Positions 1-64,000 of a stretch of DNA of 64,000 nucleotides are shown in pieces. The DNA is from Gemmatimonadota bacterium. GTDB taxonomy: Bacteria > Gemmatimonadota > Gemmatimonadetes > JACCXV01 > JAHWKZ01. The notes below the pieces were generated by a model, which saw nothing but the letters and a program-made list of their open reading frames with translations, was not told where the DNA came from and searched no databases. The position numbers and the translations under genes were made by a program. Each line of letters opens with the position of its first letter. Within the stretch, counting starts at the first letter, position 1. The stretch lies in assembly GCA_033722155.1 (NCBI GenBank), contig JAWVZN010000005.1, positions 8,770-72,769 on the forward strand, given 5' to 3'.

Positions 1-252
1 GGTCACGTGCTGCTTCTTCTTCGCTTCCCGCTCGGCCTTGGCCTGCTCGTACTTGTAGCGGCCGTAGTCCATGATGCGGCACACGGGCGGACGCGCGCTC
101 GGCGCGACCTCCACGAGATCGAGGCCGCGGTTCTCGGCCTCCTCCCGCGCCTCCTCCACCGGAACGACTCCGATCTGGTTGCCGTCCGGATCGATCAGGC
201 GTACGGGGCTGAAGCGGATCTGCTCGTTGACCCGCAGGTCGTTGTCGCTGAT
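1..252 (-). CDS. infC: Translation initiation factor IF-3, N-terminal part; the gene continues past the window start. The likely start is the ATC at ~252..250, 6 nt after AGGAGG; an alternative GTG lies at ~294.
   Basis: The minus-strand translation is ..[84 protein letters not shown]. This aligns with the E. coli and B. subtilis IF3 N-terminal domain ([11 protein letters not shown] motif). The in-frame stop upstream is at 316-318. Confidence 0.7.
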
Positions 253-568
253 GTAGAGCCTCCTTCGTCGAGGTTCGTCGGTCCGGGCCCCCACTCCCCC
301 GGCGGGGCCCCGACATCAAAAAAGCGGACGTCCCGCACAGGATGGGCAGGAGCCCGCTTCGAAACGACGCCGCGCCGGCCGACCCCCCAGGGGGGCCGTC
401 CGCGTCGCGTCGGGGTACCCGCGGACTGCCGGCGCTCGAAGGCGCGACGTCCGTCAGGCGAGAAGCCGGGAGCTTCTGCTTGCTCTGTCTTCCCGTACGG
501 GACGGGGACGAAGAAGGTACACGCCCTCCCGCGCACGGTCAACGCGCCTGCGCCGCCCCCCCCCTCCA
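253..568 (-). promoter_or_regulatory. Structured GC-rich leader and promoter region upstream of infC. It contains several perfect hairpins and a hairpin plus T6 run (~313-345 on the minus strand), so it may be an attenuator.
   Basis: Hairpins seen: GAAGC-CGGGA-GCTTC, the 10-nt palindrome CCCGTACGGG, CCCCCC-A-GGGGGG, and AGCGG...CCGCT followed by TTTTTT immediately before the infC SD. Confidence 0.3.
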
Positions 569-2113
569 TCACGCCACCATGATCCCCGCGACCACGATGT
601 ACAGGGCCGCCCCGATCCCCGCCGCCCACAGCGCCAGGGGGAGCTGGGTGAAAACGTGGTCCATGAGGTCGGTTCCGGTGGCCAGCGAGGAGAGGATCGT
701 GGTGTCGCTGATCGGCGAGCACTGATCGCCGAACACCGCCCCCCCGGTGACCGCCCCGAAGCAGAGCGCCAGGTACGCGGGATCGGGGTGGACCGCCCAG
801 GCGAGCGGCATCGCGACGGGGAAGACGATCGCGTAGGTGCCCCACGAAGTTCCGGCGCTGAAGGCCACCACCATGCACAGCACGAGGAAGGCGGCCGGCA
901 GCACGATCGCCGGCACGGCCTCGCCGAACGTCTCGACGATGTAGGACGCCATCCCGACCGCGTCGGACACTTCCTTCAGGGTGACCGCCAGCGCCAGCAC
1001 GATCGCCCCGATCGTGACGCCCTTGCAGCCGGAGACGAACCCGTCCATCACGTCCCGCAGGCCCATCCCCTTCGCGAGCGCCACCCCCATCCCCACCAGG
1101 ACCGCCACCACGAACGCCTCGGCGATCGGCAACACGGGATCTTCCCGCCGCCCCAGCAGGAAGAACGTCACCAGGAACGGCACGATCGCCACCGTCAGCA
1201 GGGTCGCGATCGGTGCGAAGAAGTCGATCAGGCCGGGCCGGTACCCCTCGGGCACGTCCTCGCGGGAGAGCTCCTCGGCCGCCATCGGCTCGGCTCCCTC
1301 CCGATCGAGCTTCCCCGTCTCGCGGGCGCGGCGGCGCGCGTCGAGCATCCGCTCGCCGGCGAAGAAGGAGAGGCGCTCCCAGGAGAAGAGGAGCGTGAAG
1401 GTGATCGCGAAGATCGCGTAGAAGTTGAACGGGATCGCCCGGAAGAAGAATGTGACCCCCTCCTGCTGGCTCCCGATCAGCGGGACGGTGCCCGCCACCA
1501 GGCCACCCACGAAGATGGGCCACACGTTGAAGGGCAGCAGGGTCGCCGCCGGCGACGCGGTCGAGTCCACCACGTAGGAGAGCTCCTCGTGGGCGACCCG
1601 GTTGCGGTCGGCCACCGGACGGACCGTGGCCCCCGTCAGCACCGTGGAGATCGTCCCGCCCTGGTGGAAGACGAGGCCCATGATCCAGGCGAAGAACTTC
1701 GCCGTCTTCGGCCCCCGGACGATCCGCTCCCCCGCCCACTCGGCGAAGCGCACCGCGCCGCCGGTCCGGGTCCACAGCCCGATCAGCCCCCCCAGCGCCC
1801 ACAGGTAGACGAGGAGGATCAGCCCGTAGTCGGGCGAGCCGATCGAGGGGATCAGGAACTCCTGGACGACGTTCAGCCGTCCGCTGATCACGCCCCCCAG
1901 AACGATCCCGATGAACAGCGCGGAGACGACCTCCCGGAGCGCGAACGCCAGCACGATCGCGGAGAAGGCGGGGACCACGGACCACACCCCGTAGTGACCG
2001 TCCTGACGGGGAAAATCGCCGGCGACCGCCCCTCCGAGGGCGATCAGGGCGAGCGCGACGACGAGGCCGACCCACCGGACACGGCGCGTCGGCGCGTCGG
2101 CGTCCTCGCTCAA
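569..2113 (-). CDS. nhaC: Na+/H+ antiporter, NhaC family. It starts on a TTG that overlaps the gloA stop (TTGA).
   Basis: 514-aa polytopic membrane protein with NhaC-like topology and conserved loops. Confidence 0.7.
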   Translation of the reverse strand: MSEDADAPTRRVRWVGLVVALALIALGGAVAGDFPRQDGHYGVWSVVPAFSAIVLAFALREVVSALFIGIVLGGVISGRLNVVQEFLIPSIGSPDYGLILLVYLWALGGLIGLWTRTGGAVRFAEWAGERIVRGPKTAKFFAWIMGLVFHQGGTISTVLTGATVRPVADRNRVAHEELSYVVDSTASPAATLLPFNVWPIFVGGLVAGTVPLIGSQQEGVTFFFRAIPFNFYAIFAITFTLLFSWERLSFFAGERMLDARRRARETGKLDREGAEPMAAEELSREDVPEGYRPGLIDFFAPIATLLTVAIVPFLVTFFLLGRREDPVLPIAEAFVVAVLVGMGVALAKGMGLRDVMDGFVSGCKGVTIGAIVLALAVTLKEVSDAVGMASYIVETFGEAVPAIVLPAAFLVLCMVVAFSAGTSWGTYAIVFPVAMPLAWAVHPDPAYLALCFGAVTGGAVFGDQCSPISDTTILSSLATGTDLMDHVFTQLPLALWAAGIGAALYIVVAGIMVA

Positions 2114-2496
2114 GAGCCCGTCTCGATCAGCTCGATCTCGATGCCGTCGGGATCCTCGATGAAGGCGATGGTCGAGCCCCCTTCGCCGACCCGGTAGGGG
2201 CCGCGGGTGAACTCCACCCCGTGCCGGGCCAGCTGCGAGCGCGCCTCCTCGAGATCGGGCACGCCGAAGGCGAGATGGCCGAACTGGTCGCCCAGCTCGT
2301 AGTCGCGGCCATCGTGGTTGTAGGTGAGCTCGATCGGGTGGTGGCCGTCCTCGTCGGCCAGGAAGACGAGGGTGGCATCGGCGCCCTCGAGGACCTTCCG
2401 TCGCCGTTCGGTGAGTCCGAGCACCTCGGTGTAGAACGCCACCGAGCGATCCAGGTCCTTCACGCGAATCATGGTGTGGAGGAGATCGGCCTTCAT
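2110..2496 (-). CDS. gloA: Lactoylglutathione lyase (glyoxalase I), VOC family.
   Basis: 128 aa; MKADLLHTMIRVKDLDRSVAFYTEVLGL..IELIE is the glyoxalase I fold signature. Confidence 0.75.
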   Translation of the reverse strand: MKADLLHTMIRVKDLDRSVAFYTEVLGLTERRRKVLEGADATLVFLADEDGHHPIELTYNHDGRDYELGDQFGHLAFGVPDLEEARSQLARHGVEFTRGPYRVGEGGSTIAFIEDPDGIEIELIETGS

Positions 2497-2536
2497 GTGA
2501 TTTCTCCCGTAACGTGAGTCAAGTACAAAGGATTCA

Positions 2537-3436
2537 TCAGGTTGTATCTTCCGGAGCGATCGGCGCTGTCTTCCCCGGCCGAAGGTGGCGCGCGCGCCAG
2601 CGCCGGACCGCCCTCGGGATGTCCGCGTCCTCGACGACCACCGTCCGGTTCAGCTCCCGCATCTGCTCGGCCGTCACCACCCCCTCCAGCCGTTGGAGCA
2701 CGTCCCACACCCGGGGGTGGCGCTCGATCGTCTCCCGGCGAACGACCGGAACCGCCTCGTAGGGCGGGAAGAAGTTGCGGTTGTCGTTCAGCACGCGGAG
2801 GTCGAAGGCGGCGATCTGTCCGTCGGTGGAGTTGCCCACCGCGACGTCGATCTCCCCCTGGTCGAGCGCGCGGTAGAGCAGCCCCAGGTCCATCTGCTTC
2901 ACCTCGCCGAACGCGATCCCGTACGCCTCCTTGAGCCCGGGATAGCCGTCCTCGCGGCTCATGAACTCGGGGCCGAAGCCGGCCGTCCACTCCTCGTCCA
3001 CCGCGGCCAGGTCCCCGATCGCCTCCAGGCCGAGCGAATCGGCGTCCCCGGCCCGGACGATCACGGCGAAGGTGTTCTCGAAGCCGAGCGGCGGGGCGAG
3101 CACGAGGTCCCACCGGTCGAGATACGCCTCCTCCACCACGGTGTATACGGAGTCCGCGTCGTGGATCGGATCGCGGCCGAGGACCGCGACCAGGGCGGTG
3201 CCGGTGTACTCCACGTACAGGTCGAGCTCGTCGTTCACCAGCGCCTCGTGGGTGAGCTTGCTGCCGCCGAAGTGGAACCGCCGCTCCACGGGCACCCCCC
3301 TCTCCTCGAGCTCCTGGGAGATCAGCTCGGCGAGCACGTCCTGCTCCACGAAGTCCTTCGAGCCGACCGCCACCGCGTCGGCCCCCCCGCAGGCGGCGAG
3401 CAGGGGGAGCGCGGCCGCGAGGAGCCATCCTCTCAC
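2537..3436 (-). CDS. Glycine betaine/choline ABC transporter substrate-binding lipoprotein (OpuAC/OsmF-like). GTG start.
   Basis: Signal peptide with LLAAC lipobox; substrate-binding fold 2 of the OpuBC/ProX family. Confidence 0.7.
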   Translation of the reverse strand: MRGWLLAAALPLLAACGGADAVAVGSKDFVEQDVLAELISQELEERGVPVERRFHFGGSKLTHEALVNDELDLYVEYTGTALVAVLGRDPIHDADSVYTVVEEAYLDRWDLVLAPPLGFENTFAVIVRAGDADSLGLEAIGDLAAVDEEWTAGFGPEFMSREDGYPGLKEAYGIAFGEVKQMDLGLLYRALDQGEIDVAVGNSTDGQIAAFDLRVLNDNRNFFPPYEAVPVVRRETIERHPRVWDVLQRLEGVVTAEQMRELNRTVVVEDADIPRAVRRWRARHLRPGKTAPIAPEDTT

Positions 3437-4119
3437 GCCGGCTTCACCTCTCCCCGCTCGGCGCCCGGAGCGCCCGGCGCGGTGAGACGCCGGCCCATCC
3501 AGCCGAGCAGGCCGTCGGCGGCGAGCGCCAGCAGCGCGGCGGGCAGCGCCCCGGCGAGGATGAGGGTGTCGTTCACCACGGCGATCCCCCGGAAGATGTA
3601 GACGCCCAGGCCGCCGGCGCCAATCGCGGCGGCGATCGTGGCGATTCCCACGGAGACCACCGCCGCCACCCGGATTCCGGCCAGGATCACGCTGGCCGCC
3701 AGGGGCAGCTGGACCTTCAGCAACAGCTGGAGATCGGTCATCCCCATTCCCCGCCCCGCCTCGACGAGCGCGGGATCGATCCCCCGGATGCCGGCGTGGG
3801 TGTTCCGTACGATCGGCAGCAGCGAGTACACCACCAGGGCGACGATGGCGGTCCTCGCCCCGACCCCCCCGATCAGGGGGATCGGGATCAGGAAGCCGAA
3901 GAGCGCCAGGCTGGGGATCGTCTGGAAGACGTTGGCGGTCCCGATGATCGGCCGCTCGAGGGCCCGGCTGCGGGTCGCCGCGATCCCGAGCGGCACGCCG
4001 ATCGCCGCCGCCACCCCCACCGACACGCCGGAGAGGTACAGGTGCTCGCCGAGGAGACCGCCCACCTCGACGCGGTTCTCCACGAGGAAGCGCGCGAGCT
4101 CCCTCATCGCCTCACCCAC
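3433..4119 (-). CDS. Osmoprotectant ABC transporter permease.
   Basis: 228 aa, 5-6 TM segments, EAA-like loop (EAGRGMGMT); 8-nt overlap with the ATPase gene. Confidence 0.8.
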   Translation of the reverse strand: MGEAMRELARFLVENRVEVGGLLGEHLYLSGVSVGVAAAIGVPLGIAATRSRALERPIIGTANVFQTIPSLALFGFLIPIPLIGGVGARTAIVALVVYSLLPIVRNTHAGIRGIDPALVEAGRGMGMTDLQLLLKVQLPLAASVILAGIRVAAVVSVGIATIAAAIGAGGLGVYIFRGIAVVNDTLILAGALPAALLALAADGLLGWMGRRLTAPGAPGAERGEVKPA

Positions 4120-4891
4120 CGCCGAGCTCCCCCGGGGGCTGCAAGGTCGCCGCCAGCGCGCGGGCCTCGGGATGATCCGATTCGAGCAGCACGTCCGCCT
4201 CGGCGATGACCGCGAGCTCCCCGTCGACGAGCACTCCCACGCGGTCCCCGAGAGCGAGCGCCTCCCGCAGGTCGTGGGTGACGAACAGAGCCGCCTTGCC
4301 GAGCTCCTCCATCAGCTCGCCGAACTCCCTCTGCAGCCGATCCCGGGTGAGCGCGTCGAGGGCGCCGAAGGGCTCGTCGAGCAGCAGCAGCGACGGGTCG
4401 GCGCCGAGCGCTCTCGCCACGCCCACCCGCTGGCGCTGTCCCCCGGAGAGCTGGTGGGGGAGGCGGGCACCGAACCGGCCGGCGGGCATCCCCACCCGGT
4501 CGAGCAGGTCGTCCACCCGTTCCGCGATCCGCTCCTCATCCCAGCCGAGGAGCTCGGGGACGAGTCCCACGTTTCGGCGCACCGTCATGTGGGGGAACAG
4601 CCCGACCTCCTGAATCACCCACCCGATCCCGCGCCGCAGCTCGACCGGGTCCCACGCCGTCGTCTCCACCCCGTCGACCCGCACCGCGCCGGCGGTCGGC
4701 GCGAGCAGCCCGTTCACGAGCTTCAGGGCGGTCGTCTTCCCCGCCCCCGAGCGTCCCACCAGCACCACGGTCTCGCCGGACGCGACGTCGAAGTCGAGCT
4801 CGCGAACGATCGTCGGGCCCCGATGGACCGCAAAGCTCGCCCGGTCGAACTCGACCGCGGCGGTGTCGGCGTCGGAGCCTGGGGGCATCAT
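4112..4891 (-). CDS. Osmoprotectant ABC transporter ATP-binding protein.
   Basis: Walker A GRSGAGKTT, LSGGQRQRV signature and Walker B LLLLDEP. Only the C-terminal 260 aa of the 1019-aa track ORF is real. Confidence 0.8.
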   Translation of the reverse strand: MMPPGSDADTAAVEFDRASFAVHRGPTIVRELDFDVASGETVVLVGRSGAGKTTALKLVNGLLAPTAGAVRVDGVETTAWDPVELRRGIGWVIQEVGLFPHMTVRRNVGLVPELLGWDEERIAERVDDLLDRVGMPAGRFGARLPHQLSGGQRQRVGVARALGADPSLLLLDEPFGALDALTRDRLQREFGELMEELGKAALFVTHDLREALALGDRVGVLVDGELAVIAEADVLLESDHPEARALAATLQPPGELGGG

Positions 4892-4945
4892 CTCCTCGAC
4901 GGAGAACGTGGTAGCGCGGGGACACGCGGCTAATATAGGATCGCG

Positions 4946-7309
4946 ATGTTCCCGCCCACCGCCACCTCGTCGAGCGAACCGCCTCCACCGGCCGGGGCGG
5001 TCGGCTTCGAGCCCCGGAAGGGCGATCGGTGGACGGTATGGGTGGACCGCACCTCCTCGGACGTCCACGCCTTCGCCCACTCCGTCGCCCGCGGTCTTTC
5101 GGACTCCCCCCGCTGGCTCCACTGCCGCTACCTCTACGACGAGGAGGGGAGCCGGATCTTCCTGAAGATCACCGAGCAGCCGGAGTACTACCTGACGGGG
5201 GCAGAGGTGGAGATCCTCCGCGAGCGCGCCAGCGAGATCCGCGAGGTGGCGGGCGAGGTCCCGCTGGTCGAGCTGGGATCCGGCTCGGCCGCGAAGACCC
5301 ACCACCTCCTGGACGCCTGGACCCGGGCCTCCGGGGAGGTCGAGTACGTGCCGATCGACATCGACCCCTCGGTGTTGACGGAGGCGGCTCGACGGGTGGT
5401 CGAGGCGTACCCGAACCTCCGTGTCGAGGGCCTGGCCACCTCCTACGAGCGGGGGCTGGACCTGCTGCGGGATCGCTCCCCCCTGTGCCTCGTCTTCCTC
5501 GGGTCCACGATCGGCAACTTCAACCCGGACGAGACCGACGCCTTCCTCGCCCGGCTCGAACGGGATCTCGCCCCGAGCGACTCCCTGCTGCTGGGCGTGG
5601 ACCTGGTGAAGGACGCCACGACGCTCGAGGCCGCCTACGACGACGACGCCGGGTGGAGCGAGGCGTTCACCCGGAACCTCTTCGTCCGGATGAACCGGGA
5701 GCTCGGAACCGCGGTCGACCCGGAGACGATCGACCACGTGGCCTACTGGAACGACCGGCTCGAGCGGATCGAGATCTACGCCCGCTTCCTGGAGGCGACC
5801 GAGATCTCCCTCGTCTCGATCGGACGACGCTTTCGGGTCGCGGCGGGCGAGATGGTACTCACCGAGATCAGCCGCAAGTACCGGATCGAGCGGATCGAGG
5901 CCGATCTGGCGCGCTTCGGTTTCCGGCTGGAGCGCTCTTTCACCGACGCCGGCGAGCGGTTCGGGTTGCTGCTGTTCCGGCGGATCGAGGAGACCGGTGC
6001 GCCCCCCGACTGGATGCGGCTCGCGGCGCGCCTCCAGCACGCCCGGCGCCGAACCCTCGAGCTGATCGAGCCGCTGGAGGAGGAACGGCTCGAACGGCAG
6101 GTCCTTCCCTTCCTCTCCCCCGTCCTGTGGGATCTCGGGCACGTGGCGGAGTTCGAGGAGCTGTGGCTGATCCACGCGACCGACGCGCTCGAGGAGGAAG
6201 AGGGCGGCCACGAAGCGTCCCTGGAGCGGATCTACGACGCCACCCGTACCGCCCGCCGGAGTCGGGGCGAGATCGAGCTGCCCGAGCGGGACGCGCTCCT
6301 GGCGCGGCTGCGTCGGATCCGCCGCGAGGCCCTCGCCCGGCTCCGCACCGTGCGGCTCGACCCCGACGAGCCCCTCCTCGCCGACGGCTTCGTCTACCGG
6401 ATGGTCGCCCAGCACGAGCGGCAGCACCAGGAGACGATCCTCCAGGCGATCGCGCGGATGGACGACCTCGCCTACGAGCCCGCCCACCGCCACGACACCC
6501 CCCGCCCGTCCCTTCCCCCGGACGCGGAGGCCGTGCTCGTCCCCGGGGGCGCCTTCGTGATGGGGGCCGTCGACGACCCGGCCGCCTACGACAACGAGCG
6601 GCCGGCCCACTGGGTGGACCTGGAGGCGTACTGGATCGACACGTCGCCGGTCACCAACGGCGACTTCCTGGAGTTCGTCCGCGCGGGCGGCTACGAGCGG
6701 CGCGATTGGTGGAGCGAGGATGGGTGGGCGTGGCTCCGGGAGGCGGGGGTGGAGCACCCGCTGGGATGGCGTCGCGGCGCGAACGGCTGGGTGGAGACGG
6801 GCTTCGGGCGGGACGAGCCGCTGGTTCCGACCCGGCCGGTGGTCCACGTCTGCTTCTGGGAGGCGGAGGCCTTCGCCCGGTCGGTCGGAAAGCGCCTCCC
6901 CACCGAGGCGGAGTGGGAGAAGGCGGCGGCCTGGAACCCCGAGACCCGGGTCTCCCGCCGCTGGCCCTGGGGCGACGCTCCACCCGATCCGGGTCGCGCC
7001 AACCTCGACGCCCGAACCTTCGCCCCCGCCCCCCTCGGCGCGTATCCCGAAGGCCGCTCCTTCTACGGCTGCCACCAGCTGATCGGCGACGTGTGGGAGT
7101 GGACCGCCACGGAGTTCGGCCCCTATCCCGGGTTCGAGCCCTTCCCCTATCCCGAGTACTCCGAGGTCCATTTCGGCGAGGGGTACCGGGTGCTGCGCGG
7201 GGGCTCGTGGGCCACCGGCGTCGACGTCGCCCGCAACACCTTCCGCAACTGGGACTGGCCCTACCGCCGTCAGATCTTCGCCGGCTTCCGGTGCGCGAAC
7301 GACGCGTGA
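4946..7309 (+). CDS. egtDB: Fused ergothioneine biosynthesis protein. The N-terminal part is EgtD (histidine N-alpha-methyltransferase). The C-terminal part is EgtB (DinB_2 plus FGE-sulfatase sulfoxide synthase).
   Basis: Residues ~40-330 align with EgtD (ELGSGSAAKT, FLGSTIGNF, LLLGVDLVKD). Residues ~350-500 form a DinB_2 domain (LWDLGHVAEFEELW, QHERQHQE). Residues ~520-787 form an FGE-sulfatase domain (HVCFWEAEAFARS, RVLRGGSW). Confidence 0.8.
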   Translation: MFPPTATSSSEPPPPAGAVGFEPRKGDRWTVWVDRTSSDVHAFAHSVARGLSDSPRWLHCRYLYDEEGSRIFLKITEQPEYYLTGAEVEILRERASEIREVAGEVPLVELGSGSAAKTHHLLDAWTRASGEVEYVPIDIDPSVLTEAARRVVEAYPNLRVEGLATSYERGLDLLRDRSPLCLVFLGSTIGNFNPDETDAFLARLERDLAPSDSLLLGVDLVKDATTLEAAYDDDAGWSEAFTRNLFVRMNRELGTAVDPETIDHVAYWNDRLERIEIYARFLEATEISLVSIGRRFRVAAGEMVLTEISRKYRIERIEADLARFGFRLERSFTDAGERFGLLLFRRIEETGAPPDWMRLAARLQHARRRTLELIEPLEEERLERQVLPFLSPVLWDLGHVAEFEELWLIHATDALEEEEGGHEASLERIYDATRTARRSRGEIELPERDALLARLRRIRREALARLRTVRLDPDEPLLADGFVYRMVAQHERQHQETILQAIARMDDLAYEPAHRHDTPRPSLPPDAEAVLVPGGAFVMGAVDDPAAYDNERPAHWVDLEAYWIDTSPVTNGDFLEFVRAGGYERRDWWSEDGWAWLREAGVEHPLGWRRGANGWVETGFGRDEPLVPTRPVVHVCFWEAEAFARSVGKRLPTEAEWEKAAAWNPETRVSRRWPWGDAPPDPGRANLDARTFAPAPLGAYPEGRSFYGCHQLIGDVWEWTATEFGPYPGFEPFPYPEYSEVHFGEGYRVLRGGSWATGVDVARNTFRNWDWPYRRQIFAGFRCANDA

Positions 7310-8385
7310 GCGCGACCCCGGGAGGGCTCGCCGAACGGATCGCGCGCCTGCCCCTCGTCGTGGAGGGCCACCGGGTCGAGACCGGCTCGGTTCCGGCCGT
7401 CGGCTACTACGGCGGGGAGCCGCGTCCGACCGGGGTGATCGTGCTGGAGGGGGAGGACCACGAAGGGGCCGGGGAGAACGTGGGTTGGACCCCCGAGGCG
7501 CAGGACGCCTTCGCCGGCGCCTGCGGCGCGCTCGTCCCGCACGGCGAGACCACCGTCGGGGAGCTCTCGGCGGGGCTGTCGGAGGCGACCGGGGAGCCGT
7601 ACCACCGCGCCGCGGTCGAAGCGGCGGCGATCGACCTCGCCCTGAAGCGGGCGGACACGAACCTGTTTCGGCTCGCCGGGCGGGACCCCCTCCCGGTCCG
7701 CTTCTGCTGGTCGATCCACGAGGGGGAGGATCCGGTCCGGACGGTGGAGGCCCTGCTCGCGTCGTGCCCCACCGCGCGGGCCAAGCTCGACGTCCCCGAG
7801 GAGGGGTGGCCCGACCGGGTTTGGGAGGCGCTGGGCGCGACCGGCCGGATCGTGGTCGCCGACTTCAAGCGGAAGGGCGTCCCCCGACAGGTCCTCGCCG
7901 CGCACCGCCACCTGCCGGAGGCTTGGCTGGAGGACCCGCCGCTCGAGACGGGCCGCGACGGGGCGGCGTCCGCCGCGACCGCGCACCCGGTCGGCGGCGT
8001 CCCCGGATGGCTGGACCGGATCTCGCTGGACGGATGGGTCCGCTCGGCCGAGGATCTCCGTCGGCCTCCCCTCCCCCCTGCGGCGATCAACGTGAAGGCC
8101 CCGCGGGTGGGGGGGTGGCTCGAGGCGCTCCGGATCCTGGAGCGTTGCCGGCGCCGCGGGTGGGCGGCCTACGTGGGGGGGATGTTCGAGGTGGGGATCG
8201 GGCGCTGGCAGGCGCGAACCCTCGCCTCCCTCTTCTCCGCCTCCGCCTGGAACGACCTGGCACCCGTCCGCGAGGAGGAGGCGTCGCCGTTCGCCGCCAC
8301 GCCGCTCCCGATGTCGGTCGTGCGCCCGGGATTCGGGAGAGCGGAGCCCGGCCCCGGCGAAACCGGATCCCCGCCCGGCGCGTAG
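7306..8385 (+). CDS. Enolase-superfamily-like protein (MLE/OSBS-like), function unknown. Its GTG start overlaps the egtDB stop (GTGA).
   Basis: Motifs spaced like MLE-subgroup barrel ligands: IVVADFKRK, AWLEDP, ISLDGWV, NVKAPRVGGW, GGMFEVG. This is a weak, unverified call. Confidence 0.35.
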   Translation: MSATPGGLAERIARLPLVVEGHRVETGSVPAVGYYGGEPRPTGVIVLEGEDHEGAGENVGWTPEAQDAFAGACGALVPHGETTVGELSAGLSEATGEPYHRAAVEAAAIDLALKRADTNLFRLAGRDPLPVRFCWSIHEGEDPVRTVEALLASCPTARAKLDVPEEGWPDRVWEALGATGRIVVADFKRKGVPRQVLAAHRHLPEAWLEDPPLETGRDGAASAATAHPVGGVPGWLDRISLDGWVRSAEDLRRPPLPPAAINVKAPRVGGWLEALRILERCRRRGWAAYVGGMFEVGIGRWQARTLASLFSASAWNDLAPVREEEASPFAATPLPMSVVRPGFGRAEPGPGETGSPPGA

Positions 8386-8430
8386 GGAGGGGGAAGCCGG
8401 CGAACCCGAACTGCCGAACGGAGGTGCCCG

Positions 8431-8874
8431 ATGCGCCGCATCGCGATCGTTCCCCTGATGCTCCTCCTTCTCGCTCCCCTCCCCGCGTGCGACCTCGCGG
8501 TAGACATCCAGCTCGATGACGATCCTCCGCGCCGCGTCGTCCTCACCGACGCGCCCGTATCCTCGGAGTGGTCCTATCGCGCCCATGCCCTCGTCTTCGA
8601 CGCCCCCCTCGATCTCGAGCTCGAGCTGATCCTGTTCGAGGACGACCGCTTCCGCCTGTGGATGGACGCCGCAGCCGACGAGGAGCTGGAGCGGGAGGTG
8701 GTCTCCGGAACGTACCGGTGGGAAGGGGACGCCCTCCTGCTGCGGGACGAGGGAGGGAACGTCCAGCGGCTCCGCCTGCGTGGGGACGAGCTCGTCCCGG
8801 ATGCCGGATGGAAGTGGACCCTGGCGCGGGAGAGCCTGGGGCTGCCCGACTTCGGGTTGGAGCGCGTACGCTAG
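8431..8874 (+). CDS. Hypothetical lipoprotein.
   Basis: Signal peptide MRRIAIVPLMLLLLAPLPAC with a lipobox; no recognisable domain. Confidence 0.45.
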   Translation: MRRIAIVPLMLLLLAPLPACDLAVDIQLDDDPPRRVVLTDAPVSSEWSYRAHALVFDAPLDLELELILFEDDRFRLWMDAAADEELEREVVSGTYRWEGDALLLRDEGGNVQRLRLRGDELVPDAGWKWTLARESLGLPDFGLERVR

Positions 8875-8881
8875 GGCGGCG

Positions 8882-10021
8882 TCAGAGGCGCTCTGACCGC
8901 ACCTCGATCCTGACCCCGCGGCCGCGGATCTCCTCCAGGATGCGATCGGCGAGGTCGGGCTCGGCCCCCAAGGTCTCCGGGGGGTGGACCCCGGGCTTCA
9001 TCCACGCTCCCTCCGTCACCGCGCGCGCCACCGCCACCGCGGGAAAGCCCGTGGCCCTGGCCATCGACGTGTCGTTCGTCTCGGGGTCGGTCCGGTCGAA
9101 AAGCGTCCAGGTGTCGCGGACGCGCTCTCCCTCCCTCTCCCCCTCGACCTCGACCCGCAGGACGGTGAGCTCCTCCTCGCCCGGACGAAGCGCCCACGCC
9201 CGCTTCAGCAGCCGCTCGGACACCGCCCGGGGAGCCACCTCGACGGCGCCGACCTCGATCTGCCCCTCGTTCAGGAACCCGCTGTCGCGCAGCGCCCGCA
9301 TCTTCGCTGCGTGTCCGGGCCATCGCAGCGTCTTTTCGATCATCGTCGCGGCGGGGATCGTGTCGAGGAGGGTCCGGAGCCCGTCGGTGAGAAACGCCTC
9401 GAGCGTACCCACCCCCTCCACCTCCACCGTCTCGATTCCGGAGAGGGCGGGCCGGACGAGGACCTCGCCGTCCAGGCGGATCCGGGCCGGGCGTACGTAC
9501 TCCTCGAGAACGTCCGCCGGATGGAACACCGCGCGGTATCCCCACGGGGGGCGGGGATCGGAGGGGATCCCGCCGACGAGGATCCGTACCGACTCGACCT
9601 CGTCGAGCCCGGACACCGACCGGCCGACCATCAGGTTGGAGAGGCCGGGGGCGACGCCGCAGTCGACGATCACCGGAATCCCCCGTTCCCGCGCGACCGG
9701 ATCGAGCGCTCGAGGATCCTCGGGGGAGAAGGAGACGTCGACGGTCGGGATCCCGTGGTCCACCAGGGCGCGAAGGAGCTCGAACCCGATGGCCCCCGGC
9801 ATCGAGAGAAGCGCCACGTCGGCTCCCTCCACCAGCGGCTGCACGAGCCCGGCATCGGAGAGGTCCGCCGCCCGGGCCTCCACCCGGTCGCCCAGCCCCG
9901 CCAGCGCCCGATCGCTCCGGTCGACCGCCCGGACCGCGAGGGCGGGCTCGTCGGCGAGCGTCCGGGCGATCAGGCCGCCGACCCTCCCCGCGCCCAGCAC
10001 CACCGCCAGGCGCCCGCTCAC
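8882..10021 (-). CDS. Saccharopine dehydrogenase-like NAD(P)-binding oxidoreductase. Its GTG start overlaps the upstream stop (GTGA).
   Basis: N-terminal Rossmann LAVVLGAGRVGG plus a saccharopine dehydrogenase C-terminal region. Confidence 0.65.
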   Translation of the reverse strand: MSGRLAVVLGAGRVGGLIARTLADEPALAVRAVDRSDRALAGLGDRVEARAADLSDAGLVQPLVEGADVALLSMPGAIGFELLRALVDHGIPTVDVSFSPEDPRALDPVARERGIPVIVDCGVAPGLSNLMVGRSVSGLDEVESVRILVGGIPSDPRPPWGYRAVFHPADVLEEYVRPARIRLDGEVLVRPALSGIETVEVEGVGTLEAFLTDGLRTLLDTIPAATMIEKTLRWPGHAAKMRALRDSGFLNEGQIEVGAVEVAPRAVSERLLKRAWALRPGEEELTVLRVEVEGEREGERVRDTWTLFDRTDPETNDTSMARATGFPAVAVARAVTEGAWMKPGVHPPETLGAEPDLADRILEEIRGRGVRIEVRSERL

Positions 10022-10929
10022 CTCCGCTCCAGGCTCTCGCCTTCGAGGAACACCCATCCCACCTTCGGATGCTCGGAGCGGATCGTCCGCTCCAGCTCTC
10101 CGGCCGCGCTCTCGACGGCCTCCGCAGACACGTCCGAGGCGAAGTCGACCGAGAGCACCACCAGCACCTTTTCGGGCCCCATGTGCATCGTCAGCAGCTT
10201 GCCCACCCGCTCGACGGCCTCGTGGGTCGCCACGATCCGCCGCACGCCCTCGAGCAGCGGCGTCCGCGCGGCCTCCCCGACCAGGAGCCCCCGCGTCTCC
10301 CACGCCAGCCACAGCGAGACGGTGGCGAGGATCAGGCCGATGACGATCGAGGCCGAAGCGTCCCAGACGGGATCGCCGGTCGCGCTCGACAGGAAGACCC
10401 CCGCGGCCGCCACCGCGATTCCGGCCAGGGCCGCCGAGTCCTCGAACAGCACCACGAAGAGGGCGGGGTCCTTGCTCTCCTTGAGCGTCTCGACCACGCC
10501 GCGGTCGCCCTTCCGGCGGAGGAACTCCCGGACCGCGATGGTGGTGGCGACCGTTTCGAAGGCCGCCGCGATCCCGAGCACGACGTAGTTGGGAAGCGGG
10601 TCCTTCAGCTCCGCCGGATGGAACAGGTGGGTGACCCCTTCGTAGATCGAAACTCCCGCCCCCACCGCGAAGAGGACGATCGCCACGACGAAGCCCCAGA
10701 AGAACACCTCCTTGCCGTACCCGAAGGGGTGGGTTCGATCCGGCGGCTTGTCGCCGCGCCACATGCCGAGGAGCATGAGCGCCTGGTTTCCGGTGTCGGC
10801 GACCGAGTGGACGCCCTCGGCCAGCATCGCGCTCGATCCGGTCATCGCCGCGGCCACGAACTTCGTCACCGCGATCGCGCCGTTGCCGAACAGGGCCGCG
10901 TACACGACCCCCTTGCTTCCGCTAGCCAC
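10018..10929 (-). CDS. Cation diffusion facilitator (CDF) family metal efflux transporter. GTG start.
   Basis: 303 aa, 6 TM segments and the CDF signature (HSVADTGNQ...GYGK), with a C-terminal cytoplasmic domain. Confidence 0.8.
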   Translation of the reverse strand: MASGSKGVVYAALFGNGAIAVTKFVAAAMTGSSAMLAEGVHSVADTGNQALMLLGMWRGDKPPDRTHPFGYGKEVFFWGFVVAIVLFAVGAGVSIYEGVTHLFHPAELKDPLPNYVVLGIAAAFETVATTIAVREFLRRKGDRGVVETLKESKDPALFVVLFEDSAALAGIAVAAAGVFLSSATGDPVWDASASIVIGLILATVSLWLAWETRGLLVGEAARTPLLEGVRRIVATHEAVERVGKLLTMHMGPEKVLVVLSVDFASDVSAEAVESAAGELERTIRSEHPKVGWVFLEGESLERR

Positions 10930-12856
10930 CGGGGGGAGGCGGGCTGGACTCCTCCCGCAACCGGGTCACGAAATGATCGATGTCCATCTCGCCGAGCTCC
11001 CCTTCGGCCCAGGAGCGGACCGAGACCTTGCCGGTCCCCGCCTCCCTCTCCCCCACCACGACCATGTAGGGGACCTTTTGCACCTCGGCGCCGCGGATCT
11101 TGTAGCCGACTCCCTCGCGCCGGTCGTCGATGCGGGAGCGCAGTCCGGCCCCTCGCAGATGCTCGGCGACCGTCTCCGCGTACTCGAAGAAGCGGTCGGC
11201 CACGGGGACGATCCGGATCTGCTCGGGCGACAGCCACAGCGGGAACGCGCCCCCGTAATGCTCGATCAGGATCCCCATGAACCGCTCGATCGAGCCGAAG
11301 GTGGCCCGATGGATCACCACCGGCCGGTCCTCGGCGCCCGACTCCGCGGTGTAGGTGAGGCCGAAGCGCTCGGCCATGTTGAAGTCGAGCTGGATGGTGG
11401 AGAGCTGCCACTTCCTCCCCAGCGCGTCGGTGACGTGGAAGTCGATCTTGGGGCCGTAGAACGCCCCGTCACCCGGGCTCACGCGATACTCGAGATCGTT
11501 CGAGTCAAGCGCCTGGCGCAATGCGGATTCCGACCGGTCCCAGATTGCGTCCGAACCGATCCGTTTCTCCGGCCGGGTGGAGAGTTCGCGCTCGATCTCG
11601 AAGCCGAAGACGTCGCCGAGCACGTACTGCACCAGGCCGATCAGGGAGCGGACCTCCTCCTGGACCTGCTCCTCGGTGCAGAAGATGTGGGCGTCGTCCT
11701 GGACGAACGTCCGCACCCGGAAGAGCCCGGTCACCACGCCGCTCTTCTCGTAGCGGTGCAGCCGGCCGAAGTCGGCGTAGCGGAGCGGCAGGTCGCGGTA
11801 GGAGCGCTTTTGCGAGGAGTACACGAAGGTCGAGGCCGGGCAGTTCATCGGCTTCACCGCCATCTCCTTCTCGTCCGCCCCGGTGAAGAACATGTTCTCC
11901 TTGTAGTTCTCGTAGTGGCCCGAGCGGTGCCACAGCTCCACGTCGTAGATCTGCGGGGTGATGATCTCCTCGTGGGGCCACGGGCCCTCGTAGAGATCCC
12001 GCATGAAACGCCGGAGCCGGTTGTAGATCCACGCGCCCTTCGGGTGGAAGTAGGGGCTCGCCGGCGCGTTGGGGTGGAAGCTGAAGAGGTCGAGCTCCCG
12101 GCCGAGCTTGCGGTGGTCCCGCTCCTTCGCCTGCTCGAGCCGATCGAGGTGCTCCTCGAGGTCCTTCCGCTCGAAGAAGGCGGTCCCGTAGATCCGGGTG
12201 AGCATCTCGTTCGCCTCGTCGCCCCGCCAGTAGGCGCCGGCGGTCGAGAGGAGCTTGAAGTTGCCGAGCCGCCCGGTGGTCGGGACGTGGGGGCCGCGGC
12301 ACAGGTCGAGCCACTCGCCCTGCCGGTAGATCGTGAGGGTCTCCTCCTCGGGCAGGTCCTCGATGATCTCCACCTTGTAGGGCTCCTCCAGCTCGCGGAA
12401 GAGATCGAGCGCCTCCTCGCGGGAGAGCACTTCCCGCTCGATCTCGAGATCCTCCCCCACGATCCGCCCCATCTCCTCCTCGATCGCCTCGAACTCCTCG
12501 GGCGTGAACGGCTCGTCCCGGTCGAAGTCGTAGTAGAAGCCCCCCTCGATGACGGGCCCGATCGTCACCTTCGTTTCGGGCCACAGCCGCTGGACGGCCT
12601 GGGCCATCAGGTGGGCGGTGGAGTGGCGGTACACCTCGAGGGCGGTCTCGTCGCGATCGGTGAAGATCGTCAGCTCGGCGTCGTCCTGGATCGGTCGGGA
12701 GAGGTCGACGACGCTGCCGTCCACCCGGGCCACGACGGCGGCCCGGGCCAGTCCGGGTCCGATCCGCTCGACGATGTCCCGCGGAGTCGCGCCCCGCTCG
12801 GCCTCCATCTGGGAGCCGTCGGGGAGGGTGACGGTGATCGTGCCGTTTTCGCTCAT
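10922..12856 (-). CDS. thrS: Threonyl-tRNA synthetase.
   Basis: 644 aa with TGS, second additional, class II core and anticodon-binding domains (HRSGHYENYKENMF, FRVRTFVQDDAHIF). Confidence 0.9.
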   Translation of the reverse strand: MSENGTITVTLPDGSQMEAERGATPRDIVERIGPGLARAAVVARVDGSVVDLSRPIQDDAELTIFTDRDETALEVYRHSTAHLMAQAVQRLWPETKVTIGPVIEGGFYYDFDRDEPFTPEEFEAIEEEMGRIVGEDLEIEREVLSREEALDLFRELEEPYKVEIIEDLPEEETLTIYRQGEWLDLCRGPHVPTTGRLGNFKLLSTAGAYWRGDEANEMLTRIYGTAFFERKDLEEHLDRLEQAKERDHRKLGRELDLFSFHPNAPASPYFHPKGAWIYNRLRRFMRDLYEGPWPHEEIITPQIYDVELWHRSGHYENYKENMFFTGADEKEMAVKPMNCPASTFVYSSQKRSYRDLPLRYADFGRLHRYEKSGVVTGLFRVRTFVQDDAHIFCTEEQVQEEVRSLIGLVQYVLGDVFGFEIERELSTRPEKRIGSDAIWDRSESALRQALDSNDLEYRVSPGDGAFYGPKIDFHVTDALGRKWQLSTIQLDFNMAERFGLTYTAESGAEDRPVVIHRATFGSIERFMGILIEHYGGAFPLWLSPEQIRIVPVADRFFEYAETVAEHLRGAGLRSRIDDRREGVGYKIRGAEVQKVPYMVVVGEREAGTGKVSVRSWAEGELGEMDIDHFVTRLREESSPPPPGG

Positions 12857-12897
12857 GACGGTGGGAAGTTAGGGGTCCCCCCGATCCCCGCCAAACG

Positions 12898-13272
12898 TCA
12901 GAGCGCCCCGTAGCGCCGCAGCGTCCTCTCCGTTGCCACGTAGACGAACGACGGCTCCGTTCCGCCCTCCCGGTCCGCCGCCACGACCCGGGCGGTGATC
13001 CGAGTGTAGAGCCCCTCGTGGACCCCTTCGTAGGCGTCGAGGCGCTGGTATTCGGTTGGCTCCAGATCCCGGTAGAGGCGTCCGTCGACCACCTCGCCCA
13101 CCGCCTCGAAGACGGTCGGAACAGGCATCCCCTCGATCTCGAGCAGCTCGAAGTCGAGCAGCCGGGCGGAGACGGCGGTGACGGACCGCTCCAGGAGCCG
13201 GCCGACGAAGGCCTCGTCGACGAGGCTCCCGTAGGCGAACAGGGGAAGCCGGGGTCCTGGCGGGAGGTGCAC
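12898..13272 (-). CDS. Gamma-glutamyl cyclotransferase-like (AIG2/GGCT fold) protein. GTG start chosen.
   Basis: PLFAYGSL motif (YGSL) and a C-terminal GGCT fold. The upstream 108 aa of the track ORF are not conserved and would overlap the purE promoter. Confidence 0.5.
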
Positions 13273-13374
13273 GCGAGAAGGGTAGGAGAGCGGCCCTCTC
13301 CGGTCCAGCCACGGGGAGATCCGCCTGGAACTCCCGATTGCAGGAGGTTCTCCCGTACCCCTAGATTCGGGCCG

Positions 13375-13878
13375 ATGGAAGAGAGTGCCCGCCCGCGTGT
13401 CGGCGTCGTCATGGGATCGACCTCCGACTGGGAGACGATGCGTCATGCCACCGACACGCTCGACGAGCTGGAAGTGCCGTACGAGGTGGAGGTCGTCTCC
13501 GCCCACCGTACCCCAGACCGTCTGATCGAGTACGCCTCGACCGCCGAGGAGCGGGGGCTCAGGGTCATCATCGCCGGCGCCGGGGGCGCTGCCCACCTGC
13601 CGGGGATGACCGCCTCCAAAACGATCCTCCCCGTGCTCGGCGTCCCGGTGGAGTCGCGAGCCCTGAGCGGCCTCGACTCGCTCCTCTCCATCGTCCAGAT
13701 GCCCGCCGGGGTGCCGGTGGGGACGCTCGCCATCGGCCGCTCGGGGGCGAAGAACGCCGCGCTCCTCGCCGCCGCGATCGTGGGGATCGAGGACGCCCCG
13801 GTCCGCGAAGCGGTTCGCGCCTACCGGGAGCGGCAGACCACGTCCGTCCTGGAGCGCACCGACCCCCGCGAAGGGTGA
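13375..13878 (+). CDS. purE: N5-carboxyaminoimidazole ribonucleotide mutase.
   Basis: [14 protein letters not shown]...[14 protein letters not shown]...VLGVPV are the canonical PurE motifs. Confidence 0.85.
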
Positions 13879-15002
13879 TGAACGTCGGGATCGTCGGCGG
13901 CGGCCAGCTGGGGCGGATGCTCGCTCTCGCGGGCTACCCGCTGGGCGCCCGGTTCCGGTTCCTCGACCCGGCCGAGGATGCCTGCGCGGCGCCGCTCGGC
14001 TCTCACCTCGCGGCCGATTACGACGACGAAGGCGCCCTGGCCGGCCTCGCCGAATGGGCCGATGTCGTCACCATCGAGTTCGAGAACGTCTCCGTCGAGG
14101 CGCTCGAGCGGATCACCGGCACGGTGCCGGTCCATCCGGCGCCCGGCTCGCTCGCGGTGGCTCGCGACCGCCTGGAGGAGAAGACCCTGTTCGATCGGCT
14201 CGGGATCCCGACCCCCGCCTGGGCCGCGGTCGACGATCGCGCGGGGCTCGAGCGGGCCGCCCGGACGATCGGCCTCCCGGCGGTCCTGAAGCGGCGAACC
14301 CTGGGGTACGACGGGAAGGGCCAGGAGGTCGTGGGGGACGAGGGCGACCTCGGGGCGGCGTGGGACCGGCTGGGGAACCTCCCCCTCCTCCTCGAGTCGT
14401 TCGTGGCGTTCGACCGCGAGGTGTCCGTGCTCGCAGCCCGGGCTCGCGACGGGTCGACCGCGTTCTACCCGGTGAGCGAGAACACCCACGAGGAGGGAAT
14501 CCTGCGGGTCTCCGTCAGTCGCCCCGGCGACCCCGCCGCGGAGCCCGCCCGGGAGCTCTCCGGGAGGATCCTCGACGCGCTCGACTACGTGGGCGTACTC
14601 GCGCTCGAGCTGTTCGAGAAGGACGGCGAACTGCTCGCCAACGAGATCGCCCCGCGGGTCCACAATTCCGGCCACTGGTCGATCGAAGGGGCGCGCGCGA
14701 GCCAGTTCGAGAACCACCTGCGCGCGGTGCTCGGGCTGCCGCTCGGCGATCCCTCCCCGGTCGGACTCGCAGCGATGGTCAACTTCATCGGGGAGATCCC
14801 CCCCGTCGAGCAGGTCCTCGCGATCCCCCCGGCGCACCTCCACGTCTACGACAAGGCTCCCCGTCCGGGCCGGAAGATCGGGCACGCCACCGTCCGCGCC
14901 GACGACGAGCGGGAGCTGCGGACGGCCCTCGACCCGCTCCTCGAGCTCGTCGGCCTCCCGGCCCGCTCGACCCGGAGTCGTCCGCCGGCATCCGGGCGGT
15001 GA
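13875..15002 (+). CDS. purK: N5-carboxyaminoimidazole ribonucleotide synthase. Its start overlaps the purE stop (GTGATGA).
   Basis: 375 aa with an ATP-grasp fold ([37 protein letters not shown]). Confidence 0.85.
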
Positions 15003-15015
15003 TCCGCCCGGCGTT

Positions 15016-15834
15016 CTACCGGTCGAGGCGGGAGAAGTCCACCGTACCGTACACCTCTCGCTTCCAGCGAAGTCCGAGATCGGTCACCTCGCCCCGCCTC
15101 TCGCGGGGACGCTCCCGCACGTCCCGGAAGCACTCCCACAGCATGCGCCGTTGCTGGAGCACATGGTCGGGCTCGCCCAGGGGGTGGCCGAAGGGCCACC
15201 GGACGAACAGCGCCCGTGGTGGGGCGAGGCGGCGGGTGATTTCCTTTTCGAGGGAGATCGACACCGTGGGGAGCCCGGCTTCCTCGATCTCCCGCTGGAC
15301 CAGACCCACGGTCTGGTTGCACGTACCTCAGGCGGGCGTCAGCAGGACGAGGTCGACCTCCTCCCTCCGCATCGCCTCGACGACCTCGGGAGCGGTCTCC
15401 TCCACCAGAGCGGCCGTCTGGGGGACGTAACCCATCATGGAGTAGTGGGTGGGCGCCAGGCCGCCCAGCGCACCCTCGTCCACCAGCTCGCGGAGCCGGT
15501 CGAGGGGGAGCAGGATGTTCGGGTCCTCCTTCGCGTCGCGGGTGTCGTAGTGGGTGTGGTCGACCACCAGCTCGGCGAGCTCGGCGTCGTGCGGGATCGC
15601 GCGCCAGGAGGGATCGCCGGCGTCGCAGTCGAAGGCCGGCTGCTCGGCGAAGCGGAAGCCGCCGGTCGTGAAAACCGCGATCCGGCTCTCGGCGAATCGC
15701 CCTTCGAAGGGAACCCACGGCGTCTCCCCTTCGACCTCGGCCTCGGCCGCCTTTCGGGCCCACCACCGCTGCAGCTCCGGGAACGGGCCGATCGCCCGTG
15801 CGACCGCCCGGTCGAGGACGCTCCGGATGGTCAA
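15016..15834 (-). CDS. GrdB/PrdB-family (glycine/betaine/proline reductase component B-like) predicted selenoprotein. It has an in-frame TGA at 15328-15330 read as Sec, and a TTG start overlapping the ATL stop (TTGA).
   Basis: Two track ORFs (15328..16365 and 15016..15309) are in one frame, separated only by the TGA. The context is LVLLTPA-U-GTCNQTVGLVQREIEEAGLPTV (a UxxC motif). An 8-bp hairpin (15299-15317) lies 10 nt after the TGA. A GGGAG SD precedes the TTG. Confidence 0.55.
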
Positions 15835-16163
15835 GCCGTTTCTCCCTCGCTGGCCTCGGGCTCGATCCACCCCCACCGGTCCAGATCGATCGTGCCGTCG
15901 GGGTCGAAACGGACGCCCTCGTCCTCGAGGAGCGCCCGTTGGAGCTCGGGGGGAAGGCCGATCTTGGAGATGGAGATGCCGCCGTGGCGGTTGACGACCC
16001 GGTGCCACGGAACGTCGGTGCCGCTTGGCAGGGCGTGGAGCGCCCACCCCACCGCGCGGGCCGCGCGGGGGTTGCCCGCCAGCGCGGCGACGTGGCCATA
16101 GGTGGCCACCCGGCCGGGCGGGATCCGGCGCACCTGCTCGTAGATCGCGTCGTAGAACGACAC
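15831..16163 (-). CDS. Alkyltransferase-like protein (an ATL, i.e. an Ogt/MGMT-fold protein lacking the reactive Cys). GTG start with a GGAGAGGAA SD. An alternative ATG at 16241 is rejected because it lies inside the tRNA terminator.
   Basis: PGRVATYGHVAALAGNPRAARAVGWALHALP..VPWHRVV has Trp where the reactive Cys of PCHRV sits. Confidence 0.6.
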   Translation of the reverse strand: MSFYDAIYEQVRRIPPGRVATYGHVAALAGNPRAARAVGWALHALPSGTDVPWHRVVNRHGGISISKIGLPPELQRALLEDEGVRFDPDGTIDLDRWGWIEPEASEGETA

Positions 16164-16197
16164 CGGACCGTTCCTCTCCGGACGAGATCGACGCGCG

Positions 16198-16232
16198 AAA
16201 AAAGGCCCGGCTCGCAAGGTACGATCCGGGCC
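16198..16232 (-). terminator. Intrinsic terminator downstream of tRNA-Ala.
   Basis: On the minus strand: GGCCCGG, a 15-nt loop, CCGGGCC, then TTTTTT. Confidence 0.55.
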
Positions 16233-16246
16233 CTCCGTCATTCTGC

Positions 16247-16322
16247 TGGTGGAGCTGATGGGATTCGAACCCACGACCTCCGGAGTGCGATTCCGGCGCT
16301 CTCCCAGCTGAGCTACAGCCCC
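16247..16322 (-). tRNA. tRNA-Ala (anticodon CGC); 76 nt with an encoded CCA.
   Basis: The cloverleaf was folded by hand. It has a G3:U70 pair, the anticodon loop AUCGCAC, and T-loop GGTTCGAATCC. Confidence 0.85.
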
Positions 16323-16377
16323 ACGAGAAACACGAAATATAGGCGGTGGCGGCGCTTCTCACCACGAGGGCGGCGGA

Positions 16378-17097
16378 TCAGCGGCCTCCTTCGGCGGGGA
16401 CGCGGAACTTCAGCAGGCTCTGGTCGACCTGCTCGCGCCGCTCCCATCGCGGGCCCGCGTGGTCGTCCTCGGGGTTGGCCAGCAACTCGCTCGAGCCCAG
16501 GAGCTCGAAACCGGCGGCGGTCACCTCCTCGACGATCACCTCGTCGGCGATCCGGTGGGCGTCGACGTCGCGCCCCTCGTCGGTCCGGGCGTCGACCACC
16601 ACGAAGAGCCCGCCCGGCCTCAGGGTCCGCTCCACCCCGGCGAGGAACTCCGGGATCCGGTCGACGGGAATGTCGTGGTAGTTGCGCACCGTGAGGAACA
16701 GGTCGAGGGTGTCGTCGGGAACCTTGGCGAGGGCGTCGACGTAGACGACGTTGCCGGCATCGGCGAGATCGCCGGTGGCGAGCCGCTCCTTCAGCGCCTC
16801 GGCGCGGCGGCCCGACATCTCGGTGAAGACGACCCCCTCGGGGCCGACCCACTCGGAGAGAACCCACGTGTTGTAGCCGGCGCCCGCGTGGAAGTCCAGC
16901 GCGACGTCCCCCTCCTCGAGCCCGGCCCACTCCAGCATCGCGAGGGGCTTCGAGAACTCGTCCCGGAGCCGGTCCTCCTCGGGGCGCTCGGGATCGTCGA
17001 GATCGACCCGTGCCTGCTGGGCGACACCCGGGGCGGCGGAGAGCGCGACCAGCGCGACTCCGGCGAATAGCGGAGAGAGTGTTCGGATCACGGGCAT
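16378..17097 (-). CDS. Class I SAM-dependent methyltransferase with an N-terminal signal peptide.
   Basis: ALDFHAGAGYNTW (motif I) ... GGLFVVVD; cleavable signal MPVIRTLSPLFAGVALVALSAAPGVAQ. Confidence 0.55.
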   Translation of the reverse strand: MPVIRTLSPLFAGVALVALSAAPGVAQQARVDLDDPERPEEDRLRDEFSKPLAMLEWAGLEEGDVALDFHAGAGYNTWVLSEWVGPEGVVFTEMSGRRAEALKERLATGDLADAGNVVYVDALAKVPDDTLDLFLTVRNYHDIPVDRIPEFLAGVERTLRPGGLFVVVDARTDEGRDVDAHRIADEVIVEEVTAAGFELLGSSELLANPEDDHAGPRWERREQVDQSLLKFRVPAEGGR

Positions 17098-17180
17098 CCT
17101 CCGTTCGGTGTGCGGATCCACGGTTCGAACTTCTCGGGAAGCGTGTCGGGATACCCCGCAGAGGATAGTTTGCTCCGCCG

Positions 17181-17549
17181 ATGGTGCACGAACACCACCC
17201 CCGTCGCTCGCTGGAGGAGTACCGGGAGTTCCGCGCGGAGATGAACGAGCGGATCCTCGAATCGGGCCACCTGGGGCTCAAGCGGTTCTTCGCGCTCGAC
17301 GACCGGGCGTACGAGGAGGGCGCGCTCGACTCGCCCATCAAGGAGCTTCTCGGACTGGTCTCCTCGCTCGTGCTCCGGTGCGACGACTGCGTCACCTACC
17401 ACCTGGATCGGTGCGTCCACCTCGGCGTCTCCCGGGAAGAGCTCGTCGAGGCGATGAACGTGGGACTCGTGGTGGGAGGCTCGATCGTCATCCCCCACCT
17501 TCGCCGGGCGTTCGCCACCCTCGACGCCCTGCTCGAGGAGCGGAACTAG
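17181..17549 (+). CDS. Carboxymuconolactone decarboxylase / AhpD-like family protein.
   Basis: 122 aa with a CDDCVTYH CxxC...H motif typical of AhpD-like peroxidase-related proteins. Confidence 0.6.
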   Translation: MVHEHHPRRSLEEYREFRAEMNERILESGHLGLKRFFALDDRAYEEGALDSPIKELLGLVSSLVLRCDDCVTYHLDRCVHLGVSREELVEAMNVGLVVGGSIVIPHLRRAFATLDALLEERN

Positions 17550-18472
17550 GCCCCCCGGGTCTCCCCGTCCGGCTCGTCGGGCGGCAGACCCGGACGCTTC
17601 TCGCGGCGCTCCCGCCCCGACCGTCGGTCCTCGCCCGAGCGGCGCTCCGGGACCCCGGGCGGGGGCCCGACGTCCTTCTTCCGACGGTCCACGCCCGAGC
17701 GGCGCCCGCGTGCGCCCGAGCGGCGCTCCTCGCTCCCCGGTGGGGCCGGGGACTCCCCGATCTCCCCGCCCACCCCGAACAGCGTTGGCCTCCGCAACCG
17801 GAGGTCCGGGCTCCGGGCCGCGCGCAGGGTCTCGTACGTCCACGCCGCGGCGATCATCCCGAAGATCGGCGCCAGCCAGTAGACCCAGTGGGCGGCCCAC
17901 ACGTCGACCGCGACGGCCGGACCCAGGGAGCGCGCCGGATTCATCGATGCCCCGGTCAGCGGGAGCCCGAACAGGACCCCGAAGCCGTACGCGAACCCCA
18001 CGGCGAGCCCGACCGAGCCGTAGGCGACCCGCTCGTCGGAGGCGACGGCGGCGATGACGAACATCAGCGCGAAGGAGAGGACCCACTCGAGGGCGAACGC
18101 CTCGCTCGGGGCGACGTCGGGGATCGTTGCGCCCACGTTCGCGACGTCCCCCAGGATCCCCCACAGGAACAGCGAGGCCGCCACCGCCCCGACGCACTGG
18201 GCGCCGACGTACACCAGGGCGTCCTTCGCCGGGAACCGGCGTACGGCCCACAGCCCGATCGTGACCGCCGGGTTCACGTGGCTTCCGCTCAGGTGCCCGA
18301 TCGCGTACACCATGCACGCCAGGGCGAACGCGAACGCCAGGGCGATCCCGACGGCTCCCAGGCCACCGTCCGTCCGGGCGTCGACCATGATCGCTCCCGT
18401 CCCCACGAGGACGAAGAGGAACGTTCCGACCCCCTCCGCCACCGCGCGCCGGCCCAGCTTCTGAACCCGCAT
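17546..18472 (-). CDS. aqpZ: Aquaporin (MIP family, AqpZ-like) with an ~80-aa Arg/Glu-rich repetitive C-terminal extension.
   Basis: Two NPA boxes (SGSHVNPAVT and GASMNPARS) and 6 TM segments. The tail ERRSGARGRRSGVDRRKKDVGPPPGVPERRSGEDRRSGRERREKRPG is encoded by CGCCCGAGCGGCGC-type DNA repeats. Confidence 0.75.
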   Translation of the reverse strand: MRVQKLGRRAVAEGVGTFLFVLVGTGAIMVDARTDGGLGAVGIALAFAFALACMVYAIGHLSGSHVNPAVTIGLWAVRRFPAKDALVYVGAQCVGAVAASLFLWGILGDVANVGATIPDVAPSEAFALEWVLSFALMFVIAAVASDERVAYGSVGLAVGFAYGFGVLFGLPLTGASMNPARSLGPAVAVDVWAAHWVYWLAPIFGMIAAAWTYETLRAARSPDLRLRRPTLFGVGGEIGESPAPPGSEERRSGARGRRSGVDRRKKDVGPPPGVPERRSGEDRRSGRERREKRPGLPPDEPDGETRGA

Positions 18473-18507
18473 TGCACTCACCACTGCTCCTCCTTCCCCT
18501 TCGGGGC

Positions 18508-18972
18508 TCACTTGTGGTACGGCTCGTTGCGGACGATGGTCCAGGCGCGGTACAGCTGCTCGGCGAGGACCACCTGGGCCAGCTCGTGAGCCATCGTATG
18601 GCGGCCGAAGCTCACCTCCCGGCGGGCCGACTCCCGCACGCCGGCGGAGAGCCCCGACGCGCCGCCGACCACGAGGACGACCCGTTTCACGCCGCCCCGG
18701 GCCCACCCGCGCAACATCTTCGCCCACCCCTCGCTGGAGAGCGCCTCGCCGCGGCGGTCGAGGACGACCATCCGGTCGGCCGCGCCGATCGAGGCGGCGG
18801 CGAGCAGCCGCTCGCCCTCCTCCTCCCTCGCGACCGCTCCCTCCCCGCGGGCCGGCTTCACCTCGTTCCGCTCCACCGGGGCGTAGCGCGCGACTCGCTC
18901 GAGGTACTCCCCCACCCCGGACCGGGCCCACGGGGCGCGCAGCCGGCCGACGGCGAGGATCTCGAGCTTCAC
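18508..18972 (-). CDS. rlmH: 23S rRNA (pseudouridine1915-N3)-methyltransferase.
   Basis: 154 aa with the SPOUT fold (VLVVGGASGLS...HELAQVVLAEQLYRAWTI). Confidence 0.85.
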   Translation of the reverse strand: MKLEILAVGRLRAPWARSGVGEYLERVARYAPVERNEVKPARGEGAVAREEEGERLLAAASIGAADRMVVLDRRGEALSSEGWAKMLRGWARGGVKRVVLVVGGASGLSAGVRESARREVSFGRHTMAHELAQVVLAEQLYRAWTIVRNEPYHK

Positions 18973-18979
18973 GCGCCCT

Positions 18980-20251
18980 TCACGCGTAGATCCCCCGCAG
19001 CTGGTGCACGAACGCCACCCGCTCGATCGCGCGCATGTAGCAGGCGGTCCGCAGGTTCACCGCGTGGCGGTCGGCGGCCTGCACCGCGTCCCCGAACGCG
19101 TTGACGAGGATCTTCCTCAGCCTCCGCTCCACCCTCTCGCGGCTCCAGTAGTACCCCTCCCGGTTCTGCACCCACTCGAAATAGCTCACCGTCACGCCGC
19201 CGGCGTTCGCCAGGATGTCGGGGACCACGAACACCCCCTTCTCCTCCAGGATTGCGTCGGCGGGAGCGGTCGTGGGCCCGTTGGCGCCCTCGCAGATGAT
19301 CCGCGCCTCGATCCGGGGCGCGTTCTCCCGGGTGATCGCGTTCTCCGTGGCCGCCGGGATCAGGACCTCGCACGGCCGCTCGAGCAGCTCCCGGCCGTCG
19401 ATCTCGTCGGGACCCTCGAGCCCCTCCAGCCACCGGTTCTGCATCGTGTGCCGGAGAGCGGCCTCCACGTCGATCCCCCCGGGATCGTGGAACGCGGCGG
19501 TGTGGTCGCTGATCCCGACCACCTTCATCCCCTTCTTCGCGCACCGGCGGGCCGCCACCGAGCCCACGTTGCCGAACCCCTGGACCACGACACGGGCTCC
19601 CTCCACCGGGATCTCCAGGTGGCGCAGCGCCTCCACGGTGAGCAGCGTGCACCCGTGACCGGTCGCCTCCCGCCGCCCGAGCGAGCCGCCCATCTCGACC
19701 GGCTTGCCCGTCACGATCGGCGTGACGGTGTGGCGGGCGTGCTGGCTGTAGGTGTCCATGATCCACGCCATCACCTGCTCGTTGGTGTTGACGTCGGGAG
19801 CGGGAACGTCGGTATCGGGGCCCAGAAGCTCCATGATCTCGGCGGTGTAGCGGCGGGTGATGTGCTCGAGCTCGCGGGGCGAGAGCTCCCGGGGATCGCA
19901 CACCACCCCTCCCTTGGCCCCGCCGAAGGGAATGTTCACCACCGCGCACTTCCACGTCATCCACGCCGCCAGCGCCTTCACCTCCTCCAGGGTGACGTTC
20001 GGGGCGAAGCGGATCCCTCCCTTCGCGGGGCCGCGCGCGGTGTTGTAGTGGACCCGGAAGCCGGTGAACACCTCGATCTCGCCGTCGTCCATCTTCACCG
20101 GGATCGAGACGATCATCTGGCGCTCCGGGTGACGGAGGATCCGGTAGATCCCCCGATCGAGCTGGAGCAGCTCGGCGGCGTGATCGAAGCGGGACATCAT
20201 CGCCTCGAACGGGTTCGTCTCCTGGAGCGGAACGTCCGACGGGGAGTTCAC
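18980..20251 (-). CDS. gdhA: Glutamate dehydrogenase (Glu/Leu/Phe/Val dehydrogenase family). Its GTG start overlaps the nadB stop (GTGA).
   Basis: Aligns closely with Thermus-type GDH ([38 protein letters not shown]). Confidence 0.85.
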
Positions 20252-21846
20252 GTCCGCATCTCCTCGGATCGCGGCGGGAACAAGAGGGTGTTGCGGCGAA
20301 ACGCGGGGTCGGGCTCGGGATGCGACCGGGTAAAATGTAGGCCGCGGCTCTCCTCGCGCCACCGGGCCGAGCGGACGATCAGACGGGCCACCAGGTGGAG
20401 GTTCGCCATCTCCGCGGCCGCCGGCTCGCGGGGAGCGTCGGGGATCCCGCCGGAGAGCGCCTCCAGGCGGTCCCGCGCCTCGTTCAACCCCCGGTCGTCC
20501 CGGACGATTCCGGCCCCCTCCCACAGGATCCGTCCGATCCGCCGCCGGATCCGTGCGATCTCCCCGGGATCCGGGGGAGGCTCTCCGGCGTTCCGGCGCG
20601 GGACCGGTGCCTCCGGGGGGTCGGGCTCCTTCAGCAGTTCGGCGCTCGCGCGGGCTGCCCGCTCCGCGAATACGACCGCCTCGAGCAGCGAGTTCGACGC
20701 GAGCCGGTTGGCGCCGTGGACCCCGGTGCAGGCGACCTCCCCCACCGCCAGCAGCCGGCGCACCCCGGTGCGCGCCCCGAGGTCGGTCCGCACCCCCCCG
20801 CAGGCGTAGTGGGCGGCCGGGACCACGGGGAGGGGCTCGGCGGGGGGATCGTAGCCGCGCGCGCGGCACCGCTCGAGGATGTGGGGAAAGCGCTCGGCGA
20901 ACCGGTCGGCGGAGATCGAGGAGCAGTCGAGCCACACATGGCCCGCCCCGAGCTCGCGCATCTCGGCGTCGATCGCCCGCGCCACCACGTCGCGGGGGGC
21001 GAGATCCCCCTGGGGATGGAGCCTCGCCATCAACGGCCCGCCATCGACGCCCCGGATCGTCGCGCCCTCGCCCCGAACCGCCTCGCTGATCAGGAAGGCG
21101 CGTCCCTCGACCGGCCACAGCGCGGTCGGGTGGAACTGGACGAACTCCAGGTTGGCCACCGGCGCTCCCGCCCGCCACGCCATCGCGACGCCGTCGCCGG
21201 TGGCGATCGACGGGTTCGTGGTGAACCGGTAGGCGGTGCCGAACCCGCCGGTGGCCAGATAGGTGGTCCGGGAGCGGAAGGCGAGCAGCTCGCCCGAGTG
21301 GCGGTCGACCGCGAGGGCTCCCAGACACTCCGGCGGGCTCCCCGGCGCCACCCACAGGTCGAGCGCGAACAGGTGTTCGTGGATCGAGACGCCCGCCCGG
21401 GCGGCACCCGCGAGGAGCCCCCGTTCGATCTCCCTGCCGGTGAGATCCGAAGCGTGCACGATCCGGCGGGCCGAGTGCCCGCCCTCCCGCCCCAGGTCGA
21501 GGCGCTCGGGGGCACCGGGGTCGTGGCTGAACTCGATCCCCAGGGCGACCAGCTCGCGCACGGCGGCCGGCCCGTTCCGTACGAGCAGCCGCACCGCCAC
21601 CGGATCGCAAAGTCCGTCCCCCGCGCGAAGGGTGTCCCGGACGTGGCTCTCGAAGGAGTCCTCCGGAGCCATCACCGCCGCGATCCCTCCCTGGGCGTAG
21701 TTGGTGTTGGTCTCCGAGTCCTCCTTCTTGGTGAGCACGGTCACCTCGCCCAGCGCGGCCGCCTTGATCGCGTAGGTGAGCCCGCCGATCCCGCTGCCCA
21801 GCACCAGCACGTCGGTGTCGACCACGCGGGGCGCGGCCGGGATCAT
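20248..21846 (-). CDS. nadB: L-aspartate oxidase.
   Basis: [13 protein letters not shown]-binding Rossmann; succinate dehydrogenase/fumarate reductase flavoprotein family; [10 protein letters not shown]-terminal motif. Confidence 0.85.
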
Positions 21847-22910
21847 CGGCCTTCTCCCAGGGCCTCGGCCACCAGGCCGAGGAGCAGCTCGGGATCGCGG
21901 GGGCGGAGGCGGCGGCGGAGAACCCCCACGCCCCGACCCCCGAACCACGCCGGATCGAGCTTCACCGCGTCCTTCTCGGTCACCAGGATCGGACGACCGG
22001 GGTGCTCGGCGAGGATCGGGGGGAGGTCCGCGGGACCGAAGGGATGGTGGTCGGGAAAGGCCACCAGGCGGGCCACCCTCCATCCGGCCCGCTCGGCGAA
22101 CTTCCGCACCGAGCCGGGACGGGCAACCCCGGCGATCGCGACCGCCCCCGTGGTCGAGATCTCGAAGGGCTCCTCTCGACCGCGCGTCCAGCCGGAGAGG
22201 GTCACCGTGCCCGCGTCGTCCCACTCCGCCACGCACCCGGGAAGCTCCCGCCACCAGGGCGAGAAGGCCGAGCCGATCGTGCCCTCGGGCCAGGCGGACT
22301 CGCGCGGATCGCCGCCGACGACGACCCACGCCGCCGCGGGAGGGCGCCACTCGGGACCCTGCCGCAGCGGTCCCGCGGGAAGGCACCGGGCGGGAGCGAC
22401 CAGGTCCTCCGAGAGGAAGCACACCAGATCCAGGCAGCGGGCGACGCGGCGGTGCTGGAGGCCATCGTCCAGCAGGAACGCGGCCGGCCGCGCCCGCTCG
22501 GCCACCGCCTCGGCGGCCCGCACCCGGTCGGGCCCCACCCCGACCCACGCCCCGGAGCGGGCGAGCAGCAGCGGCTCGTCGCCCGCCTCGCGGGGACTCT
22601 CCGAGCCTCCGCCGGGGGGCACCACCCGCAGGCTCTTCCGCTCCCGACCGTAGCCGCGCGAGAGCACCGCGACGGCCGGCTCCCACGTCCCCTCCTCCAC
22701 CAGCCACCGCACCAGGCTCGTCTTCCCGCTCCCGCCCACGGTGACGTTGCCCACGCTCACCGTGGGCGCCGGCAACCGATCGGCGGGCGGGCGGAGGCGG
22801 CCGGAGAGGCGGAGCCGGGAGGTGGCGCGCCACAGGCGGGCCAGCGGAGCCGCGGCGACGCGCCACGCCGCTCCAGCCGTCCCGCCCCCGCCGTAGATCG
22901 TCCGGCGCAT
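21843..22910 (-). CDS. lpxK: Tetraacyldisaccharide 4'-kinase. Its stop overlaps the nadB start (ATGA).
   Basis: P-loop [12 protein letters not shown] and the DDGLQH motif. Confidence 0.75.
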
Positions 22911-22957
22911 CCATCCGTAGGCCGGCGAGCGCTCTTCCGCCCGCGACGGGGAAGGGC

Positions 22958-23077
22958 TCAAGCGATTCCCTCCAGCAGCCAGATGACCACCACGACGAGG
23001 ATCAGCAGGACGACCATCCACCCCGTCTTCGCCCGCTTCGGGCGATGAGGGGAGACCTCCTTCCGATCCTTCCACAC
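22958..23077 (-). CDS. Candidate small single-pass membrane protein (19 aa from the ATG at ~23017, or 39 aa from the GTG at ~23077) in the lpxA-lpxK spacer.
   Basis: A basic N-terminus VWKDRKEVSPHRPKRAKTGW is followed by the hydrophobic MVVLLILVVVVIWLLEGIA. A GGAAGGAGG run lies 25 nt upstream of the ATG. There is no homology support. Confidence 0.2.
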   Translation of the reverse strand: MWKDRKEVSPHRPKRAKTGWMVVLLILVVVVIWLLEGIA

Positions 23078-23088
23078 CTTGAGGAGAC

Positions 23089-23874
23089 TCAGACCGTGAC
23101 CCCTCGCTCGCTCTCGGAGATGAAGGTGCAGAACCGGACGATCTCGGGATAGGGGTGGAGGTCGCTCTCGGCCCGCGCGAGGGCCTGGGTGATGTTGAGC
23201 TTGGAGTTGAAGAAGAGGCGGTAGGCCCGCTTGAGCTCGTCCTTGACGTTCTCGGGGAAGCCGCGCCGGTCGAGCCCCACCACGTTGAGCCCGAACAGGG
23301 TGGCGGGGTTGCCCGCGGCCTTCACGTACGGCGGCACGTCCTTCTGGATCCGGGACGCCCCGCCGACGAACGCGTGGGCGCCTACCCGGACGAACTGGTG
23401 GATCGGGGTCATCCCCCCGATGATCGCCTGCTCGTCGATGGTGACATGGCCGGCGACGTTCACCGCGTTCGACAGGATCACGCCGTCGCCGATCTGGCAG
23501 TCGTGCGCGACGTGGACGTAGGCCATCAGCAGGCAGCCGTCACCGATCTGGGTGCGGCCGAGCGCCCGGGTGCCGCGGTTCACCGTCGCGTACTCCCGGA
23601 TCACCGTGTCGTTGCCGATCACGCACGTGGTCTGCTCGCCCTCGTACTTGAGATCCTGCGGGTCCCCGCCGATCACCGCCCCGTAGTGGATCTCGCACCG
23701 CTCGCCGATCACGGTGTCGCGCTCCACCACGGCGTGAGGGTAGATCCGGGAGCCGGCCCCGACCGTCACGCCCGGACCGACGATCGCGTACGCTCCCACC
23801 CACGCCTCCTCGTGGACCTCCGCGTCCGAGTCGACCACCGCGCTGGGGTGGATCTCGCCGACGGCGGACTTCAC
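23089..23874 (-). CDS. lpxA: UDP-N-acetylglucosamine O-acyltransferase. Its GTG start overlaps the lpxC-fabZ stop (GTGA).
   Basis: Left-handed beta-helix hexapeptide repeats and a C-terminal helical domain; IHPSAVVDSDAEV N-terminus. Confidence 0.85.
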   Translation of the reverse strand: MKSAVGEIHPSAVVDSDAEVHEEAWVGAYAIVGPGVTVGAGSRIYPHAVVERDTVIGERCEIHYGAVIGGDPQDLKYEGEQTTCVIGNDTVIREYATVNRGTRALGRTQIGDGCLLMAYVHVAHDCQIGDGVILSNAVNVAGHVTIDEQAIIGGMTPIHQFVRVGAHAFVGGASRIQKDVPPYVKAAGNPATLFGLNVVGLDRRGFPENVKDELKRAYRLFFNSKLNITQALARAESDLHPYPEIVRFCTFISESERGVTV

Positions 23875-25265
23875 TTCGGCACCACCGAGGCCATCAGTTC
23901 CGCCTCGGCCACGATCCCGTCCCCGACCCGGGCCAGGCCGCGCATCTTGCAGTGGGGGCCCCGTCGCCGGAGCAGCTCCAGCTCGCACACCAGGGTGTCC
24001 CCGGGACGGACCGGCTGCCGGAACCTGACGCTGTCGAGCCCGGTGAAGTACACCACCTTCGAGTCCGGATCGTCCACCATGCTCATCAGCAGCAGACCGC
24101 CCACCTGGCCCATCGCCTCGACGATCAGCACACCCGGCATCACCGGATGGCCCGGGAAGTGGCCCTGGAAGAACGGCTCGGAGATCGTCACGTTCTTGAT
24201 CCCCACGATCCGCTTCGCCTCCTCGAGCTCCTCGATGCGGTCTACGAGGAGAAACGGATAGCGATGGGGAAGCAGCTCGAGAATCTGCCCGACCTCGAGC
24301 ACGGGCCGCCGCGCCGGCGGTGCGCTCGTCGCCTCCGCGACCTCTTCACCCTTCTCGACGCCGGCGCGCTCCCCGGCGGCCCGTGGGCCCCGGGGCTCCC
24401 CCCGTCCGTTCCGCCCGTCCTCCTCGATCCGCCGCTTCAGGATCTGGACCAGGGCCAGGTGCGTCCGGTGTCCCGAGCGCTGCGCCACGATGTGGGCCTG
24501 GATGTCCACGTTCAGCACCTTCAGGTCCCCGAGGAGGTCGAGGATCTTGTGGCGCACGAGCTCGTTCGGAAAGCGCAGCCGCTCCTCGTTGAGGATCTTG
24601 TCCTCCCCGATCACGATCGCGTTCCGGAGGTTGCCCCCCCGGATCAGGCCGGCCGCCTTCAGCTGCTCGATCTCGTGCAGGAAGCCGAAGGTGCGGGCCG
24701 GCGCGATCTCCTTCTCGAACACCTCCGGGGTGATCTCGAAGGAGTCGAACTGGTGTCCCACCAGCGGATGATCGAAGTCGATCGAGAAGGAGACCTGGAG
24801 GCGGTCGCTCGGCAACAGCACGATCTCGACGTCCCCGTCCTCGTAGAAGATCGGCTCCTCGACCCGGTAGATGCGGCCGGGAGCGTCGAGCTCCTCGATG
24901 CCCGCCTCCTCCAGCGCCTCCCAGAACGGGAGGCTCGACCCGTCGCCCACCGGGGGCTCGTTGGCGTCGAGCTCGATGCGGAGGTTGTCGATCCCGCGGA
25001 CGGCCACCGCGGCCAGGACGTGCTCGATCGTGTGGACCTTGCATCCATCGGCACCGATGGAGGTCCCCCGCTCCACCCCGATCACGTGGTCGGGGTCGAC
25101 CCGGATCTCCGGGCTCCCCTCGAGGTCGACCCGGACGAACGCGATCCCGGTGTCCGCCTCGGCGGGCACGAAGGTCATGTGGCACTGGTTGCCGGTGTGG
25201 AGCCCGACGCCGGAGTAGGTGACGGGGCGCGCGATCGTCCGCTGGCGGTCGCTCGAAGGGATCAT
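23871..25265 (-). CDS. lpxC-fabZ: Bifunctional UDP-3-O-acyl-GlcNAc deacetylase / 3-hydroxyacyl-ACP dehydratase (LpxC-FabZ fusion).
   Basis: The N-terminal ~290 aa are LpxC ([22 protein letters not shown]). After a Gly/Arg linker the C-terminal ~150 aa form a FabZ hotdog fold ([19 protein letters not shown]). Confidence 0.85.
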
Positions 25266-26281
25266 CGGTCGCGTATCTTCGACTCCAGGGCCTTGATGCG
25301 ATCGAACAGCTCGGGGAGCCGGGAGAACAGCGCGTGGAGGCGCATCTGCTCCCGGTGGGGCCGGGCGGGGTATCCGGACACCTCGGCGTCGTCGGACAGG
25401 TCGCCGATCACCCCGGCCTGCCCGCCGATCCGGACACGGTCGCCGATCTCGACGTGGCCGGCGAGCCCCGCCTGGCCGCCGATCGCGACGTGATCGCCGA
25501 TCCGGGTGCTTCCCGCGATCCCCGCCTGGGCAACGACGAAGGCGTGCTTGCCGATCGCGACATTATGGGCGAGGTGAACGAGGTTGTCAATCTTCGTTCC
25601 CCGGCCGACCACGGTGTCCCCGGTGGACCCCCGGTCGATCGTCACGTTGGCGCCGATCTCCACCTCGTCGCCGATCTCCACGCCTCCCCGCTGGGGGACC
25701 CGGTGGTGGTGGCCTCGCTCGTCGGTGGCGTAGCCGAACCCGTCCGAGCCCAGGACGGTGCCGCTCTGCACCACGCAGCGCGCTCCGATCCGGGTTCCGC
25801 CGTGGACCGTGACCCGGGGGAACAGCCGGGTCCTCTCCCCGACCACGACCCCCGCCTCCAGCACGCAGCCGGCCCCCACCACGACCTCCTCGCCGAGCTC
25901 GGCCCCGGCTTCGATCACCGCCAGAGGCCCAACCGAGGCGGTCGACGGGACGGTGGCCGTCTCGTGGACGACGGCGGTGTCGTCCACCCCGGGGTCGGGC
26001 CTGCCGGCGGGGGCGATCAGCTCGACCGCCCGGGCGAAGGTCAGGTACGGGTTCTCGCTCCGGAGGACGTTCTGGCCGTCGGAGGAATACCCCTCGCCGG
26101 CCACCACGACCCCGGCATCGGAGCGCTCGGCCGCGCGACGGTAGCGGGGATTGGCGAGAAACGAGACGTCCTCGGGTCCCGCGTCTTCGAGCCGCGCCAC
26201 GCCGCTGACGCGGACCTCGGGGTCGCCATCCAGCCGGACGTCGAGCGCTTCGGCGAGCTCCCCCAGCGTATAGGTGGGCAA
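25262..26281 (-). CDS. lpxD: UDP-3-O-(3-hydroxyacyl)glucosamine N-acyltransferase.
   Basis: 339 aa; LpxD N-terminal domain plus hexapeptide repeats; ATGA overlap with lpxC-fabZ. Confidence 0.85.
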
Positions 26282-26300
26282 GGGACCTCCGGTCGCGAAC

Positions 26301-26849
26301 TCAGCGCGACGGCGCGCCGCCGGCCTGCTGGTTCATCTGCTGGATGACCTGGTCGGTGATGTTGAGCGCGGGATCGCCCGCCACGAGCGCGGGCGCGTTG
26401 AGGTCGAACACCAGCGCGTACCCCTGCTGCTGCCTCACCCTCTCGATCGCTTCGTTCACCCGCTGGATGATCGGCCGCATGAGCTCGGCCTGCTTCACGC
26501 TCGCCTCGCCCTCCGGGCCGAACTTCTCCTGGAAGTACTGCTGGGTCTCCCGCTCGAGCTGCAGGATCGTCTGCTGCTTCTCGGTCTTCTCCTCGGGGGA
26601 GAGGACCACCTCCTGCTTCTGGTACTCCTCGAACATCCGCTGGAGCTCCGCCCGCTTCTGCTCGAGCGTGTCCTGCCAGCTCTGGGTGGTCTGCTGGAAC
26701 TGCGCGCTCGCCTCACCGTAGCCGGGGGCCTCCTGGATGATCGCCTCGGTGTCGACGTAGGCGATCCTGGGGGCCTCCTGCGCGGCAGCGATCGCCGGAG
26801 CCCCGATCAGGAGTCCGAGCGCCGCGACGATGAACCTCGCCTTGGCCAT
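26301..26849 (-). CDS. skp: Periplasmic chaperone Skp (OmpH family).
   Basis: Signal peptide plus a Q/E-rich coiled-coil, 182 aa; positioned between bamA and lpxD as in other diderms. Confidence 0.75.
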
Positions 26850-26984
26850 GGTATGTTCCTCCCTAGTTCTTCGGATGATCCAAAGGAATCTAGCCTCTCG
26901 CCTTCATACCCGCATGTGCCCACAAAGGTCGCGCGGTCCGCGACATGTGTCGCGAATGGCGACGTCGCCCGCCGGAGCGGCGGT

Positions 26985-29336
26985 TCAGCGCATCAGGTTT
27001 CCGAACTTGAAGTGGAGTCGCCAGCCGGGATCCGGCTGGCCGTCGCGATCGAGCTGGTCGAAGCCGTACGCGTAGTCGAGCCCCAGCGGCCCGAAGCCCG
27101 GGAGATCGATCTGGACGCCCACCCCCGCCCCCCGCTTCAGGTCCGCGAAGGTGACGTCGCGAAACTCGCGGAAGACGTCTCCGGCGTCGTAGAAAACGGA
27201 CGCGTATACGGTGTCGGTGATCTTGAAGAAGTGCTCTGCGGTGAGCAGGACGAACGCGTTGCCGCGATCCTCGCTGCAGTTGACGGTGATCGGAGCCCCC
27301 ACGTTCCTCACCCCGACGCAGTTGTCCTCGTAGCCCCGCAGGCCTTCGGCCGGGAACTGCACCCCGCCAAGCAGGAACTGCTCGGTCAGCGGAACGAACC
27401 CCGTGGCGTCGATCCCTCCGACCTGGAAGCGGAGATTGAGCACGGTTCGCTCGCTGAAGGTCGGGGCGAACCACGAGGACTCCACCTCGTACTTGCGGAA
27501 GCCGATCGTTCCGCCGAGAGGCCCTCCCGCCAGGTCGACGTCCAGGCTGTGGCGGGCGCCCTGGATCGGGTGCCGTCGCGGCAGCCGGGTGTCGCGGACG
27601 AGTCCGAAGTTGAGGCTCGACTCCGTCCGGGGGTACTCGTCGCCGAACCGGTCGTCGTCGCCCACGGCGTCCAGGTCGATCCGCTGCCACCGGTAGCCGT
27701 AGAAGAAACGGGTGGCGTCGTCCCACGGCAGGGGGGTGCCGAAGCGGACGTTCCCCCCGATCGCGTCCTGCCGGAACGAGGTGTTGATGAACCGGCGGTC
27801 GATGTCGAAGAAGCTGAACGACGCGCTCGTCTTGGTGTCGAGGAAGATGGGCTCGGTGTAGCCGAGCTCGAGGTTGTTGTTCCGCGAGCCGAACTCCCAC
27901 CGAACCTGACCCGACTTCGCCTGGCCGAACAGGTTCGGCTGCTCGTAGCCGAGGAAGCCCGAGAGCCCCGTGCCGCCGCCGATGGCGGCGCCGAGGGTGA
28001 GGGAGCCGGTGCGCTTCTCCTGGACCTCGAAGGTGAGATCGACGTCGCCCGTCCCGTCTTCCACCACCTTCGTCGAGGGCACGATTCCGGGCTCGAAGAA
28101 GCCGAGCCCCTCCAGCGAGAGGAGGCTGTTGCGGATGTCGGAGCGGCGGAACCGCTCACCGGGGGTCACGAAGATCTGGCGGCGGATGACCGACTCGTGG
28201 GTGACGGTGTTGCCCTCGATCGTGACGTGACGGACGTGGGCCGGATCGCCCTCCTGGATCCGCCACGTCAGGTCCACGATGGTGGTGTCCGACCGTGTCT
28301 CGGTGACGGGCCGCACCTGGGCGTAGATGTAGCCGTCGTCCGCGTAGAGGTTCAGCAGCTCCTCCCGCGTGCGCTGGACCACCGAAGCGTCGAACACCTC
28401 ACCGGGTCGAAGCCCGACGAGCTCCATGAGGTCGGAGCGGGAGAAGCGACTGTTTCCCTCGAGGGCGACCTCGCCGACGTGGTAGCGTGGACCCTCCTCG
28501 ACCGTCGCGAAGAGCCGCAGCTTCCCCTTCCGCGGGAGCACCGCCACCGAGTCGTCGACCACCCGCATGTCGAGGTAGCCGTGCGCCCCGTAGAACTCGG
28601 GAAGCCGACGGTTCAGGTCGGCGCGCCACTCCTCCTCGTCGAACTCCCCGTCCTTCCAGAAGAACCAGAAGCCCTCCTGCTCGGTCGCCACCGCGTCGCG
28701 CAGCTCCCCGTCGTCGAACGCCTCGTTGCCGTGGAACTCGATCGATTCGACCGCCAGTTCCCGTCCCTCGCGGACCCGGACCACCATCGCGGTCGAGTCG
28801 GCCCCCGGCCGCGCGGGCTCGATCGCGACGTCGGCGGTGTGGAAGCCCTCTTCCCGATACAGCCGCTCCACCTCCATCGTGGCCTGGTGGAGCCGGTGCT
28901 CGAGCAGCCGGTCGCCGGGGCGGATCGCCAGCCGGTCCCGGACGTCGTCCTCGTCCACCTGCTCGATCCCCCGGAGCCGGATCGCGGTCACCACCGGCGC
29001 CTCCTCCACGGTGATCACGGCGATCACCCCGTCCTGCGCGGGAGCGGGACGGCTCGTCACCGCGACGTCGTCGAACAGGTTCGTGTCCCAGAGGGAGCGG
29101 ATCGCGCTCTGCATCGCCCGCGGGGTGAGGCGCTCCTCGTCGGGGAGTCCCGACAGCGCCGCCACCCGGGCCGGATCGAGCGTGCTGGTCCCCTCCACCT
29201 CGACGTCGAGGATCCGGGGAGCTCGGGGTTGCTGGGCGGACAGGGGCGCGGCCGCGACTCCGATCGCGAGCGCGAGCAGAGCGGCGCGGAGCGGGAGGTC
29301 GGGGACCCGCGGCGTGGCAGACAGGCGCGCCGCCAT
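26985..29336 (-). CDS. bamA: Outer membrane protein assembly factor BamA.
   Basis: 783 aa with a signal peptide, POTRA repeats and a C-terminal Omp85 beta-barrel ending in an aromatic-rich beta-signal. Confidence 0.85.
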   Translation of the reverse strand: MAARLSATPRVPDLPLRAALLALAIGVAAAPLSAQQPRAPRILDVEVEGTSTLDPARVAALSGLPDEERLTPRAMQSAIRSLWDTNLFDDVAVTSRPAPAQDGVIAVITVEEAPVVTAIRLRGIEQVDEDDVRDRLAIRPGDRLLEHRLHQATMEVERLYREEGFHTADVAIEPARPGADSTAMVVRVREGRELAVESIEFHGNEAFDDGELRDAVATEQEGFWFFWKDGEFDEEEWRADLNRRLPEFYGAHGYLDMRVVDDSVAVLPRKGKLRLFATVEEGPRYHVGEVALEGNSRFSRSDLMELVGLRPGEVFDASVVQRTREELLNLYADDGYIYAQVRPVTETRSDTTIVDLTWRIQEGDPAHVRHVTIEGNTVTHESVIRRQIFVTPGERFRRSDIRNSLLSLEGLGFFEPGIVPSTKVVEDGTGDVDLTFEVQEKRTGSLTLGAAIGGGTGLSGFLGYEQPNLFGQAKSGQVRWEFGSRNNNLELGYTEPIFLDTKTSASFSFFDIDRRFINTSFRQDAIGGNVRFGTPLPWDDATRFFYGYRWQRIDLDAVGDDDRFGDEYPRTESSLNFGLVRDTRLPRRHPIQGARHSLDVDLAGGPLGGTIGFRKYEVESSWFAPTFSERTVLNLRFQVGGIDATGFVPLTEQFLLGGVQFPAEGLRGYEDNCVGVRNVGAPITVNCSEDRGNAFVLLTAEHFFKITDTVYASVFYDAGDVFREFRDVTFADLKRGAGVGVQIDLPGFGPLGLDYAYGFDQLDRDGQPDPGWRLHFKFGNLMR

Positions 29337-29344
29337 CGACGGTC

Positions 29345-31861
29345 TCAGCGAACTTCTTCCTGCATCGACTCCTGCTCGGCGGCCTCGGCCTCCTCCTCCA
29401 GCCGGGGGGTGGAGGCCTCGGCCCGGAACTCCAGGCGCGATCCGTCCTCGGCGACCTCGACCACGATCTCGTCGCCGGGCGCGAATCGGCCCTGGAGGAG
29501 CGCCTCGGAGAAGGGATCCTGCAGATGGCGCTGGATCGCCCGCTTCAGCGGACGCGCACCGTACTTCTCGTCGAAACCCTTCTCGGCCAGGAAGTGCTTC
29601 GCCTCCTCGGAGAGCCGCATCTCGAGGTCACGCTCCTCGATCCGCTCGAGCACCTCGCGGAACAGGATGTCCACGATCTGGACGATGTGGTCCATGGTGA
29701 GCGGATGAAAGACGATCACCTCGTCGAGCCGGTTCAGGAACTCGGGGTTGAACACCTTGTCGATCTCGTCCTCGACGGCCTCCTCGATGCGATCGACCCG
29801 CGCTTCCTCGGTCGGCTTCTGGAAACCGAGGGCGGAGGTTCCCGTGATCCTTCGCGCACCGACGTTCGAGGTCATGATCACGACCGTGTTCTTGAAGTCG
29901 ATCTTGCGACCGTAGTTGTCGGTGATGTGACCCTCGTCGAGGATCTGCAGCAGGATGTTGAAGACGTCGGGATGCGCCTTCTCGATCTCGTCCAGCAGCA
30001 CCACCGAGTACGGCTTCCTCCGGACCTCCTTGGTGAGATAGCCGGAGTCCTCGTAGCCGACGTAACCCGGCGGGGCGCCGAGCAGGCGGCTCACCGTGAA
30101 CTTCTCCATGTACTCGGACATGTCGATCCGGATCAGGGCGTTCGGGTCGGCGAACAGGAACCGGGCGAGCGCTCTCGCCAGCTCGGTCTTCCCCACGCCG
30201 GTGGGGCCGCTGAAGATGAACGAGCCGATCGGCCGCCGCGGATCCTTCAGGCCCGATCGGGCGCGGCGGATCGCCTTCGAGATCGCCTCGATCGCGTCGT
30301 CCTGGCCCACGATGTACTCGTGGAGGGCCTCCTCCATGTGGAGCAGCCGCTCGGTCTCCGCCTCCCGCAGCCGGACCACGGGGACCCCCGTCCACCGGCT
30401 CACGATGAAGGAGACGTCCTCGGTGGTGAGCTCGGGCATCTCGACGTCGTTGCCCTGCTCCCACTCGAGCTTCCTCCGCTTGATCGTCGACTTCAGCTCC
30501 CGCTCCTTGTCCCGGAGCTTGGCCGCCGTCTCGTAGTCCTGGGCCTTGATCGCCTTGTCCTTCTCGGCGACGATCTCCCCCACCTCCTCCTCGAGCGCGA
30601 GCAGGTCGGGCGGCGGCACCTGGGAGGCCAGGTGCACCCGGGCGCACGCCTCGTCGATCACGTCGATCGCCTTGTCGGGCAGGAACCGGTCGGTGATGTA
30701 CCGCTCGGAGAGGCGCGAGGCGGCCTCGATCGTCTCGTCCGGGATCTCCACGTGATGGTGCTCGGAGTAGGCTGGACGCAGGCCCCGCAGGATGTCCACG
30801 GTCTCCTCGATCGTCGGCGGGTCCACCACCACCGGCTGGAACCGGCGCTCGAGGGCCCCGTCCTTCTCGATGTACTTGCGGTACTCGTTGAGCGTCGAGG
30901 CGCCCACGCACTGGAGCTCGCCGCGGGCGAGCGCGGGCTTCAGCATGTTCGAGGCGTCGATCGCCCCCTCGGCGGCTCCCGCCCCCACGAGCGTGTGGAG
31001 CTCGTCGATGAACAGGATGATGTTCTCCGACTGCTTGATCTCGTTGATCACCGCCTTGAGCCGCTCCTCGAACTGGCCCCGGTACTTGGTGCCGGCGATC
31101 ACGGCGGCCATGTCGAGCGAGAGGACGCGGTGGTCGCTCAGGGAATGGACGATCTCCCCGGCGACGATCCGCTGGGCGAGACCCTCGACGATCGCGGTCT
31201 TGCCCACGCCGGGCTCGCCGATCAGGACCGGGTTGTTCTTCTTCCGTCGGGACAGCACCTCGATGACGCGCTCGATCTCCTTCTCCCGCCCGATCGTCGG
31301 ATCGAGCTCCCCCTCGCGGGCGAGATCGGTGAGATCGCGGCAGAAGTGGTCGAGGGCGGGAGTCTTGGACTTCTTCTCGCTCGGCTTGGATGACTGGCCT
31401 GCTCCACCTTCCATCGAGCTCAACTCGCCTCCTAGCAAACGGATCGTCTCGTTGCGCGCCACATCGATGGTCACGCCCACCTCGTCCAGGATCTGCGCCG
31501 CCACGCCCTTCTCCTCGCGGAGAAGCCCGAGCAGCAGGTGCTCGGTCCCCACGTAGGAGTGCTTGAGGGCGCGGGCCTCCGCGACCGAGAACTCGAGCAC
31601 CTTCTTGGCGCGGGTGGTGTAGGGCACCTCGTCCGCGGTCATGTCGCTGCGGCCGGAGTCCACGCGCTCCTCCACCCGGGCGCGGAGCTCCTCGAGATCG
31701 ACGTTGAGGTTGGTGAGGATGGCCGCGGCCACCCCCTCTCCCTCCCAGATGAGCCCGAGGAGGATGTGCTCCGTCCCCACGTAGTCGTGCTGGAGACGCG
31801 TCGCCTCCTCGCGTGCCATCGACAGAACCTTACGGACTCGATCCGTGAAATTGCTATTCAT
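29345..31861 (-). CDS. clpC: ATP-dependent Clp protease ATP-binding subunit ClpC (Clp N-repeats, two AAA+ modules and a UVR motif).
   Basis: 838 aa with Walker A GEPGVGKT and GPTGVGKT, and ClpA/B signatures. Confidence 0.9.
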
Positions 31862-32996
31862 GTGGCTCGCCCTCGTCCTCTTCCCCGAATTCTTCGTCGT
31901 CTCTTCCGAACTCCTCGAGTCCCACCTCCGTGTCGAGGATCTCGCGGATCAAGCTCGCCCGCTCGATCTCCCGCTCGCGCTTGTCCAACGTCCGACCGGC
32001 GCGCTTCTGAAGATGTGCGACCTGAGTCCAGAGCAAAAGCTTGTTGAGCTTCGATACCCCGATGTCCGGCAGCAGTTTCATGCTCACGCCGAGCCGGACC
32101 GCCGAGAGCAGGTTCATCATCTCGTCGAACGACATGGAGCGCGCGAACCGGAGCAGGCCGTAGGCGCGCCACACCTTGTCCTCGATCTCGTCGAGCGCGT
32201 CGCGCGCGAGCACCTGCCGGGCGTTCTCCTCGTACTCTATCACCTGTCGGGTGATCTGGGCGAGGTGACCGATCAGCTCCTCCTCGCTCTTTCCCAGCGT
32301 GGTCTGGTTCGACAGCTGGAAGTAGTTGCCGATCACGTCCGAGCCCTCTCCGTAGAGGCCCCGGAAGGTGAGCCCGATCTGGGAGAGGCCGTCGAGGACC
32401 TTGTGGATCTCGCGCGTGAGCACGAGCCCCGGGAGGTGGATCAGCACCGAGGCACGCAGCCCGGTGCCGGTGTTGGTCGGACAGCTCGTGAGAAAGCCGA
32501 ACCGGTGATGGTAGGCGAACTGGAGCCGATCGCGGAGGCTGCGCTCGATCCGGCGGGCGATCTCCCACGAGCCCTCCAGCTGCAGCCCCGGGGTGAGCAC
32601 CTGGATCCGGAGATGGTCCTCCTCGTTCATCAGCAGGGCGAGCCGTCCGCTGTCGCCGACCACGAGGGCGCTCGCCTCCTGGAAGTTGATCATCTCCTGG
32701 CTCACCAGATGTCGCTCCAGCAGCAGGGTGCGGTCGTTCTCGCCGAGATCGGAGAGGCGCAGGAACTGATAGCCGCCGTTCCCGGCGAGGCTCGTCTCGG
32801 AGATGGCGTCGAGCAGGTCCTCGGTGACCAGCTGCTGCTGGGCCGCGGTGATCGTCTCCCGGAAGGGGAAGCCCTCCAGGTTCCTGGCGAGGCGGATCCG
32901 GGTGGACAGGATCACGTCCGGGTGCGGGCCCTCGCCGCTGATCCACGCGAAGCCGCCCCCCACGGGCTCCAGCAGGTCGTCGCTCCGGTGGCTCAT
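31854..32996 (-). CDS. mcsB: Protein arginine kinase McsB (ATP:guanido phosphotransferase).
   Basis: 380 aa with a phosphagen-kinase C-terminal domain (CPTNTGTGLRA; ERxxLxxEM region). Confidence 0.85.
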   Translation of the reverse strand: MSHRSDDLLEPVGGGFAWISGEGPHPDVILSTRIRLARNLEGFPFRETITAAQQQLVTEDLLDAISETSLAGNGGYQFLRLSDLGENDRTLLLERHLVSQEMINFQEASALVVGDSGRLALLMNEEDHLRIQVLTPGLQLEGSWEIARRIERSLRDRLQFAYHHRFGFLTSCPTNTGTGLRASVLIHLPGLVLTREIHKVLDGLSQIGLTFRGLYGEGSDVIGNYFQLSNQTTLGKSEEELIGHLAQITRQVIEYEENARQVLARDALDEIEDKVWRAYGLLRFARSMSFDEMMNLLSAVRLGVSMKLLPDIGVSKLNKLLLWTQVAHLQKRAGRTLDKREREIERASLIREILDTEVGLEEFGRDDEEFGEEDEGEPHE

Positions 32997-33538
32997 CCCT
33001 CGTCCTTCTCCGACTCGCCTCCGGCCACGCCGGCGGACTCGCGCTTTCCGCTCTGGAGGCCCTTGATCTCGTCGCGCAGCTCGGCGGCGCGCTCGTACTC
33101 CTCCGCCTCGACGGCCCGGCGAAGCTCCCGCCGCAGGCCGATGATCCGCTCCTCGCTCTCCTCCATCGGACCGATCGTGCCGGCTTCCACGATCCCGACG
33201 TGCTCGTTGGAGCCGTGGATCTTCCGCAGCAGGGCGCTCATCTCCTCCTCGAACGTGAGATAGCAGTGGGCACAGCCGAGACGCCCCGTGTTGCGGAACT
33301 GCCGGAAGGAGCAGCCGCACCGGGGACACGAGACGTTGGCGTTGGTGGCCTTGGTGAAGATCGGCGCCCCCATCTCGGAGAGAAAGTCGCTCAGGGGGAC
33401 CTGCGTCTCCACCGGCGACGTCTTCAGCCCGCGCGCCTCGGCACACGCCTGACAGAGATGGAACGTCTCGGTCTCGTCGTTGACGATCTGCGTGAAGTGG
33501 ACCGTCGCCTTGTTCTCTCCGCAATCCTCACACTTCAT
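32993..33538 (-). CDS. mcsA: McsA, the arginine kinase activator, with Zn-finger repeats and a UVR motif.
   Basis: CEDCGENKA..CQAC plus CPRCGCSF..CAHC zinc motifs and a UvrB/C-like EYERAAELRDEIK motif; ATGA overlap with mcsB. Confidence 0.75.
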   Translation of the reverse strand: MKCEDCGENKATVHFTQIVNDETETFHLCQACAEARGLKTSPVETQVPLSDFLSEMGAPIFTKATNANVSCPRCGCSFRQFRNTGRLGCAHCYLTFEEEMSALLRKIHGSNEHVGIVEAGTIGPMEESEERIIGLRRELRRAVEAEEYERAAELRDEIKGLQSGKRESAGVAGGESEKDEG

Positions 33539-33557
33539 GGCTCGTACCTTCGCTGAT

Positions 33558-33638
33558 TCTCGAACCGTTCCTGACGTCGCACGCGCCTCCCGTTCATCAT
33601 ACGCAAAAGAAGGGCGTTTCGTTCAATCTCTCGAACCG
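33558..33638 (-). promoter_or_regulatory. Candidate mcsA promoter (TTGAAC -35 at ~33621-33626, TATGAT -10 at ~33596-33601) flanked by direct repeats of TCTCGAACCG at 33558-33567 and 33629-33638.
   Basis: This is the only AT-richer patch in the 112-nt mcsA upstream gap. The exact 10-nt direct repeat is 71 nt apart and is not a CtsR heptad. Confidence 0.25.
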
Positions 33639-33650
33639 GGGCCCTTCGGG

Positions 33651-34388
33651 TCAAACGAGGGAGTCCCTCCGGGCCACGGTCGCCGGCACCAGGACCCCGT
33701 CCTCGATGTCGAGCAACCGCCCCGTGCGGTCGGCGAGGCGCTCGTCGTGGGTCGCCACCACCACCGCCACGTCCCGCTCGCTGGCGAGGGCGAACATGAT
33801 GTCGTGCAGCCGCTCGCTGTTGGCGCGATCGAGGTTGCCCGAGGGCTCGTCCGCCAGGATCACGATCGGGTCGTGCACCAGCGCGCGGGCGAACGCCACG
33901 CGCTGCTGCTCGCCCCCCGACAGCTCGTTCGGCCGGTGCTCGAGACGCTCGCCGAGCCCCACCCGCTCGAGCAGATCCCCCGCCCGCTCGTTCGCCTCCG
34001 CCTCGTCGAGGCCCTGGATCAGCAGCGGCATCGCCACGTTCTCGAGCGCGGAGAACTCCAGCAGGAGATGGTGGAACTGGAAGACGAAGCCCAGCTTGCG
34101 GCTCCGGACCTCCGACAGCTCCGCGTCGGAGAGTTCGCCCAGGCGACGCCCGCCCACCACGACCTCTCCGTGGGTCGGCCGGTCGAGGCCGCCCAGCAGG
34201 TGGAGCAGCGTGCTCTTCCCCGCCCCCGAGGCGCCCACGATCCCGACCGTCTCGCCGGGCTCGACCGCCAGGTCCACCCCGCGCAGAACCCGCAATGCGC
34301 CGGCGCCGCCCCGGTACTCCTTGTGGAGACGATCGGCGATCAGGACCGCCGGGGCTTCCGACCGGTCGGGCCGGGATCGGTCACTCAT
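33651..34388 (-). CDS. lolD: Lipoprotein-releasing system ATP-binding protein.
   Basis: ABC ATPase (GASGAGKST, LSGGEQQRVAFARAL) of LolD type, paired with the LolE permease. Confidence 0.8.
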   Translation of the reverse strand: MSDRSRPDRSEAPAVLIADRLHKEYRGGAGALRVLRGVDLAVEPGETVGIVGASGAGKSTLLHLLGGLDRPTHGEVVVGGRRLGELSDAELSEVRSRKLGFVFQFHHLLLEFSALENVAMPLLIQGLDEAEANERAGDLLERVGLGERLEHRPNELSGGEQQRVAFARALVHDPIVILADEPSGNLDRANSERLHDIMFALASERDVAVVVATHDERLADRTGRLLDIEDGVLVPATVARRDSLV

Positions 34389-35619
34389 ACCGGATCGCCT
34401 CCACCGGGGTCATCCGGGCGGCCTGGATGGCCGGCCACGCAGTGGCCGCCAGGCTGATCGCGAGGCTGGCGAGGACGATCCCCGCGAGGTTCCACGGCTC
34501 CACGGTGACCGGGAGCGTATCGATGAAGTACACGTCGCCCGGGAGGGAGATGAATCGGTAGCGCGCGAGCAGGAAGACCGCCCCGAGGCCCACGATCACC
34601 CCGAGCCCCGTGCCGACGACCCCGATCAGGACGCCCTGGACGAGGAACACCCGGCGGATCCCCCGGCCGCGCATCCCCATCGAGCGGAGGATCCCGATCT
34701 CCTTCGTCTTGTCCATCACGATCATCGTGAGCGTGCTGATGATGTTGAACGCGGCCACCAGCACGATGAGGACCAAGATAACGAACATGGCCCGCTTCTC
34801 CAGCTTCAGGGCGCTGAACAGCGGCTGGTTCAGCTCGATCCACGTGGTGGTGTAGAACGGGCCCTCCAGCCCCTCGATCGCCCGCTCCCCGATCGCCCGG
34901 GCCGACCAGATGTCGTCCACCCGCGCCGACACCCCGTAGGCCACCTCCCCGGTCCCGAGGTACCGCTGGAGGGCGTCGAGCGAGGTGTACACGAACTTGG
35001 AATCGTACTCGAAGAACCCGCTCCGGAACGTCCCCGCGAGAATGAACTTCTGGAGCTTCGGGACGGTGCCGTGAAGGGGGCTCACCGAGGCGGCCTCGGG
35101 CGTCGTCAGGGTGAGGGTGTCGCCCGGGAACGCCCCCAGCCGATCCGCCAGCAGGTACCCCGTCACCACCTTCGGGTACGCCTCGTCGGGCCCGGGAACG
35201 AGGTCGTACTCGCCGCTCACGATCTGTTCCGGGGTGTCCGCGACCTCACCCTCCAGGCGGGGATCGACGCCCCGGATCACCGCCCCCTCGTTGCGGCCCC
35301 GGCCGTGGCCCACGATCCCCTCCGTGTAGATGAACGGCGCCGCCCCGGTGACGCCCGGGGCTCGCTCGATCCGGTCGACCACGCGTCGATACCCCTCGAT
35401 CGGCTGATTGTTGTACTTCTGGATCATCAGGTGGGGCGTGTTCGTGAGGATCTTGCTTCGGAGGTCCTCCTGCAGCCCGTTCATCACGCTCATCACGATG
35501 ACGAGCGCCGCGACCCCGACGAACACCCCGCCGATCGCGATCAGCCCGATCACCGAGATCACCCCCGAGCGGCGCTTCGACATGAGATACCGCAGCGCGA
35601 TGCGCGTCTCGAGGCTCAT
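34381..35619 (-). CDS. lolE: Lipoprotein-releasing system permease (LolC/E family).
   Basis: 412 aa with a MacB-like periplasmic domain and an FtsX C-terminal 4-TM domain; 8-nt overlap with lolD. Confidence 0.8.
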   Translation of the reverse strand: MSLETRIALRYLMSKRRSGVISVIGLIAIGGVFVGVAALVIVMSVMNGLQEDLRSKILTNTPHLMIQKYNNQPIEGYRRVVDRIERAPGVTGAAPFIYTEGIVGHGRGRNEGAVIRGVDPRLEGEVADTPEQIVSGEYDLVPGPDEAYPKVVTGYLLADRLGAFPGDTLTLTTPEAASVSPLHGTVPKLQKFILAGTFRSGFFEYDSKFVYTSLDALQRYLGTGEVAYGVSARVDDIWSARAIGERAIEGLEGPFYTTTWIELNQPLFSALKLEKRAMFVILVLIVLVAAFNIISTLTMIVMDKTKEIGILRSMGMRGRGIRRVFLVQGVLIGVVGTGLGVIVGLGAVFLLARYRFISLPGDVYFIDTLPVTVEPWNLAGIVLASLAISLAATAWPAIQAARMTPVEAIRYE

Positions 35620-37145
35620 CCCTCCCCCTCCTCCTCCTCGGGCCGCAGCAGCGGGAAGAGGATCACGTCGCGGATCGAGGGGGTGTCGGTGAGGAACATC
35701 ACCAGCCGGTCGACGCCGATCCCCATTCCCGCCGTCGGCGGCATCCCGTACTCCAGCGCGCGCAGGAAGTCCTCGTCCACCGTCGCGGCCGCCTCGACGT
35801 CGCCCGCGGCCGCGCGCTCGGCCTGCTCCTCGAATCGCCGTCGCTGCTCCCGCGGATCGTTCAGCTCGCTGAAGGCGTTGCCGAGCTCCTGGCCGAACAG
35901 GTACACCTCGAACCGCTCCACGAGCCGGGGGTCGTCGGGATGCGACTTCGCCAGCGGCGAGAGCGACTTCGGATGGTCGATCACGAAGGCGGGGCCGGCG
36001 AGGTCCGGCTCGACGAGCTCGACGAAGAGGCGGTCCAGGATCTTGCCGGGCCCGTCGGCGGGCTCGATCTCCATCCCACGTGCCTCCGCCTGAGCGGCGA
36101 GCGCCTCGCGGTCGAGATCTCCGACGTCGATCCCCCTCTCCTCGAGAGCTTCGAGAAAGCGGACCCGGGGCCAGGGCGGTGCGACGTCCACCGTCACTCC
36201 CTGCCAGGTCAGCGTCGTTCCCCCGGCCACGCGCCCGACGACTTCGGCGATCAGCTCCTCGGTCAGCTCCATGAGGTCGCGGTAGTCGGCGTACGCCTGG
36301 TAGAACTCGAGCATGGTGAACTCGGGGTTGTGGAACCGGCTGAGCCCCTCGTTTCGGAAGTCCTTGGCGATCTCGTACACCCGCTCGATCCCCCCCACCA
36401 CGCACCGCTTCAGGTACAGCTCGTCGGCGATCCTCAGGTACAGGGTGCGATCGAGCGCGTTGTGGTAGGTGGTGAACGGCCGCGCGTTCGCTCCGCCGTA
36501 GACGGGCTGCAGCGCCGGCGTTTCCACCTCGAGGAAACCGCGCGCATCGAGGAAGTCGCGGAGCGACCGGACGATCCGGGCCCGCTCCTCGAACACCTCC
36601 CGCCCCTCGGGACGCACCGCCAGGTCGGCATACCGTTGGCGGTAGCGGAACTCCCGGTCGGCGACCCGGTGATACGCCCGCGTCTCCCCCTCCTCGTCCT
36701 CCACCTCCTTGCCGATCGGCAGTGGACGAAGCGACTTGGCCAGCAGCCGGACCTCCTCGGCCCGGAGCGTCACCTCCCCGGTGCGGGTGCGGAACACCTC
36801 CCCGACCACCCCGAGGAAGTCGCCCAGATCGAGCCGATCGACCAGGCCGTACGCCTCCTCGCCGAGCACGTCCCGGCGCAGGTACGTCTGGATCTTCGCG
36901 CTGGCGTCGGCCAGGTGGAGGAAGGTCGACTTGCCGTGGACCCGCATGGAGACGATCCGCCCCGCGATGGCCGCCTCCATCGTCGGCCCCTCGTCCTCGT
37001 AGGCGGCGAGCAGCTCCGCCGCCGTCGCCGTCACCTCCCACGAGGATGGGTAGGGGTCCACCCCCCGCTCCTCGAGCTCCTCGAGCTTGGAGCGGCGCGC
37101 GACGAGCGGATCGGTCTCCGGCCGGAGGTCCTCGGAATCGGTCAC
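35616..37145 (-). CDS. lysS: Lysyl-tRNA synthetase, class II.
   Basis: 509 aa with an OB-fold anticodon-binding domain and class II motifs (FRNEG, GMGIGVDRL). Confidence 0.9.
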   Translation of the reverse strand: MTDSEDLRPETDPLVARRSKLEELEERGVDPYPSSWEVTATAAELLAAYEDEGPTMEAAIAGRIVSMRVHGKSTFLHLADASAKIQTYLRRDVLGEEAYGLVDRLDLGDFLGVVGEVFRTRTGEVTLRAEEVRLLAKSLRPLPIGKEVEDEEGETRAYHRVADREFRYRQRYADLAVRPEGREVFEERARIVRSLRDFLDARGFLEVETPALQPVYGGANARPFTTYHNALDRTLYLRIADELYLKRCVVGGIERVYEIAKDFRNEGLSRFHNPEFTMLEFYQAYADYRDLMELTEELIAEVVGRVAGGTTLTWQGVTVDVAPPWPRVRFLEALEERGIDVGDLDREALAAQAEARGMEIEPADGPGKILDRLFVELVEPDLAGPAFVIDHPKSLSPLAKSHPDDPRLVERFEVYLFGQELGNAFSELNDPREQRRRFEEQAERAAAGDVEAAATVDEDFLRALEYGMPPTAGMGIGVDRLVMFLTDTPSIRDVILFPLLRPEEEEGEG

Positions 37146-37181
37146 GTCCGCGCTATCTCGGGGCGGTGGTGGGCAGTGGGG

Positions 37182-38301
37182 TCAGGGCGACTCCGACGCT
37201 CCCGCCGTCTGTCGGAGCCAGGCCTCCATGAACTCGGTGATCTCTCCATCGAGCACCCTGTCGACATCGGAGGTCTCCTGATCGGTGCGATGGTCCTTCA
37301 CCATCGTGTAGGGATGGAGCACGTAGGAGCGGATCTGGCTGCCGAACGCGATCTGCTTCTTCTCCGCCTCGAGCTCCTCCCGGGACTTCTCCTGCTCCGC
37401 CTTGTAGAACTGGTAGAGCCGCGAGCGCAGGAGGCGCATCGCGATCTCCCGGTTGCGGTGCTGGCTCCGCTCGGCCTGGCTCTGGACCACGATCCCCGTC
37501 GGCTCGTGGGTGATCCTCACCGCCGAATCCGTCTTGTTGACGTGCTGTCCGCCGGCTCCGCTGGCGCGATAGGTGTCGACCTTGAGGTCCTTGTCCTGGA
37601 TCTCCACCGTGATCTCGTCGGCGACGTCCGGATATACGAACACCGAGGCGAACGAGGTGTGGCGGCGGGCGTTGGCGTCGAAGGGACTGATCCGGACCAG
37701 CCGATGAACCCCCTTCTCCGCCTTGAGGTAGCCGTAGGCGTACTCTCCCTCCGCCTCCACCGTGGCGCGGGTAATCCCCGCCTCCTCTCCCTGCTGGAGG
37801 TCGACGACCTGGAACTCGTACTCGTTGGCCTCGAGCCACCGGGTGTACATGCGCAGCAGCATGGCGGCCCAATCCTGGCTCTCGGTCCCCCCGGCGCCGG
37901 GATGGATCGTCAGGATGGCGCCGCGATGGTCGTCGGGGTCGCGGAGCATGCCTCGGAACTCGTACCGCTCGACCCGATCGATCAGACTCTCCAACATCCC
38001 GTCGAACTCGGCGGTCAGCGCCCCCTCCTCGTCCTCCTCCAGAAGGGGCAGCATCTCCCGCGCCTCGTCGAGATCCCGCTTGAGGTCGTCGAAGGCCTCG
38101 ACCCAGCGACGGTGCCGGTCGAGCTCGGTCAGGATGTCGCGCGCCCGCTCGTTGTCGTCCCAGAAGTCGGGCTCCGTCGAGGCGCGCTGAAGCGTCTCTA
38201 TCCGCTCCCGCTTCGCGGACAGGTCAAAGATAGCTCCCGAGGAGATCGAGCCGCTCCTCTAAGACTTCGATCGTATCCCGGTACCCGCGTACGTCGCTCA
38301 T
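37182..38301 (-). CDS. prfB: Peptide chain release factor 2, requiring a programmed +1 frameshift at CUU UGA C (~38224-38231).
   Basis: Frame 0 is ATG...MSDVRGYRDTIEVLEERLDLLGSYL, then TGA. Frame +1 continues DLSAKRERIETLQRASTEPDFW... into the SPF and GGQ (SGAGGQHVN) domains. An internal SD GGGAGC lies 3 nt before CUU. Confidence 0.85.
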
Positions 38302-39320
38302 CTCTCTTCCGAAGTTAGGCGATCCCCGCCGTCCCCGCCGGCCCCCCCGGGTTCGTCGGTCGAGGCCGCAGCGTCCTCCTCCAGGGGTCGATCGCTGCGG
38401 CGATCGACCACGAACACCGAGCCAGGCAGGGTCTTGGCGTACGACTTCATCTCGCTGGCGAGCTCGCTGACCCGCCCGGGATGGGTGAAGATCCGCTTCA
38501 CGTTCGTCACGCAGCCGATCGAAAGCGTCATGAGGCCGATCCTGCGGACGTTGCCCTGCCGATCCTCCGCCAGGAAGTACCCCCGCTCGCGATCCTCCTC
38601 GGTGTACTGCAGCGGCATCAGGGTGTCGAACGTGTCCAGAATCTTCTCCGACACCGGTCGCATCTCGTCGACCGGCACGGTGAAGATGAAGTCGTCGCCC
38701 CCGACGTGGCCCACGAAGCCGCGCGGAGAAAGGCGGCGGACGATGTCACGCAGGATCATGGACACGATCCAGATCACCCGGTCGCCCCGATGGTAGGAGT
38801 ACTTGTCGTTGAATTCCTTGAAGGCGTCGATGTCGGCGTAGCACACCGCGAACTTCTCGCCGCTCGCCACCCTGCGGGAGATCTCGTGCTGGATGATTCG
38901 GGTGCCGGGCAGCATCGTGGTGGGGTTGAGCGAGACGTCCCGGGCGGCGCGCTCGAGAACCATCGCGAGGCGCAGCCGTTGCTCCCGCTCCGAATGGCTG
39001 CCGTTGAGGAACTCGTCGGCGCCGCTCTCGAAGGCGACCTCGATCTGGTCGATCTCGTTCCTCCGGGAGTGGAAGACGACCGGCACCACCGAGTTGAAGG
39101 GATCCGACTTCATCCGGCTGCACAGCGAGACCGCCTCGTCGAAGTCGTGGTCGGCGTCGACGACGACGAGCTCGACGATTCCCCGGGCCAGCGCCTGCTC
39201 CACCTCGTCCGGGGACGACAGGGTCGTCAGGCTCCCGTCCTCCTGGGAGTCGACCAGCGTCTCGAGCGGAGCGGGGGGGGCGGCCTGGGGGGAGAGATAG
39301 AGCGCCCGAGGGCTACTCAT
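38298..39320 (-). CDS. Response-regulator-like GGDEF domain protein (diguanylate cyclase family; signature variant GGDDF).
   Basis: N-terminal REC-like fold (VELVVVDADHD) and a C-terminal GGDEF domain (ADIDAFKEFNDKYSYHRGDRVI ... GHVGGDDFIF). Confidence 0.75.
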   Translation of the reverse strand: MSSPRALYLSPQAAPPAPLETLVDSQEDGSLTTLSSPDEVEQALARGIVELVVVDADHDFDEAVSLCSRMKSDPFNSVVPVVFHSRRNEIDQIEVAFESGADEFLNGSHSEREQRLRLAMVLERAARDVSLNPTTMLPGTRIIQHEISRRVASGEKFAVCYADIDAFKEFNDKYSYHRGDRVIWIVSMILRDIVRRLSPRGFVGHVGGDDFIFTVPVDEMRPVSEKILDTFDTLMPLQYTEEDRERGYFLAEDRQGNVRRIGLMTLSIGCVTNVKRIFTHPGRVSELASEMKSYAKTLPGSVFVVDRRSDRPLEEDAAASTDEPGGAGGDGGDRLTSEER

Positions 39321-40500
39321 CGTATTCCAGGTCCGGTCGGACCGGGGGCTCGATCTCCTTCACGTATTGACGCATTCCCCGGGTGGTGCACACCCGGCTC
39401 GGCTCTCCCGTCTCCGCCTCGACGACGTACAGCAGCTTCAGCTGCGGCCATTTCTCGGCGAGCCGGCACTCCACCCCCTGACCGAGCACGAGCATGGCGG
39501 TGGAGAGGATGTCGCTCGTCAGGGCGTCGGGGGCATAGACGGTGACGCTCGCGAGCCCCCGGGTGGGGTATCCGGTCCGCGGATCCAGGACGTGCCCGTA
39601 CTGTACCTCGTCGACCTCCACGACCCTCGCGTAGGGCGAGGAGGTGGACACGCCACCCGAGGGAACCTCCAGCCGGGCGTACGCCCGTCCGGGCGAGTAG
39701 GGGTCCGGGACCGAGACCGGCCAGAGGTCCCCCCTGGTCCCGATGCCCGGGCCGAAGAATCGCTGATCGCCGTCGATGTCGGCGACGCCTCCGATCGCAC
39801 CCGCCTGCTGCATCGCGTCCACCGAACGGTCGAGCGCGAAGCCGCGGGCGGCAGCCCGGAGGTCGAGCTCCATCCCGGGCTCGGTCAGGAACACCGTGCT
39901 CTCCGCCGGATCGTGGCGCACCTTGCGCCAGCCGACCCGCCGCATCGCCTCGGCGACGTGTGCCGAGTCCGGGGTCGCGCCGGCTCCACGGCCGAAACCC
40001 CATACGTCGAGCAGCGGAGCGACCGTGGGATCGAACGCGCCCTGGGTGCGCCGGGCCCAGTCGAGGGAGGCGGCGACGATCGTCTCGGTCCACGGGCTCA
40101 CCCGCACCGGCTCCCGACCGGCCGCAGCGTTGATCGCGAGCACCTCGCTCGTCTCCCGATGGAGGCCGACCAGGTGATCCACGGAGTCGGCGGCCGCGAA
40201 GGCCGCCTCGATCGCGGAGACGGCCGCCGCCGAGTCGGACCCGGCCACCGTGATCCGAAGCTCTCCGTCGAGGACGCGGTGGCTCCGGGTGATCACCGTG
40301 CCGGGGAGCTCTTCGTACATCGCCTGGACCGCCCGGGTGACGGGCAGACGCTCCCCCCGCACCTGCTGTCCACCACCGCACGCCGCCGTCGGGATCCAGA
40401 GCAGGAGGGCCAGGCAGCCCGGCACGAGAGGGTGGATCCCGTTTCGGATTCCGTGGAATCGCATACCGTGAAATTGGAGGAAGGAGGTTCGCGCGCGCAA
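39313..40500 (-). CDS. apbE: FAD:protein FMN transferase (ApbE family) lipoprotein. The TTG at 40500 is preceded by a GGGAGG SD; an alternative ATG lies at 40464.
   Basis: LWIPTAAC lipobox and ApbE family core motifs; 8-nt overlap with the GGDEF gene. Confidence 0.7.
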   Translation of the reverse strand: MRARTSFLQFHGMRFHGIRNGIHPLVPGCLALLLWIPTAACGGGQQVRGERLPVTRAVQAMYEELPGTVITRSHRVLDGELRITVAGSDSAAAVSAIEAAFAAADSVDHLVGLHRETSEVLAINAAAGREPVRVSPWTETIVAASLDWARRTQGAFDPTVAPLLDVWGFGRGAGATPDSAHVAEAMRRVGWRKVRHDPAESTVFLTEPGMELDLRAAARGFALDRSVDAMQQAGAIGGVADIDGDQRFFGPGIGTRGDLWPVSVPDPYSPGRAYARLEVPSGGVSTSSPYARVVEVDEVQYGHVLDPRTGYPTRGLASVTVYAPDALTSDILSTAMLVLGQGVECRLAEKWPQLKLLYVVEAETGEPSRVCTTRGMRQYVKEIEPPVRPDLEYDE

Positions 40501-40512
40501 GGCGGAGCCTCC

Positions 40513-41364
40513 CTACGTGCCCCCCCTCCCTTCGTCCTCCAACAGCCGCATCTCGCTCTCCTCCCGGATCTTCACCACGCGTCGAACCGGCCGATCCCCG
40601 TCCAGCCGGACCTTCGTCATCGTGGCGTCGGCGTCGGACTCCACCCGCAGCACGACCCCCCGACGGTGCGCGAAATGGATCTCCCCCCGGACGCGCATCC
40701 GCTGCTCCAGCGAGACGGGCGCGTCCTCCACCCCGTCCCTCTCTCCCGCGGGATCGGAGACGGGCAGGTAGATGTCTCCGTCGAAGGCGATCACCGCCAC
40801 CGGCTCTCCCGAGGACCCGGTCAGCTCCTTCAGCACGTAGGTCGAGGAGGTCGATACCGTCTCCTCGTCCGGGCCGAGGACCTTGGTCTCCTGCGTCCAG
40901 CTGTCCCCGACCTCCATCGGGCGGTCGGGGAAGACCGGCTGCGCCTGCTCGAAGTACGACTGGAAGTCGACGTCCCCGAATAACGGGCGGGCGGCCTCCA
41001 CCCCGCGCACGTCGAGAACCCGGCCTCGCGGGGTCATCTCCAGCCGGAAGGAGATCGGCCCCGGGGGATGACGTTCGCTCGCGGAGTCCGCCACCGGCCG
41101 GTACGTCATCCGGAGCAGGTACCTCTCCCGGGGGGTCACCTCGGCCGCCACCAGCTCGATCCGCATCCTCTTCTCGTAGGAGCGCTCGGCGGGCTCGCCG
41201 GCGGCACCGGTGTCGGGGGCGGTGACGTGACCGCTGGCGTGATAGGCGTAGCGGAGGGTGTCGCCCTCGGCGTAGGAGAAGCGCAGCCGCACCCCTTCGG
41301 CGCCCTCGTCCACCCCGCAACCGAGCGCGGCCAGCGCCGCGCACAGCCATGCGAGCCGATTCAT
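40513..41364 (-). CDS. Hypothetical lipoprotein co-transcribed with the anti-sigma factor (ATGA overlap).
   Basis: Signal plus lipobox MNRLAWLCAALAALGC; no known domain. Confidence 0.45.
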   Translation of the reverse strand: MNRLAWLCAALAALGCGVDEGAEGVRLRFSYAEGDTLRYAYHASGHVTAPDTGAAGEPAERSYEKRMRIELVAAEVTPRERYLLRMTYRPVADSASERHPPGPISFRLEMTPRGRVLDVRGVEAARPLFGDVDFQSYFEQAQPVFPDRPMEVGDSWTQETKVLGPDEETVSTSSTYVLKELTGSSGEPVAVIAFDGDIYLPVSDPAGERDGVEDAPVSLEQRMRVRGEIHFAHRRGVVLRVESDADATMTKVRLDGDRPVRRVVKIREESEMRLLEDEGRGGT

Positions 41365-41870
41365 CTGCGCTCGGCCATGCCGGCGAGCACGAGGCCCTTG
41401 GACAGCGGGTCGACGCTCCCCACGCCGACGCTGATCCGCTCGAAGAAGCGGTACTGCTCGTCCCACTCCGCCTCTCCGATCGCCCCCGCGGCCGGCGCGT
41501 CGGCGACGGGAAGGACGGTCTCCTCCGGATCGGCGGGTCGGGTCGCCATCCACCCTCCGACCAGCAGGCCGAGCACCGTCGCCGCGGCCGCCAGCGGGGG
41601 GAGGATCCCTCCTGGACGCCTCCGGGTGGGACGGGAATCGTCGCGCCCTCCGACCTGGAGGCGGCTCCACACCCCGCTCCAGTACCCGGCCGGCGGCCGC
41701 GAGGTCGTCTCGCCGTACCGCCGCAGGGCTCCGACGACGACTGCGCACTCGTCGCGCAACCGCCGGCACCGATCGCATCGCCACAGATGGACGCGAAGCG
41801 ACCTCGCCCGCGGCTCGTCGACCCGGTCGTCGAGCAGCGCGTAGATGGTCTCCGCGTCGAGGTGATTCAT
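41361..41870 (-). CDS. Putative zinc-finger anti-sigma factor (zf-HC2) with one TM segment.
   Basis: HLWRCDRCRR (Hx3Cx2C) and a mid-protein TM helix ILPPLAAAATVLGLLVGGWM; immediately downstream of the ECF sigma. Confidence 0.55.
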   Translation of the reverse strand: MNHLDAETIYALLDDRVDEPRARSLRVHLWRCDRCRRLRDECAVVVGALRRYGETTSRPPAGYWSGVWSRLQVGGRDDSRPTRRRPGGILPPLAAAATVLGLLVGGWMATRPADPEETVLPVADAPAAGAIGEAEWDEQYRFFERISVGVGSVDPLSKGLVLAGMAERR

Positions 41871-41946
41871 CGGCGTTCCACGTCTTCCCGAAGGTTCCCG
41901 GCCCACCTACAGGACGAATCCGGCCGGTGGACGTTCAATCGGCCCG

Positions 41947-42567
41947 TTACTCCGACGGACTCCCGGGCCGCCGGAACCGCTTCAGCGAGCGCCGCAGCTT
42001 CTCCCGGCCGTAGAAGAGGTTGGACCGGACCGTCGCCCGGGGGCACCCGCACCGCTCCGCGACCTCCTCGGTCGAGAGGCCTTCCACGTCGTGGAGAAGC
42101 ACGACTTCCCGCTGCCGCGGGGGGAGCGCCCGGATGGCCCGCTCCAGGTGGGCGAAGAACTCCCGCTCCTGCACGCCCCGGTCCGGTGGGGCGAACCCGC
42201 CGGGCATCGCCTCTTGCCCGTGGGTCGCCTCCTCCTCGAACTCCACCGTGCGCTCCCGGCTCCGGATCTGGTCGAGGGCGGTGTTGACCACGATCCGCCT
42301 CGCCCAGGAGTAGAAGGCTGTCGGGCTGGTGAGGCCGTCCAGGTTCCGGTAGATCTTCACGAGCGCCTCCTGCAGGACGTCGTCGGCGTCCTCGTGGGAG
42401 CCCGCGAACCGACGCGCGATCCCGTACAGGAAGTCCCGGTAGGCGGTGACCAGGTCCCGGAAGGCCCGGGGATCCCCGTCGCGGGCTCGCTCCACCAGCT
42501 CGCGGGTGGCCTCCCGGGCGTCCGAGCGGCCGGCTTCGGCGCGGCGCCGTCGGGTGTCCCCGGTCAA
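41947..42567 (-). CDS. ECF-type RNA polymerase sigma-70 factor. Its TTG start overlaps the upstream stop (TTGA).
   Basis: Region 2 (DLVTAYRDFLYGIARRF...DDVLQEALVKIY) and region 4 (REVVLLHDVEGLSTEEVAERCGCPRATVRSNL). Confidence 0.8.
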   Translation of the reverse strand: MTGDTRRRRAEAGRSDAREATRELVERARDGDPRAFRDLVTAYRDFLYGIARRFAGSHEDADDVLQEALVKIYRNLDGLTSPTAFYSWARRIVVNTALDQIRSRERTVEFEEEATHGQEAMPGGFAPPDRGVQEREFFAHLERAIRALPPRQREVVLLHDVEGLSTEEVAERCGCPRATVRSNLFYGREKLRRSLKRFRRPGSPSE

Positions 42568-44291
42568 GAGGCCTTGCCCCGCATCCCCCGCTCCTCCACC
42601 CCGAGGACCCACGCCGCCACCCGGCCGACCGGAAGCTTCTCCCCGGGCTGCCAGTAGTCGCGATCCTCGAACGTCGCCGAAGAGGAGTCGTCCCCGGGCA
42701 GCCGGTCCAGTTCCTCCAGGATGCGGCGGGCCCGCTCCCGCCACCGCTCGAAGTTCGCCGACACGAGATCCACCCAGCCGTCCCGGGCCCACCGCTCGAT
42801 CACCTCGGGGCCGAGCTCCGCCCGGGCCTCCCCCTTGTAGGGCGGGATCTTGATCTCGGGACCCCGCAGGACCCGCCCGTCGGGCAACCGGATCGGGATC
42901 CCGATCGAGAGGATCCGGGCCCGGAGGCCCGCCTCCCGCTCGACCAGGTCCGCGCACTCCGCGCTCGTCGTCTCGGGATCGGATCCGGCGAGGGCGGCCA
43001 GGGAGCCGCGGGTGCGCCGCAGCAGATACGCCTCGTACAGCAGCTTCGACAGCCGGGGCGGGCCGAGCATCTCGAACGCGATCGAGTCGACCCCGTGCTC
43101 GTGCTCGAGCCGGCGCATCTCCTCGAGGGCGCGATGGCGCATCACGCCGGCACGATAGGTGGGGCCCAGGGTGGCGCCGTCGAGCGCGGCGACCACCTCC
43201 CGCCCCGTGGTACCTCCCCTCAGCTCGAGCAGCACGTTCGCTGCGATCTCCTCCGGGGTGACGTACTCCATCTGGCCGAGCGCGGTCACCGTCTCGAACT
43301 CCTCGCAGGCGAACATCCCGTTCTCGCCGGTGTCGATGAACACCGATTCGAGCACTCTCCGGCGGCCCTCCTCGTCGACGAGCCTCCGCCAGCTCCGGAC
43401 GTCCTCCTCGATCGCCGAGCGGGGGGACATCGCGTCCTCGGGGACGCAGTCGTACAGCTCGATCGGATCCCCGCCCCGGAGGACGGGGCCGGCGTCGATC
43501 CGCTTCCACGCGATCGCCGCGCTGGGCTTGATCTCCTTGACGATGGGGGCGTCCGGGGTGCGGGCGAGCAGGTAGAGGAGCATGGAGTGGGCGCCCGCCA
43601 CCGACGATTTTGAAAGCAGCACCCGGCTCGGACGCTCCTCGGAGTGGGTGTAGGGAATGTTGAGCCCCATCCCCCCGGTGCCGGTGGTCCCGATCTTCAG
43701 GTACGCCTCGGTACCGGCCTCGCGGAGCCCCTCCCGCACGATCTGGACGTGACGGATGAGCTGGGGCAGCGACAGCGTGGTGAGGTGGCCCTCCACCGCC
43801 TCCCGCATCGCGTCCGCGTCGGCGTCCCCCGCGTGGAACCACCCCATCGCCTCCTGGATCCGCCGCACGCTGTAGAAGACGTCCTGGTACGCGAAGGCGG
43901 TGGCGGTGTTGATGCAGTCGATCACGATCTCGGGGGCGTGCTCCACCAGAAGGCGGTACAGGGCCGACTCCCGGAGCATCTCCTCGTCGAGCTCGGCCAT
44001 CGTGTCCTCGATGATCGCGCGGCGAGTCTCGCGCGAGGCGAGCAGCTCGGCGCGGGAGCGATCCTTCAGCTCCTCGCGCACGAAGACGTTCCCCCACGCC
44101 GGGACGAACCGCACCCCAGCGTCCTCGAAACGCTGGCTCAGCGCACCGACCGCCTCGTCCGCCTCCTCGGACCGCAGCGAATGAACGACGATCTCCGAGG
44201 GTCGCTCCCGCTCCACCAGCTCCCGGGCGATGGCCGAGCCGACCAGGCCCCATCCTCCGAGGATCATCACCGTCTTGTCCCTCAGGTCCAC
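42564..44291 (-). CDS. Uncharacterised 575-aa protein with an N-terminal NAD(P)-binding Rossmann fold. GTG start.
   Basis: MILGGWGLVGSAIARELV carries a GxGxxG motif; the rest has no family I can name. Translationally coupled to the ECF sigma. Confidence 0.5.
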   Translation of the reverse strand: MDLRDKTVMILGGWGLVGSAIARELVERERPSEIVVHSLRSEEADEAVGALSQRFEDAGVRFVPAWGNVFVREELKDRSRAELLASRETRRAIIEDTMAELDEEMLRESALYRLLVEHAPEIVIDCINTATAFAYQDVFYSVRRIQEAMGWFHAGDADADAMREAVEGHLTTLSLPQLIRHVQIVREGLREAGTEAYLKIGTTGTGGMGLNIPYTHSEERPSRVLLSKSSVAGAHSMLLYLLARTPDAPIVKEIKPSAAIAWKRIDAGPVLRGGDPIELYDCVPEDAMSPRSAIEEDVRSWRRLVDEEGRRRVLESVFIDTGENGMFACEEFETVTALGQMEYVTPEEIAANVLLELRGGTTGREVVAALDGATLGPTYRAGVMRHRALEEMRRLEHEHGVDSIAFEMLGPPRLSKLLYEAYLLRRTRGSLAALAGSDPETTSAECADLVEREAGLRARILSIGIPIRLPDGRVLRGPEIKIPPYKGEARAELGPEVIERWARDGWVDLVSANFERWRERARRILEELDRLPGDDSSSATFEDRDYWQPGEKLPVGRVAAWVLGVEERGMRGKAS

Positions 44292-44337
44292 GACGGACCC
44301 TCCTCTCCCTTGGAGTCTGCCCGATCGTCGCTCCCGC

Positions 44338-45084
44338 TCACCGGGGCGTCAGCTCCACGAGCGCGAGCAGCCGCTCCACCTCCCCGGCCTCCAGCCACCG
44401 CCACCGGCCCGGCTCCTCGATCCCCTCCAGCGTCACGAAACCGTACCGCACCCGGACCAGCCGCTCCACCCTCCCCCCGCAGGCGGCCACGATCCGCCGC
44501 ACCTCCCGGTTTCGCCCCTCGGTGAGGACGATCTCCACCGTTCCGTCCTCCACCCGGGCGTCGAACGGGGCGGTGCGGCCGTCCTCCAGCTCGATGCCGT
44601 CCTCCGCGCCGCGCGACAGCGCGGTCTCGTCGAGGGCACCGCTCACCTCCGCCCGATACTCCCGCTCCACCTCCCACCGCGGATGCGTCAGCCGGTGGGC
44701 GAGCTCGCCGTGCGTGGTGAAGAGAAGCAGCCCCTCGGTGTCCCGGTCGAGACGGCCCACGTAGATCAGGCGGGCGTCCTCCGGCTCGGGGATCCCCTCG
44801 TACACGGTCCGGCGACCGCCCGGGTCCGATCGGGCGGTGATCGTCCCCTCGGGCTTGTTCAGCGCCAGCGCACGCGACGGCTCGGGCGAGGTCGCCGCCC
44901 AGCGCGGCCGGACGGCCTCTCCGCGGACCACCACCTCGTCCTCGCCGGGCTCCACCCGGCTTCCCGGCTCGGTCACCACGCGGCCGTTGACGGCCACCAG
45001 CCCCGCGGCGATCAGATCCTCGCTCTTGCGGCGGGAGGCCACCCCCGCCTGCGCCAGGTACCGGGAGAGCCGGACGCGGTCCAA
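44338..45084 (-). CDS. rluB: 23S rRNA pseudouridine synthase (RsuA/RluB family). TTG start.
   Basis: S4 domain (RLSRYLAQAGVASRRKSEDLI) and the catalytic GRLDRDTEGLLL motif. Confidence 0.7.
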   Translation of the reverse strand: MDRVRLSRYLAQAGVASRRKSEDLIAAGLVAVNGRVVTEPGSRVEPGEDEVVVRGEAVRPRWAATSPEPSRALALNKPEGTITARSDPGGRRTVYEGIPEPEDARLIYVGRLDRDTEGLLLFTTHGELAHRLTHPRWEVEREYRAEVSGALDETALSRGAEDGIELEDGRTAPFDARVEDGTVEIVLTEGRNREVRRIVAACGGRVERLVRVRYGFVTLEGIEEPGRWRWLEAGEVERLLALVELTPR

Positions 45085-45086
45085 GG

Positions 45087-45698
45087 CTATTCGCTGTCCT
45101 CCTCCTCGCCTTCGAGGTCGAGCTCGGACTGGTGCTCGCGATCGGCGAACAGGACCTCGAGCTCCTCGGGCCGGGGAAGGGCGTCCAGCCCCGGCAGGCC
45201 GAAGTAGGAGAGGAAGTGGTCGGTGGTCGCGTACAGGAGGGGTCGGCCGATCCCCTCCTCGCGCCCGGCGATCCGGACCAGCTCGCGACCGAGCAGGGTG
45301 CGGAGCACCCCGTCCACCGACACCCCCCGGATCGACTCGAGCTCGGCCCGGGTCACCGGCTGCTTGTACGCGACGATCGCGAGCGTCTCGAGCGCCGCCT
45401 GGGAGAGCCTGGGCGGGGCCCCCGCGCTCTCGAGACGCCGGATCCACTCGGCGTATTCGGGACGGGTGACGAGCTGCCAGCCTCCGGCGATCGGGGCGAT
45501 GCGGAACGCCCGTCCCTCCCGAAGGTAGTCGGCGTTGAGCTCCTCGATCAGGTCCTCGACGAGTCCCGGGGCGGCCTCCTCCAGGAGGTCGGCCAGCCGC
45601 CTGCTCGACACCGGCTCCTCGGCGGCGAACAGCATCGCCTCGACGATCGCCTTCGTGCGGTCCTCGCTCGCCGGTCCGGGCGCGCGGGCGTCACCCAT
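45087..45698 (-). CDS. scpB: Segregation and condensation protein B.
   Basis: 203 aa with two winged-helix repeats (IVEAMLFAAEEPVS...) and an acidic C-terminus. Confidence 0.85.
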   Translation of the reverse strand: MGDARAPGPASEDRTKAIVEAMLFAAEEPVSSRRLADLLEEAAPGLVEDLIEELNADYLREGRAFRIAPIAGGWQLVTRPEYAEWIRRLESAGAPPRLSQAALETLAIVAYKQPVTRAELESIRGVSVDGVLRTLLGRELVRIAGREEGIGRPLLYATTDHFLSYFGLPGLDALPRPEELEVLFADREHQSELDLEGEEEDSE

Positions 45699-46452
45699 CG
45701 TCGCGCAGGCGGTGGGCGTAGACGTGGATCTCGCCGAAGGATTCGGACTGGCGGAGCCGGATCTCGCGCTCCCGCGCCATCTCCAGCAGGGCCACGAAGG
45801 TCACGATCCAGTGGGTTCTCGGCTCCTCGGGCAGGAACAGCTCGGAGAACGTGACCCGTTCGTCGCGACGGAGCCGCTCGCGGACGAAGGCGGCCTTCTC
45901 CTCGATCGTGACGGCGATCGGCTCGAGCCGGTGGATCCGGTCGGCCGCCTCGCGGCGGGAGAGCTCCGCGAACGCCCGCAGGAGATCGGAGAGCGAGGCG
46001 CGGCGCTCCGGGTCCGGCTCCGGGGGTCGATCGGCGTCGGGGGCCTCGATCGCCTCCCGGTATCCCCTGGCGAACACGAGCCGGCGATCCGCCTCGTGGT
46101 CCCGGAGATGATCGGCGATCTCCCGGAACTGCTGGTACTCGATGATCTTGAGGACCAGCTCTCGCCGCGGATCCTCGATCTCCTCCTCGTCCTCGTCGGG
46201 CCGCGGGAGCAGCATCCTCGATTTGATCCGGAGCAGCGTCGCGGCCATGAGCAGGAACTCGCCGGCGTGCTCCAGCCGCTCGGGCGTCATCGCATCGACG
46301 TAGCCGAGGAACTGCTCGGTCACGAGCGCGATCGGGATGTCCCAGATGTCGATCTCGTTCTGCTGAACGAGGTAGACGAGAAGGTCGAGCGGCCCCTCGA
46401 AGTCGAGGTTCTCGAGCCTTACCCGGTGTCCGGCCGACGGGTCGCCCGCCAT
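45691..46452 (-). CDS. scpA: Segregation and condensation protein A.
   Basis: LDFEGPLDLLVYLVQQNEIDIWDIPIA is the ScpA N-terminus; 8-nt overlap with scpB. Confidence 0.8.
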   Translation of the reverse strand: MAGDPSAGHRVRLENLDFEGPLDLLVYLVQQNEIDIWDIPIALVTEQFLGYVDAMTPERLEHAGEFLLMAATLLRIKSRMLLPRPDEDEEEIEDPRRELVLKIIEYQQFREIADHLRDHEADRRLVFARGYREAIEAPDADRPPEPDPERRASLSDLLRAFAELSRREAADRIHRLEPIAVTIEEKAAFVRERLRRDERVTFSELFLPEEPRTHWIVTFVALLEMAREREIRLRQSESFGEIHVYAHRLRDDG

Positions 46453-47453
46453 AGCCCCATCCTCTCCCGGACTTCGCCCATCGTCTCCCGCGCCACCGCC
46501 GCGGCGGCCTCGCGCCCGGCGGCCAGGATCTCGCGGACCCGGTCCGGGTCCGACCGCAGCTCGGCCGCCCGTTCGCGCATCGGGCGGAGGCGCTCGATCA
46601 TGTTCTCGGCCAGCAGCATCTTGTCCTCGTGGCATCCGATCTCGGCGGCCCGACACTCCCGGTCGACCCGATCGATCGTCTCCCGTTCGCTGAAATAGTG
46701 GTGGAGGGAGAACACGTTACAGACCCACGGCCGTCCGGGGTCGCTCACCCGCTTCCGCTGCGGGTCGGTGAACGCCGTCGCCATCTTCTCGCGGATCGTC
46801 TCCGGTGAATCGAGCAGGCCGATGTGGTTCCCCCTCGACTTCGACATCTTGCTCTTGCCGTCGAGCCCCAGGATCCGCCGCGCCTTCGTCAGCACCGGCT
46901 CGGGCTCGGGGAAGGTCTCGCCGAACGCGTTGTTGAACCGCCGGGCCAGCACCCGCGTGAGCTCGATGTGCTGGACCTGGTCCTCCCCCACCGGGACCCG
47001 GTCGGCCTTGTAGAGCAGGATGTCGGCCGCCTGGAGGACGGGATACATGAGCAGCCCGGCGTCGACGGCCTCGCCGGCGCCGCCGGCCTTCTCCTTGAAC
47101 TGGGTCATCCTCCGCAGGTTCCCCAGCGGAGCGAGCGTCGTCAGGATCCACGCCAGCTCGGTGTGCTCGGGGACCTCCGACTGGATGAAGATGTGGCACT
47201 TCTCCGGATCGAGCCCGGCGGCGAGGAGCGAGATCACCGCGCCCTCCACCGCCTCCGGGAAGGCTTCCGGATCGTATTCGGTCGTGATCGCGTGATAGTC
47301 CACGATCGCGATGAAGGCCTCGTACTCCTCGGTGAGCCGGATCCAGTTCTCGATCGCCCCGAAGTAGTTGCCGATGTGGATCTCCCCGGTCGGCTGGATC
47401 CCGCTCATCACGCGGGTGCCGCCCTCCGAGCCTTCCCCCTCCCGCCCGCTCAT
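46419..47453 (-). CDS. trpS: Tryptophanyl-tRNA synthetase. Its start overlaps the S2P stop (ATGA).
   Basis: HIGNY (HIGH-like) and KMSKS motifs; 344 aa. Confidence 0.85.
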   Translation of the reverse strand: MSGREGEGSEGGTRVMSGIQPTGEIHIGNYFGAIENWIRLTEEYEAFIAIVDYHAITTEYDPEAFPEAVEGAVISLLAAGLDPEKCHIFIQSEVPEHTELAWILTTLAPLGNLRRMTQFKEKAGGAGEAVDAGLLMYPVLQAADILLYKADRVPVGEDQVQHIELTRVLARRFNNAFGETFPEPEPVLTKARRILGLDGKSKMSKSRGNHIGLLDSPETIREKMATAFTDPQRKRVSDPGRPWVCNVFSLHHYFSERETIDRVDRECRAAEIGCHEDKMLLAENMIERLRPMRERAAELRSDPDRVREILAAGREAAAAVARETMGEVRERMGLWRATRRPDTG

Positions 47454-48091
47454 ACGATCGCCGTGACGAGGTTCAAAAGCGCCCCCGTCGCCGTCCGCGC
47501 GGGTCCGAAGACGGTGCCCAGGACCCCGGGGAGGAGAAACAGCAGCGCCAGCAGGATCAGCAGCCCGTACTGCCCCATCGAGCGGTACGCGTGCGCGGCG
47601 GGAGGAGGAAGCAGGTTCGCCACCACGTGGCTCCCGTCCAGCGGCGGGATCGGCAACAGGTTGAACAGGGCCAGGATGAAGTTTAGGAAGATCCCGTAGC
47701 TGCAGAAGAGCCACACCACCCGGGGGATGTCGCCCGCGATCGTCCCGGCCACCACCATCACCCCGGCCAGGCCGAGCGCGAGCAGCACGTTCGAGGCCGG
47801 CCCCGCCAGGCTGACGGCGATGTCGCCGATCTTCCGGTCCCGGTAGTTCTCCGGTGTCACCGGCACCGGCTTCGCCCAGCCGAACAGGATCCCCGATCCG
47901 GTCAGCAGCAGGATCCCCGGCACCACGATCGAGCCGAACAGGTCGATATGGGGCAGGGGGTTCAGCGTGATCCGGCCCAGCATGCGGGCCGTGGGATCGC
48001 CCCACCACTCGGCCACGACGCCGTGGGCCACCTCGTGGACCACGACCGAGAAGAGGAGCAGCGGCAGGAGCAGCAGAAGGGACTCGAGCAT
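47450..48091 (-). CDS. Site-2 protease family (M50) zinc metalloprotease.
   Basis: HEVAHG zinc motif in TM1 and an LDG motif (NLLPIPPLDGSHV); 213 aa, polytopic. Confidence 0.75.
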   Translation of the reverse strand: MLESLLLLLPLLLFSVVVHEVAHGVVAEWWGDPTARMLGRITLNPLPHIDLFGSIVVPGILLLTGSGILFGWAKPVPVTPENYRDRKIGDIAVSLAGPASNVLLALGLAGVMVVAGTIAGDIPRVVWLFCSYGIFLNFILALFNLLPIPPLDGSHVVANLLPPPAAHAYRSMGQYGLLILLALLFLLPGVLGTVFGPARTATGALLNLVTAIV

Positions 48092-48262
48092 GGCCTCGGC
48101 TGTGCGGGACGAGCGGTGTCGATGGCGAGAGAGACGTGAAGGTAGGCCCCTTTCGCGGGCGGGTCAAAACGACGTTCTCGTTGCTGGATCCGGTCTGCGG
48201 GAGTAGCTTTCACGCTCCGATTCGCGACCATCTTCACCCATCGATCGAAGCGAGGAACGTTC

Positions 48263-48520
48263 GTGCCCAACATCAAGTCCGCCAAGAAGCGTGCCCGCCA
48301 GAACGAAGAGCGACGGGAGCGGAACCGACGCGACCGCTCGCGCATGCGGACCGCCCTCCGGAAGGTCCGCGAAGCCGAGGATCCGGAGACCGGCCGCGAG
48401 CGGATGCGGGAGGCGGAGAGCCTCCTCGACCGGCTCGCGACCAAGGGCGTGATCCACGCGAACACGGCCGCGCGCCACAAGTCGCGCCTCCGGGCCCACG
48501 TCCGTGGCCTCGAGGAGTAG
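48263..48520 (+). CDS. rpsT: 30S ribosomal protein S20. GTG start with a GAGGAA SD.
   Basis: PNIKSAKKRARQNEERRERNRRDRSRMRT...KGVIHANTAARHKSRL aligns closely with E. coli S20. Confidence 0.85.
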   Translation: MPNIKSAKKRARQNEERRERNRRDRSRMRTALRKVREAEDPETGRERMREAESLLDRLATKGVIHANTAARHKSRLRAHVRGLEE

Positions 48521-48544
48521 CAACCTCCCCCGCTCGAGCGCGCC

Positions 48545-49420
48545 TCAGAGGGCCGAAAGGGCCAGCGGGTAGGCCGCCACCCCGCACACGTCGAATCCGG
48601 TGTGCGCGCACAGCACCGGCCCCAGCGGGGCCCGACGCCACGCGGCCGCCCGATCCGGCGGGGTCGCCAGCAGGCGCTGCTCGATCCGCCTCGCGGCCTC
48701 CCTTCCCCGCACGCCGGCGTGGACGACCGCCGCCGCGAGGGGCTCGTCGGATCCGAAGCGCTCCTCCACCAGCTCGGCCATTCGCTCCACCCGGCTCGTC
48801 TCCCCGATCACCCTCTCGACGAGCTTCAGCCGGCCGTCCCGCATGGTGAGGATCGGGCGATCCTCCTGGGTGGAGGCGGACGAGGGAGGGCTCCTCTCCA
48901 GACGTCCTCCCAGGTACAGGAAGTCGAGCGTGTAGACCGAGAAGTAGACGCACGCCACGCCTGCGATCTCCTCCGTCTCCGACACCGCCTCGGGAAGCGC
49001 TCGACCGGACCGTATCCGCTCCTCCAGCTCCAGGCACAGAAGCCCCAGCGCGGGGCCCGCGAGCATCGAGTCGATCACCCGGATCCGCTCGACCTCCCCC
49101 AGCCGTCGGGCCGCCTCGCGGGCGTGCTCCACGGTGTCGCTGAGCTCTCCGGACAGATGCACCGAAACGATCCGCCGGTAGGTCCCCAGAAGCTCCCGGT
49201 ACGCCTCCTCAAACGCCTCGATCGAGGGAGGGAGGGTCGACGGCGGGGAGTTCGCCTCCTGGAGGAGCTGGTGGAAGTCGGCGGCGGAGAGCTCCGGGCC
49301 CTCCCGGTACCGCTCCCCGTCCATCTCGAGCGCTAGGGGGACGACGTGCCAGCTCGTCCGGGGACCCAGCGCGTGGATCTCCGCTGTCGAGTCCGTGACG
49401 AGGCCCACCTCCCCGCTCAC
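48545..49420 (-). CDS. DegV family fatty-acid-binding protein. Its GTG start overlaps the upstream stop (GTGA).
   Basis: VGLVTDSTAEI N-terminus and the DegV fold (IRVIDSMLAGPALG). Confidence 0.7.
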   Translation of the reverse strand: MSGEVGLVTDSTAEIHALGPRTSWHVVPLALEMDGERYREGPELSAADFHQLLQEANSPPSTLPPSIEAFEEAYRELLGTYRRIVSVHLSGELSDTVEHAREAARRLGEVERIRVIDSMLAGPALGLLCLELEERIRSGRALPEAVSETEEIAGVACVYFSVYTLDFLYLGGRLERSPPSSASTQEDRPILTMRDGRLKLVERVIGETSRVERMAELVEERFGSDEPLAAAVVHAGVRGREAARRIEQRLLATPPDRAAAWRRAPLGPVLCAHTGFDVCGVAAYPLALSAL

Positions 49421-50217
49421 GAAGCGGTCCCGTCGAGGGTCTCCCGCACGATCTCCGCGATCCGGCTCCGGAGCCGCCGCTCCTCCGGCGAGCCCGCGGC
49501 GGCCTCGCTTCGCCCGCCGCGTCCGGCGAGAGGCGCCGGATCGGTGATCGTGCACCCCGGGTTCCTCGGCCCGGAGCCGTAGGGGTCCAGAGCCATGAGG
49601 CGGTCCACCTCACCGCGGGAGAGGCGGCGCACCTCTCCGAGCTGATGGGCCACGAGGAGCGACCTCGCCGCCTGCTCGATCGACTCCATCGCGTTGACCG
49701 CTCGCTCGAGCTCGGGCCCGTAGGTGACCGCGCCGTGATTGGCGAGCAGCAGGGCGTCGTGGGCGGGCACGTAGGGGGCGATGCGCTCCGCGACCTCGGC
49801 GGTGGAGGGGGTGCCGTACGGGACGATCGGAACCATCCCCAGCGTGGCGATCACCTCCGGGACCACGCACTCGTCGAGCGGCCGTCCCGCGATCGCGAAG
49901 CCCGTGGCGGTGGGCGGGTGGGCGTGGACCACGGCCCGCACGTCGTCCCGCCGGCGATAGATCTCGAGGTGCATCTTCAGCTCACTCGAGGGCCGGCCGG
50001 CTTCGAGCGGCCTCCCTTCCAGGTCCGTCACCACGAGATCGGCGGGTTCCAGGAACCCCTTGCACGCTCCGGACGGGGTGGTGACGAGGCGACCTCCCCC
50101 GGGGCGGACGCTCACGTTGCCCTCGCTGCCGGCGACGAGACCCCGCTCGTACAGCCTGCGGCCCACGGCGACGATCTCGCGCCGGATCCGCTCCAGCCCG
50201 GGATCGGTAGGGGTCAT
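49417..50217 (-). CDS. Class II aldolase/adducin-domain protein (FucA/MtnB-like).
   Basis: SEGNVSVR...VHAHPPTATGFAIAG...LANHGAVTYG are the class II aldolase metal-binding motifs; ATGA overlap with rtcB. Confidence 0.7.
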   Translation of the reverse strand: MTPTDPGLERIRREIVAVGRRLYERGLVAGSEGNVSVRPGGGRLVTTPSGACKGFLEPADLVVTDLEGRPLEAGRPSSELKMHLEIYRRRDDVRAVVHAHPPTATGFAIAGRPLDECVVPEVIATLGMVPIVPYGTPSTAEVAERIAPYVPAHDALLLANHGAVTYGPELERAVNAMESIEQAARSLLVAHQLGEVRRLSRGEVDRLMALDPYGSGPRNPGCTITDPAPLAGRGGRSEAAAGSPEERRLRSRIAEIVRETLDGTAS

Positions 50218-51662
50218 CCCTTCACCACGCCGATCGGGCGCATCCGTGCCACCCGGCGGCTGATTCCCGCCTCCTCCATCACCTCCACCACGTCGGCCAC
50301 GTCCTTGTAGGCGTGCGCCATCTCCTCGGCGACGGTGCGCATGCCCGTCGCCCGCACGATGACGCCCTGATCCTCCATCTCCTTCAGGAGGTCCCGACCC
50401 TTCGACTCCTTCTTCGCCTTCGTCCGGCTCATGCGACGCCCCGCGCCGTGGCACGTCGAGCCGAATGTCTCCTCCATGGCGCCCGCCTCCCCGGCGCAGA
50501 TGTAGGAGTAGTTCCCCATGCTGCCGGGGATCATCACCGGCTGGCCCGTCTCCCGATAGGTGGAGGGCACCTCGTCGTGACCCGGGGGGAAGCCCCGGGT
50601 GGCGCCCTTGCGGTGGACACATACGTTGCGCTCCCCCCCGTCGACCCGATGGGTCTCGATCTTGGCGATGTTGTGGCACACGTCGTACACCAGGTTCATC
50701 CGAAGGTCACCCGGCCCCATGCCGAACACCTTCTGGAAGGTCTCGCGCGTCTTGTGGAGCATCACCTGGCGGTTGCACCAGGCGTAGTTGGCGGCGCACC
50801 GCATCGCCCCCAGGTACCCCTCCCCCTCGTCGCTGTCGATCGGGGCAGCGGCGAGCTGGACGTCGGGGAGGTCGTAGCCGTACTCGCCCAGCTTCGGCTT
50901 GATCCGCTTGATGTAGTCGTCGCAGATCTGGTAGCCGAAGCCACGGGAGCCGGAGTGGATCATGACGACCACCTGGTCCTCGAAGAGCCCGAACGCGTTC
51001 GCCACCTCCTCGTCGAAGATCTCCGAGACCCGCTGGACCTCGAGGAAGTGGTTCCCCGAACCGAGCGTACCGACCTGCGTGAGCCCGCGCTCCATGGCCC
51101 GGTCGCTCACCGCGTCGGGCTCTGCCCCGGCCATGCGGCCCCGCTCCTCGGTGTGGTCGAGGTCGGCCTCGTCGCCGAAGCCCTCCTCGATCGCCCACCG
51201 GGCCCCTTCCGTCAGCACCCTCCGCTCGTCGGAGCGGGAGAGCTTCGCGATCGCTCCCTCCGAGCCGACCCCGCTCGGTACCGCGTCGAACAGCGCGTCC
51301 ATCAGGGTCCGGCGCTTCTCCTCCCCGAGGTCGGAGGCGGAGAGCTCGCTCCGGGCGAGCCGGACGCCGCAGTTGATGTCGTAGCCCACCCCGCCGGGGC
51401 TGATCGCGCCGCTCCCCGCGTCGGTGGCCGCCACCCCGCCGATCGGGAAACCGTACCCCCAGTGGATGTCGGGCATCGCCAGCGAAGCGCCGACGATGCC
51501 GGGCAGGCAGGCGACGTTCCGCACCTGCTCGAGGCTCTCGTCGGAGCGGATGTCCTCCATCATCTCGTCGGATGCGTACACCCGGCCCGGCACCCGCATC
51601 TCGCCCCGCTTCGGGATCTCCCAGACGTACGGCTCGACCCTCTCGATCTCGATCTTCGTCAT
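50214..51662 (-). CDS. rtcB: RNA-splicing ligase RtcB (3'-phosphate/5'-hydroxyl RNA ligase).
   Basis: 482 aa; DIHWGYGFPIGG, GSGNHF, HSGSRGFG, NYAWCNRQ and HNIAKIE are RtcB active-site motifs. Confidence 0.9.
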   Translation of the reverse strand: MTKIEIERVEPYVWEIPKRGEMRVPGRVYASDEMMEDIRSDESLEQVRNVACLPGIVGASLAMPDIHWGYGFPIGGVAATDAGSGAISPGGVGYDINCGVRLARSELSASDLGEEKRRTLMDALFDAVPSGVGSEGAIAKLSRSDERRVLTEGARWAIEEGFGDEADLDHTEERGRMAGAEPDAVSDRAMERGLTQVGTLGSGNHFLEVQRVSEIFDEEVANAFGLFEDQVVVMIHSGSRGFGYQICDDYIKRIKPKLGEYGYDLPDVQLAAAPIDSDEGEGYLGAMRCAANYAWCNRQVMLHKTRETFQKVFGMGPGDLRMNLVYDVCHNIAKIETHRVDGGERNVCVHRKGATRGFPPGHDEVPSTYRETGQPVMIPGSMGNYSYICAGEAGAMEETFGSTCHGAGRRMSRTKAKKESKGRDLLKEMEDQGVIVRATGMRTVAEEMAHAYKDVADVVEVMEEAGISRRVARMRPIGVVKG

Positions 51663-51675
51663 CGTCTTCCCTCCT

Positions 51676-52107
51676 CTACACGTCGAAGATCACCCGGGCG
51701 CGCCACCCCCCGCCCTCTTCCTCGCGCTCGAAGGAGAGCTGGTGGTAGGTGACCGCCTTCAGCTCGCTCGCCGAGGCGACCCGATCGGCGGGGAGCACGA
51801 CCCCTTCGAGGCGGGCGCGGAACCGCTCCGGCTCGGTGGATTCGAACTCGCTTCCGAGCGCCACGAACCGCTCCTCCTCGAGAAGGCGGTAGATCCACTC
51901 GCACCACGCTTTCAGAAGATCGGGACGGGTGGGCTCGGAAAGTTCCACCCGGCGCTCCTCCTCGGGCTCGCCGTCGGGCTCCTCGCCCATCAGGACCCGA
52001 AGCAGGCCGCGCCGGGCGGCCTCGAGGACGGCGGCCGGGTCGGGCCCCCGGAGGTCCAGGCCGAGATCGGCCGTGTGGTCGATCTCCTCGTACGAGCCGC
52101 GCTCCAT
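51676..52107 (-). CDS. Archease, the RtcB activator.
   Basis: 143 aa with the IDHTADLGL N-terminal motif and a conserved C-terminal acidic region. Confidence 0.8.
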   Translation of the reverse strand: MERGSYEEIDHTADLGLDLRGPDPAAVLEAARRGLLRVLMGEEPDGEPEEERRVELSEPTRPDLLKAWCEWIYRLLEEERFVALGSEFESTEPERFRARLEGVVLPADRVASASELKAVTYHQLSFEREEEGGGWRARVIFDV

Positions 52108-52300
52108 CGGGTCGGAGGATAGGGGTGGCGTCTGGGCGCCGCAACACGCCTTCCCCGACGCGCGGGACTCGAATCAGGAGACGCCGGCCCGGTCGTCGCC
52201 GACGCGACGGCCCCACGTCTCCGTCTCGGTCAGGGGCGCCCCGCCCCCTCGCCATGCTCGAGGGGTCGAGGGTACCGGCGGGTCGCCTCCACCACGTCGT

Positions 52301-52966
52301 TCACCGCCCGGGCGGCGAACGTCCGTCTCGTCGGGTTTCACCCTCGTCGGTCACCACGGACTCGGTTTCCCGGAAACGGGTCCGATGCTCGCGGATCCGA
52401 TCCTCCAGCCTTCCGGCCTCGCCCTCGGCCTCCAGCACCAGATAGCAGCGGCGGGCCTGGCGGAACGCCTCGATCGCCTCGCGATCGCGGCCGCGCTCGG
52501 CGCGCATCTCGCCGATCTCGCGCCACGCTTCCGCCTCGGCCAGGGGTATCTTGCCGTCCCTGCTCATCTCGAGCGTCCGGTCCAGATGGCGCTCCGCCTC
52601 CCGCCAGCGACCGGCCGAGCGCGCGATCGAGCCCATCAGCAGCAGGGCGTCGGCGCATATCGGTCCGTGGTCCAACCTCCGGGCGAACGTCGCCGCGGTG
52701 GAGGCGAGGGCGTGGGCCCGGAGCGGCTCGTCCATGGACAAGGCCAGCTTTCCGAAGTTGATCATCACGGTCGCGGCCTGGTGCATGTCCCCGAGGCGCT
52801 TGCACTCCTCGAGGGCCCGCCCGTAGGCGGCCTCGGCCGCTTCGTTACGTCCCTCACCGGCGTAGATCATCCCGAGATCGGTGAGCGCGCGGGCCCCGCA
52901 GGGATCCCGGCTCCCCTCCTCGCCCCGCACGTCCCACGGGGCGCCCTCGTCGTTCTCGATCTCCAT
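52301..52966 (-). CDS. Tetratricopeptide-repeat protein.
   Basis: Several TPR-like helical hairpins (AEAAYGRALEECKRLGDMHQAATVMINFGKLA ...). Confidence 0.45.
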   Translation of the reverse strand: MEIENDEGAPWDVRGEEGSRDPCGARALTDLGMIYAGEGRNEAAEAAYGRALEECKRLGDMHQAATVMINFGKLALSMDEPLRAHALASTAATFARRLDHGPICADALLLMGSIARSAGRWREAERHLDRTLEMSRDGKIPLAEAEAWREIGEMRAERGRDREAIEAFRQARRCYLVLEAEGEAGRLEDRIREHRTRFRETESVVTDEGETRRDGRSPPGR

Positions 52967-53018
52967 CAGGGGCGAGACGGTCCCGCGGATCTCGAACTCG
53001 TGGCTCGAGGAGCGACCC

Positions 53019-53570
53019 TCAGCGCAGGCAGAGCGAGTAGCGGGAAAAGTGGCGGATGTCGACGGTCACGGTGTTCGTGGCGGAGTCGTACGTCCCCCCG
53101 ATCACCTGCCAGTCGTCGGCGTCGTCGGACGCGCCGGCGATCGCGAGATCGCTCCCGTCGATCCGGTCCAGGTTCGCCTTGTCCGCCGAGATCTCGAGGG
53201 TGGCGGCTGGATCGAACTGGAGGCCGTTCGGACCGAACGCGAAGGCGAGGAGACCATCGCCCTCCGCCTTCATCGTGATCGTCGTGTCCTCCGGGATCGA
53301 GCCCGGCGCGATGGTCAGCGCGGCGTCGTCGTTCGTGATCGTGGCGCCGTCCCGGGCGCTCACGCGCTCGGCGGTGGCGCCGTTGGATGCGAGGAAGATC
53401 CCCCGCGCTTCCGGCTTCACCTTCACGAGCTGAACGCCGTTGACGGTGACCGCCGGAACGTCCGCGTCTCGGTTGGGGGTGAGCGGGCCGTCTGCCGTCT
53501 CGCACGCTGCCAAGCCCAGGACGACCACGGCCAGGAGCGCCCGGCGGAAGGGCTTCCAGAGGTGCGGCAT
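53019..53570 (-). CDS. Hypothetical lipoprotein, the first gene after the sigma-54 promoter.
   Basis: Signal plus lipobox VVLGLAAC; a GGAGG SD lies 6 nt upstream. Confidence 0.5.
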   Translation of the reverse strand: MPHLWKPFRRALLAVVVLGLAACETADGPLTPNRDADVPAVTVNGVQLVKVKPEARGIFLASNGATAERVSARDGATITNDDAALTIAPGSIPEDTTITMKAEGDGLLAFAFGPNGLQFDPAATLEISADKANLDRIDGSDLAIAGASDDADDWQVIGGTYDSATNTVTVDIRHFSRYSLCLR

Positions 53571-53768
53571 GGCGACCTCCTCAGGTGGCTGCCTGCCCCG
53601 GTCCGCGAGGCGGCTCGGGGCCGATTCGTCTCGGGTGGCTCCGGCCGTCCGCTGGTGACCCAGAGAGGACCCGGTGGCTTTGCGTCCCCCGCTCTCACGG
53701 GGTTTGCCCTTTTCCGAGGACGTCCGTCGAGTTTTTCGCGATCCCTGGCGGGATCGGCCGCAATCGTG

Positions 53769-53784
53769 TGCAAGCCCCGTACCA
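53769..53784 (-). promoter_or_regulatory. Sigma-54 (RpoN) -24/-12 promoter, TGGTACG-GGGC-TTGCA, reading toward 53570.
   Basis: Minus-strand CGGCTGGTACGGGGCTTGCACAC matches TGGCACG-N4-TTGCW at 15 of 16 positions with exact GG/GC spacing. It lies ~190 nt upstream of the lipoprotein start codon. Confidence 0.6.
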
Positions 53785-53876
53785 GCCGTCGACCATTTAC
53801 ATGGTATCCATTGCGCTGCAAGGGGTTGCTGCCGAACGGGCGAACCGGAGAAAACCCGTTCCCGGCTTCAACAGTC

Positions 53877-53903
53877 ACGAAACGTTGTAACGAAATATTC
53901 TAT
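53877..53903. promoter_or_regulatory. Candidate enhancer (UAS) for the sigma-54 activator, ACGAAACGTTGTAACGAAAT, ~100-130 nt upstream of the sigma-54 promoter.
   Basis: A related site occurs at 55331-55358 (ACGAAACGTTATACC-ATTTCGTTACA). The two sites share a 10-mer and an 11-mer. Confidence 0.35.
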
Positions 53904-53939
53904 TTGTGCAGAACCTTCCGGAAGAATCCGGAGAGGGCT

Positions 53940-55328
<1,389 letters not shown>

Positions 55329-55330
55329 CC

Positions 55331-55358
55331 GTATTCGACGAAACGTTATACCATTTCG
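55331..55358. promoter_or_regulatory. Second copy of the ACGAAA/TTTCGT repeat element, in the 41-nt gap between hyuB and the activator gene.
   Basis: ACGAAACGTTATACCATTTCGTTACA is an inverted repeat of ACGAAA-N10-TTTCGT. Confidence 0.3.
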
Positions 55359-55369
55359 TTACACTCGGG

Positions 55370-56983
55370 TCAAGATCGGGGGTCGCCTTCCGCCTCCGCC
55401 TCGCCCCATCCGCCCCCACCCGGCGTCTCCACGATCAGCCGGTCGCCCGGCTTGAGCCGGAACGCCGACTTCGCCGGCACCGACTCGGCATCCCCGCCGG
55501 CGCGGACCACGCGGTTGACGCCCGGGCGCCCGTCCTCTCCGCCACCCAGCCCCCACGGCCCCCGCTCCCTTCTCTCCGAGAGGATCGTCACCTCGACGGG
55601 GGCCAGCGCCTCGATCTCGCGCACCAGGCCGTCCCCGCCGGGGTGACGTCCCGCCCCCCCGCTTCCGCCGCGGTACCGGTAGCGCGCCACCCGGACCGGA
55701 AGCGATCGTTCGAGCGCCTCGATCGGAGTGTTCAGGCTGTTCGTCATGTGGGTGTGCACGCCCGGCGCCCCCGGACCCTCGGGGTGGCCGCCAGCGCCAC
55801 CGGCGACGGTCTCGTAGTAGGTGAACGGCCGTCCGTCCCCCCGCTCTCCTCCCAGCGTGACGTTGTTCATCGTCCCCTGGCTCGCGGCGGGCGTTCGGTC
55901 CGGAAGCGCCCCCGACAACGCCCCCAGAAGGGCGTCCACCACCCGCTGGCTCGTCTCGACGTTTCCCGCGGCGACCGGCGACCCCCATGGCGGATCGAGG
56001 AGCGAGCCCTCGGGGATCGCGATCTCGACGGGGTCGAGGATGCCGTCGTTCGCCGGAGCGTCCTCGTCGAGGAACGCGCGGATCACGTAGAAGACGGCGC
56101 TCCTCACGACGGCGGGGTTGGCGTTGAGCGGACCTCCGGAGGCCCGGGCCGTCCCGTCGAAATCGATCCGCGCCTCCCCGCCCGAGACCTCGATCTCCAC
56201 GGCGATCCTGAGATCCCTGGCCCCCTTGCCGTCACCGTCGAGCGCGTCCTCGAAGGAGTAGCGGCCGTCGGGGACCGAGCCGAGGAGTTCCCCGACGAGA
56301 CGCGCCGAATGGGCGAGCAGCTTCGCCCCCATGGCGTCCACCCGCTCCCGGCCGTACCGCTCCACCATCGCCCGCAGGCGCCGCTCCCCGGTGGCCAGGC
56401 TGGCGAGCTGGGCGGCCAGATCCCCCTCGCGCTCCTCCGGGGTCCGCACGTTCGCCAGCACGTGCCGCCACACCGGCTCGACCCTGTCGCCACCGGCCAT
56501 CAGGCGGAGCGGCGGCAGCACGACCCCCTCCTCGTACACGTCCTCCGTCAGCGGCATCGACCCCGCCGAGCGCCCGCCGACATCGGCGTGGTGGGCCCGG
56601 TTGGCGAGCCGGTAGGCGGGCGGCCCTCCCTTCCCGTCCAGCCACACCCCCTGCACCAGCGTGAGGTCGGGCAGATGGGTTCCGCCGGCGCTCGGGTCGT
56701 TGACGATCGCGACGTCGCCCGGTCCCGGCTCGAGCGCCTCGCGCACCGCCCCCACCGACAGCGGCATCGATCCGAGGTGGACCGGCATGTGGTCGCCCAT
56801 GGCCACGGTCCGGCCGTCGGCGGAGTAGAGCGCGCACGAGTAGTCGCGCCGCTCCACGATGTTCGGCGAGTGGGCGGTCCGCTGAAGCACCGCCCCCATC
56901 TCCTCGGTGAGGGCGACGAAGAGGTCTCGGAAGACGCCCAGATCGAGGGGGAGCGATCCCCCGGGGGCCTCCGGCGGCGTCAC
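55370..56983 (-). CDS. hyuB: Hydantoinase B / 5-oxoprolinase family protein (HyuB). Its GTG start overlaps the hyuA stop (GTGA).
   Basis: 537 aa; the hydantoinase_B family with conserved DLGVFRDLFVALTEEMG N-terminus. Confidence 0.85.
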   Translation of the reverse strand: MTPPEAPGGSLPLDLGVFRDLFVALTEEMGAVLQRTAHSPNIVERRDYSCALYSADGRTVAMGDHMPVHLGSMPLSVGAVREALEPGPGDVAIVNDPSAGGTHLPDLTLVQGVWLDGKGGPPAYRLANRAHHADVGGRSAGSMPLTEDVYEEGVVLPPLRLMAGGDRVEPVWRHVLANVRTPEEREGDLAAQLASLATGERRLRAMVERYGRERVDAMGAKLLAHSARLVGELLGSVPDGRYSFEDALDGDGKGARDLRIAVEIEVSGGEARIDFDGTARASGGPLNANPAVVRSAVFYVIRAFLDEDAPANDGILDPVEIAIPEGSLLDPPWGSPVAAGNVETSQRVVDALLGALSGALPDRTPAASQGTMNNVTLGGERGDGRPFTYYETVAGGAGGHPEGPGAPGVHTHMTNSLNTPIEALERSLPVRVARYRYRGGSGGAGRHPGGDGLVREIEALAPVEVTILSERRERGPWGLGGGEDGRPGVNRVVRAGGDAESVPAKSAFRLKPGDRLIVETPGGGGWGEAEAEGDPRS

Positions 56984-58947
56984 TCCCCGCTCTCCAGGAC
57001 CAGGTCCCCCCGGCGCCCCACCCGCCACCACCAGCCAGGCGGCACCACGACCGTGGCGTGCTCGCCGAGGACGAGGGCCGGCTCCCCGCTCTCGTAACCG
57101 GCGGGCAGGGCGTCCCACGCCCACGCCCGGGCCTCGATCGACTCCCCGTCCTCCAGACCGATCGACCGGTCCGCGGGGTCTTCCGCCTCCGTCCACTCGT
57201 GATCGGGCAGCGAGGGGGGGGAGGAGAGCCCCAGGGCCGCGATCCGGACGGTGACGATCTCGGTCGGGGAGCCGGGTCGGGCGTAGCCGTAGCGCCGCTC
57301 GTGCCGCTCGTGGAACACCCTCTCGAGATCCCGCCCCTCCCCCAGCGGGAGCGGAACCGTGGTCTCGAACGACTGGCCCCGGTACCGCATCTCGATCGAG
57401 CGCCGCGTCTCACGGTCCTCCGGCTCCACCCCCTCCCGCTCCAGCGCCGCGTCGGCGGACTCCTCCAGCTCGGCGAACACCTCCTCCAGCCGCTCGAGCG
57501 ACCACGAGGAGGCGGGCTCCAGGATGGTCCGGGCGAAGTCGAGGCGGGTGTCGGCGGCCAGGCATCCGAGCGCCGAGAGGACGCCCGCCGCCCGCGGGAC
57601 CAGCACCCTCCGGACCCCGAGACCGTCGGCGAGCTCCGCGGCCTGGAGCCCGCCCGCGCCCCCGAACGCGACGAGCGAGAAGTCGGCCGGGTCGTGTCCG
57701 CGCTCGAGCGTGACACGGCGCACCGCGCGCTCGAGGTGGCTGCGGGCCACCGCGAGGATCGCCGCGGCGGTCTCCTCCAGTCCGGCCCCGAGCCCGTCCG
57801 CCACCCTCCCGACGGCGGCGCGGGCCGCCTCGACGTCGAGGGCGCGCCTCCCGCCGAGGAAGCGCTCCGGATCGAGTCGGCCGAGCACCAGATGGGCGTC
57901 GGTGACGGTCGCCCCCTCCCCTCCCGCCCCGTAGCAGGCCGGACCGGGATCGGCGCCGGCGCTCTCCGGGCCGACCACGAGCGCCCCGGCCCGGTCGACC
58001 CGGGCGATCGAGCCGCCGCCCGCGCCCACCGTCTGGATGTCGACCATCGGCACCCGGAGCGGAACCCCGTCGAGCTCGGTCTCGATCGTGCGCTCCACCT
58101 CGCCGGGGACCACCGCGACGTCGCAGGAGGTCCCCCCCATGTCGAGGGTGACGATCTCCTCGAGGCCGGCCGCCCGGGCGACCAGCCGGGCGCCGATCAC
58201 GCCCGCCGCCGGCCCCGAGAGGATGGTCCCGAGCGGCCGCTCGGACACCTGCGCGGCCGTGGCGAGTCCCCCGTTCGACATCATGATCCGGAGGTCGTCG
58301 GCGGGCAGCTCCTCCTCGAGCCGTTCCACGTAGCCGCGCACGATCGGCGCGAGGCCGGCGGCGACGAGCGCGGTCGTCCACCGCTCGTGCTCGCGGGGCT
58401 CGGGGGTGACCCGGTGGCTGGCGATCACGGGGAGGCCCCGGGCCTCGAGCGCTGCCGCCGCCCTGCGCTCCTGCTCGGGATGCTGGGCGGAGTGGAGCAG
58501 GCCGAGGACGAGAACCTCCGCCCCGGCCTCACGCAGCCCCGCGGCCGCGGCCAGAAGCTCCTCCTCCTCGAGCCCCTCGATCGCCTCCCCGTCGGCCCCG
58601 ATCCTCGCGGAGATCCCCCGGATCCGGTCGGGCGGAACGATCCGGCGGGGTCCCTCGGGGCGGAGGTGGTACAGATGGCGACGGCGCTGGCGGCCGATGG
58701 ACACCACGTCCTCGAGTCCGGCGACCGTGATCAGGCCGACGGGGGCCGAAGCCTTCTCCAGGAACGCGTTCGTGGCGACGGTCGAGCCGTGGGCGACCCG
58801 GCCCACCGGCTCGGCCGGGTCGAGCGCCTCTACGGCGGCCAGCACCGCCTCGGCCGGTCGGCGGGGCGTGGAGGGCCGCTTGTGGAAGGAGAGGGAGCCG
58901 TCGGGCCGCTCGAGAACCGCGTCGGTGAAGGTTCCACCGGCGTCCAC
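56980..58947 (-). CDS. hyuA: Hydantoinase A / N-methylhydantoinase A family protein (HyuA). GTG start.
   Basis: VDAGGTFTDAV N-terminus (ASKHA fold) with Hydant_A_N and Hydantoinase_A domains; 655 aa. Confidence 0.85.
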   Translation of the reverse strand: MDAGGTFTDAVLERPDGSLSFHKRPSTPRRPAEAVLAAVEALDPAEPVGRVAHGSTVATNAFLEKASAPVGLITVAGLEDVVSIGRQRRRHLYHLRPEGPRRIVPPDRIRGISARIGADGEAIEGLEEEELLAAAAGLREAGAEVLVLGLLHSAQHPEQERRAAAALEARGLPVIASHRVTPEPREHERWTTALVAAGLAPIVRGYVERLEEELPADDLRIMMSNGGLATAAQVSERPLGTILSGPAAGVIGARLVARAAGLEEIVTLDMGGTSCDVAVVPGEVERTIETELDGVPLRVPMVDIQTVGAGGGSIARVDRAGALVVGPESAGADPGPACYGAGGEGATVTDAHLVLGRLDPERFLGGRRALDVEAARAAVGRVADGLGAGLEETAAAILAVARSHLERAVRRVTLERGHDPADFSLVAFGGAGGLQAAELADGLGVRRVLVPRAAGVLSALGCLAADTRLDFARTILEPASSWSLERLEEVFAELEESADAALEREGVEPEDRETRRSIEMRYRGQSFETTVPLPLGEGRDLERVFHERHERRYGYARPGSPTEIVTVRIAALGLSSPPSLPDHEWTEAEDPADRSIGLEDGESIEARAWAWDALPAGYESGEPALVLGEHATVVVPPGWWWRVGRRGDLVLESGE

Positions 58948-58972
58948 CCCCGCGCGCGAGGATCCGCCGGGG

Positions 58973-59218
58973 TCAGACAGGTCGGAGCTCGATCACCGCC
59001 TCGGCGGGCACCTGCTCGCCGACCGGCCGGCCCGGGTCGAGCGCCACCGGACCGGTGTCCGAGAGCCATACGACGCCGAGCGATCTCCCGCCACCGTCCG
59101 GCCCGAGGTACAGGGCGAGGCGCTGCGGGATCTCGCGCACCGGCGTCTCCGGGTCGACCGCGTGGGCGACGGCCCGCTCGCCCTGCGTGAACAGCAGCGA
59201 GAGCGTCGCCTCGCTCAC
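58973..59218 (-). CDS. Hypothetical 81-aa protein upstream of hyuA.
   Basis: An ORF only; no motif recognised; 22-nt spacing to hyuA. Confidence 0.25.
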   Translation of the reverse strand: MSEATLSLLFTQGERAVAHAVDPETPVREIPQRLALYLGPDGGGRSLGVVWLSDTGPVALDPGRPVGEQVPAEAVIELRPV

Positions 59219-59481
59219 CCGCCCGTCTCCTCGTCGGGACCCTCGAACGGCGGCTCCGTCACGCCGGACGGCTCCGTTCCGGCGGGCCCTTCCGTTCCGG
59301 CCCGGTGGACCGCTCGACGGCCGGCGAGCTCGTCCTCGAGCGACTCGAGCTGTCGCGAGCCCATCTCGAAGAACTCGTTGACCCGCTCCAGCAGCAGCCG
59401 CCGGGATGCACGGCCCGAACGCGGAGCGATGAAGACCCCCAGCAGGAAGCCGGCGGCGAACGCCTTGACCTTGCCGATCAT
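59215..59481 (-). CDS. YtxH-like small membrane-associated protein.
   Basis: MIGKVKAFAAGFLLGVFIAPRSGRASRRLL resembles the YtxH N-terminal helix plus its Gly-zipper. Confidence 0.45.
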   Translation of the reverse strand: MIGKVKAFAAGFLLGVFIAPRSGRASRRLLLERVNEFFEMGSRQLESLEDELAGRRAVHRAGTEGPAGTEPSGVTEPPFEGPDEETGG

Positions 59482-59569
59482 GATACCCCCTCGATGAATG
59501 ACGATCGGGTTCCCTCCCGGACGCCCGACAGCGTCCACCCCGTCGAATTTCGGCGCCGAGGCGACCCCG

Positions 59570-60280
59570 TCAACCGGCGCGGCGCCGACGCCCCTCCCTC
59601 TCGCCCCGGCCGACCTTCAGCAGCGCCATCAGGATCATCCCCGCGACGAACCCTCCGATGTGCGCCCACCACGCCACCCCTCCGGCGGTGGCCTGAGTGG
59701 TCCCCAGCGCCGCCGCTCCGCTCAGGAACTGGAGGACGAACCACATGCCGAGCAGCAGCCAGGCGGGAAGCTCCACGAGATGGATGAAGACGAAGACGGG
59801 GATGCCGGTGAGGACCCGCGCCTTCGGGTAGGTGACCAGGTAGGCGCCCAGGACGCCGGCGATCGCCCCGCTGGCGCCCACGGTGGGCACCGTCGAGGCG
59901 GGGTTCGACCAGACGTGGAGAAGCGTCCCCGCAGCGCCCGCTGCCAGGTAGAGGAGGAGATAGCGGCCGTGACCCACCCGGTCCTCGACGTTGTCCCCGA
60001 AGATCCACAGGTACCACATGTTGAGGATCAGGTGGAGCCATCCCCCGTGGAGGAACATCGAGGCGACGACCGGGATCGCCGCGGCTCCCCACGCCGCGGG
60101 ATCGGCGAGCGAGAGGTCCGCCAGCTGCGCGGGGATCACGCCGTACTCCCGGAAGAGGTCCCGGACCCCGGTTCGGCCGAGCGACAGCTCGTAGACGAAC
60201 GCGGCGACGTTCGCGAGAATGACCAGGTAGGTCACCCAGGGGACGGTGGTGGCGCGGACGCGGTCGCGAAACGGAAACAC
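59570..60280 (-). CDS. Rhomboid family intramembrane serine protease.
   Basis: Catalytic GASGAIAG (GxSG) in TM4 and a His in TM6 (AHIGGFVAG); 6-7 TM segments. Confidence 0.75.
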   Translation of the reverse strand: MFPFRDRVRATTVPWVTYLVILANVAAFVYELSLGRTGVRDLFREYGVIPAQLADLSLADPAAWGAAAIPVVASMFLHGGWLHLILNMWYLWIFGDNVEDRVGHGRYLLLYLAAGAAGTLLHVWSNPASTVPTVGASGAIAGVLGAYLVTYPKARVLTGIPVFVFIHLVELPAWLLLGMWFVLQFLSGAAALGTTQATAGGVAWWAHIGGFVAGMILMALLKVGRGEREGRRRRAG

Positions 60281-60388
60281 GGTTCGTTGTCAGATATCGA
60301 CTGTTCTTCTGGTCGAGAAACCGCTTTCGTGTGGGGACACGAGAAGAAACCGCCGTCCGAGTCTACTCACCCCGAGAGGAAGCGCGCC

Positions 60389-60520
60389 ATGATCTGGACC
60401 ATCATCGTCATCCTGCTGATCCTGTGGTTGCTCGGAGGGTTCGTGCGGCCGGTCGGCGGGCTCATCCACCTGCTCCTCGTCGTCATCCTGATCCTCTTCC
60501 TGATCCAGCTGCTGGGCTAG
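60389..60520 (+). CDS. Small hydrophobic membrane protein (43 aa), similar to the lmo0937/DUF5670 family.
   Basis: MIWTIIVILLILWLLGGFVRPVGGLIHLLLVVILILFLIQLLG with a GAGAGGAAG SD 7 nt upstream. Confidence 0.5.
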   Translation: MIWTIIVILLILWLLGGFVRPVGGLIHLLLVVILILFLIQLLG

Positions 60521-60538
60521 AGGAGCGGACGCCGGACG

Positions 60539-60571
60539 AAAAAAAGCGGGCTGCCGCGATCGGCAGCCCGC
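60539..60571 (-). terminator. Intrinsic terminator after tRNA-Leu; it can also act on the convergent small-protein gene.
   Basis: On the minus strand: GCGGGCTGCCG, a 4-nt loop, CGGCAGCCCGC, then TTTTTTT. Confidence 0.6.
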
Positions 60572-60590
60572 TTCCTGTGCGATCGAATTG

Positions 60591-60677
60591 TGGTGCCCAA
60601 GGGGAGATTCGAACTCCCACGGCCTTTCGGCCACTGCCCCCTCAAGACAGCGTGTCTACCAATTCCACCACTTGGGC
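60591..60677 (-). tRNA. tRNA-Leu (anticodon GAG); 87 nt with a long variable arm and an encoded CCA.
   Basis: Folded by hand: acceptor GCCCAAG/CTTGGGC, anticodon loop UUGAGGG, variable arm TGGCCGAAAGGCCGT, T-loop TTCGAATC. Confidence 0.85.
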
Positions 60678-60686
60678 ATCGGAGCT

Positions 60687-61115
60687 CTACGGCTGGTCGG
60701 GCTCCCCGGCCCCGTCGCCGTCCTGCTGCTGACCGGCTCCCTCGCCGGCCGGCACGCCCTGCTGGCCGCCCTCGAGCATGTCCTGCAGGTCCGCGGGCGC
60801 CTCCCCGCCGGGAACCTCGCCGGCCGGCGCGGTCTGCTGCTCCCGCTGCATCTCGGTCTCGATCAGGCTCCGCGGGGTCGTGCCACGCACCGTCATGAGG
60901 GACAGCACGAAGGCGATCACCAGGAAGGCGCCCCCCAGCCACTTGGTGGCGTTGTGGAGGAAGGTCGCCGTCTGGCGGCTGCCCATCATCTCGATGCCCG
61001 TGCCCGCGCCCCCGAAACCGGCGGCGAGACCTCCGCCCTTCCCCGACTGGAGAAGGACGACGACCATCAGCGCGAAGCAGTCGAGAACCAGTAGTCCGAT
61101 GAGGATTCCGTACAT
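60687..61115 (-). CDS. secG: Preprotein translocase subunit SecG.
   Basis: Two TM helices with a LLQSGKGGGL loop and a Q/G-rich C-terminal tail. Confidence 0.8.
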   Translation of the reverse strand: MYGILIGLLVLDCFALMVVVLLQSGKGGGLAAGFGGAGTGIEMMGSRQTATFLHNATKWLGGAFLVIAFVLSLMTVRGTTPRSLIETEMQREQQTAPAGEVPGGEAPADLQDMLEGGQQGVPAGEGAGQQQDGDGAGEPDQP

Positions 61116-61152
61116 GATCGACGAAGGAATCTAGCTTCGAGCCCGCTCCCGA

Positions 61153-61929
61153 TCAAGAACGTGCGACCGCCGCGATCGAGGCGAAATCGGACGGGTCGAG
61201 GCTCGCCCCGCCGACCAGGGCTCCGTCCACGTCGGGCCGCGAAAGCAGCTCGGCTGCGTTGTGGGGCTTCACGCTGCCCCCGTACAGCACGGGGATCGTC
61301 CGCGCCAGCTCCGGGGTGGCGATCGAGGCGAGGATCTCGCGGATTCCCGCGTGCATCTCCTGGGCGTCGTCGGGCGCCGCGGTCTTCCCGGTCCCGATCG
61401 CCCACACCGGCTCGTAGGCGACGGCGAGCCGGCGGTACTCCTCCCGGCAGAGGCCCTCCGCCGCCCGGGTGAGCTGCTCGACCACGACGGACCGCGCCCG
61501 ACCCGCCTCCCGCTGCTCCAGGCGCTCGCCGACACACAGCGTCGGGGCGAGCCCCTCCTCCAGCGCGGCCCGGAGCTTCCTCGCGCACCGCTCGTCGGTC
61601 TCGCCGAAGTGGTGGCGCCGCTCGCTGTGGCCCACCAGGACGCGGGACGCTCCCGTCGCGGCGACCATCCGCGGGGAGACCTCGCCGGTCCAGGCGCCCT
61701 TGCTCTCCCAGTGGCAGGTCTGGGCCCCCACCGCCACGTCCTCCCGATCCGCGGTCGCCTCGACAACCGCGGACAGCGCCGGGAACGGCGGGAAGAAGAG
61801 GATCTCCACGCCCTCCTCGGGAGCGGGGGCCTCGCGCCGGAAGCCGTCGAAGTAATCGGCGACCTCGTCGACCGTCTTGTGCATCTTCCAGTTCGCCGCG
61901 ATCACGCGGGGTCGGCCCTCCCCGGTCAT
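61153..61929 (-). CDS. tpiA: Triosephosphate isomerase.
   Basis: IAANWKMH, GHSERR, AYEPVWAIGTG and YGGSV motifs. Confidence 0.9.
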   Translation of the reverse strand: MTGEGRPRVIAANWKMHKTVDEVADYFDGFRREAPAPEEGVEILFFPPFPALSAVVEATADREDVAVGAQTCHWESKGAWTGEVSPRMVAATGASRVLVGHSERRHHFGETDERCARKLRAALEEGLAPTLCVGERLEQREAGRARSVVVEQLTRAAEGLCREEYRRLAVAYEPVWAIGTGKTAAPDDAQEMHAGIREILASIATPELARTIPVLYGGSVKPHNAAELLSRPDVDGALVGGASLDPSDFASIAAVARS

Positions 61930-63197
61930 CCCTCCACCTCTCCGCTCGGGCTCGAGGCCGCGCCGGGGGCGGGATCGAGCGACTCGACGCCGGGCAGGGT
62001 CTTTCCGGCGACCAGATCGAGAGCGGCGCCACCCCCCGTGGAGGCGTGGCCGACGGACTCCGCCAGCCCCGCGCGCTCGAGGGCCGCCAGCGAGTCCCCT
62101 CCCCCGGTCACGGTGTAGGCTCCCCGCTCGCTCATCGCGGCCAGCCGCTCGGCGATCGCTCGGGTGGCGGCGTCGAAGGGCGGGGTCTCGAACACCCCCA
62201 GCGGACCGTTCCAGAAGACGGTGCGGGCGTCCCGCAGCGCCCGTTCGAACCGCTCGACCGTGGCCGGGCCGACGTCGAGGATCTTCCACCCGGGGTCGAT
62301 CCCGTCGTCCACGGAGACGGTCCGGGTCTCGGCCCCGACCTCGATCTCGCGGGCGATCACGGCGTCCACCGGGAGAACGAGCGCCTCGCCGAAGCGATCG
62401 ATCAGCGCGCGGGCGCGGTCGAGCCGGTCCTCCTCCACGAGCGAGTCCCCCACGTCGATCCCCTTCGCCTCCAGGAAGGTGTTCGCCATCCCGCCGCCCA
62501 GGCACACCCGCTCGGAGCGCTCCGCCAGCTCTTCTACCACCCCGATCTTGTCGGCGATCTTGGCGCCTCCCATGATCGCCACGAACGGCCGCTCGGGATC
62601 GAGCACCCGGCCGAACGCCTCGAGCTCGCGGGCGAGCAGCCGACCGGCCACCCGCGGGCGGAGGAACTCCGTCACCCCGACGGTGGAGGCGTGCGCCCGG
62701 TGGCAGGTGCCGAACGCGTCCTGCACGAAGTACTCCCCGTAGCCGGCGAGCCGCTCGGCGAATGCGGGATCGTTCCCCTTCTCCCCGGGGTGGAAGCGGA
62801 GGTTCTCCAGCAGGAACACCTCCCCTCCCCTCGCCTCGCGGACGATCTTCGTCGAGCGCTCGTCGAAGGGCTCGGGCAGGAAGACGATCCTCCGGCCGAG
62901 CAGCTCCTCCACGTGGGCGGCGACCGGCTTCAGCGAGAGCGCCGGATCGGGGGCCCCTGCCGGGCGGCCGAGGTGGGAGGCGAGGACCACGGTGGCCCCG
63001 CGCCCGAGCAGGCCCTCCACGGTGGACAGCGAGGCCCGGATCCGGGCGTCGCTGGCGACGTACCGGTTCTCCGGATCGCCCTCGAGCGGCACGTTGAAGT
63101 CGACCCGAACCAGGGCGCGTCGGCCGTCCGCCTCCTCGGCGGTCAGGTCGTCGAGGGTCCGCCGGGCGGGCCGGACGGATGCGTCTCTCCCGCCCAC
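61926..63197 (-). CDS. pgk: Phosphoglycerate kinase. GTG start; its stop overlaps the tpiA start (ATGA).
   Basis: VRVDFNVP, HLGRP, GGGMANTF and GGGDS motifs. Confidence 0.9.
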   Translation of the reverse strand: MGGRDASVRPARRTLDDLTAEEADGRRALVRVDFNVPLEGDPENRYVASDARIRASLSTVEGLLGRGATVVLASHLGRPAGAPDPALSLKPVAAHVEELLGRRIVFLPEPFDERSTKIVREARGGEVFLLENLRFHPGEKGNDPAFAERLAGYGEYFVQDAFGTCHRAHASTVGVTEFLRPRVAGRLLARELEAFGRVLDPERPFVAIMGGAKIADKIGVVEELAERSERVCLGGGMANTFLEAKGIDVGDSLVEEDRLDRARALIDRFGEALVLPVDAVIAREIEVGAETRTVSVDDGIDPGWKILDVGPATVERFERALRDARTVFWNGPLGVFETPPFDAATRAIAERLAAMSERGAYTVTGGGDSLAALERAGLAESVGHASTGGGAALDLVAGKTLPGVESLDPAPGAASSPSGEVEG

Positions 63198-63201
63198 CGC
63201 C

Positions 63202-64000
63202 TCAGAGCAGCTCGCCCAGGCGCTCGACCAGGTCGAGCAGGCGGCTCGCGAAGCCCATCTCGTTGTCGTACCACGCCAGGACCTTCACCAGGGTGCCGTC
63301 GAGGACCGCGGTGGAGAGGGCGTCGATCGTGGCAGACTCGGTGCTCGACATGTAGTCGACGGACACCAGCGGCTCGTCGCTCACGGCGAGGATTCCCGCC
63401 AGCTCGCTCCCGGCCGCCCGGCGGAAGGCGTCGTTCACCTCCTCCGCGTCGGTGGATCGCTCCACCTCCACGACGAGATCCACCACCGAGACGTTCGGCG
63501 TGGGCGTCCGGATCGCCATTCCGTCGATCCTGCCCTCCAGCTGCGGCAGCACCTTCGAGGTCGCCTTGGCGGCTCCGGTGGTGGTGGGGATGAGCGACAC
63601 GGCGGCGGCCCGGGCGCGGCGGAGGTCCTTGTCCGGAGAGTCGACGACGTGCTGGCTGGCGGTGTAGGAGTGGGTTGTCGTCATCAGGCCGTGGACCCAG
63701 CCGAACTCCTCCATCAGCACCTTGGCCACGGGGGTGAGGCAATTCGTGGTGCAGGAGGCGTTGGAGACGACGTCGTGGTCGGGCTCCAGGCTGTCGTGGT
63801 TGACGCCCATCACCACGGTGAGGTCGACCGGGTCCTTGGCCGGGGCGGAGATCACCACCTTCTTCGCTCCCGCCTCGAGGTGCCGGGCGGCCTCGGCCCG
63901 CTTCCGGAAGATTCCGGTCGACTCGATCACGACGTCGACCCCCATCTCGTCCCACGGCAGCCCCGAGGGTTCCTTCTCGGACAGCACCCGGAAGCGGTCC
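63202..64000 (-). CDS. gap: Glyceraldehyde-3-phosphate dehydrogenase, C-terminal part; the gene start lies beyond the window end.
   Basis: ASCTTNCL active site, HSYT, and the C-terminal WYDNEMGF motif. Confidence 0.85.
   Translation of the reverse strand, partial: DRFRVLSEKEPSGLPWDEMGVDVVIESTGIFRKRAEAARHLEAGAKKVVISAPAKDPVDLTVVMGVNHDSLEPDHDVVSNASCTTNCLTPVAKVLMEEFGWVHGLMTTTHSYTASQHVVDSPDKDLRRARAAAVSLIPTTTGAAKATSKVLPQLEGRIDGMAIRTPTPNVSVVDLVVEVERSTDAEEVNDAFRRAAGSELAGILAVSDEPLVSVDYMSSTESATIDALSTAVLDGTLVKVLAWYDNEMGFASRLLDLVERLGELL

Follow-up and report, generated by a model that had tools for sequence, protein, structure and literature searches.

An EgtD-EgtB fusion gene coupled to a DUF8230 enolase-superfamily gene beside a betaine-type importer: a candidate bacterial ergothioneine module

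The window, i.e. the whole 64,000-nucleotide stretch of Gemmatimonadota DNA analysed here, carries on its plus strand an egtD-egtB fusion gene (4946..7309), an ATG-started open reading frame (ORF) of 787 codons, followed by a gene for a 359-aa DUF8230 protein (7306..8385). The first part of the fusion is the EgtD domain (Methyltransf_33, residues 44–345; 5075..5980), a histidine N-alpha-methyltransferase; the EgtB module (6032..7297), a type I-like hercynine sulfoxide synthase, comprises a DinB_2 domain (residues 363–498) and an FGE-sulfatase domain (residues 527–784). The GTG start of the DUF8230 gene at 7306 overlaps the fusion's TGA stop at 7307–7309 (gcGTGAgc). On the other side, a 57-bp region (4889..4945) lies between the fusion start and the start of a divergent ABC transporter operating from the minus strand, which consists of a ProV-like ATPase scoring below cut-offs (4112..4888), a BPD_transp_1 permease (3433..4119) and an OpuAC-type (cluster F-III) quaternary-amine substrate-binding protein (2537..3436). 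Both the stop/start overlap and the divergent betaine-type importer had been described in the original prediction and are indeed present. The binding-protein gene is followed by a VOC/glyoxalase-I-like gene (2110..2496, minus strand, 128 aa), an accessory conserved in Gemmatimonadota versions of the locus only. The 57-bp region presumably holds promoters for both directions; no match to the sigma-70 consensus was found for the candidate promoters within it. Spurious long ORFs arise in this high-GC DNA (e.g. 5029–8385 and 4112–7171).

The product of 4946–7309 is a genuine EgtD-EgtB fusion. Pfam detects the methyltransferase (Methyltransf_33, E-value 2.8e-95), DinB_2 (3.1e-14) and FGE-sulfatase (2e-60) domains, and the protein exceeds the cut-offs of both NCBIfam equivalogs: egtD TIGR03438 at residues 44–343 (299.8 bits versus 290.9) and egtB TIGR03440 (386.4 versus 360). 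EgtD crystal structures 4uy7 and 4pim match it at about 1e-63. An identical 787-aa protein is already on record, the three-domain architecture is common to more than 120 full-length fusion homologues, and EgtD and EgtB share one stop-to-stop ORF in all 38 loci that show both. The original prediction that EgtD and EgtB form a single polypeptide in this order, and the Pfam search proposed for it, are thus confirmed. The fusion is a widespread bacterial architecture rather than a rarity, and PGAP already labels such proteins ‘EgtB’.

In sequence comparisons the EgtB half comes nearest to mycobacterial type I EgtB, and it appears to be neither fungal nor cysteine-type: type I MthEgtB (4x8b) is matched with an E-value of 6e-104, whereas CthEgtB (6o6l), a type II enzyme that uses cysteine, reaches 5e-49. 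Its three histidine iron ligands (H399, H490 and H494) align with H51, H134 and H138 of MthEgtB, Y735 is the counterpart of the catalytic Tyr377 (MthEgtB numbering), and these positions are invariant in 119/119 fusion homologues. The MthEgtB contacts to gamma-glutamylcysteine (S43, D48, R87, R90, D416 and R420) are all kept in the window protein, whose thiol-binding residues are R437, R440, D770 and R774; S43 is conserved in 117 of the 119 homologues and the other five in every one, as are the hercynine contacts Y380, N414 and W415 (roles of the gamma-glutamylcysteine contacts from PMC4768315, PMC11237966 and bioRxiv 10.1101/2022.04.13.486033). Since the closest solved relative is of type I and the gamma-glutamylcysteine contacts are kept, the predicted sulfur donor is gamma-glutamylcysteine and not cysteine. 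The substrate-binding residues, suggested earlier as the means to tell type I from type II, therefore speak against the initial description of the protein as fungal Egt1-like and cysteine-dependent, of which only the domain order stands. A selenoneine synthase was considered separately, SenA being recognised by an NF041186 score above cut-off together with replacement of R87 and D416 by His and Phe/Tyr. It was rejected: the fusion scores 350.2 against a cut-off of 420, retains R437 and D770, and has the NWD motif of MthEgtB rather than NFF as in SenA (OvsA has NFY).

The 359-aa product is an NCBI-annotated protein of a Gemmatimonadota MAG (P0001). Precomputed Pfam matches assign both DUF8230 domains (PF26684 and PF26685) to it and to all its close homologues; a local Pfam set without DUF8230 gave a weak MR_MLE_C match (E-value 0.0025). 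The family profile matches structures of the N-succinylamino-acid racemase (NSAR)/OSBS group at about 1e-20 to 1e-15 (best 1.7e-20). An AlphaFold (AF2) model (pLDDT 89, pTM 0.90) contains the capping domain and modified TIM barrel of the enolase superfamily's MLE subgroup, and Foldseek aligned it over its full length (~360 columns) with NSAR/OSBS, dipeptide epimerases and MLE (TM 0.64–0.72). Judging by this model, the product of 7306–8385 has the complete fold of an enolase-superfamily enzyme. The MLE/OSBS-like character foreseen for this ORF is thereby supported, and the lack of an enzyme fold, named in advance as a possible refutation, was checked for and not found. An EgtE/Egt2-type PLP lyase was rejected as its identity, the fold being that of enolases and not Aminotran_5.

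Residue equivalences were counted on the profile alignment to NSAR/OSBS structures. The proposed Mg ligands D186, E209 and D242 match D189, E214 and D239 of 1SJA; K264 and R267 correspond to NSAR K263 and R266, R300 to R299, and K160 to K161. The strand-2 KxK motif of the MLE subgroup is replaced by K160-x-D162, so that of the subgroup's acid/base pair the strand-6 lysine is present (K264) and the second lysine of KxK (K163) has become an invariant aspartate, D162. N191 is replaced by K188, two residues past the first metal ligand. All 42 locus copies have the active-site residues unchanged, and nearly every one of 147 family representatives keeps them. In NSAR/OSBS, R266 makes K263 a more reactive general base (bioRxiv 10.1101/2022.03.03.481873). 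DUF8230 has an invariant R267; the TIGR01928 (menC) score of 44.7 is far under the cut-off of 200.65. The low score and the loss of K163 mark DUF8230 as a derived sister family, a probable divergent offshoot of NSAR/OSBS rather than a member. Our literature search found no link between ergothioneine and this family.

In about 45 loci, drawn from at least five lineages (Gemmatimonadota, Binatia, Myxococcota, other "Deltaproteobacteria" MAGs and Thermodesulfobacteriota), the fusion and DUF8230 genes stand side by side and are tightly coupled. Some 40 of the 41 informative loci found with DUF8230 as the seed, and 5/5 seeded with the fusion, have the DUF8230 gene immediately downstream of the fusion, as a rule with overlapping or nearly overlapping stop and start codons. 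About 33 of the 45 loci also contain the ABC importer, which is arranged in three different ways, and among the sampled loci there was no additional neighbour recurring across phyla. One Binatia locus (L031) has DUF8230 and the ABC transporter, and a fusion is missing from the 3.2 kb upstream and the 7 kb downstream. A very abundant actinobacterial subfamily (Thermoleophilia/Gaiellales) has the same active-site signature, and no egtB, egtD or OpuAC transporter was seen beside it in any of 83 loci, 31 of which span at least 8 kb; its neighbours are housekeeping genes such as that for RNase J. A further neighbour, judged from reading its sequence, resembles the exonuclease VII large subunit. With the active site unchanged in a subfamily unlinked to egt genes, the chemistry of the family therefore need not be bound to ergothioneine, unless those actinobacteria carry unlinked egt genes.

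The classical egtA, egtC and egtE were said to be missing from the neighbourhood, and this agrees with our scans: the Pfam lists that cover ~445–18385 of the window contain no GCS2 (egtA), GATase (egtC) or Aminotran_5 (egtE), and neither do 29 further ORFs scanned past position 15000, which come from rough GC3-based calling with gaps (e.g. ~19.1–23.9 kb). Eight Pfam-annotated loci contain no GATase or GCS2 gene and a single Aminotran_5 gene, unlinked, in one of them (L005). Organisms with type II EgtB get by with unlinked generic lyases.

The binding protein of the importer resembles ProX, OpuBC-derived binders and the ergothioneine-binding EgtUC to about the same degree (EgtUC structures at ~1e-42, ProX and OpuBC-derived proteins at 1e-49 to 1e-52). 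The ligand of the importer is probably ergothioneine, hercynine or a related betaine.

The explanation that best accounts for these observations, to which we give a probability of about 0.42, is a conserved three-part ergothioneine module of the EgtDB fusion, a DUF8230 C-S lyase and a betaine-type importer. The fusion would methylate histidine to hercynine, and its type I-like EgtB half would use Fe(II) and O2 to join hercynine with gamma-glutamylcysteine, giving gamma-glutamyl-hercynylcysteine sulfoxide. Our best guess at the substrate and reaction of DUF8230 comes from its fold, motifs and gene context. The translationally coupled enzyme would bind the amino-acid sulfoxide, N-acylated by its gamma-glutamyl group, by means of a carboxylate coordinated to Mg2+. 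R267 would activate K264, which would take the alpha-proton from the cysteinyl part; beta-elimination would next release the sulfenate as ergothioneine sulfenic acid, to be reduced to ergothioneine, and the co-product gamma-glutamyl-dehydroalanine would be expected to hydrolyse to glutamine and pyruvate. Because elimination would take place on the gamma-glutamyl form, DUF8230, as a putative Mg-dependent and PLP-independent C-S lyase, would thus cover in one step the work of EgtC and EgtE, and the adjacent importer may bring in ergothioneine, hercynine or a related betaine. The lyase proposal is favoured by the nearest relatives of DUF8230, whose substrates are N-acyl amino acids or which catalyse a beta-elimination (OSBS). 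An unusual later step had been part of the original prediction; an enolase-fold DUF8230 beside the fusion, with no egtC or egtE nearby, is consistent with it.

DUF8230 may instead assist the pathway indirectly through some other enolase-type reaction (supplying precursors, repairing or removing a side product of EgtB, or recycling), with an unlinked gamma-glutamyl transpeptidase or amidase and a PLP beta-lyase completing ergothioneine. The actinobacterial subfamily, at home among housekeeping genes, fits such a role, as do the many bacteria with only egtB and egtD, in which no lyase is clustered (PMC4621440, PMC11993508). We nevertheless consider it rather unlikely: adjacency of fusion and DUF8230 in essentially every sampled locus, across lineages and with overlapping codons, is unusually strict, and no other candidate for the EgtC/EgtE steps is ever clustered.

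Also unlikely is a racemase or epimerase akin to NSAR, the dipeptide epimerases and hydroxyproline-betaine epimerase, which would change the configuration at the alpha-carbon of its substrate, be it an N-acyl amino acid, a gamma-glutamyl dipeptide or a betaine (such as hercynine or ergothioneine), perhaps one imported by the neighbouring ABC system. The closest relatives in structure and sequence are racemases and epimerases, and K264 and R267 are kept, the R266 counterpart of the latter being tied to 1,1-proton-transfer activity (bioRxiv 10.1101/2022.03.03.481873). The frequent linkage to a betaine-type importer, and L031 with its importer and no synthase near, point the same way. There is also a precedent in HpbD, a betaine epimerase of the MLE subgroup encoded beside a betaine transporter. 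The loss of K163, the canonical second base, counts against a two-base racemase, but the invariant K188 could substitute for it. On the other hand, we know of no D-configured intermediate of the ergothioneine pathway, a sulfoxide on the beta-carbon should make the enolate eliminate rather than reprotonate, and the tight translational coupling of DUF8230 is with the synthase, not with the transporter.

The pathway first envisaged for this locus, a two-gene, Egt1-like route with a free-cysteine EgtB and DUF8230 performing the third step on hercynylcysteine sulfoxide, has in its favour the domain order identical to that of Egt1, the lack of egtA and egtC nearby, and the fact that beta-elimination on a free-amine sulfoxide is possible in principle. 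It appears less likely still, given the far greater nearness of the EgtB half to MthEgtB than to CthEgtB, the retention in all 119 homologues of the residues that grip the gamma-glutamyl/thiol substrate (D416, R87 and R420), and DUF8230 relatives that bind N-acylated rather than free amino acids. Finally, a frameshift or assembly error, listed beforehand as a possible refutation, with egtD and egtB in truth separate or the downstream ORF not a gene, has a negligible probability and is refuted by the 38 independent single-ORF loci, the many full-length homologues, the third-position GC of 0.93 in both genes and the confident DUF8230 model with its invariant catalytic residues.

A broader version of the lyase proposal, which we put forward tentatively and with more doubt than belief, is that DUF8230 founds a PLP-independent, Mg2+-dependent class of C-S lyases in the enolase superfamily, converting gamma-glutamyl-hercynylcysteine sulfoxide to ergothioneine, glutamine and pyruvate. 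EgtDB and DUF8230 would then be all that is needed to turn histidine, SAM and gamma-glutamylcysteine into ergothioneine, and the abundant subfamily of soil actinobacteria would supply this step in genomes whose egt genes lie elsewhere. If true, the pathway could be finished without the usual vitamin-B6 (PLP) enzyme, two polypeptides being enough.

Compared with the mycobacterial EgtA-E pathway, both modules match their counterparts (MthEgtB of M. thermoresistibile, 4X8B; EgtD of M. smegmatis, 4PIM/4UY7) over equivalog cut-offs, and the type I EgtB iron site, Tyr377 and both sets of substrate contacts are conserved. EgtD and EgtB are separate there, whereas here they form one polypeptide, and in place of egtA, egtC and egtE the locus has the DUF8230 gene and a betaine-type importer. 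Fungal Egt1 (type III) shares the N-to-C order of methyltransferase, DinB and FGE-sulfatase domains, and the fungal Egt1/Egt2 pathway is likewise short, with few genes. Egt1 uses cysteine, and the PLP lyase Egt2 completes that pathway. Judged against the bacterial EgtB structures, the window protein appears to be set apart from Egt1 by its bacterial type I gamma-Glu-Cys signature and non-PLP partner.

DUF8230 shares with NSAR/OSBS the capping domain and TIM barrel, the D/E/D Mg ligands, K263, the second-shell R266, R299 and the GGM.E motif. It differs in K163 (invariant Asp), N191 (Lys), Q215 (Asp) and E240 (Gly), with only ~20–23% identity, and its context is ergothioneine rather than menaquinone or D-amino-acid conversion. 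The reaction proposed for it resembles that of the EgtE, Egt2 and OvoB C-S lyases, in which a histidyl sulfenate is beta-eliminated from a cysteine sulfoxide adduct. Those enzymes have an Aminotran_5 fold and use PLP, in contrast to the enolase-superfamily fold and proposed Mg2+ of DUF8230. PLP C-S lyases require a free-amine substrate, hence EgtC in the classical pathway, whereas DUF8230 would take the N-gamma-glutamyl form. The importer has a binding protein of the same OpuAC cluster F-III family as the ergothioneine importer EgtUV of S. pneumoniae and H. pylori and the betaine binders ProX, OpuBC and OpuCC, but in EgtU the permease is fused to the binding domain, whereas here the two are separate genes; similarity of this binding protein to ProX and OpuBC-derived proteins is as high as, or higher than, that to EgtUC.

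The window has a GC content of about 70% and, by its closest database matches, belongs to a Gemmatimonadota MAG; the egtD-egtB fusion gene (4946-7309, plus strand) encodes 787 aa with a third-position GC (GC3) of 0.93. Its product, EgtDB, carries the Pfam domains Methyltransf_33 (residues 44-345), DinB_2 (363-498) and FGE-sulfatase (527-784), and passes the curated cut-offs of both NCBIfam equivalogs, egtD (299.8 vs 290.9) and egtB (386.4 vs 360). A protein search revealed more than 120 full-length three-domain homologues of ~760-860 aa and 53-76% identity, mostly from Gemmatimonadota and also from Binatia, which PGAP usually labels 'ergothioneine biosynthesis protein EgtB'. In all 38 independent loci showing both halves, these lie within one stop-to-stop ORF; given this and the homologues, a sequencing frameshift or misassembly as the origin of the fusion is excluded. 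The original prediction of a single EgtD-EgtB ORF was thus confirmed, and the fusion, the overlapping downstream ORF and the ABC importer were each found where it had placed them. The fusion by itself, being already auto-annotated, is at most another example of a known architecture.

The fusion had been likened to fungal Egt1 and a cysteine-dependent pathway suggested for it; the EgtB half argues otherwise. Its nearest match by sequence is the type I enzyme of Mycobacterium thermoresistibile (MthEgtB, 4x8b; E 6e-104), as against 5e-49 for the cysteine-using type II enzyme of Chloracidobacterium (6o6l), and EgtB-IV and OvoA match more weakly than the latter. We counted residue equivalences along the alignment (chain index = native numbering + 1). 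The MthEgtB iron ligands H51, H134 and H138 correspond to H399, H490 and H494 of the window protein, the catalytic tyrosine Y377 to Y735, the hercynine contacts Y380, N414 and W415 to Y738, N768 and W769, and the gamma-glutamylcysteine contacts S43, D48, R87, R90, D416 and R420 to S391, D396, R437, R440, D770 and R774. The roles of these residues are given in PMC4768315, PMC11237966 and bioRxiv 10.1101/2022.04.13.486033; D416 forms a hydrogen bond with the glutamyl moiety, and the selenoneine synthase SenA has other residues in place of the R87/D416 pair (same sources). All these positions are invariant in 119 aligned fusion homologues, except S43 (117/119). The NWD motif of the fusion is that of MthEgtB, while SenA has NFF and OvsA NFY; SenA or OvsA identity was rejected on this motif and on scores under the cut-off. 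Since the contact residues are kept, the nearest match is type I and the motif is NWD, we predict from the sequence that the fused EgtB uses gamma-glutamylcysteine, not cysteine, as sulfur donor.

The downstream gene (7306-8385, plus strand; 359 aa, GC3 0.93) starts on the GTG within the GTGA that closes the fusion, and its product is identical to an annotated hypothetical protein. Only a marginal MR_MLE_C match was obtained with a Pfam-A copy lacking PF26684/PF26685; precomputed annotations give clear matches to these two families, DUF8230_N and DUF8230_C, for the 359-aa protein and all its homologues. In profile searches against structures, dipeptide epimerases and muconate cycloisomerases match DUF8230 more weakly than NSAR/OSBS. 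The AlphaFold2 model is confident (pLDDT 89.1, pTM 0.90), and in Foldseek it aligns end to end with all three groups of enzymes (TM 0.64-0.72). Candidate Rosetta-stone fusions of DUF8230 to EgtB or EgtD were discarded, the longer family representatives being gene-call or frameshift artefacts.

Residues of the DUF8230 active site were assigned on a HMMER alignment to the Amycolatopsis NSAR/OSBS (1SJA). The metal ligands D189, E214 and D239 of 1SJA are kept as D186, E209 and D242, K263 and its second-shell partner R266 as K264 and R267, R299 as R300, and K161 as K160. Four positions are changed: K163 to D162, N191 to K188, Q215 to D210 and E240 to G243. All of these DUF8230 residues, and also R40, E57, E105, E295, N316 and D317, show no variation across several phyla (42 locus copies) and are likewise invariant in nearly all of 147 family cluster representatives. 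In the NSAR racemase reaction acid/base catalysis falls to two lysines, K163 and K263, and R266 specifically makes the latter more reactive; for the beta-elimination of OSBS, K263 works via a cation-pi interaction, not as an acid/base (bioRxiv 10.1101/2022.03.03.481873). Because the Mg ligands and the K263/R266 pair are kept and K163, N191, Q215 and E240 are changed, DUF8230 looks like an NSAR/OSBS descendant that retains the Mg site and an activated base of the K263 type and in which the opposite face of the active site has been remodelled.

We then consider how strictly the two genes are paired. Seeding with DUF8230 (one genome per species) yielded 40 loci and contig look-ups another 5, making 45 from Gemmatimonadota, Binatia, 'Deltaproteobacteria', Myxococcota/Polyangiaceae and Thermodesulfobacteriota, plus one distant Solirubrobacteraceae match. 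HMM mapping placed EgtD-EgtB directly upstream of DUF8230 wherever upstream sequence is present, the exceptions being loci L031 and the distant L042. When five fusion proteins served as seeds instead, DUF8230 was the next gene downstream in 5/5, with overlaps of 4-17 nt. At the great majority of 42 junctions the fusion stop either overlaps a start codon or has one within ~45 nt; 16 are NTGA overlaps. L031, from Binatia, carries DUF8230 followed by ABC ATPase, permease and OpuAC genes (3206-7004), and neither the 3.2 kb upstream nor the 7 kb downstream contains EgtD-EgtB, the sole such case among loci with the fusion-linked type of DUF8230. Matches to sigma-70 promoters and intrinsic terminators were not found around the pair, a result that is uninformative for this phylum.

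As predicted, a divergent betaine-type ABC importer adjoins the fusion, its ATPase, permease and OpuAC-type binding protein genes lying upstream on the minus strand. An importer of this composition adjoins the pair in about 33 of the 45 loci in three arrangements: divergent and upstream in Gemmatimonadota, same-strand and downstream in Binatia and delta-proteobacterial MAGs, and same-strand and upstream with a different gene order in Myxococcota. Retention despite rearrangement argues for a functional linkage of the importer to the EgtDB-DUF8230 pair. EgtUC, ProX and OpuBC-type proteins match the binding protein alike, so that similarity does not single out one ligand for the importer. Neighbour clustering over the 45 loci revealed no further families recurring across phyla; as the GC3-based ORF filter was noisy (antisense ORFs gave false clusters), neighbour conclusions rest on HMM-based results only. 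Next after the binding-protein gene lies a VOC/glyoxalase-I-like gene (2110-2496, minus strand; 128 aa; TIGR00068 score 101, under the cut-off of 120), found at the same position in 16 Gemmatimonadota loci and missing from the locus in Binatia and Myxococcota; it may be part of the transporter operon. An NhaC-like antiporter gene also follows the importer genes in this minus-strand run. In one locus, L129, obtained by seeding with a fusion protein, DUF8230 and the ABC ATPase gene flank and overlap a PNPOx_N (FMN-binding split-barrel) gene (10232-10705); its product could be a reductase for a sulfenic acid or sulfoxide, and the gene is not conserved at this position in other loci. Directly 3' of DUF8230 in the window, a 147-aa ORF (8431-8874, plus strand), whose GC3 of 0.87 is good for a coding sequence, has no Pfam or NCBIfam match and a homologue in just one other locus, L012.

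In the mycobacterial paradigm the type I EgtB product needs EgtC for glutamyl removal and then the PLP lyase EgtE. As originally noted, egtA, egtC and egtE are missing from the neighbourhood of the fusion, and none turned up among the ORFs scanned in the rest of the window. None of eight Pfam-annotated loci has a GATase (EgtC) or GCS2 (EgtA) gene, and their single Aminotran_5 gene (in L005) is four genes off on the opposite strand and unlinked; the 45-locus clustering likewise revealed no hidden copies. The remaining window ORFs scanned are housekeeping genes. Also in the window are an ORF (23874-25562, minus strand) joining LpxC (residues 107-375) to a FabA/FabZ-like dehydratase domain (431-555), followed by lpxD, ompH (skp) and bamA in a lipid A/outer-membrane cluster, and an RtcB RNA ligase gene adjoining an archease gene (50217-52173, minus strand). 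Adjoining thrS, ~4.5 kb downstream of DUF8230, is a gene of the GGACT family (gamma-glutamyl cyclotransferase-like, PF06094; 12898-13272, minus strand), which recurs in only 3 loci; hydantoinase A/B (oxoprolinase-type) genes are found at 55-59 kb (55373-58992, minus strand). Both are possible gamma-glutamyl-cycle enzymes, and their presence is probably just synteny.

The enzymes most closely related to DUF8230 bind N-acyl amino acids and take the proton alpha to a Mg-bound carboxylate, after which the proton is returned (racemase) or a beta leaving group is expelled (OSBS). The type I EgtB product is expected to be such an N-acylated amino acid with an excellent beta leaving group, the sulfoxide, and N-succinyl is a near-isostere of gamma-glutamyl. 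Because of this fit of substrate and chemistry, we propose, with a probability of roughly 40% and by analogy with these enzymes, that DUF8230 performs the C-S elimination on the EgtB product in place of EgtC and EgtE. The K264/R267 pair would most likely deprotonate the cysteinyl alpha-carbon and ergothioneine sulfenic acid would then be eliminated, leaving gamma-glutamyl-dehydroalanine, expected to hydrolyse to glutamine and pyruvate. A free amine is required by a PLP lyase and not by an enolase-type lyase, which would account for the lack of clustered EgtC and EgtE; a lyase role would also explain the translational coupling of DUF8230 to the synthase. DUF8230 could instead be a racemase or epimerase, with the invariant K188 serving as a replacement second base.

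The lyase proposal meets an unexplained complication in a large DUF8230 subfamily of Thermoleophilia/Gaiellales-type Actinomycetota, including Gaiellaceae (metagenome and contig loci L046-L128; proteins P0294 and P0388-P0506). Searching with one of its members gave at least 8000 matches at E <1e-20, and these stand-alone genes are far more numerous than the fusion-linked ones. They keep, among others, R40, E57, K160, D162, D186, K188, E209, D210, D242, K264 and R267. EgtB, EgtD or an OpuAC protein was found near none of 83 such loci (31 spanning 8 kb or more). Their recurring neighbours are housekeeping genes, often with RNase J nearby and, judged by eye rather than by family search, an apparent exonuclease VII large-subunit gene just 5' of DUF8230; this housekeeping synteny provided no functional clue. 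Either this subfamily serves unlinked egt genes or the family reaction is more general. L031, where DUF8230 and the importer occur away from the fusion, likewise tempers the lyase proposal.

In the literature searched, from which subscription-only papers were outside scope, we found no paper naming DUF8230, discussing bacterial EgtD-EgtB fusions, or combining ergothioneine with 'enolase superfamily', NSAR/OSBS or dipeptide epimerase; a query for a PLP-independent lyase for ergothioneine returned one unrelated review. None of the papers searched describes so strict a pairing between a DUF8230 enzyme and a type I EgtB fusion, or the alternative pathway completion that it implies. The observation of the pair is solid, and the mechanistic hypothesis, though unproven, is sharp. 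It would assign a role to a Pfam DUF that is very abundant in soil metagenomes, extend production of ergothioneine, a sought-after antioxidant, to Gemmatimonadota, Binatia and Myxococcota and, if true, offer a compact two-gene cassette for metabolic engineering. Aerobic ergothioneine routes are believed to require a PLP C-S lyase and, with type I EgtB, also the amidohydrolase EgtC; a strictly conserved, translationally coupled enolase-superfamily enzyme in place of both points to a fourth pathway ending and a reaction new to this superfamily.

Follow-up and report, generated by a model that had tools for sequence, protein, structure and literature searches.

The closest described relatives of the gene analyzed here are PrdB, the selenoprotein of D-proline reductase, and the selenoprotein B subunits GrdB, GrdF, and GrdH of the glycine/betaine/sarcosine reductases. 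In PrdB, the selenolate attacks the C-alpha of a D-proline held on the pyruvoyl group of PrdA, a protein required for the reaction; PrdB then depends on the electron-transfer protein PrdC for its regeneration, and a U151C variant is inactive (PMC11229817). Selenoproteins carrying the PrdB name have also been catalogued in environmental sequence collections and in other bacterial genomes. In the Sargasso Sea, 'proline reductase PrdB' was the third most abundant family, with 42 selenoprotein genes vs. a single Cys form (PMC1088965), while the GOS data held 235 Sec and 110 Cys forms (PMC2398784). PrdB selenoproteins were reported from Anaeromyxobacter dehalogenans and Geobacter uraniireducens (PMC1794560), and 131 PrdB genes were found in 110 bacterial genomes (PMC5029168). 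As PrdB-type U-x-x-C selenoproteins have been listed since the Sargasso Sea (2005) and GOS (2008) surveys, this kind of protein is already known, although the survey literature gives the name PrdB without an examination of partners or function (PMC1088965, PMC2398784, PMC1794560). An earlier reading of the present locus, made from the letters alone (hereafter the sequence-only reading), described GrdB-like selenoproteins outside Stickland-fermenting clostridia as poorly characterized; this stands as far as their function is concerned, which is unstudied, but not for their existence, catalogued by these same surveys since 2005–2008.

The locus is part of a 64-kb stretch of Gemmatimonadota DNA (the window). 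On its minus strand, positions 15834 to 15016 form one frame of 272 sense codons, predicted selenocysteine codon 169 included, which starts with TTG (15832–15834), ends with TAG (15018–15016), and contains a sole internal TGA at 15328–15330. We consider this to be a complete gene for a PrdB-like selenoprotein. The two adjacent ORFs from which the sequence-only reading had started (15328–16365 and 15016–15309) are both present in the ORF list and have this frame in common, and translation confirmed that the TGA is the only interruption of 15834–15016, the part beyond it being conserved with many synonymous changes. The TGA is embedded in the context EEVDLVLLTPA-TGA-GTCNQTVGLVQREIEEAGLPTVSI, i.e., a TPA-U-GTC motif in which the TGC at 15319–15321 encodes Cys172, the partner of the Sec in U-x-x-C; a Cys at this position, three residues past the Sec column, is at least 90% conserved across full-length homologues. 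The TTG start overlaps the TGA stop (15831–15833) of the gene upstream and is preceded by a GGGAG (15842–15846) located 7 nt in the 5′ direction, as had been proposed; the overlap is conserved in the lineage, and the start is shared with the 168-aa NCBI call as well as with the homologues of 168 aa, which have the same N-terminus.

In the public record, MDX1622762.1 ('glycine/sarcosine/betaine reductase selenoprotein B family protein') matches the first 168 residues without a difference, while the C-terminal 97 aa are identical to MDX1622761.1, annotated separately as a hypothetical protein. With one call on either side of the TGA, GenBank splits a single gene; the division into a 168-aa and a 97-aa protein is wrong, the full product having 272 residues. 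Merging the two ORFs into one selenoprotein is an annotation correction that would be routine by itself.

Family assignment was performed with the Sec written as Cys. The protein matched PF07355 (GRDB) with 41.3 bits, above the gathering score of 22, and its best match among the curated NCBIfam models was PrdB (TIGR04483; E-value 2e−42, 145.2 bits, profile positions 17–222 of 238), in agreement with the GrdB/PrdB-family membership that had been claimed for it. The score nevertheless remained under the equivalog cut-off of TIGR04483 (300 bits), and those for GrdB (TIGR01917; 55.7 vs. 602.2), GrdH (69.8 vs. 775), and GrdF (57.9 vs. 800) were all below theirs, while TIGR01918 ('glycine/betaine/sarcosine/D-proline family reductase selenoprotein B') was missed marginally (64.4 vs. 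65.45). Given these scores under the equivalog cut-offs, the protein is a PrdB-like member of the superfamily and not an equivalog of PrdB or GrdB. It resembles PrdB of Clostridium sticklandii and Clostridioides difficile in size (272 aa vs. ~240 aa), in the U-x-x-C motif, and in having a SECIS-type element inside the ORF; Sec169 is placed at aligned profile position ~149, the Sec of the C. difficile protein being U151. It differs from these systems in that prdA, prdH, prdC, and prdR are missing from the locus and in that the host belongs to Gemmatimonadota and is not a Stickland fermenter. With GrdB, GrdF, and GrdH the homology covers their C-terminal half (PF07355 positions 267–345 of 347), directly followed by the UxxC Sec motif, but the N-terminal half of the ~430-aa GrdB is missing from the protein, and no grdA, grdC, or grdE is present in the window. 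A weak local likeness around the Sec (residues 148–194 only) was found to the UGSC family (~147 aa, motif U-G-[ST]-C; NF041046, 17.1 bits vs. a cut-off of 125, E-value 0.004), which is at most a distant relative. By description, the gene is most like the environmental and deltaproteobacterial PrdB proteins, as these also combine pfam07355 with UxxC outside the Stickland clostridia; it belongs to the catalogued stand-alone 'PrdB' selenoproteins, of which it is a new and misannotated member.

In order to follow the TGA across related genomes, a pattern scan built solely on N-terminal fragments was used that retained one genome per species and returned 293 relatives, the 80 best of which were examined at the TGA column. 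All 80 had TGA-x-x-TGY at this column, with a well conserved continuation 3′ of the TGA-x-x-Cys. They came from seven phyla, namely Gemmatimonadota, Bacillota (including Bacillus/Neobacillus), Desulfuromonadales/Geobacteraceae, Acidobacteriota, Chloroflexota, Nitrospirota, and Actinomycetota. Other homologues carry Cys at the Sec column (P0036, P0039, P0078, P0113, P0115, P0117, and P0122), so the Sec/Cys column of the family and the TGA coincide, as the sequence-only reading had expected of an alignment. Additional database proteins are continuous through the column with W (P0034, P0038, P0092, and others) or, in a few cases, with S, R, or D; code-4 gene calls over the TGA are the simplest explanation for the W. 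Around 33 homologues with 59–78% identity are nearly all called at 168 aa (a few at 163–173 aa), which means that the called proteins end at the TGA column.

The region downstream of the TGA behaves like coding sequence. When the 105 codons that begin with the TGA (103 after it) were compared with the 168 upstream codons against three Gemmatimonadota relatives (loci L001, L081, and L083), protein identity was 69–75% in the post-TGA part vs. 67–72% in the pre-TGA part, synonymous-only differences were present in 25–30 post-TGA codons, and the position of the stop codon varied within four codons. This level of identity, together with the synonymous-only changes, indicates that the downstream frame is under purifying selection. 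The genetic code is standard, as TGA ends 48 of the window's 63 genes, among which prfB (RF2) has a UGA-dependent frameshift site. When the window was scanned for other in-frame TGAs flanked on either side by coding signal, one further site emerged, at 37184, which was rejected as a second recoded TGA because it is the stop of prfB ahead of lysS.

Ten nucleotides past the TGA, the mRNA can form the perfect hairpin ACCAGACC-GUG-GGUCUGGU (15299–15317, minus strand), in which an 8-bp stem (15317–15310 paired with 15306–15299) closes a GUG loop (15309–15307) and which folds in isolation with −11.7 kcal/mol. The stability of the 66-nt region is unremarkable (z = −0.06) in a window of 70.6% GC, but perfect 8-bp hairpins with loops of 3–10 nt are rare, numbering 28 per strand over the 64 kb and giving a chance of ~0.3% that one starts within the 7-nt slot after a given codon. 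The register of the hairpin is conserved in the window and the 80 related loci (81 sequences). In a gap-free 48-nt alignment (A3) of the 76 distinct sequences, 96.7% of the 608 cells of the 8-bp structure are paired, and three stem pairs show compensatory changes: columns 15–31 (UA in 56, CG in 13), columns 19–27 (UA in 59, AU in 4), and columns 18–28 (GC in 46, AU in 30, with zero mismatches), the last corresponding to CAG/CUG and CAA/UUG codon combinations that are linked in 76 of 76 sequences. The observed pairing or covariation was matched by none of 500 shuffles, and sliding the stem by 1–3 columns reduced pairing to 5–56%. In the loop, the first base is an invariant G and the next one a U that is more than 90% conserved. 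The CAG/CUG vs. CAA/UUG and AAC/GUC vs. AAU/AUU switches also track genomic GC; against a pure GC effect speak the perfect linkage and the occurrence of both states within Desulfuromonadales, as well as the Leu codon, which is always YUG though six codons are possible, and the UCC-GGA vs. ACC-GGU switch, which is GC-neutral.

The hairpin agrees with the published model of bacterial SECIS elements (the consensus constraints behind bSECISearch, PMC13188914) in all four of its criteria, i.e., a 3-nt loop starting with GU, 8 bp, a UGA-loop spacing of 18 nt, and −11.7 kcal/mol. As in the SECIS of the E. coli fdhF type, it lies directly 3′ of the UGA with loop, stem, spacing, and energy within the model, but it has no sequence similarity to the characterized elements. 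No Rfam match to SECIS was found here at either gathering or permissive thresholds, which is unsurprising since characterized bacterial SECIS elements share little sequence among themselves (PMC13188914). Three homologues with a Cys codon (TGT or TGC) served as controls; 3, 6, and 4 of the 8 pairs remained in register in them, and the hairpin was not formed. The stem is encoded by mutually complementary codons of the N-Q-(S/T)-V-G-L-(V/I) block, and because it is built from these codons, the block tolerates little variation in Sec forms but more in Cys forms. The GUG-loop hairpin pointed out in the sequence-only reading is thus real, conserved with covariation, and of the bacterial SECIS type; as a candidate SECIS inside the coding sequence, it would direct Sec decoding of UGA169 from 10 nt downstream. 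Taken together, the TGA column, the hairpin, and the downstream conservation support the selenoprotein prediction, and every refutation test that could be run was favorable to it. On these sequence comparisons, we are highly confident that the locus contains a genuine PrdB-like gene that encodes Sec, with UGA169 predicted to be decoded as such.

The gene neighborhood offers no sign of the known reductase systems. Upstream of the PrdB-like gene, a gene for 110 aa (15831–16163, minus strand; MDX1622763.1, annotated 'MGMT family protein') matched PF01035 with 95.8 bits; since it combines the MGMT DNA-binding domain with PWHRV in place of the active-site PCHRV and has no Cys, it encodes an alkyltransferase-like (ATL) protein, which bears out the alkyltransferase-like neighbor of the sequence-only reading, whose adjacency is conserved in the lineage. 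The minus-strand order is tRNA-Ala, ATL, PrdB-like, (purK-purE on the other strand), GGACT, thrS, cation-efflux, and saccharopine dehydrogenase. The block ATL/PrdB-like/GGACT/thrS recurs down to 59% identity in seven related loci (L001, L081–L083, and L091–L093), the 4-nt overlap between the ATL and PrdB-like genes being present in the window, L081, L083, and L091, while the two are 30 nt apart in L092 and L093. Among the relatives' loci examined, ATL adjacency was absent outside this close Gemmatimonadota lineage. Other lineages have other neighbors: a two-domain rhodanese gene lies directly upstream and co-oriented in ~17 Desulfuromonadales loci, rhodanese genes are located within 5 kb of the PrdB-like gene in several Bacillus loci, and a CMD/AhpD-like gene adjoins it in Blastocatellia and Chloroflexota, a CxxC AhpD-like gene being present in the window as well (17181–17549, 1.3 kb away). 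In Bacillus and Neobacillus, the gene lies in a conserved cluster that also comprises genes for VTT/DedA, LPG_synthase_TM, and ABC transporters. No PrdA, GrdE, GrdA, GrdC, or PrdC domains were found in window genes of at least 140 aa or in the annotated neighborhoods of relatives; the lack of a GrdA/GrdC partner noted from the sequence therefore extends in the window to GrdE and PrdA.

As ATL adjacency is confined to one lineage, functional coupling is inseparable from inherited synteny. A functional two-gene module for dealkylation, in which the Cys-less ATL would recognize alkylated DNA bases and the Sec169 selenolate would act as a carbon-attacking nucleophile, like the PrdB Sec on the proline C-alpha, so that the pair jointly restores dealkylation, is in our view highly improbable. 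In a broader form of this idea, the stand-alone PrdB-like proteins may constitute a distinct class of pyruvoyl-free selenol enzymes with lineage-specific partners (ATL, rhodanese, or AhpD-like).

Several other explanations of the TGA were weighed against Sec. It could be a real stop, so that only a 168-residue fragment is made and the 97–103 codons downstream are left over from a decaying gene or constitute a small ORF of their own, as the two publicly annotated ORFs and the lack of visible Sec machinery in the window would suggest; yet conservation of the frame after the TGA equals that before it, with many changes that are only synonymous, the TGA, the xxC, and the hairpin are kept in 80 of the 80 best relatives across phyla, the Cys homologues are continuous proteins, and the fragment would terminate just ahead of the catalytic residue of the family, so we regard a genuine stop as very unlikely. 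A reading as Trp, Cys, or Gly, through a reassigned code or near-cognate suppression, finds some echo in the W that a number of database pipelines give at this column (P0034, P0038, P0092, and others), but it is at odds with the use of TGA to end 48 of the 63 window genes and with the RF2 gene and its UGA-dependent frameshift site, and it does not account for the conserved GU-loop hairpin that accompanies the TGA and is unformed in the three Cys-codon homologues; we hold it to be extremely improbable. Because the sequence comes from a metagenome-assembled genome, it also has to be considered that a TGC or TGT Cys codon was misread in sequencing or assembly, but the probability of this is practically negligible, given that the same column has TGA in 80/80 of the best relatives and that the product of an independent ENA assembly (P0205), from the same 90%-identity cluster, is also called at 168 aa and so stops at the TGA.

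Even with Sec accepted at codon 169, the protein could be a genuine selenoprotein subunit of D-proline or glycine/betaine/sarcosine reductase whose PrdA/GrdE, GrdA, and GrdC partners are encoded elsewhere. PrdB as best curated match (TIGR04483, E-value 2e−42), the TIGR01918 score just under its cut-off (64.4 vs. 65.45), the UxxC motif, and the PrdB-like size all point in this direction. Against it stand the distance to the equivalog cut-offs (145 vs. 300 for PrdB, 55.7 vs. 602 for GrdB), the absence of PrdA, GrdE, GrdA, GrdC, and PrdC from the window (genes of at least 140 aa) and from the annotated neighborhoods of relatives, and neighbors that differ between lineages and have no relation to Stickland genes, whereas prdA-prdB and grdA-grdB form operons in the established systems (PMC13188914). 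We therefore give very little credence to a canonical reductase subunit, and consider it likely, with good confidence, that the locus encodes a stand-alone PrdB-like PF07355 selenoprotein with SECIS-directed Sec169 and a putative U-x-x-C redox function.

The AF2 model of a full-length homologue (P0034, 46% identical; pLDDT 90.4) places the Sec position in a loop after the strand 148–152 and the Cys as the first residue of the helix 158–171. By this model, Sec169 and Cys172 would form a U-x-x-C center where a beta-strand meets an alpha-helix within a Rossmann-like alpha/beta domain. The protein of the window keeps the conserved polar residues GDPS-R, H-YD, D-N-PLDRLREL, and SxMG. In D-proline reductase, according to the older literature on this enzyme, the cysteine of UxxC resolves the selenoether into a selenenylsulfide. 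By analogy with PrdB, the nucleophile attacking a substrate atom would be the selenolate of Sec169; Cys172 would then turn the adduct into a Sec169-Cys172 selenenylsulfide, to be re-reduced by a dithiol protein, a role that thioredoxin or an AhpD-like CxxC protein (e.g., the one encoded 1.3 kb away) could fill. A selenol/thiol reductase is proposed since the U-x-x-C center is kept while the pyruvoyl partner is missing; whether it operates by such a selenenylsulfide mechanism without PrdA is, in our estimation, about evenly balanced. With no PrdA or GrdE at the window or at the examined loci of relatives, pyruvoyl-bound D-proline or glycine is unlikely to be the substrate, and in particular the substrate is probably not pyruvoyl-bound D-proline.

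Regarding Sec machinery, ARAGORN found tRNA-Ala(CGC) and tRNA-Leu only, thus no tRNA-Sec in the 64-kb window, and tRNA-Sec was likewise absent from 60 related loci. SelA, SelB, and SelD were not detected in the window, either by Pfam scans covering essentially all genes of at least 140 aa or by motif scans. A fused EgtD-EgtB gene was considered as a possible selenoneine synthase SenA, which would have been a sign of selenium metabolism, and was rejected because it scores as EgtB and not as SenA. No literature specific to selenocysteine use in Gemmatimonadota was found, and the predicted gene would document such use in a lineage of this phylum.

Few environmental selenoproteins are more abundant than the stand-alone PrdB-like ones, yet the name 'proline reductase' finds no backing in their gene contexts. 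To the surveys of these proteins, the present comparison adds concrete material from which their function may be approached, namely the lack of a PrdA partner and a cross-phylum SECIS placed in a palindromic N-Q-S-V-G-L-I codon block. PrdB-like selenoproteins occur as well in cultured strains of Bacillus and Neobacillus, e.g., Bacillus benzoevorans DSM 5391 and Neobacillus niacini, and in Pelovirga terrestris.

In the GenBank record of the source MAG, the selenoprotein gene (window 15016-15834, minus strand; 272 codons) is cut at its in-frame TGA into two proteins, MDX1622762.1 (168 aa; 15328-15834) and MDX1622761.1 (97 aa, hypothetical, R3199_02120; 15016-15309), and a transl_except annotation for selenocysteine (Sec) is required there. 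In the homologues of one subfamily, the PrdB-like core is extended at its C-terminus by an additional domain of ~130-170 aa (P0039, P0089, P0090, P0094-P0109, P0113, P0115, P0117, and P0122). This domain was found in Cys forms; in Sec forms it is present in separately called "hypothetical proteins" of ~230 aa, which begin just 3' of the TGA. At the alignment position of Sec169 (alignment A6, continuous homologues), a few proteins have, in place of Sec or Cys, Ser (P0116, P0118, P0119, P0123), Arg (P0093, P0112), or Asp (P0121); all of these keep the downstream Cys of the U-x-x-C motif, and either miscalls or variants without redox function may account for them.

The surroundings of the gene differ between lineages. 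The block formed by the alkyltransferase-like gene, the PrdB-like gene, GGACT, and thrS is unbroken in all relatives examined, whereas in the window it is split by purE-purK (13399-15002, plus strand), which lies between the PrdB-like gene and GGACT on the opposite strand. A gene whose CMD/AhpD-like product carries the motif RCDDCxxxH is located 1.3 kb from the selenoprotein gene (17181-17549, plus strand); such genes are also present in the related loci L085 (4519-4905), L087 (4557-4871), and L081 (1779-2192). CMD genes adjoin PrdB-like genes in Blastocatellia and Chloroflexota. The CMD/AhpD-like protein is a possible dithiol partner of the selenoprotein. The gene directly 5' of the PrdB-like selenoprotein gene in Desulfuromonadales and Geopsychrobacteraceae encodes, in the same orientation, a two-domain rhodanese (~300 aa); it lies some 0.6-1.6 kb before the TGA (loci L015, L017, L022, L025, L026, L029, L033/L084, L034, L038, L046, L047, L054, L055, L058, L071, and L080), and the two genes look like an operon. 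The rhodanese of L084, the one inspected, has an N-terminal start that resembles a signal peptide. A TGA-containing PrdB-like gene also occurs in cultured aerobic Bacillaceae (L002 and ~20 other loci from Bacillus, Neobacillus, Niallia, and Guptibacillus), with the motif U-YIC-HQ or U-PVC-QQ and within a conserved cluster with VTT/DedA, LPG_synthase_TM, and ABC-transporter genes; the strains are tractable hosts for testing the family.

Elsewhere in the window, a single 787-aa ORF (4946-7309, plus strand) joins EgtD (TIGR03438, 299.8 bits; cut-off 290.9) to a DinB_2 domain and to EgtB (TIGR03440, 386; cut-off 360), and its product is a one-polypeptide ergothioneine synthase; an identity as SenA was rejected (350; cut-off 420). 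The fused arrangement resembles that of fungal Egt1; among bacteria, the classical Mycobacterium cluster has egtD and egtB as two distinct genes.

The prfB gene (RF2; 37182-38301, minus strand), with lysS downstream (35616-37145), carries a classic programmed +1 frameshift (site 38229-38223), in which the ATG at 38301 and 25 codons are followed by CTT TGA C, preceded by a Shine-Dalgarno-like GGGAGC; gene calling and Pfam caught only the post-shift portion. Upstream of a 183-aa ORF without a match in Pfam (53019-53570) lies a c-di-GMP-I riboswitch (53631-53718, minus strand; RF01051, 49.5 bits).
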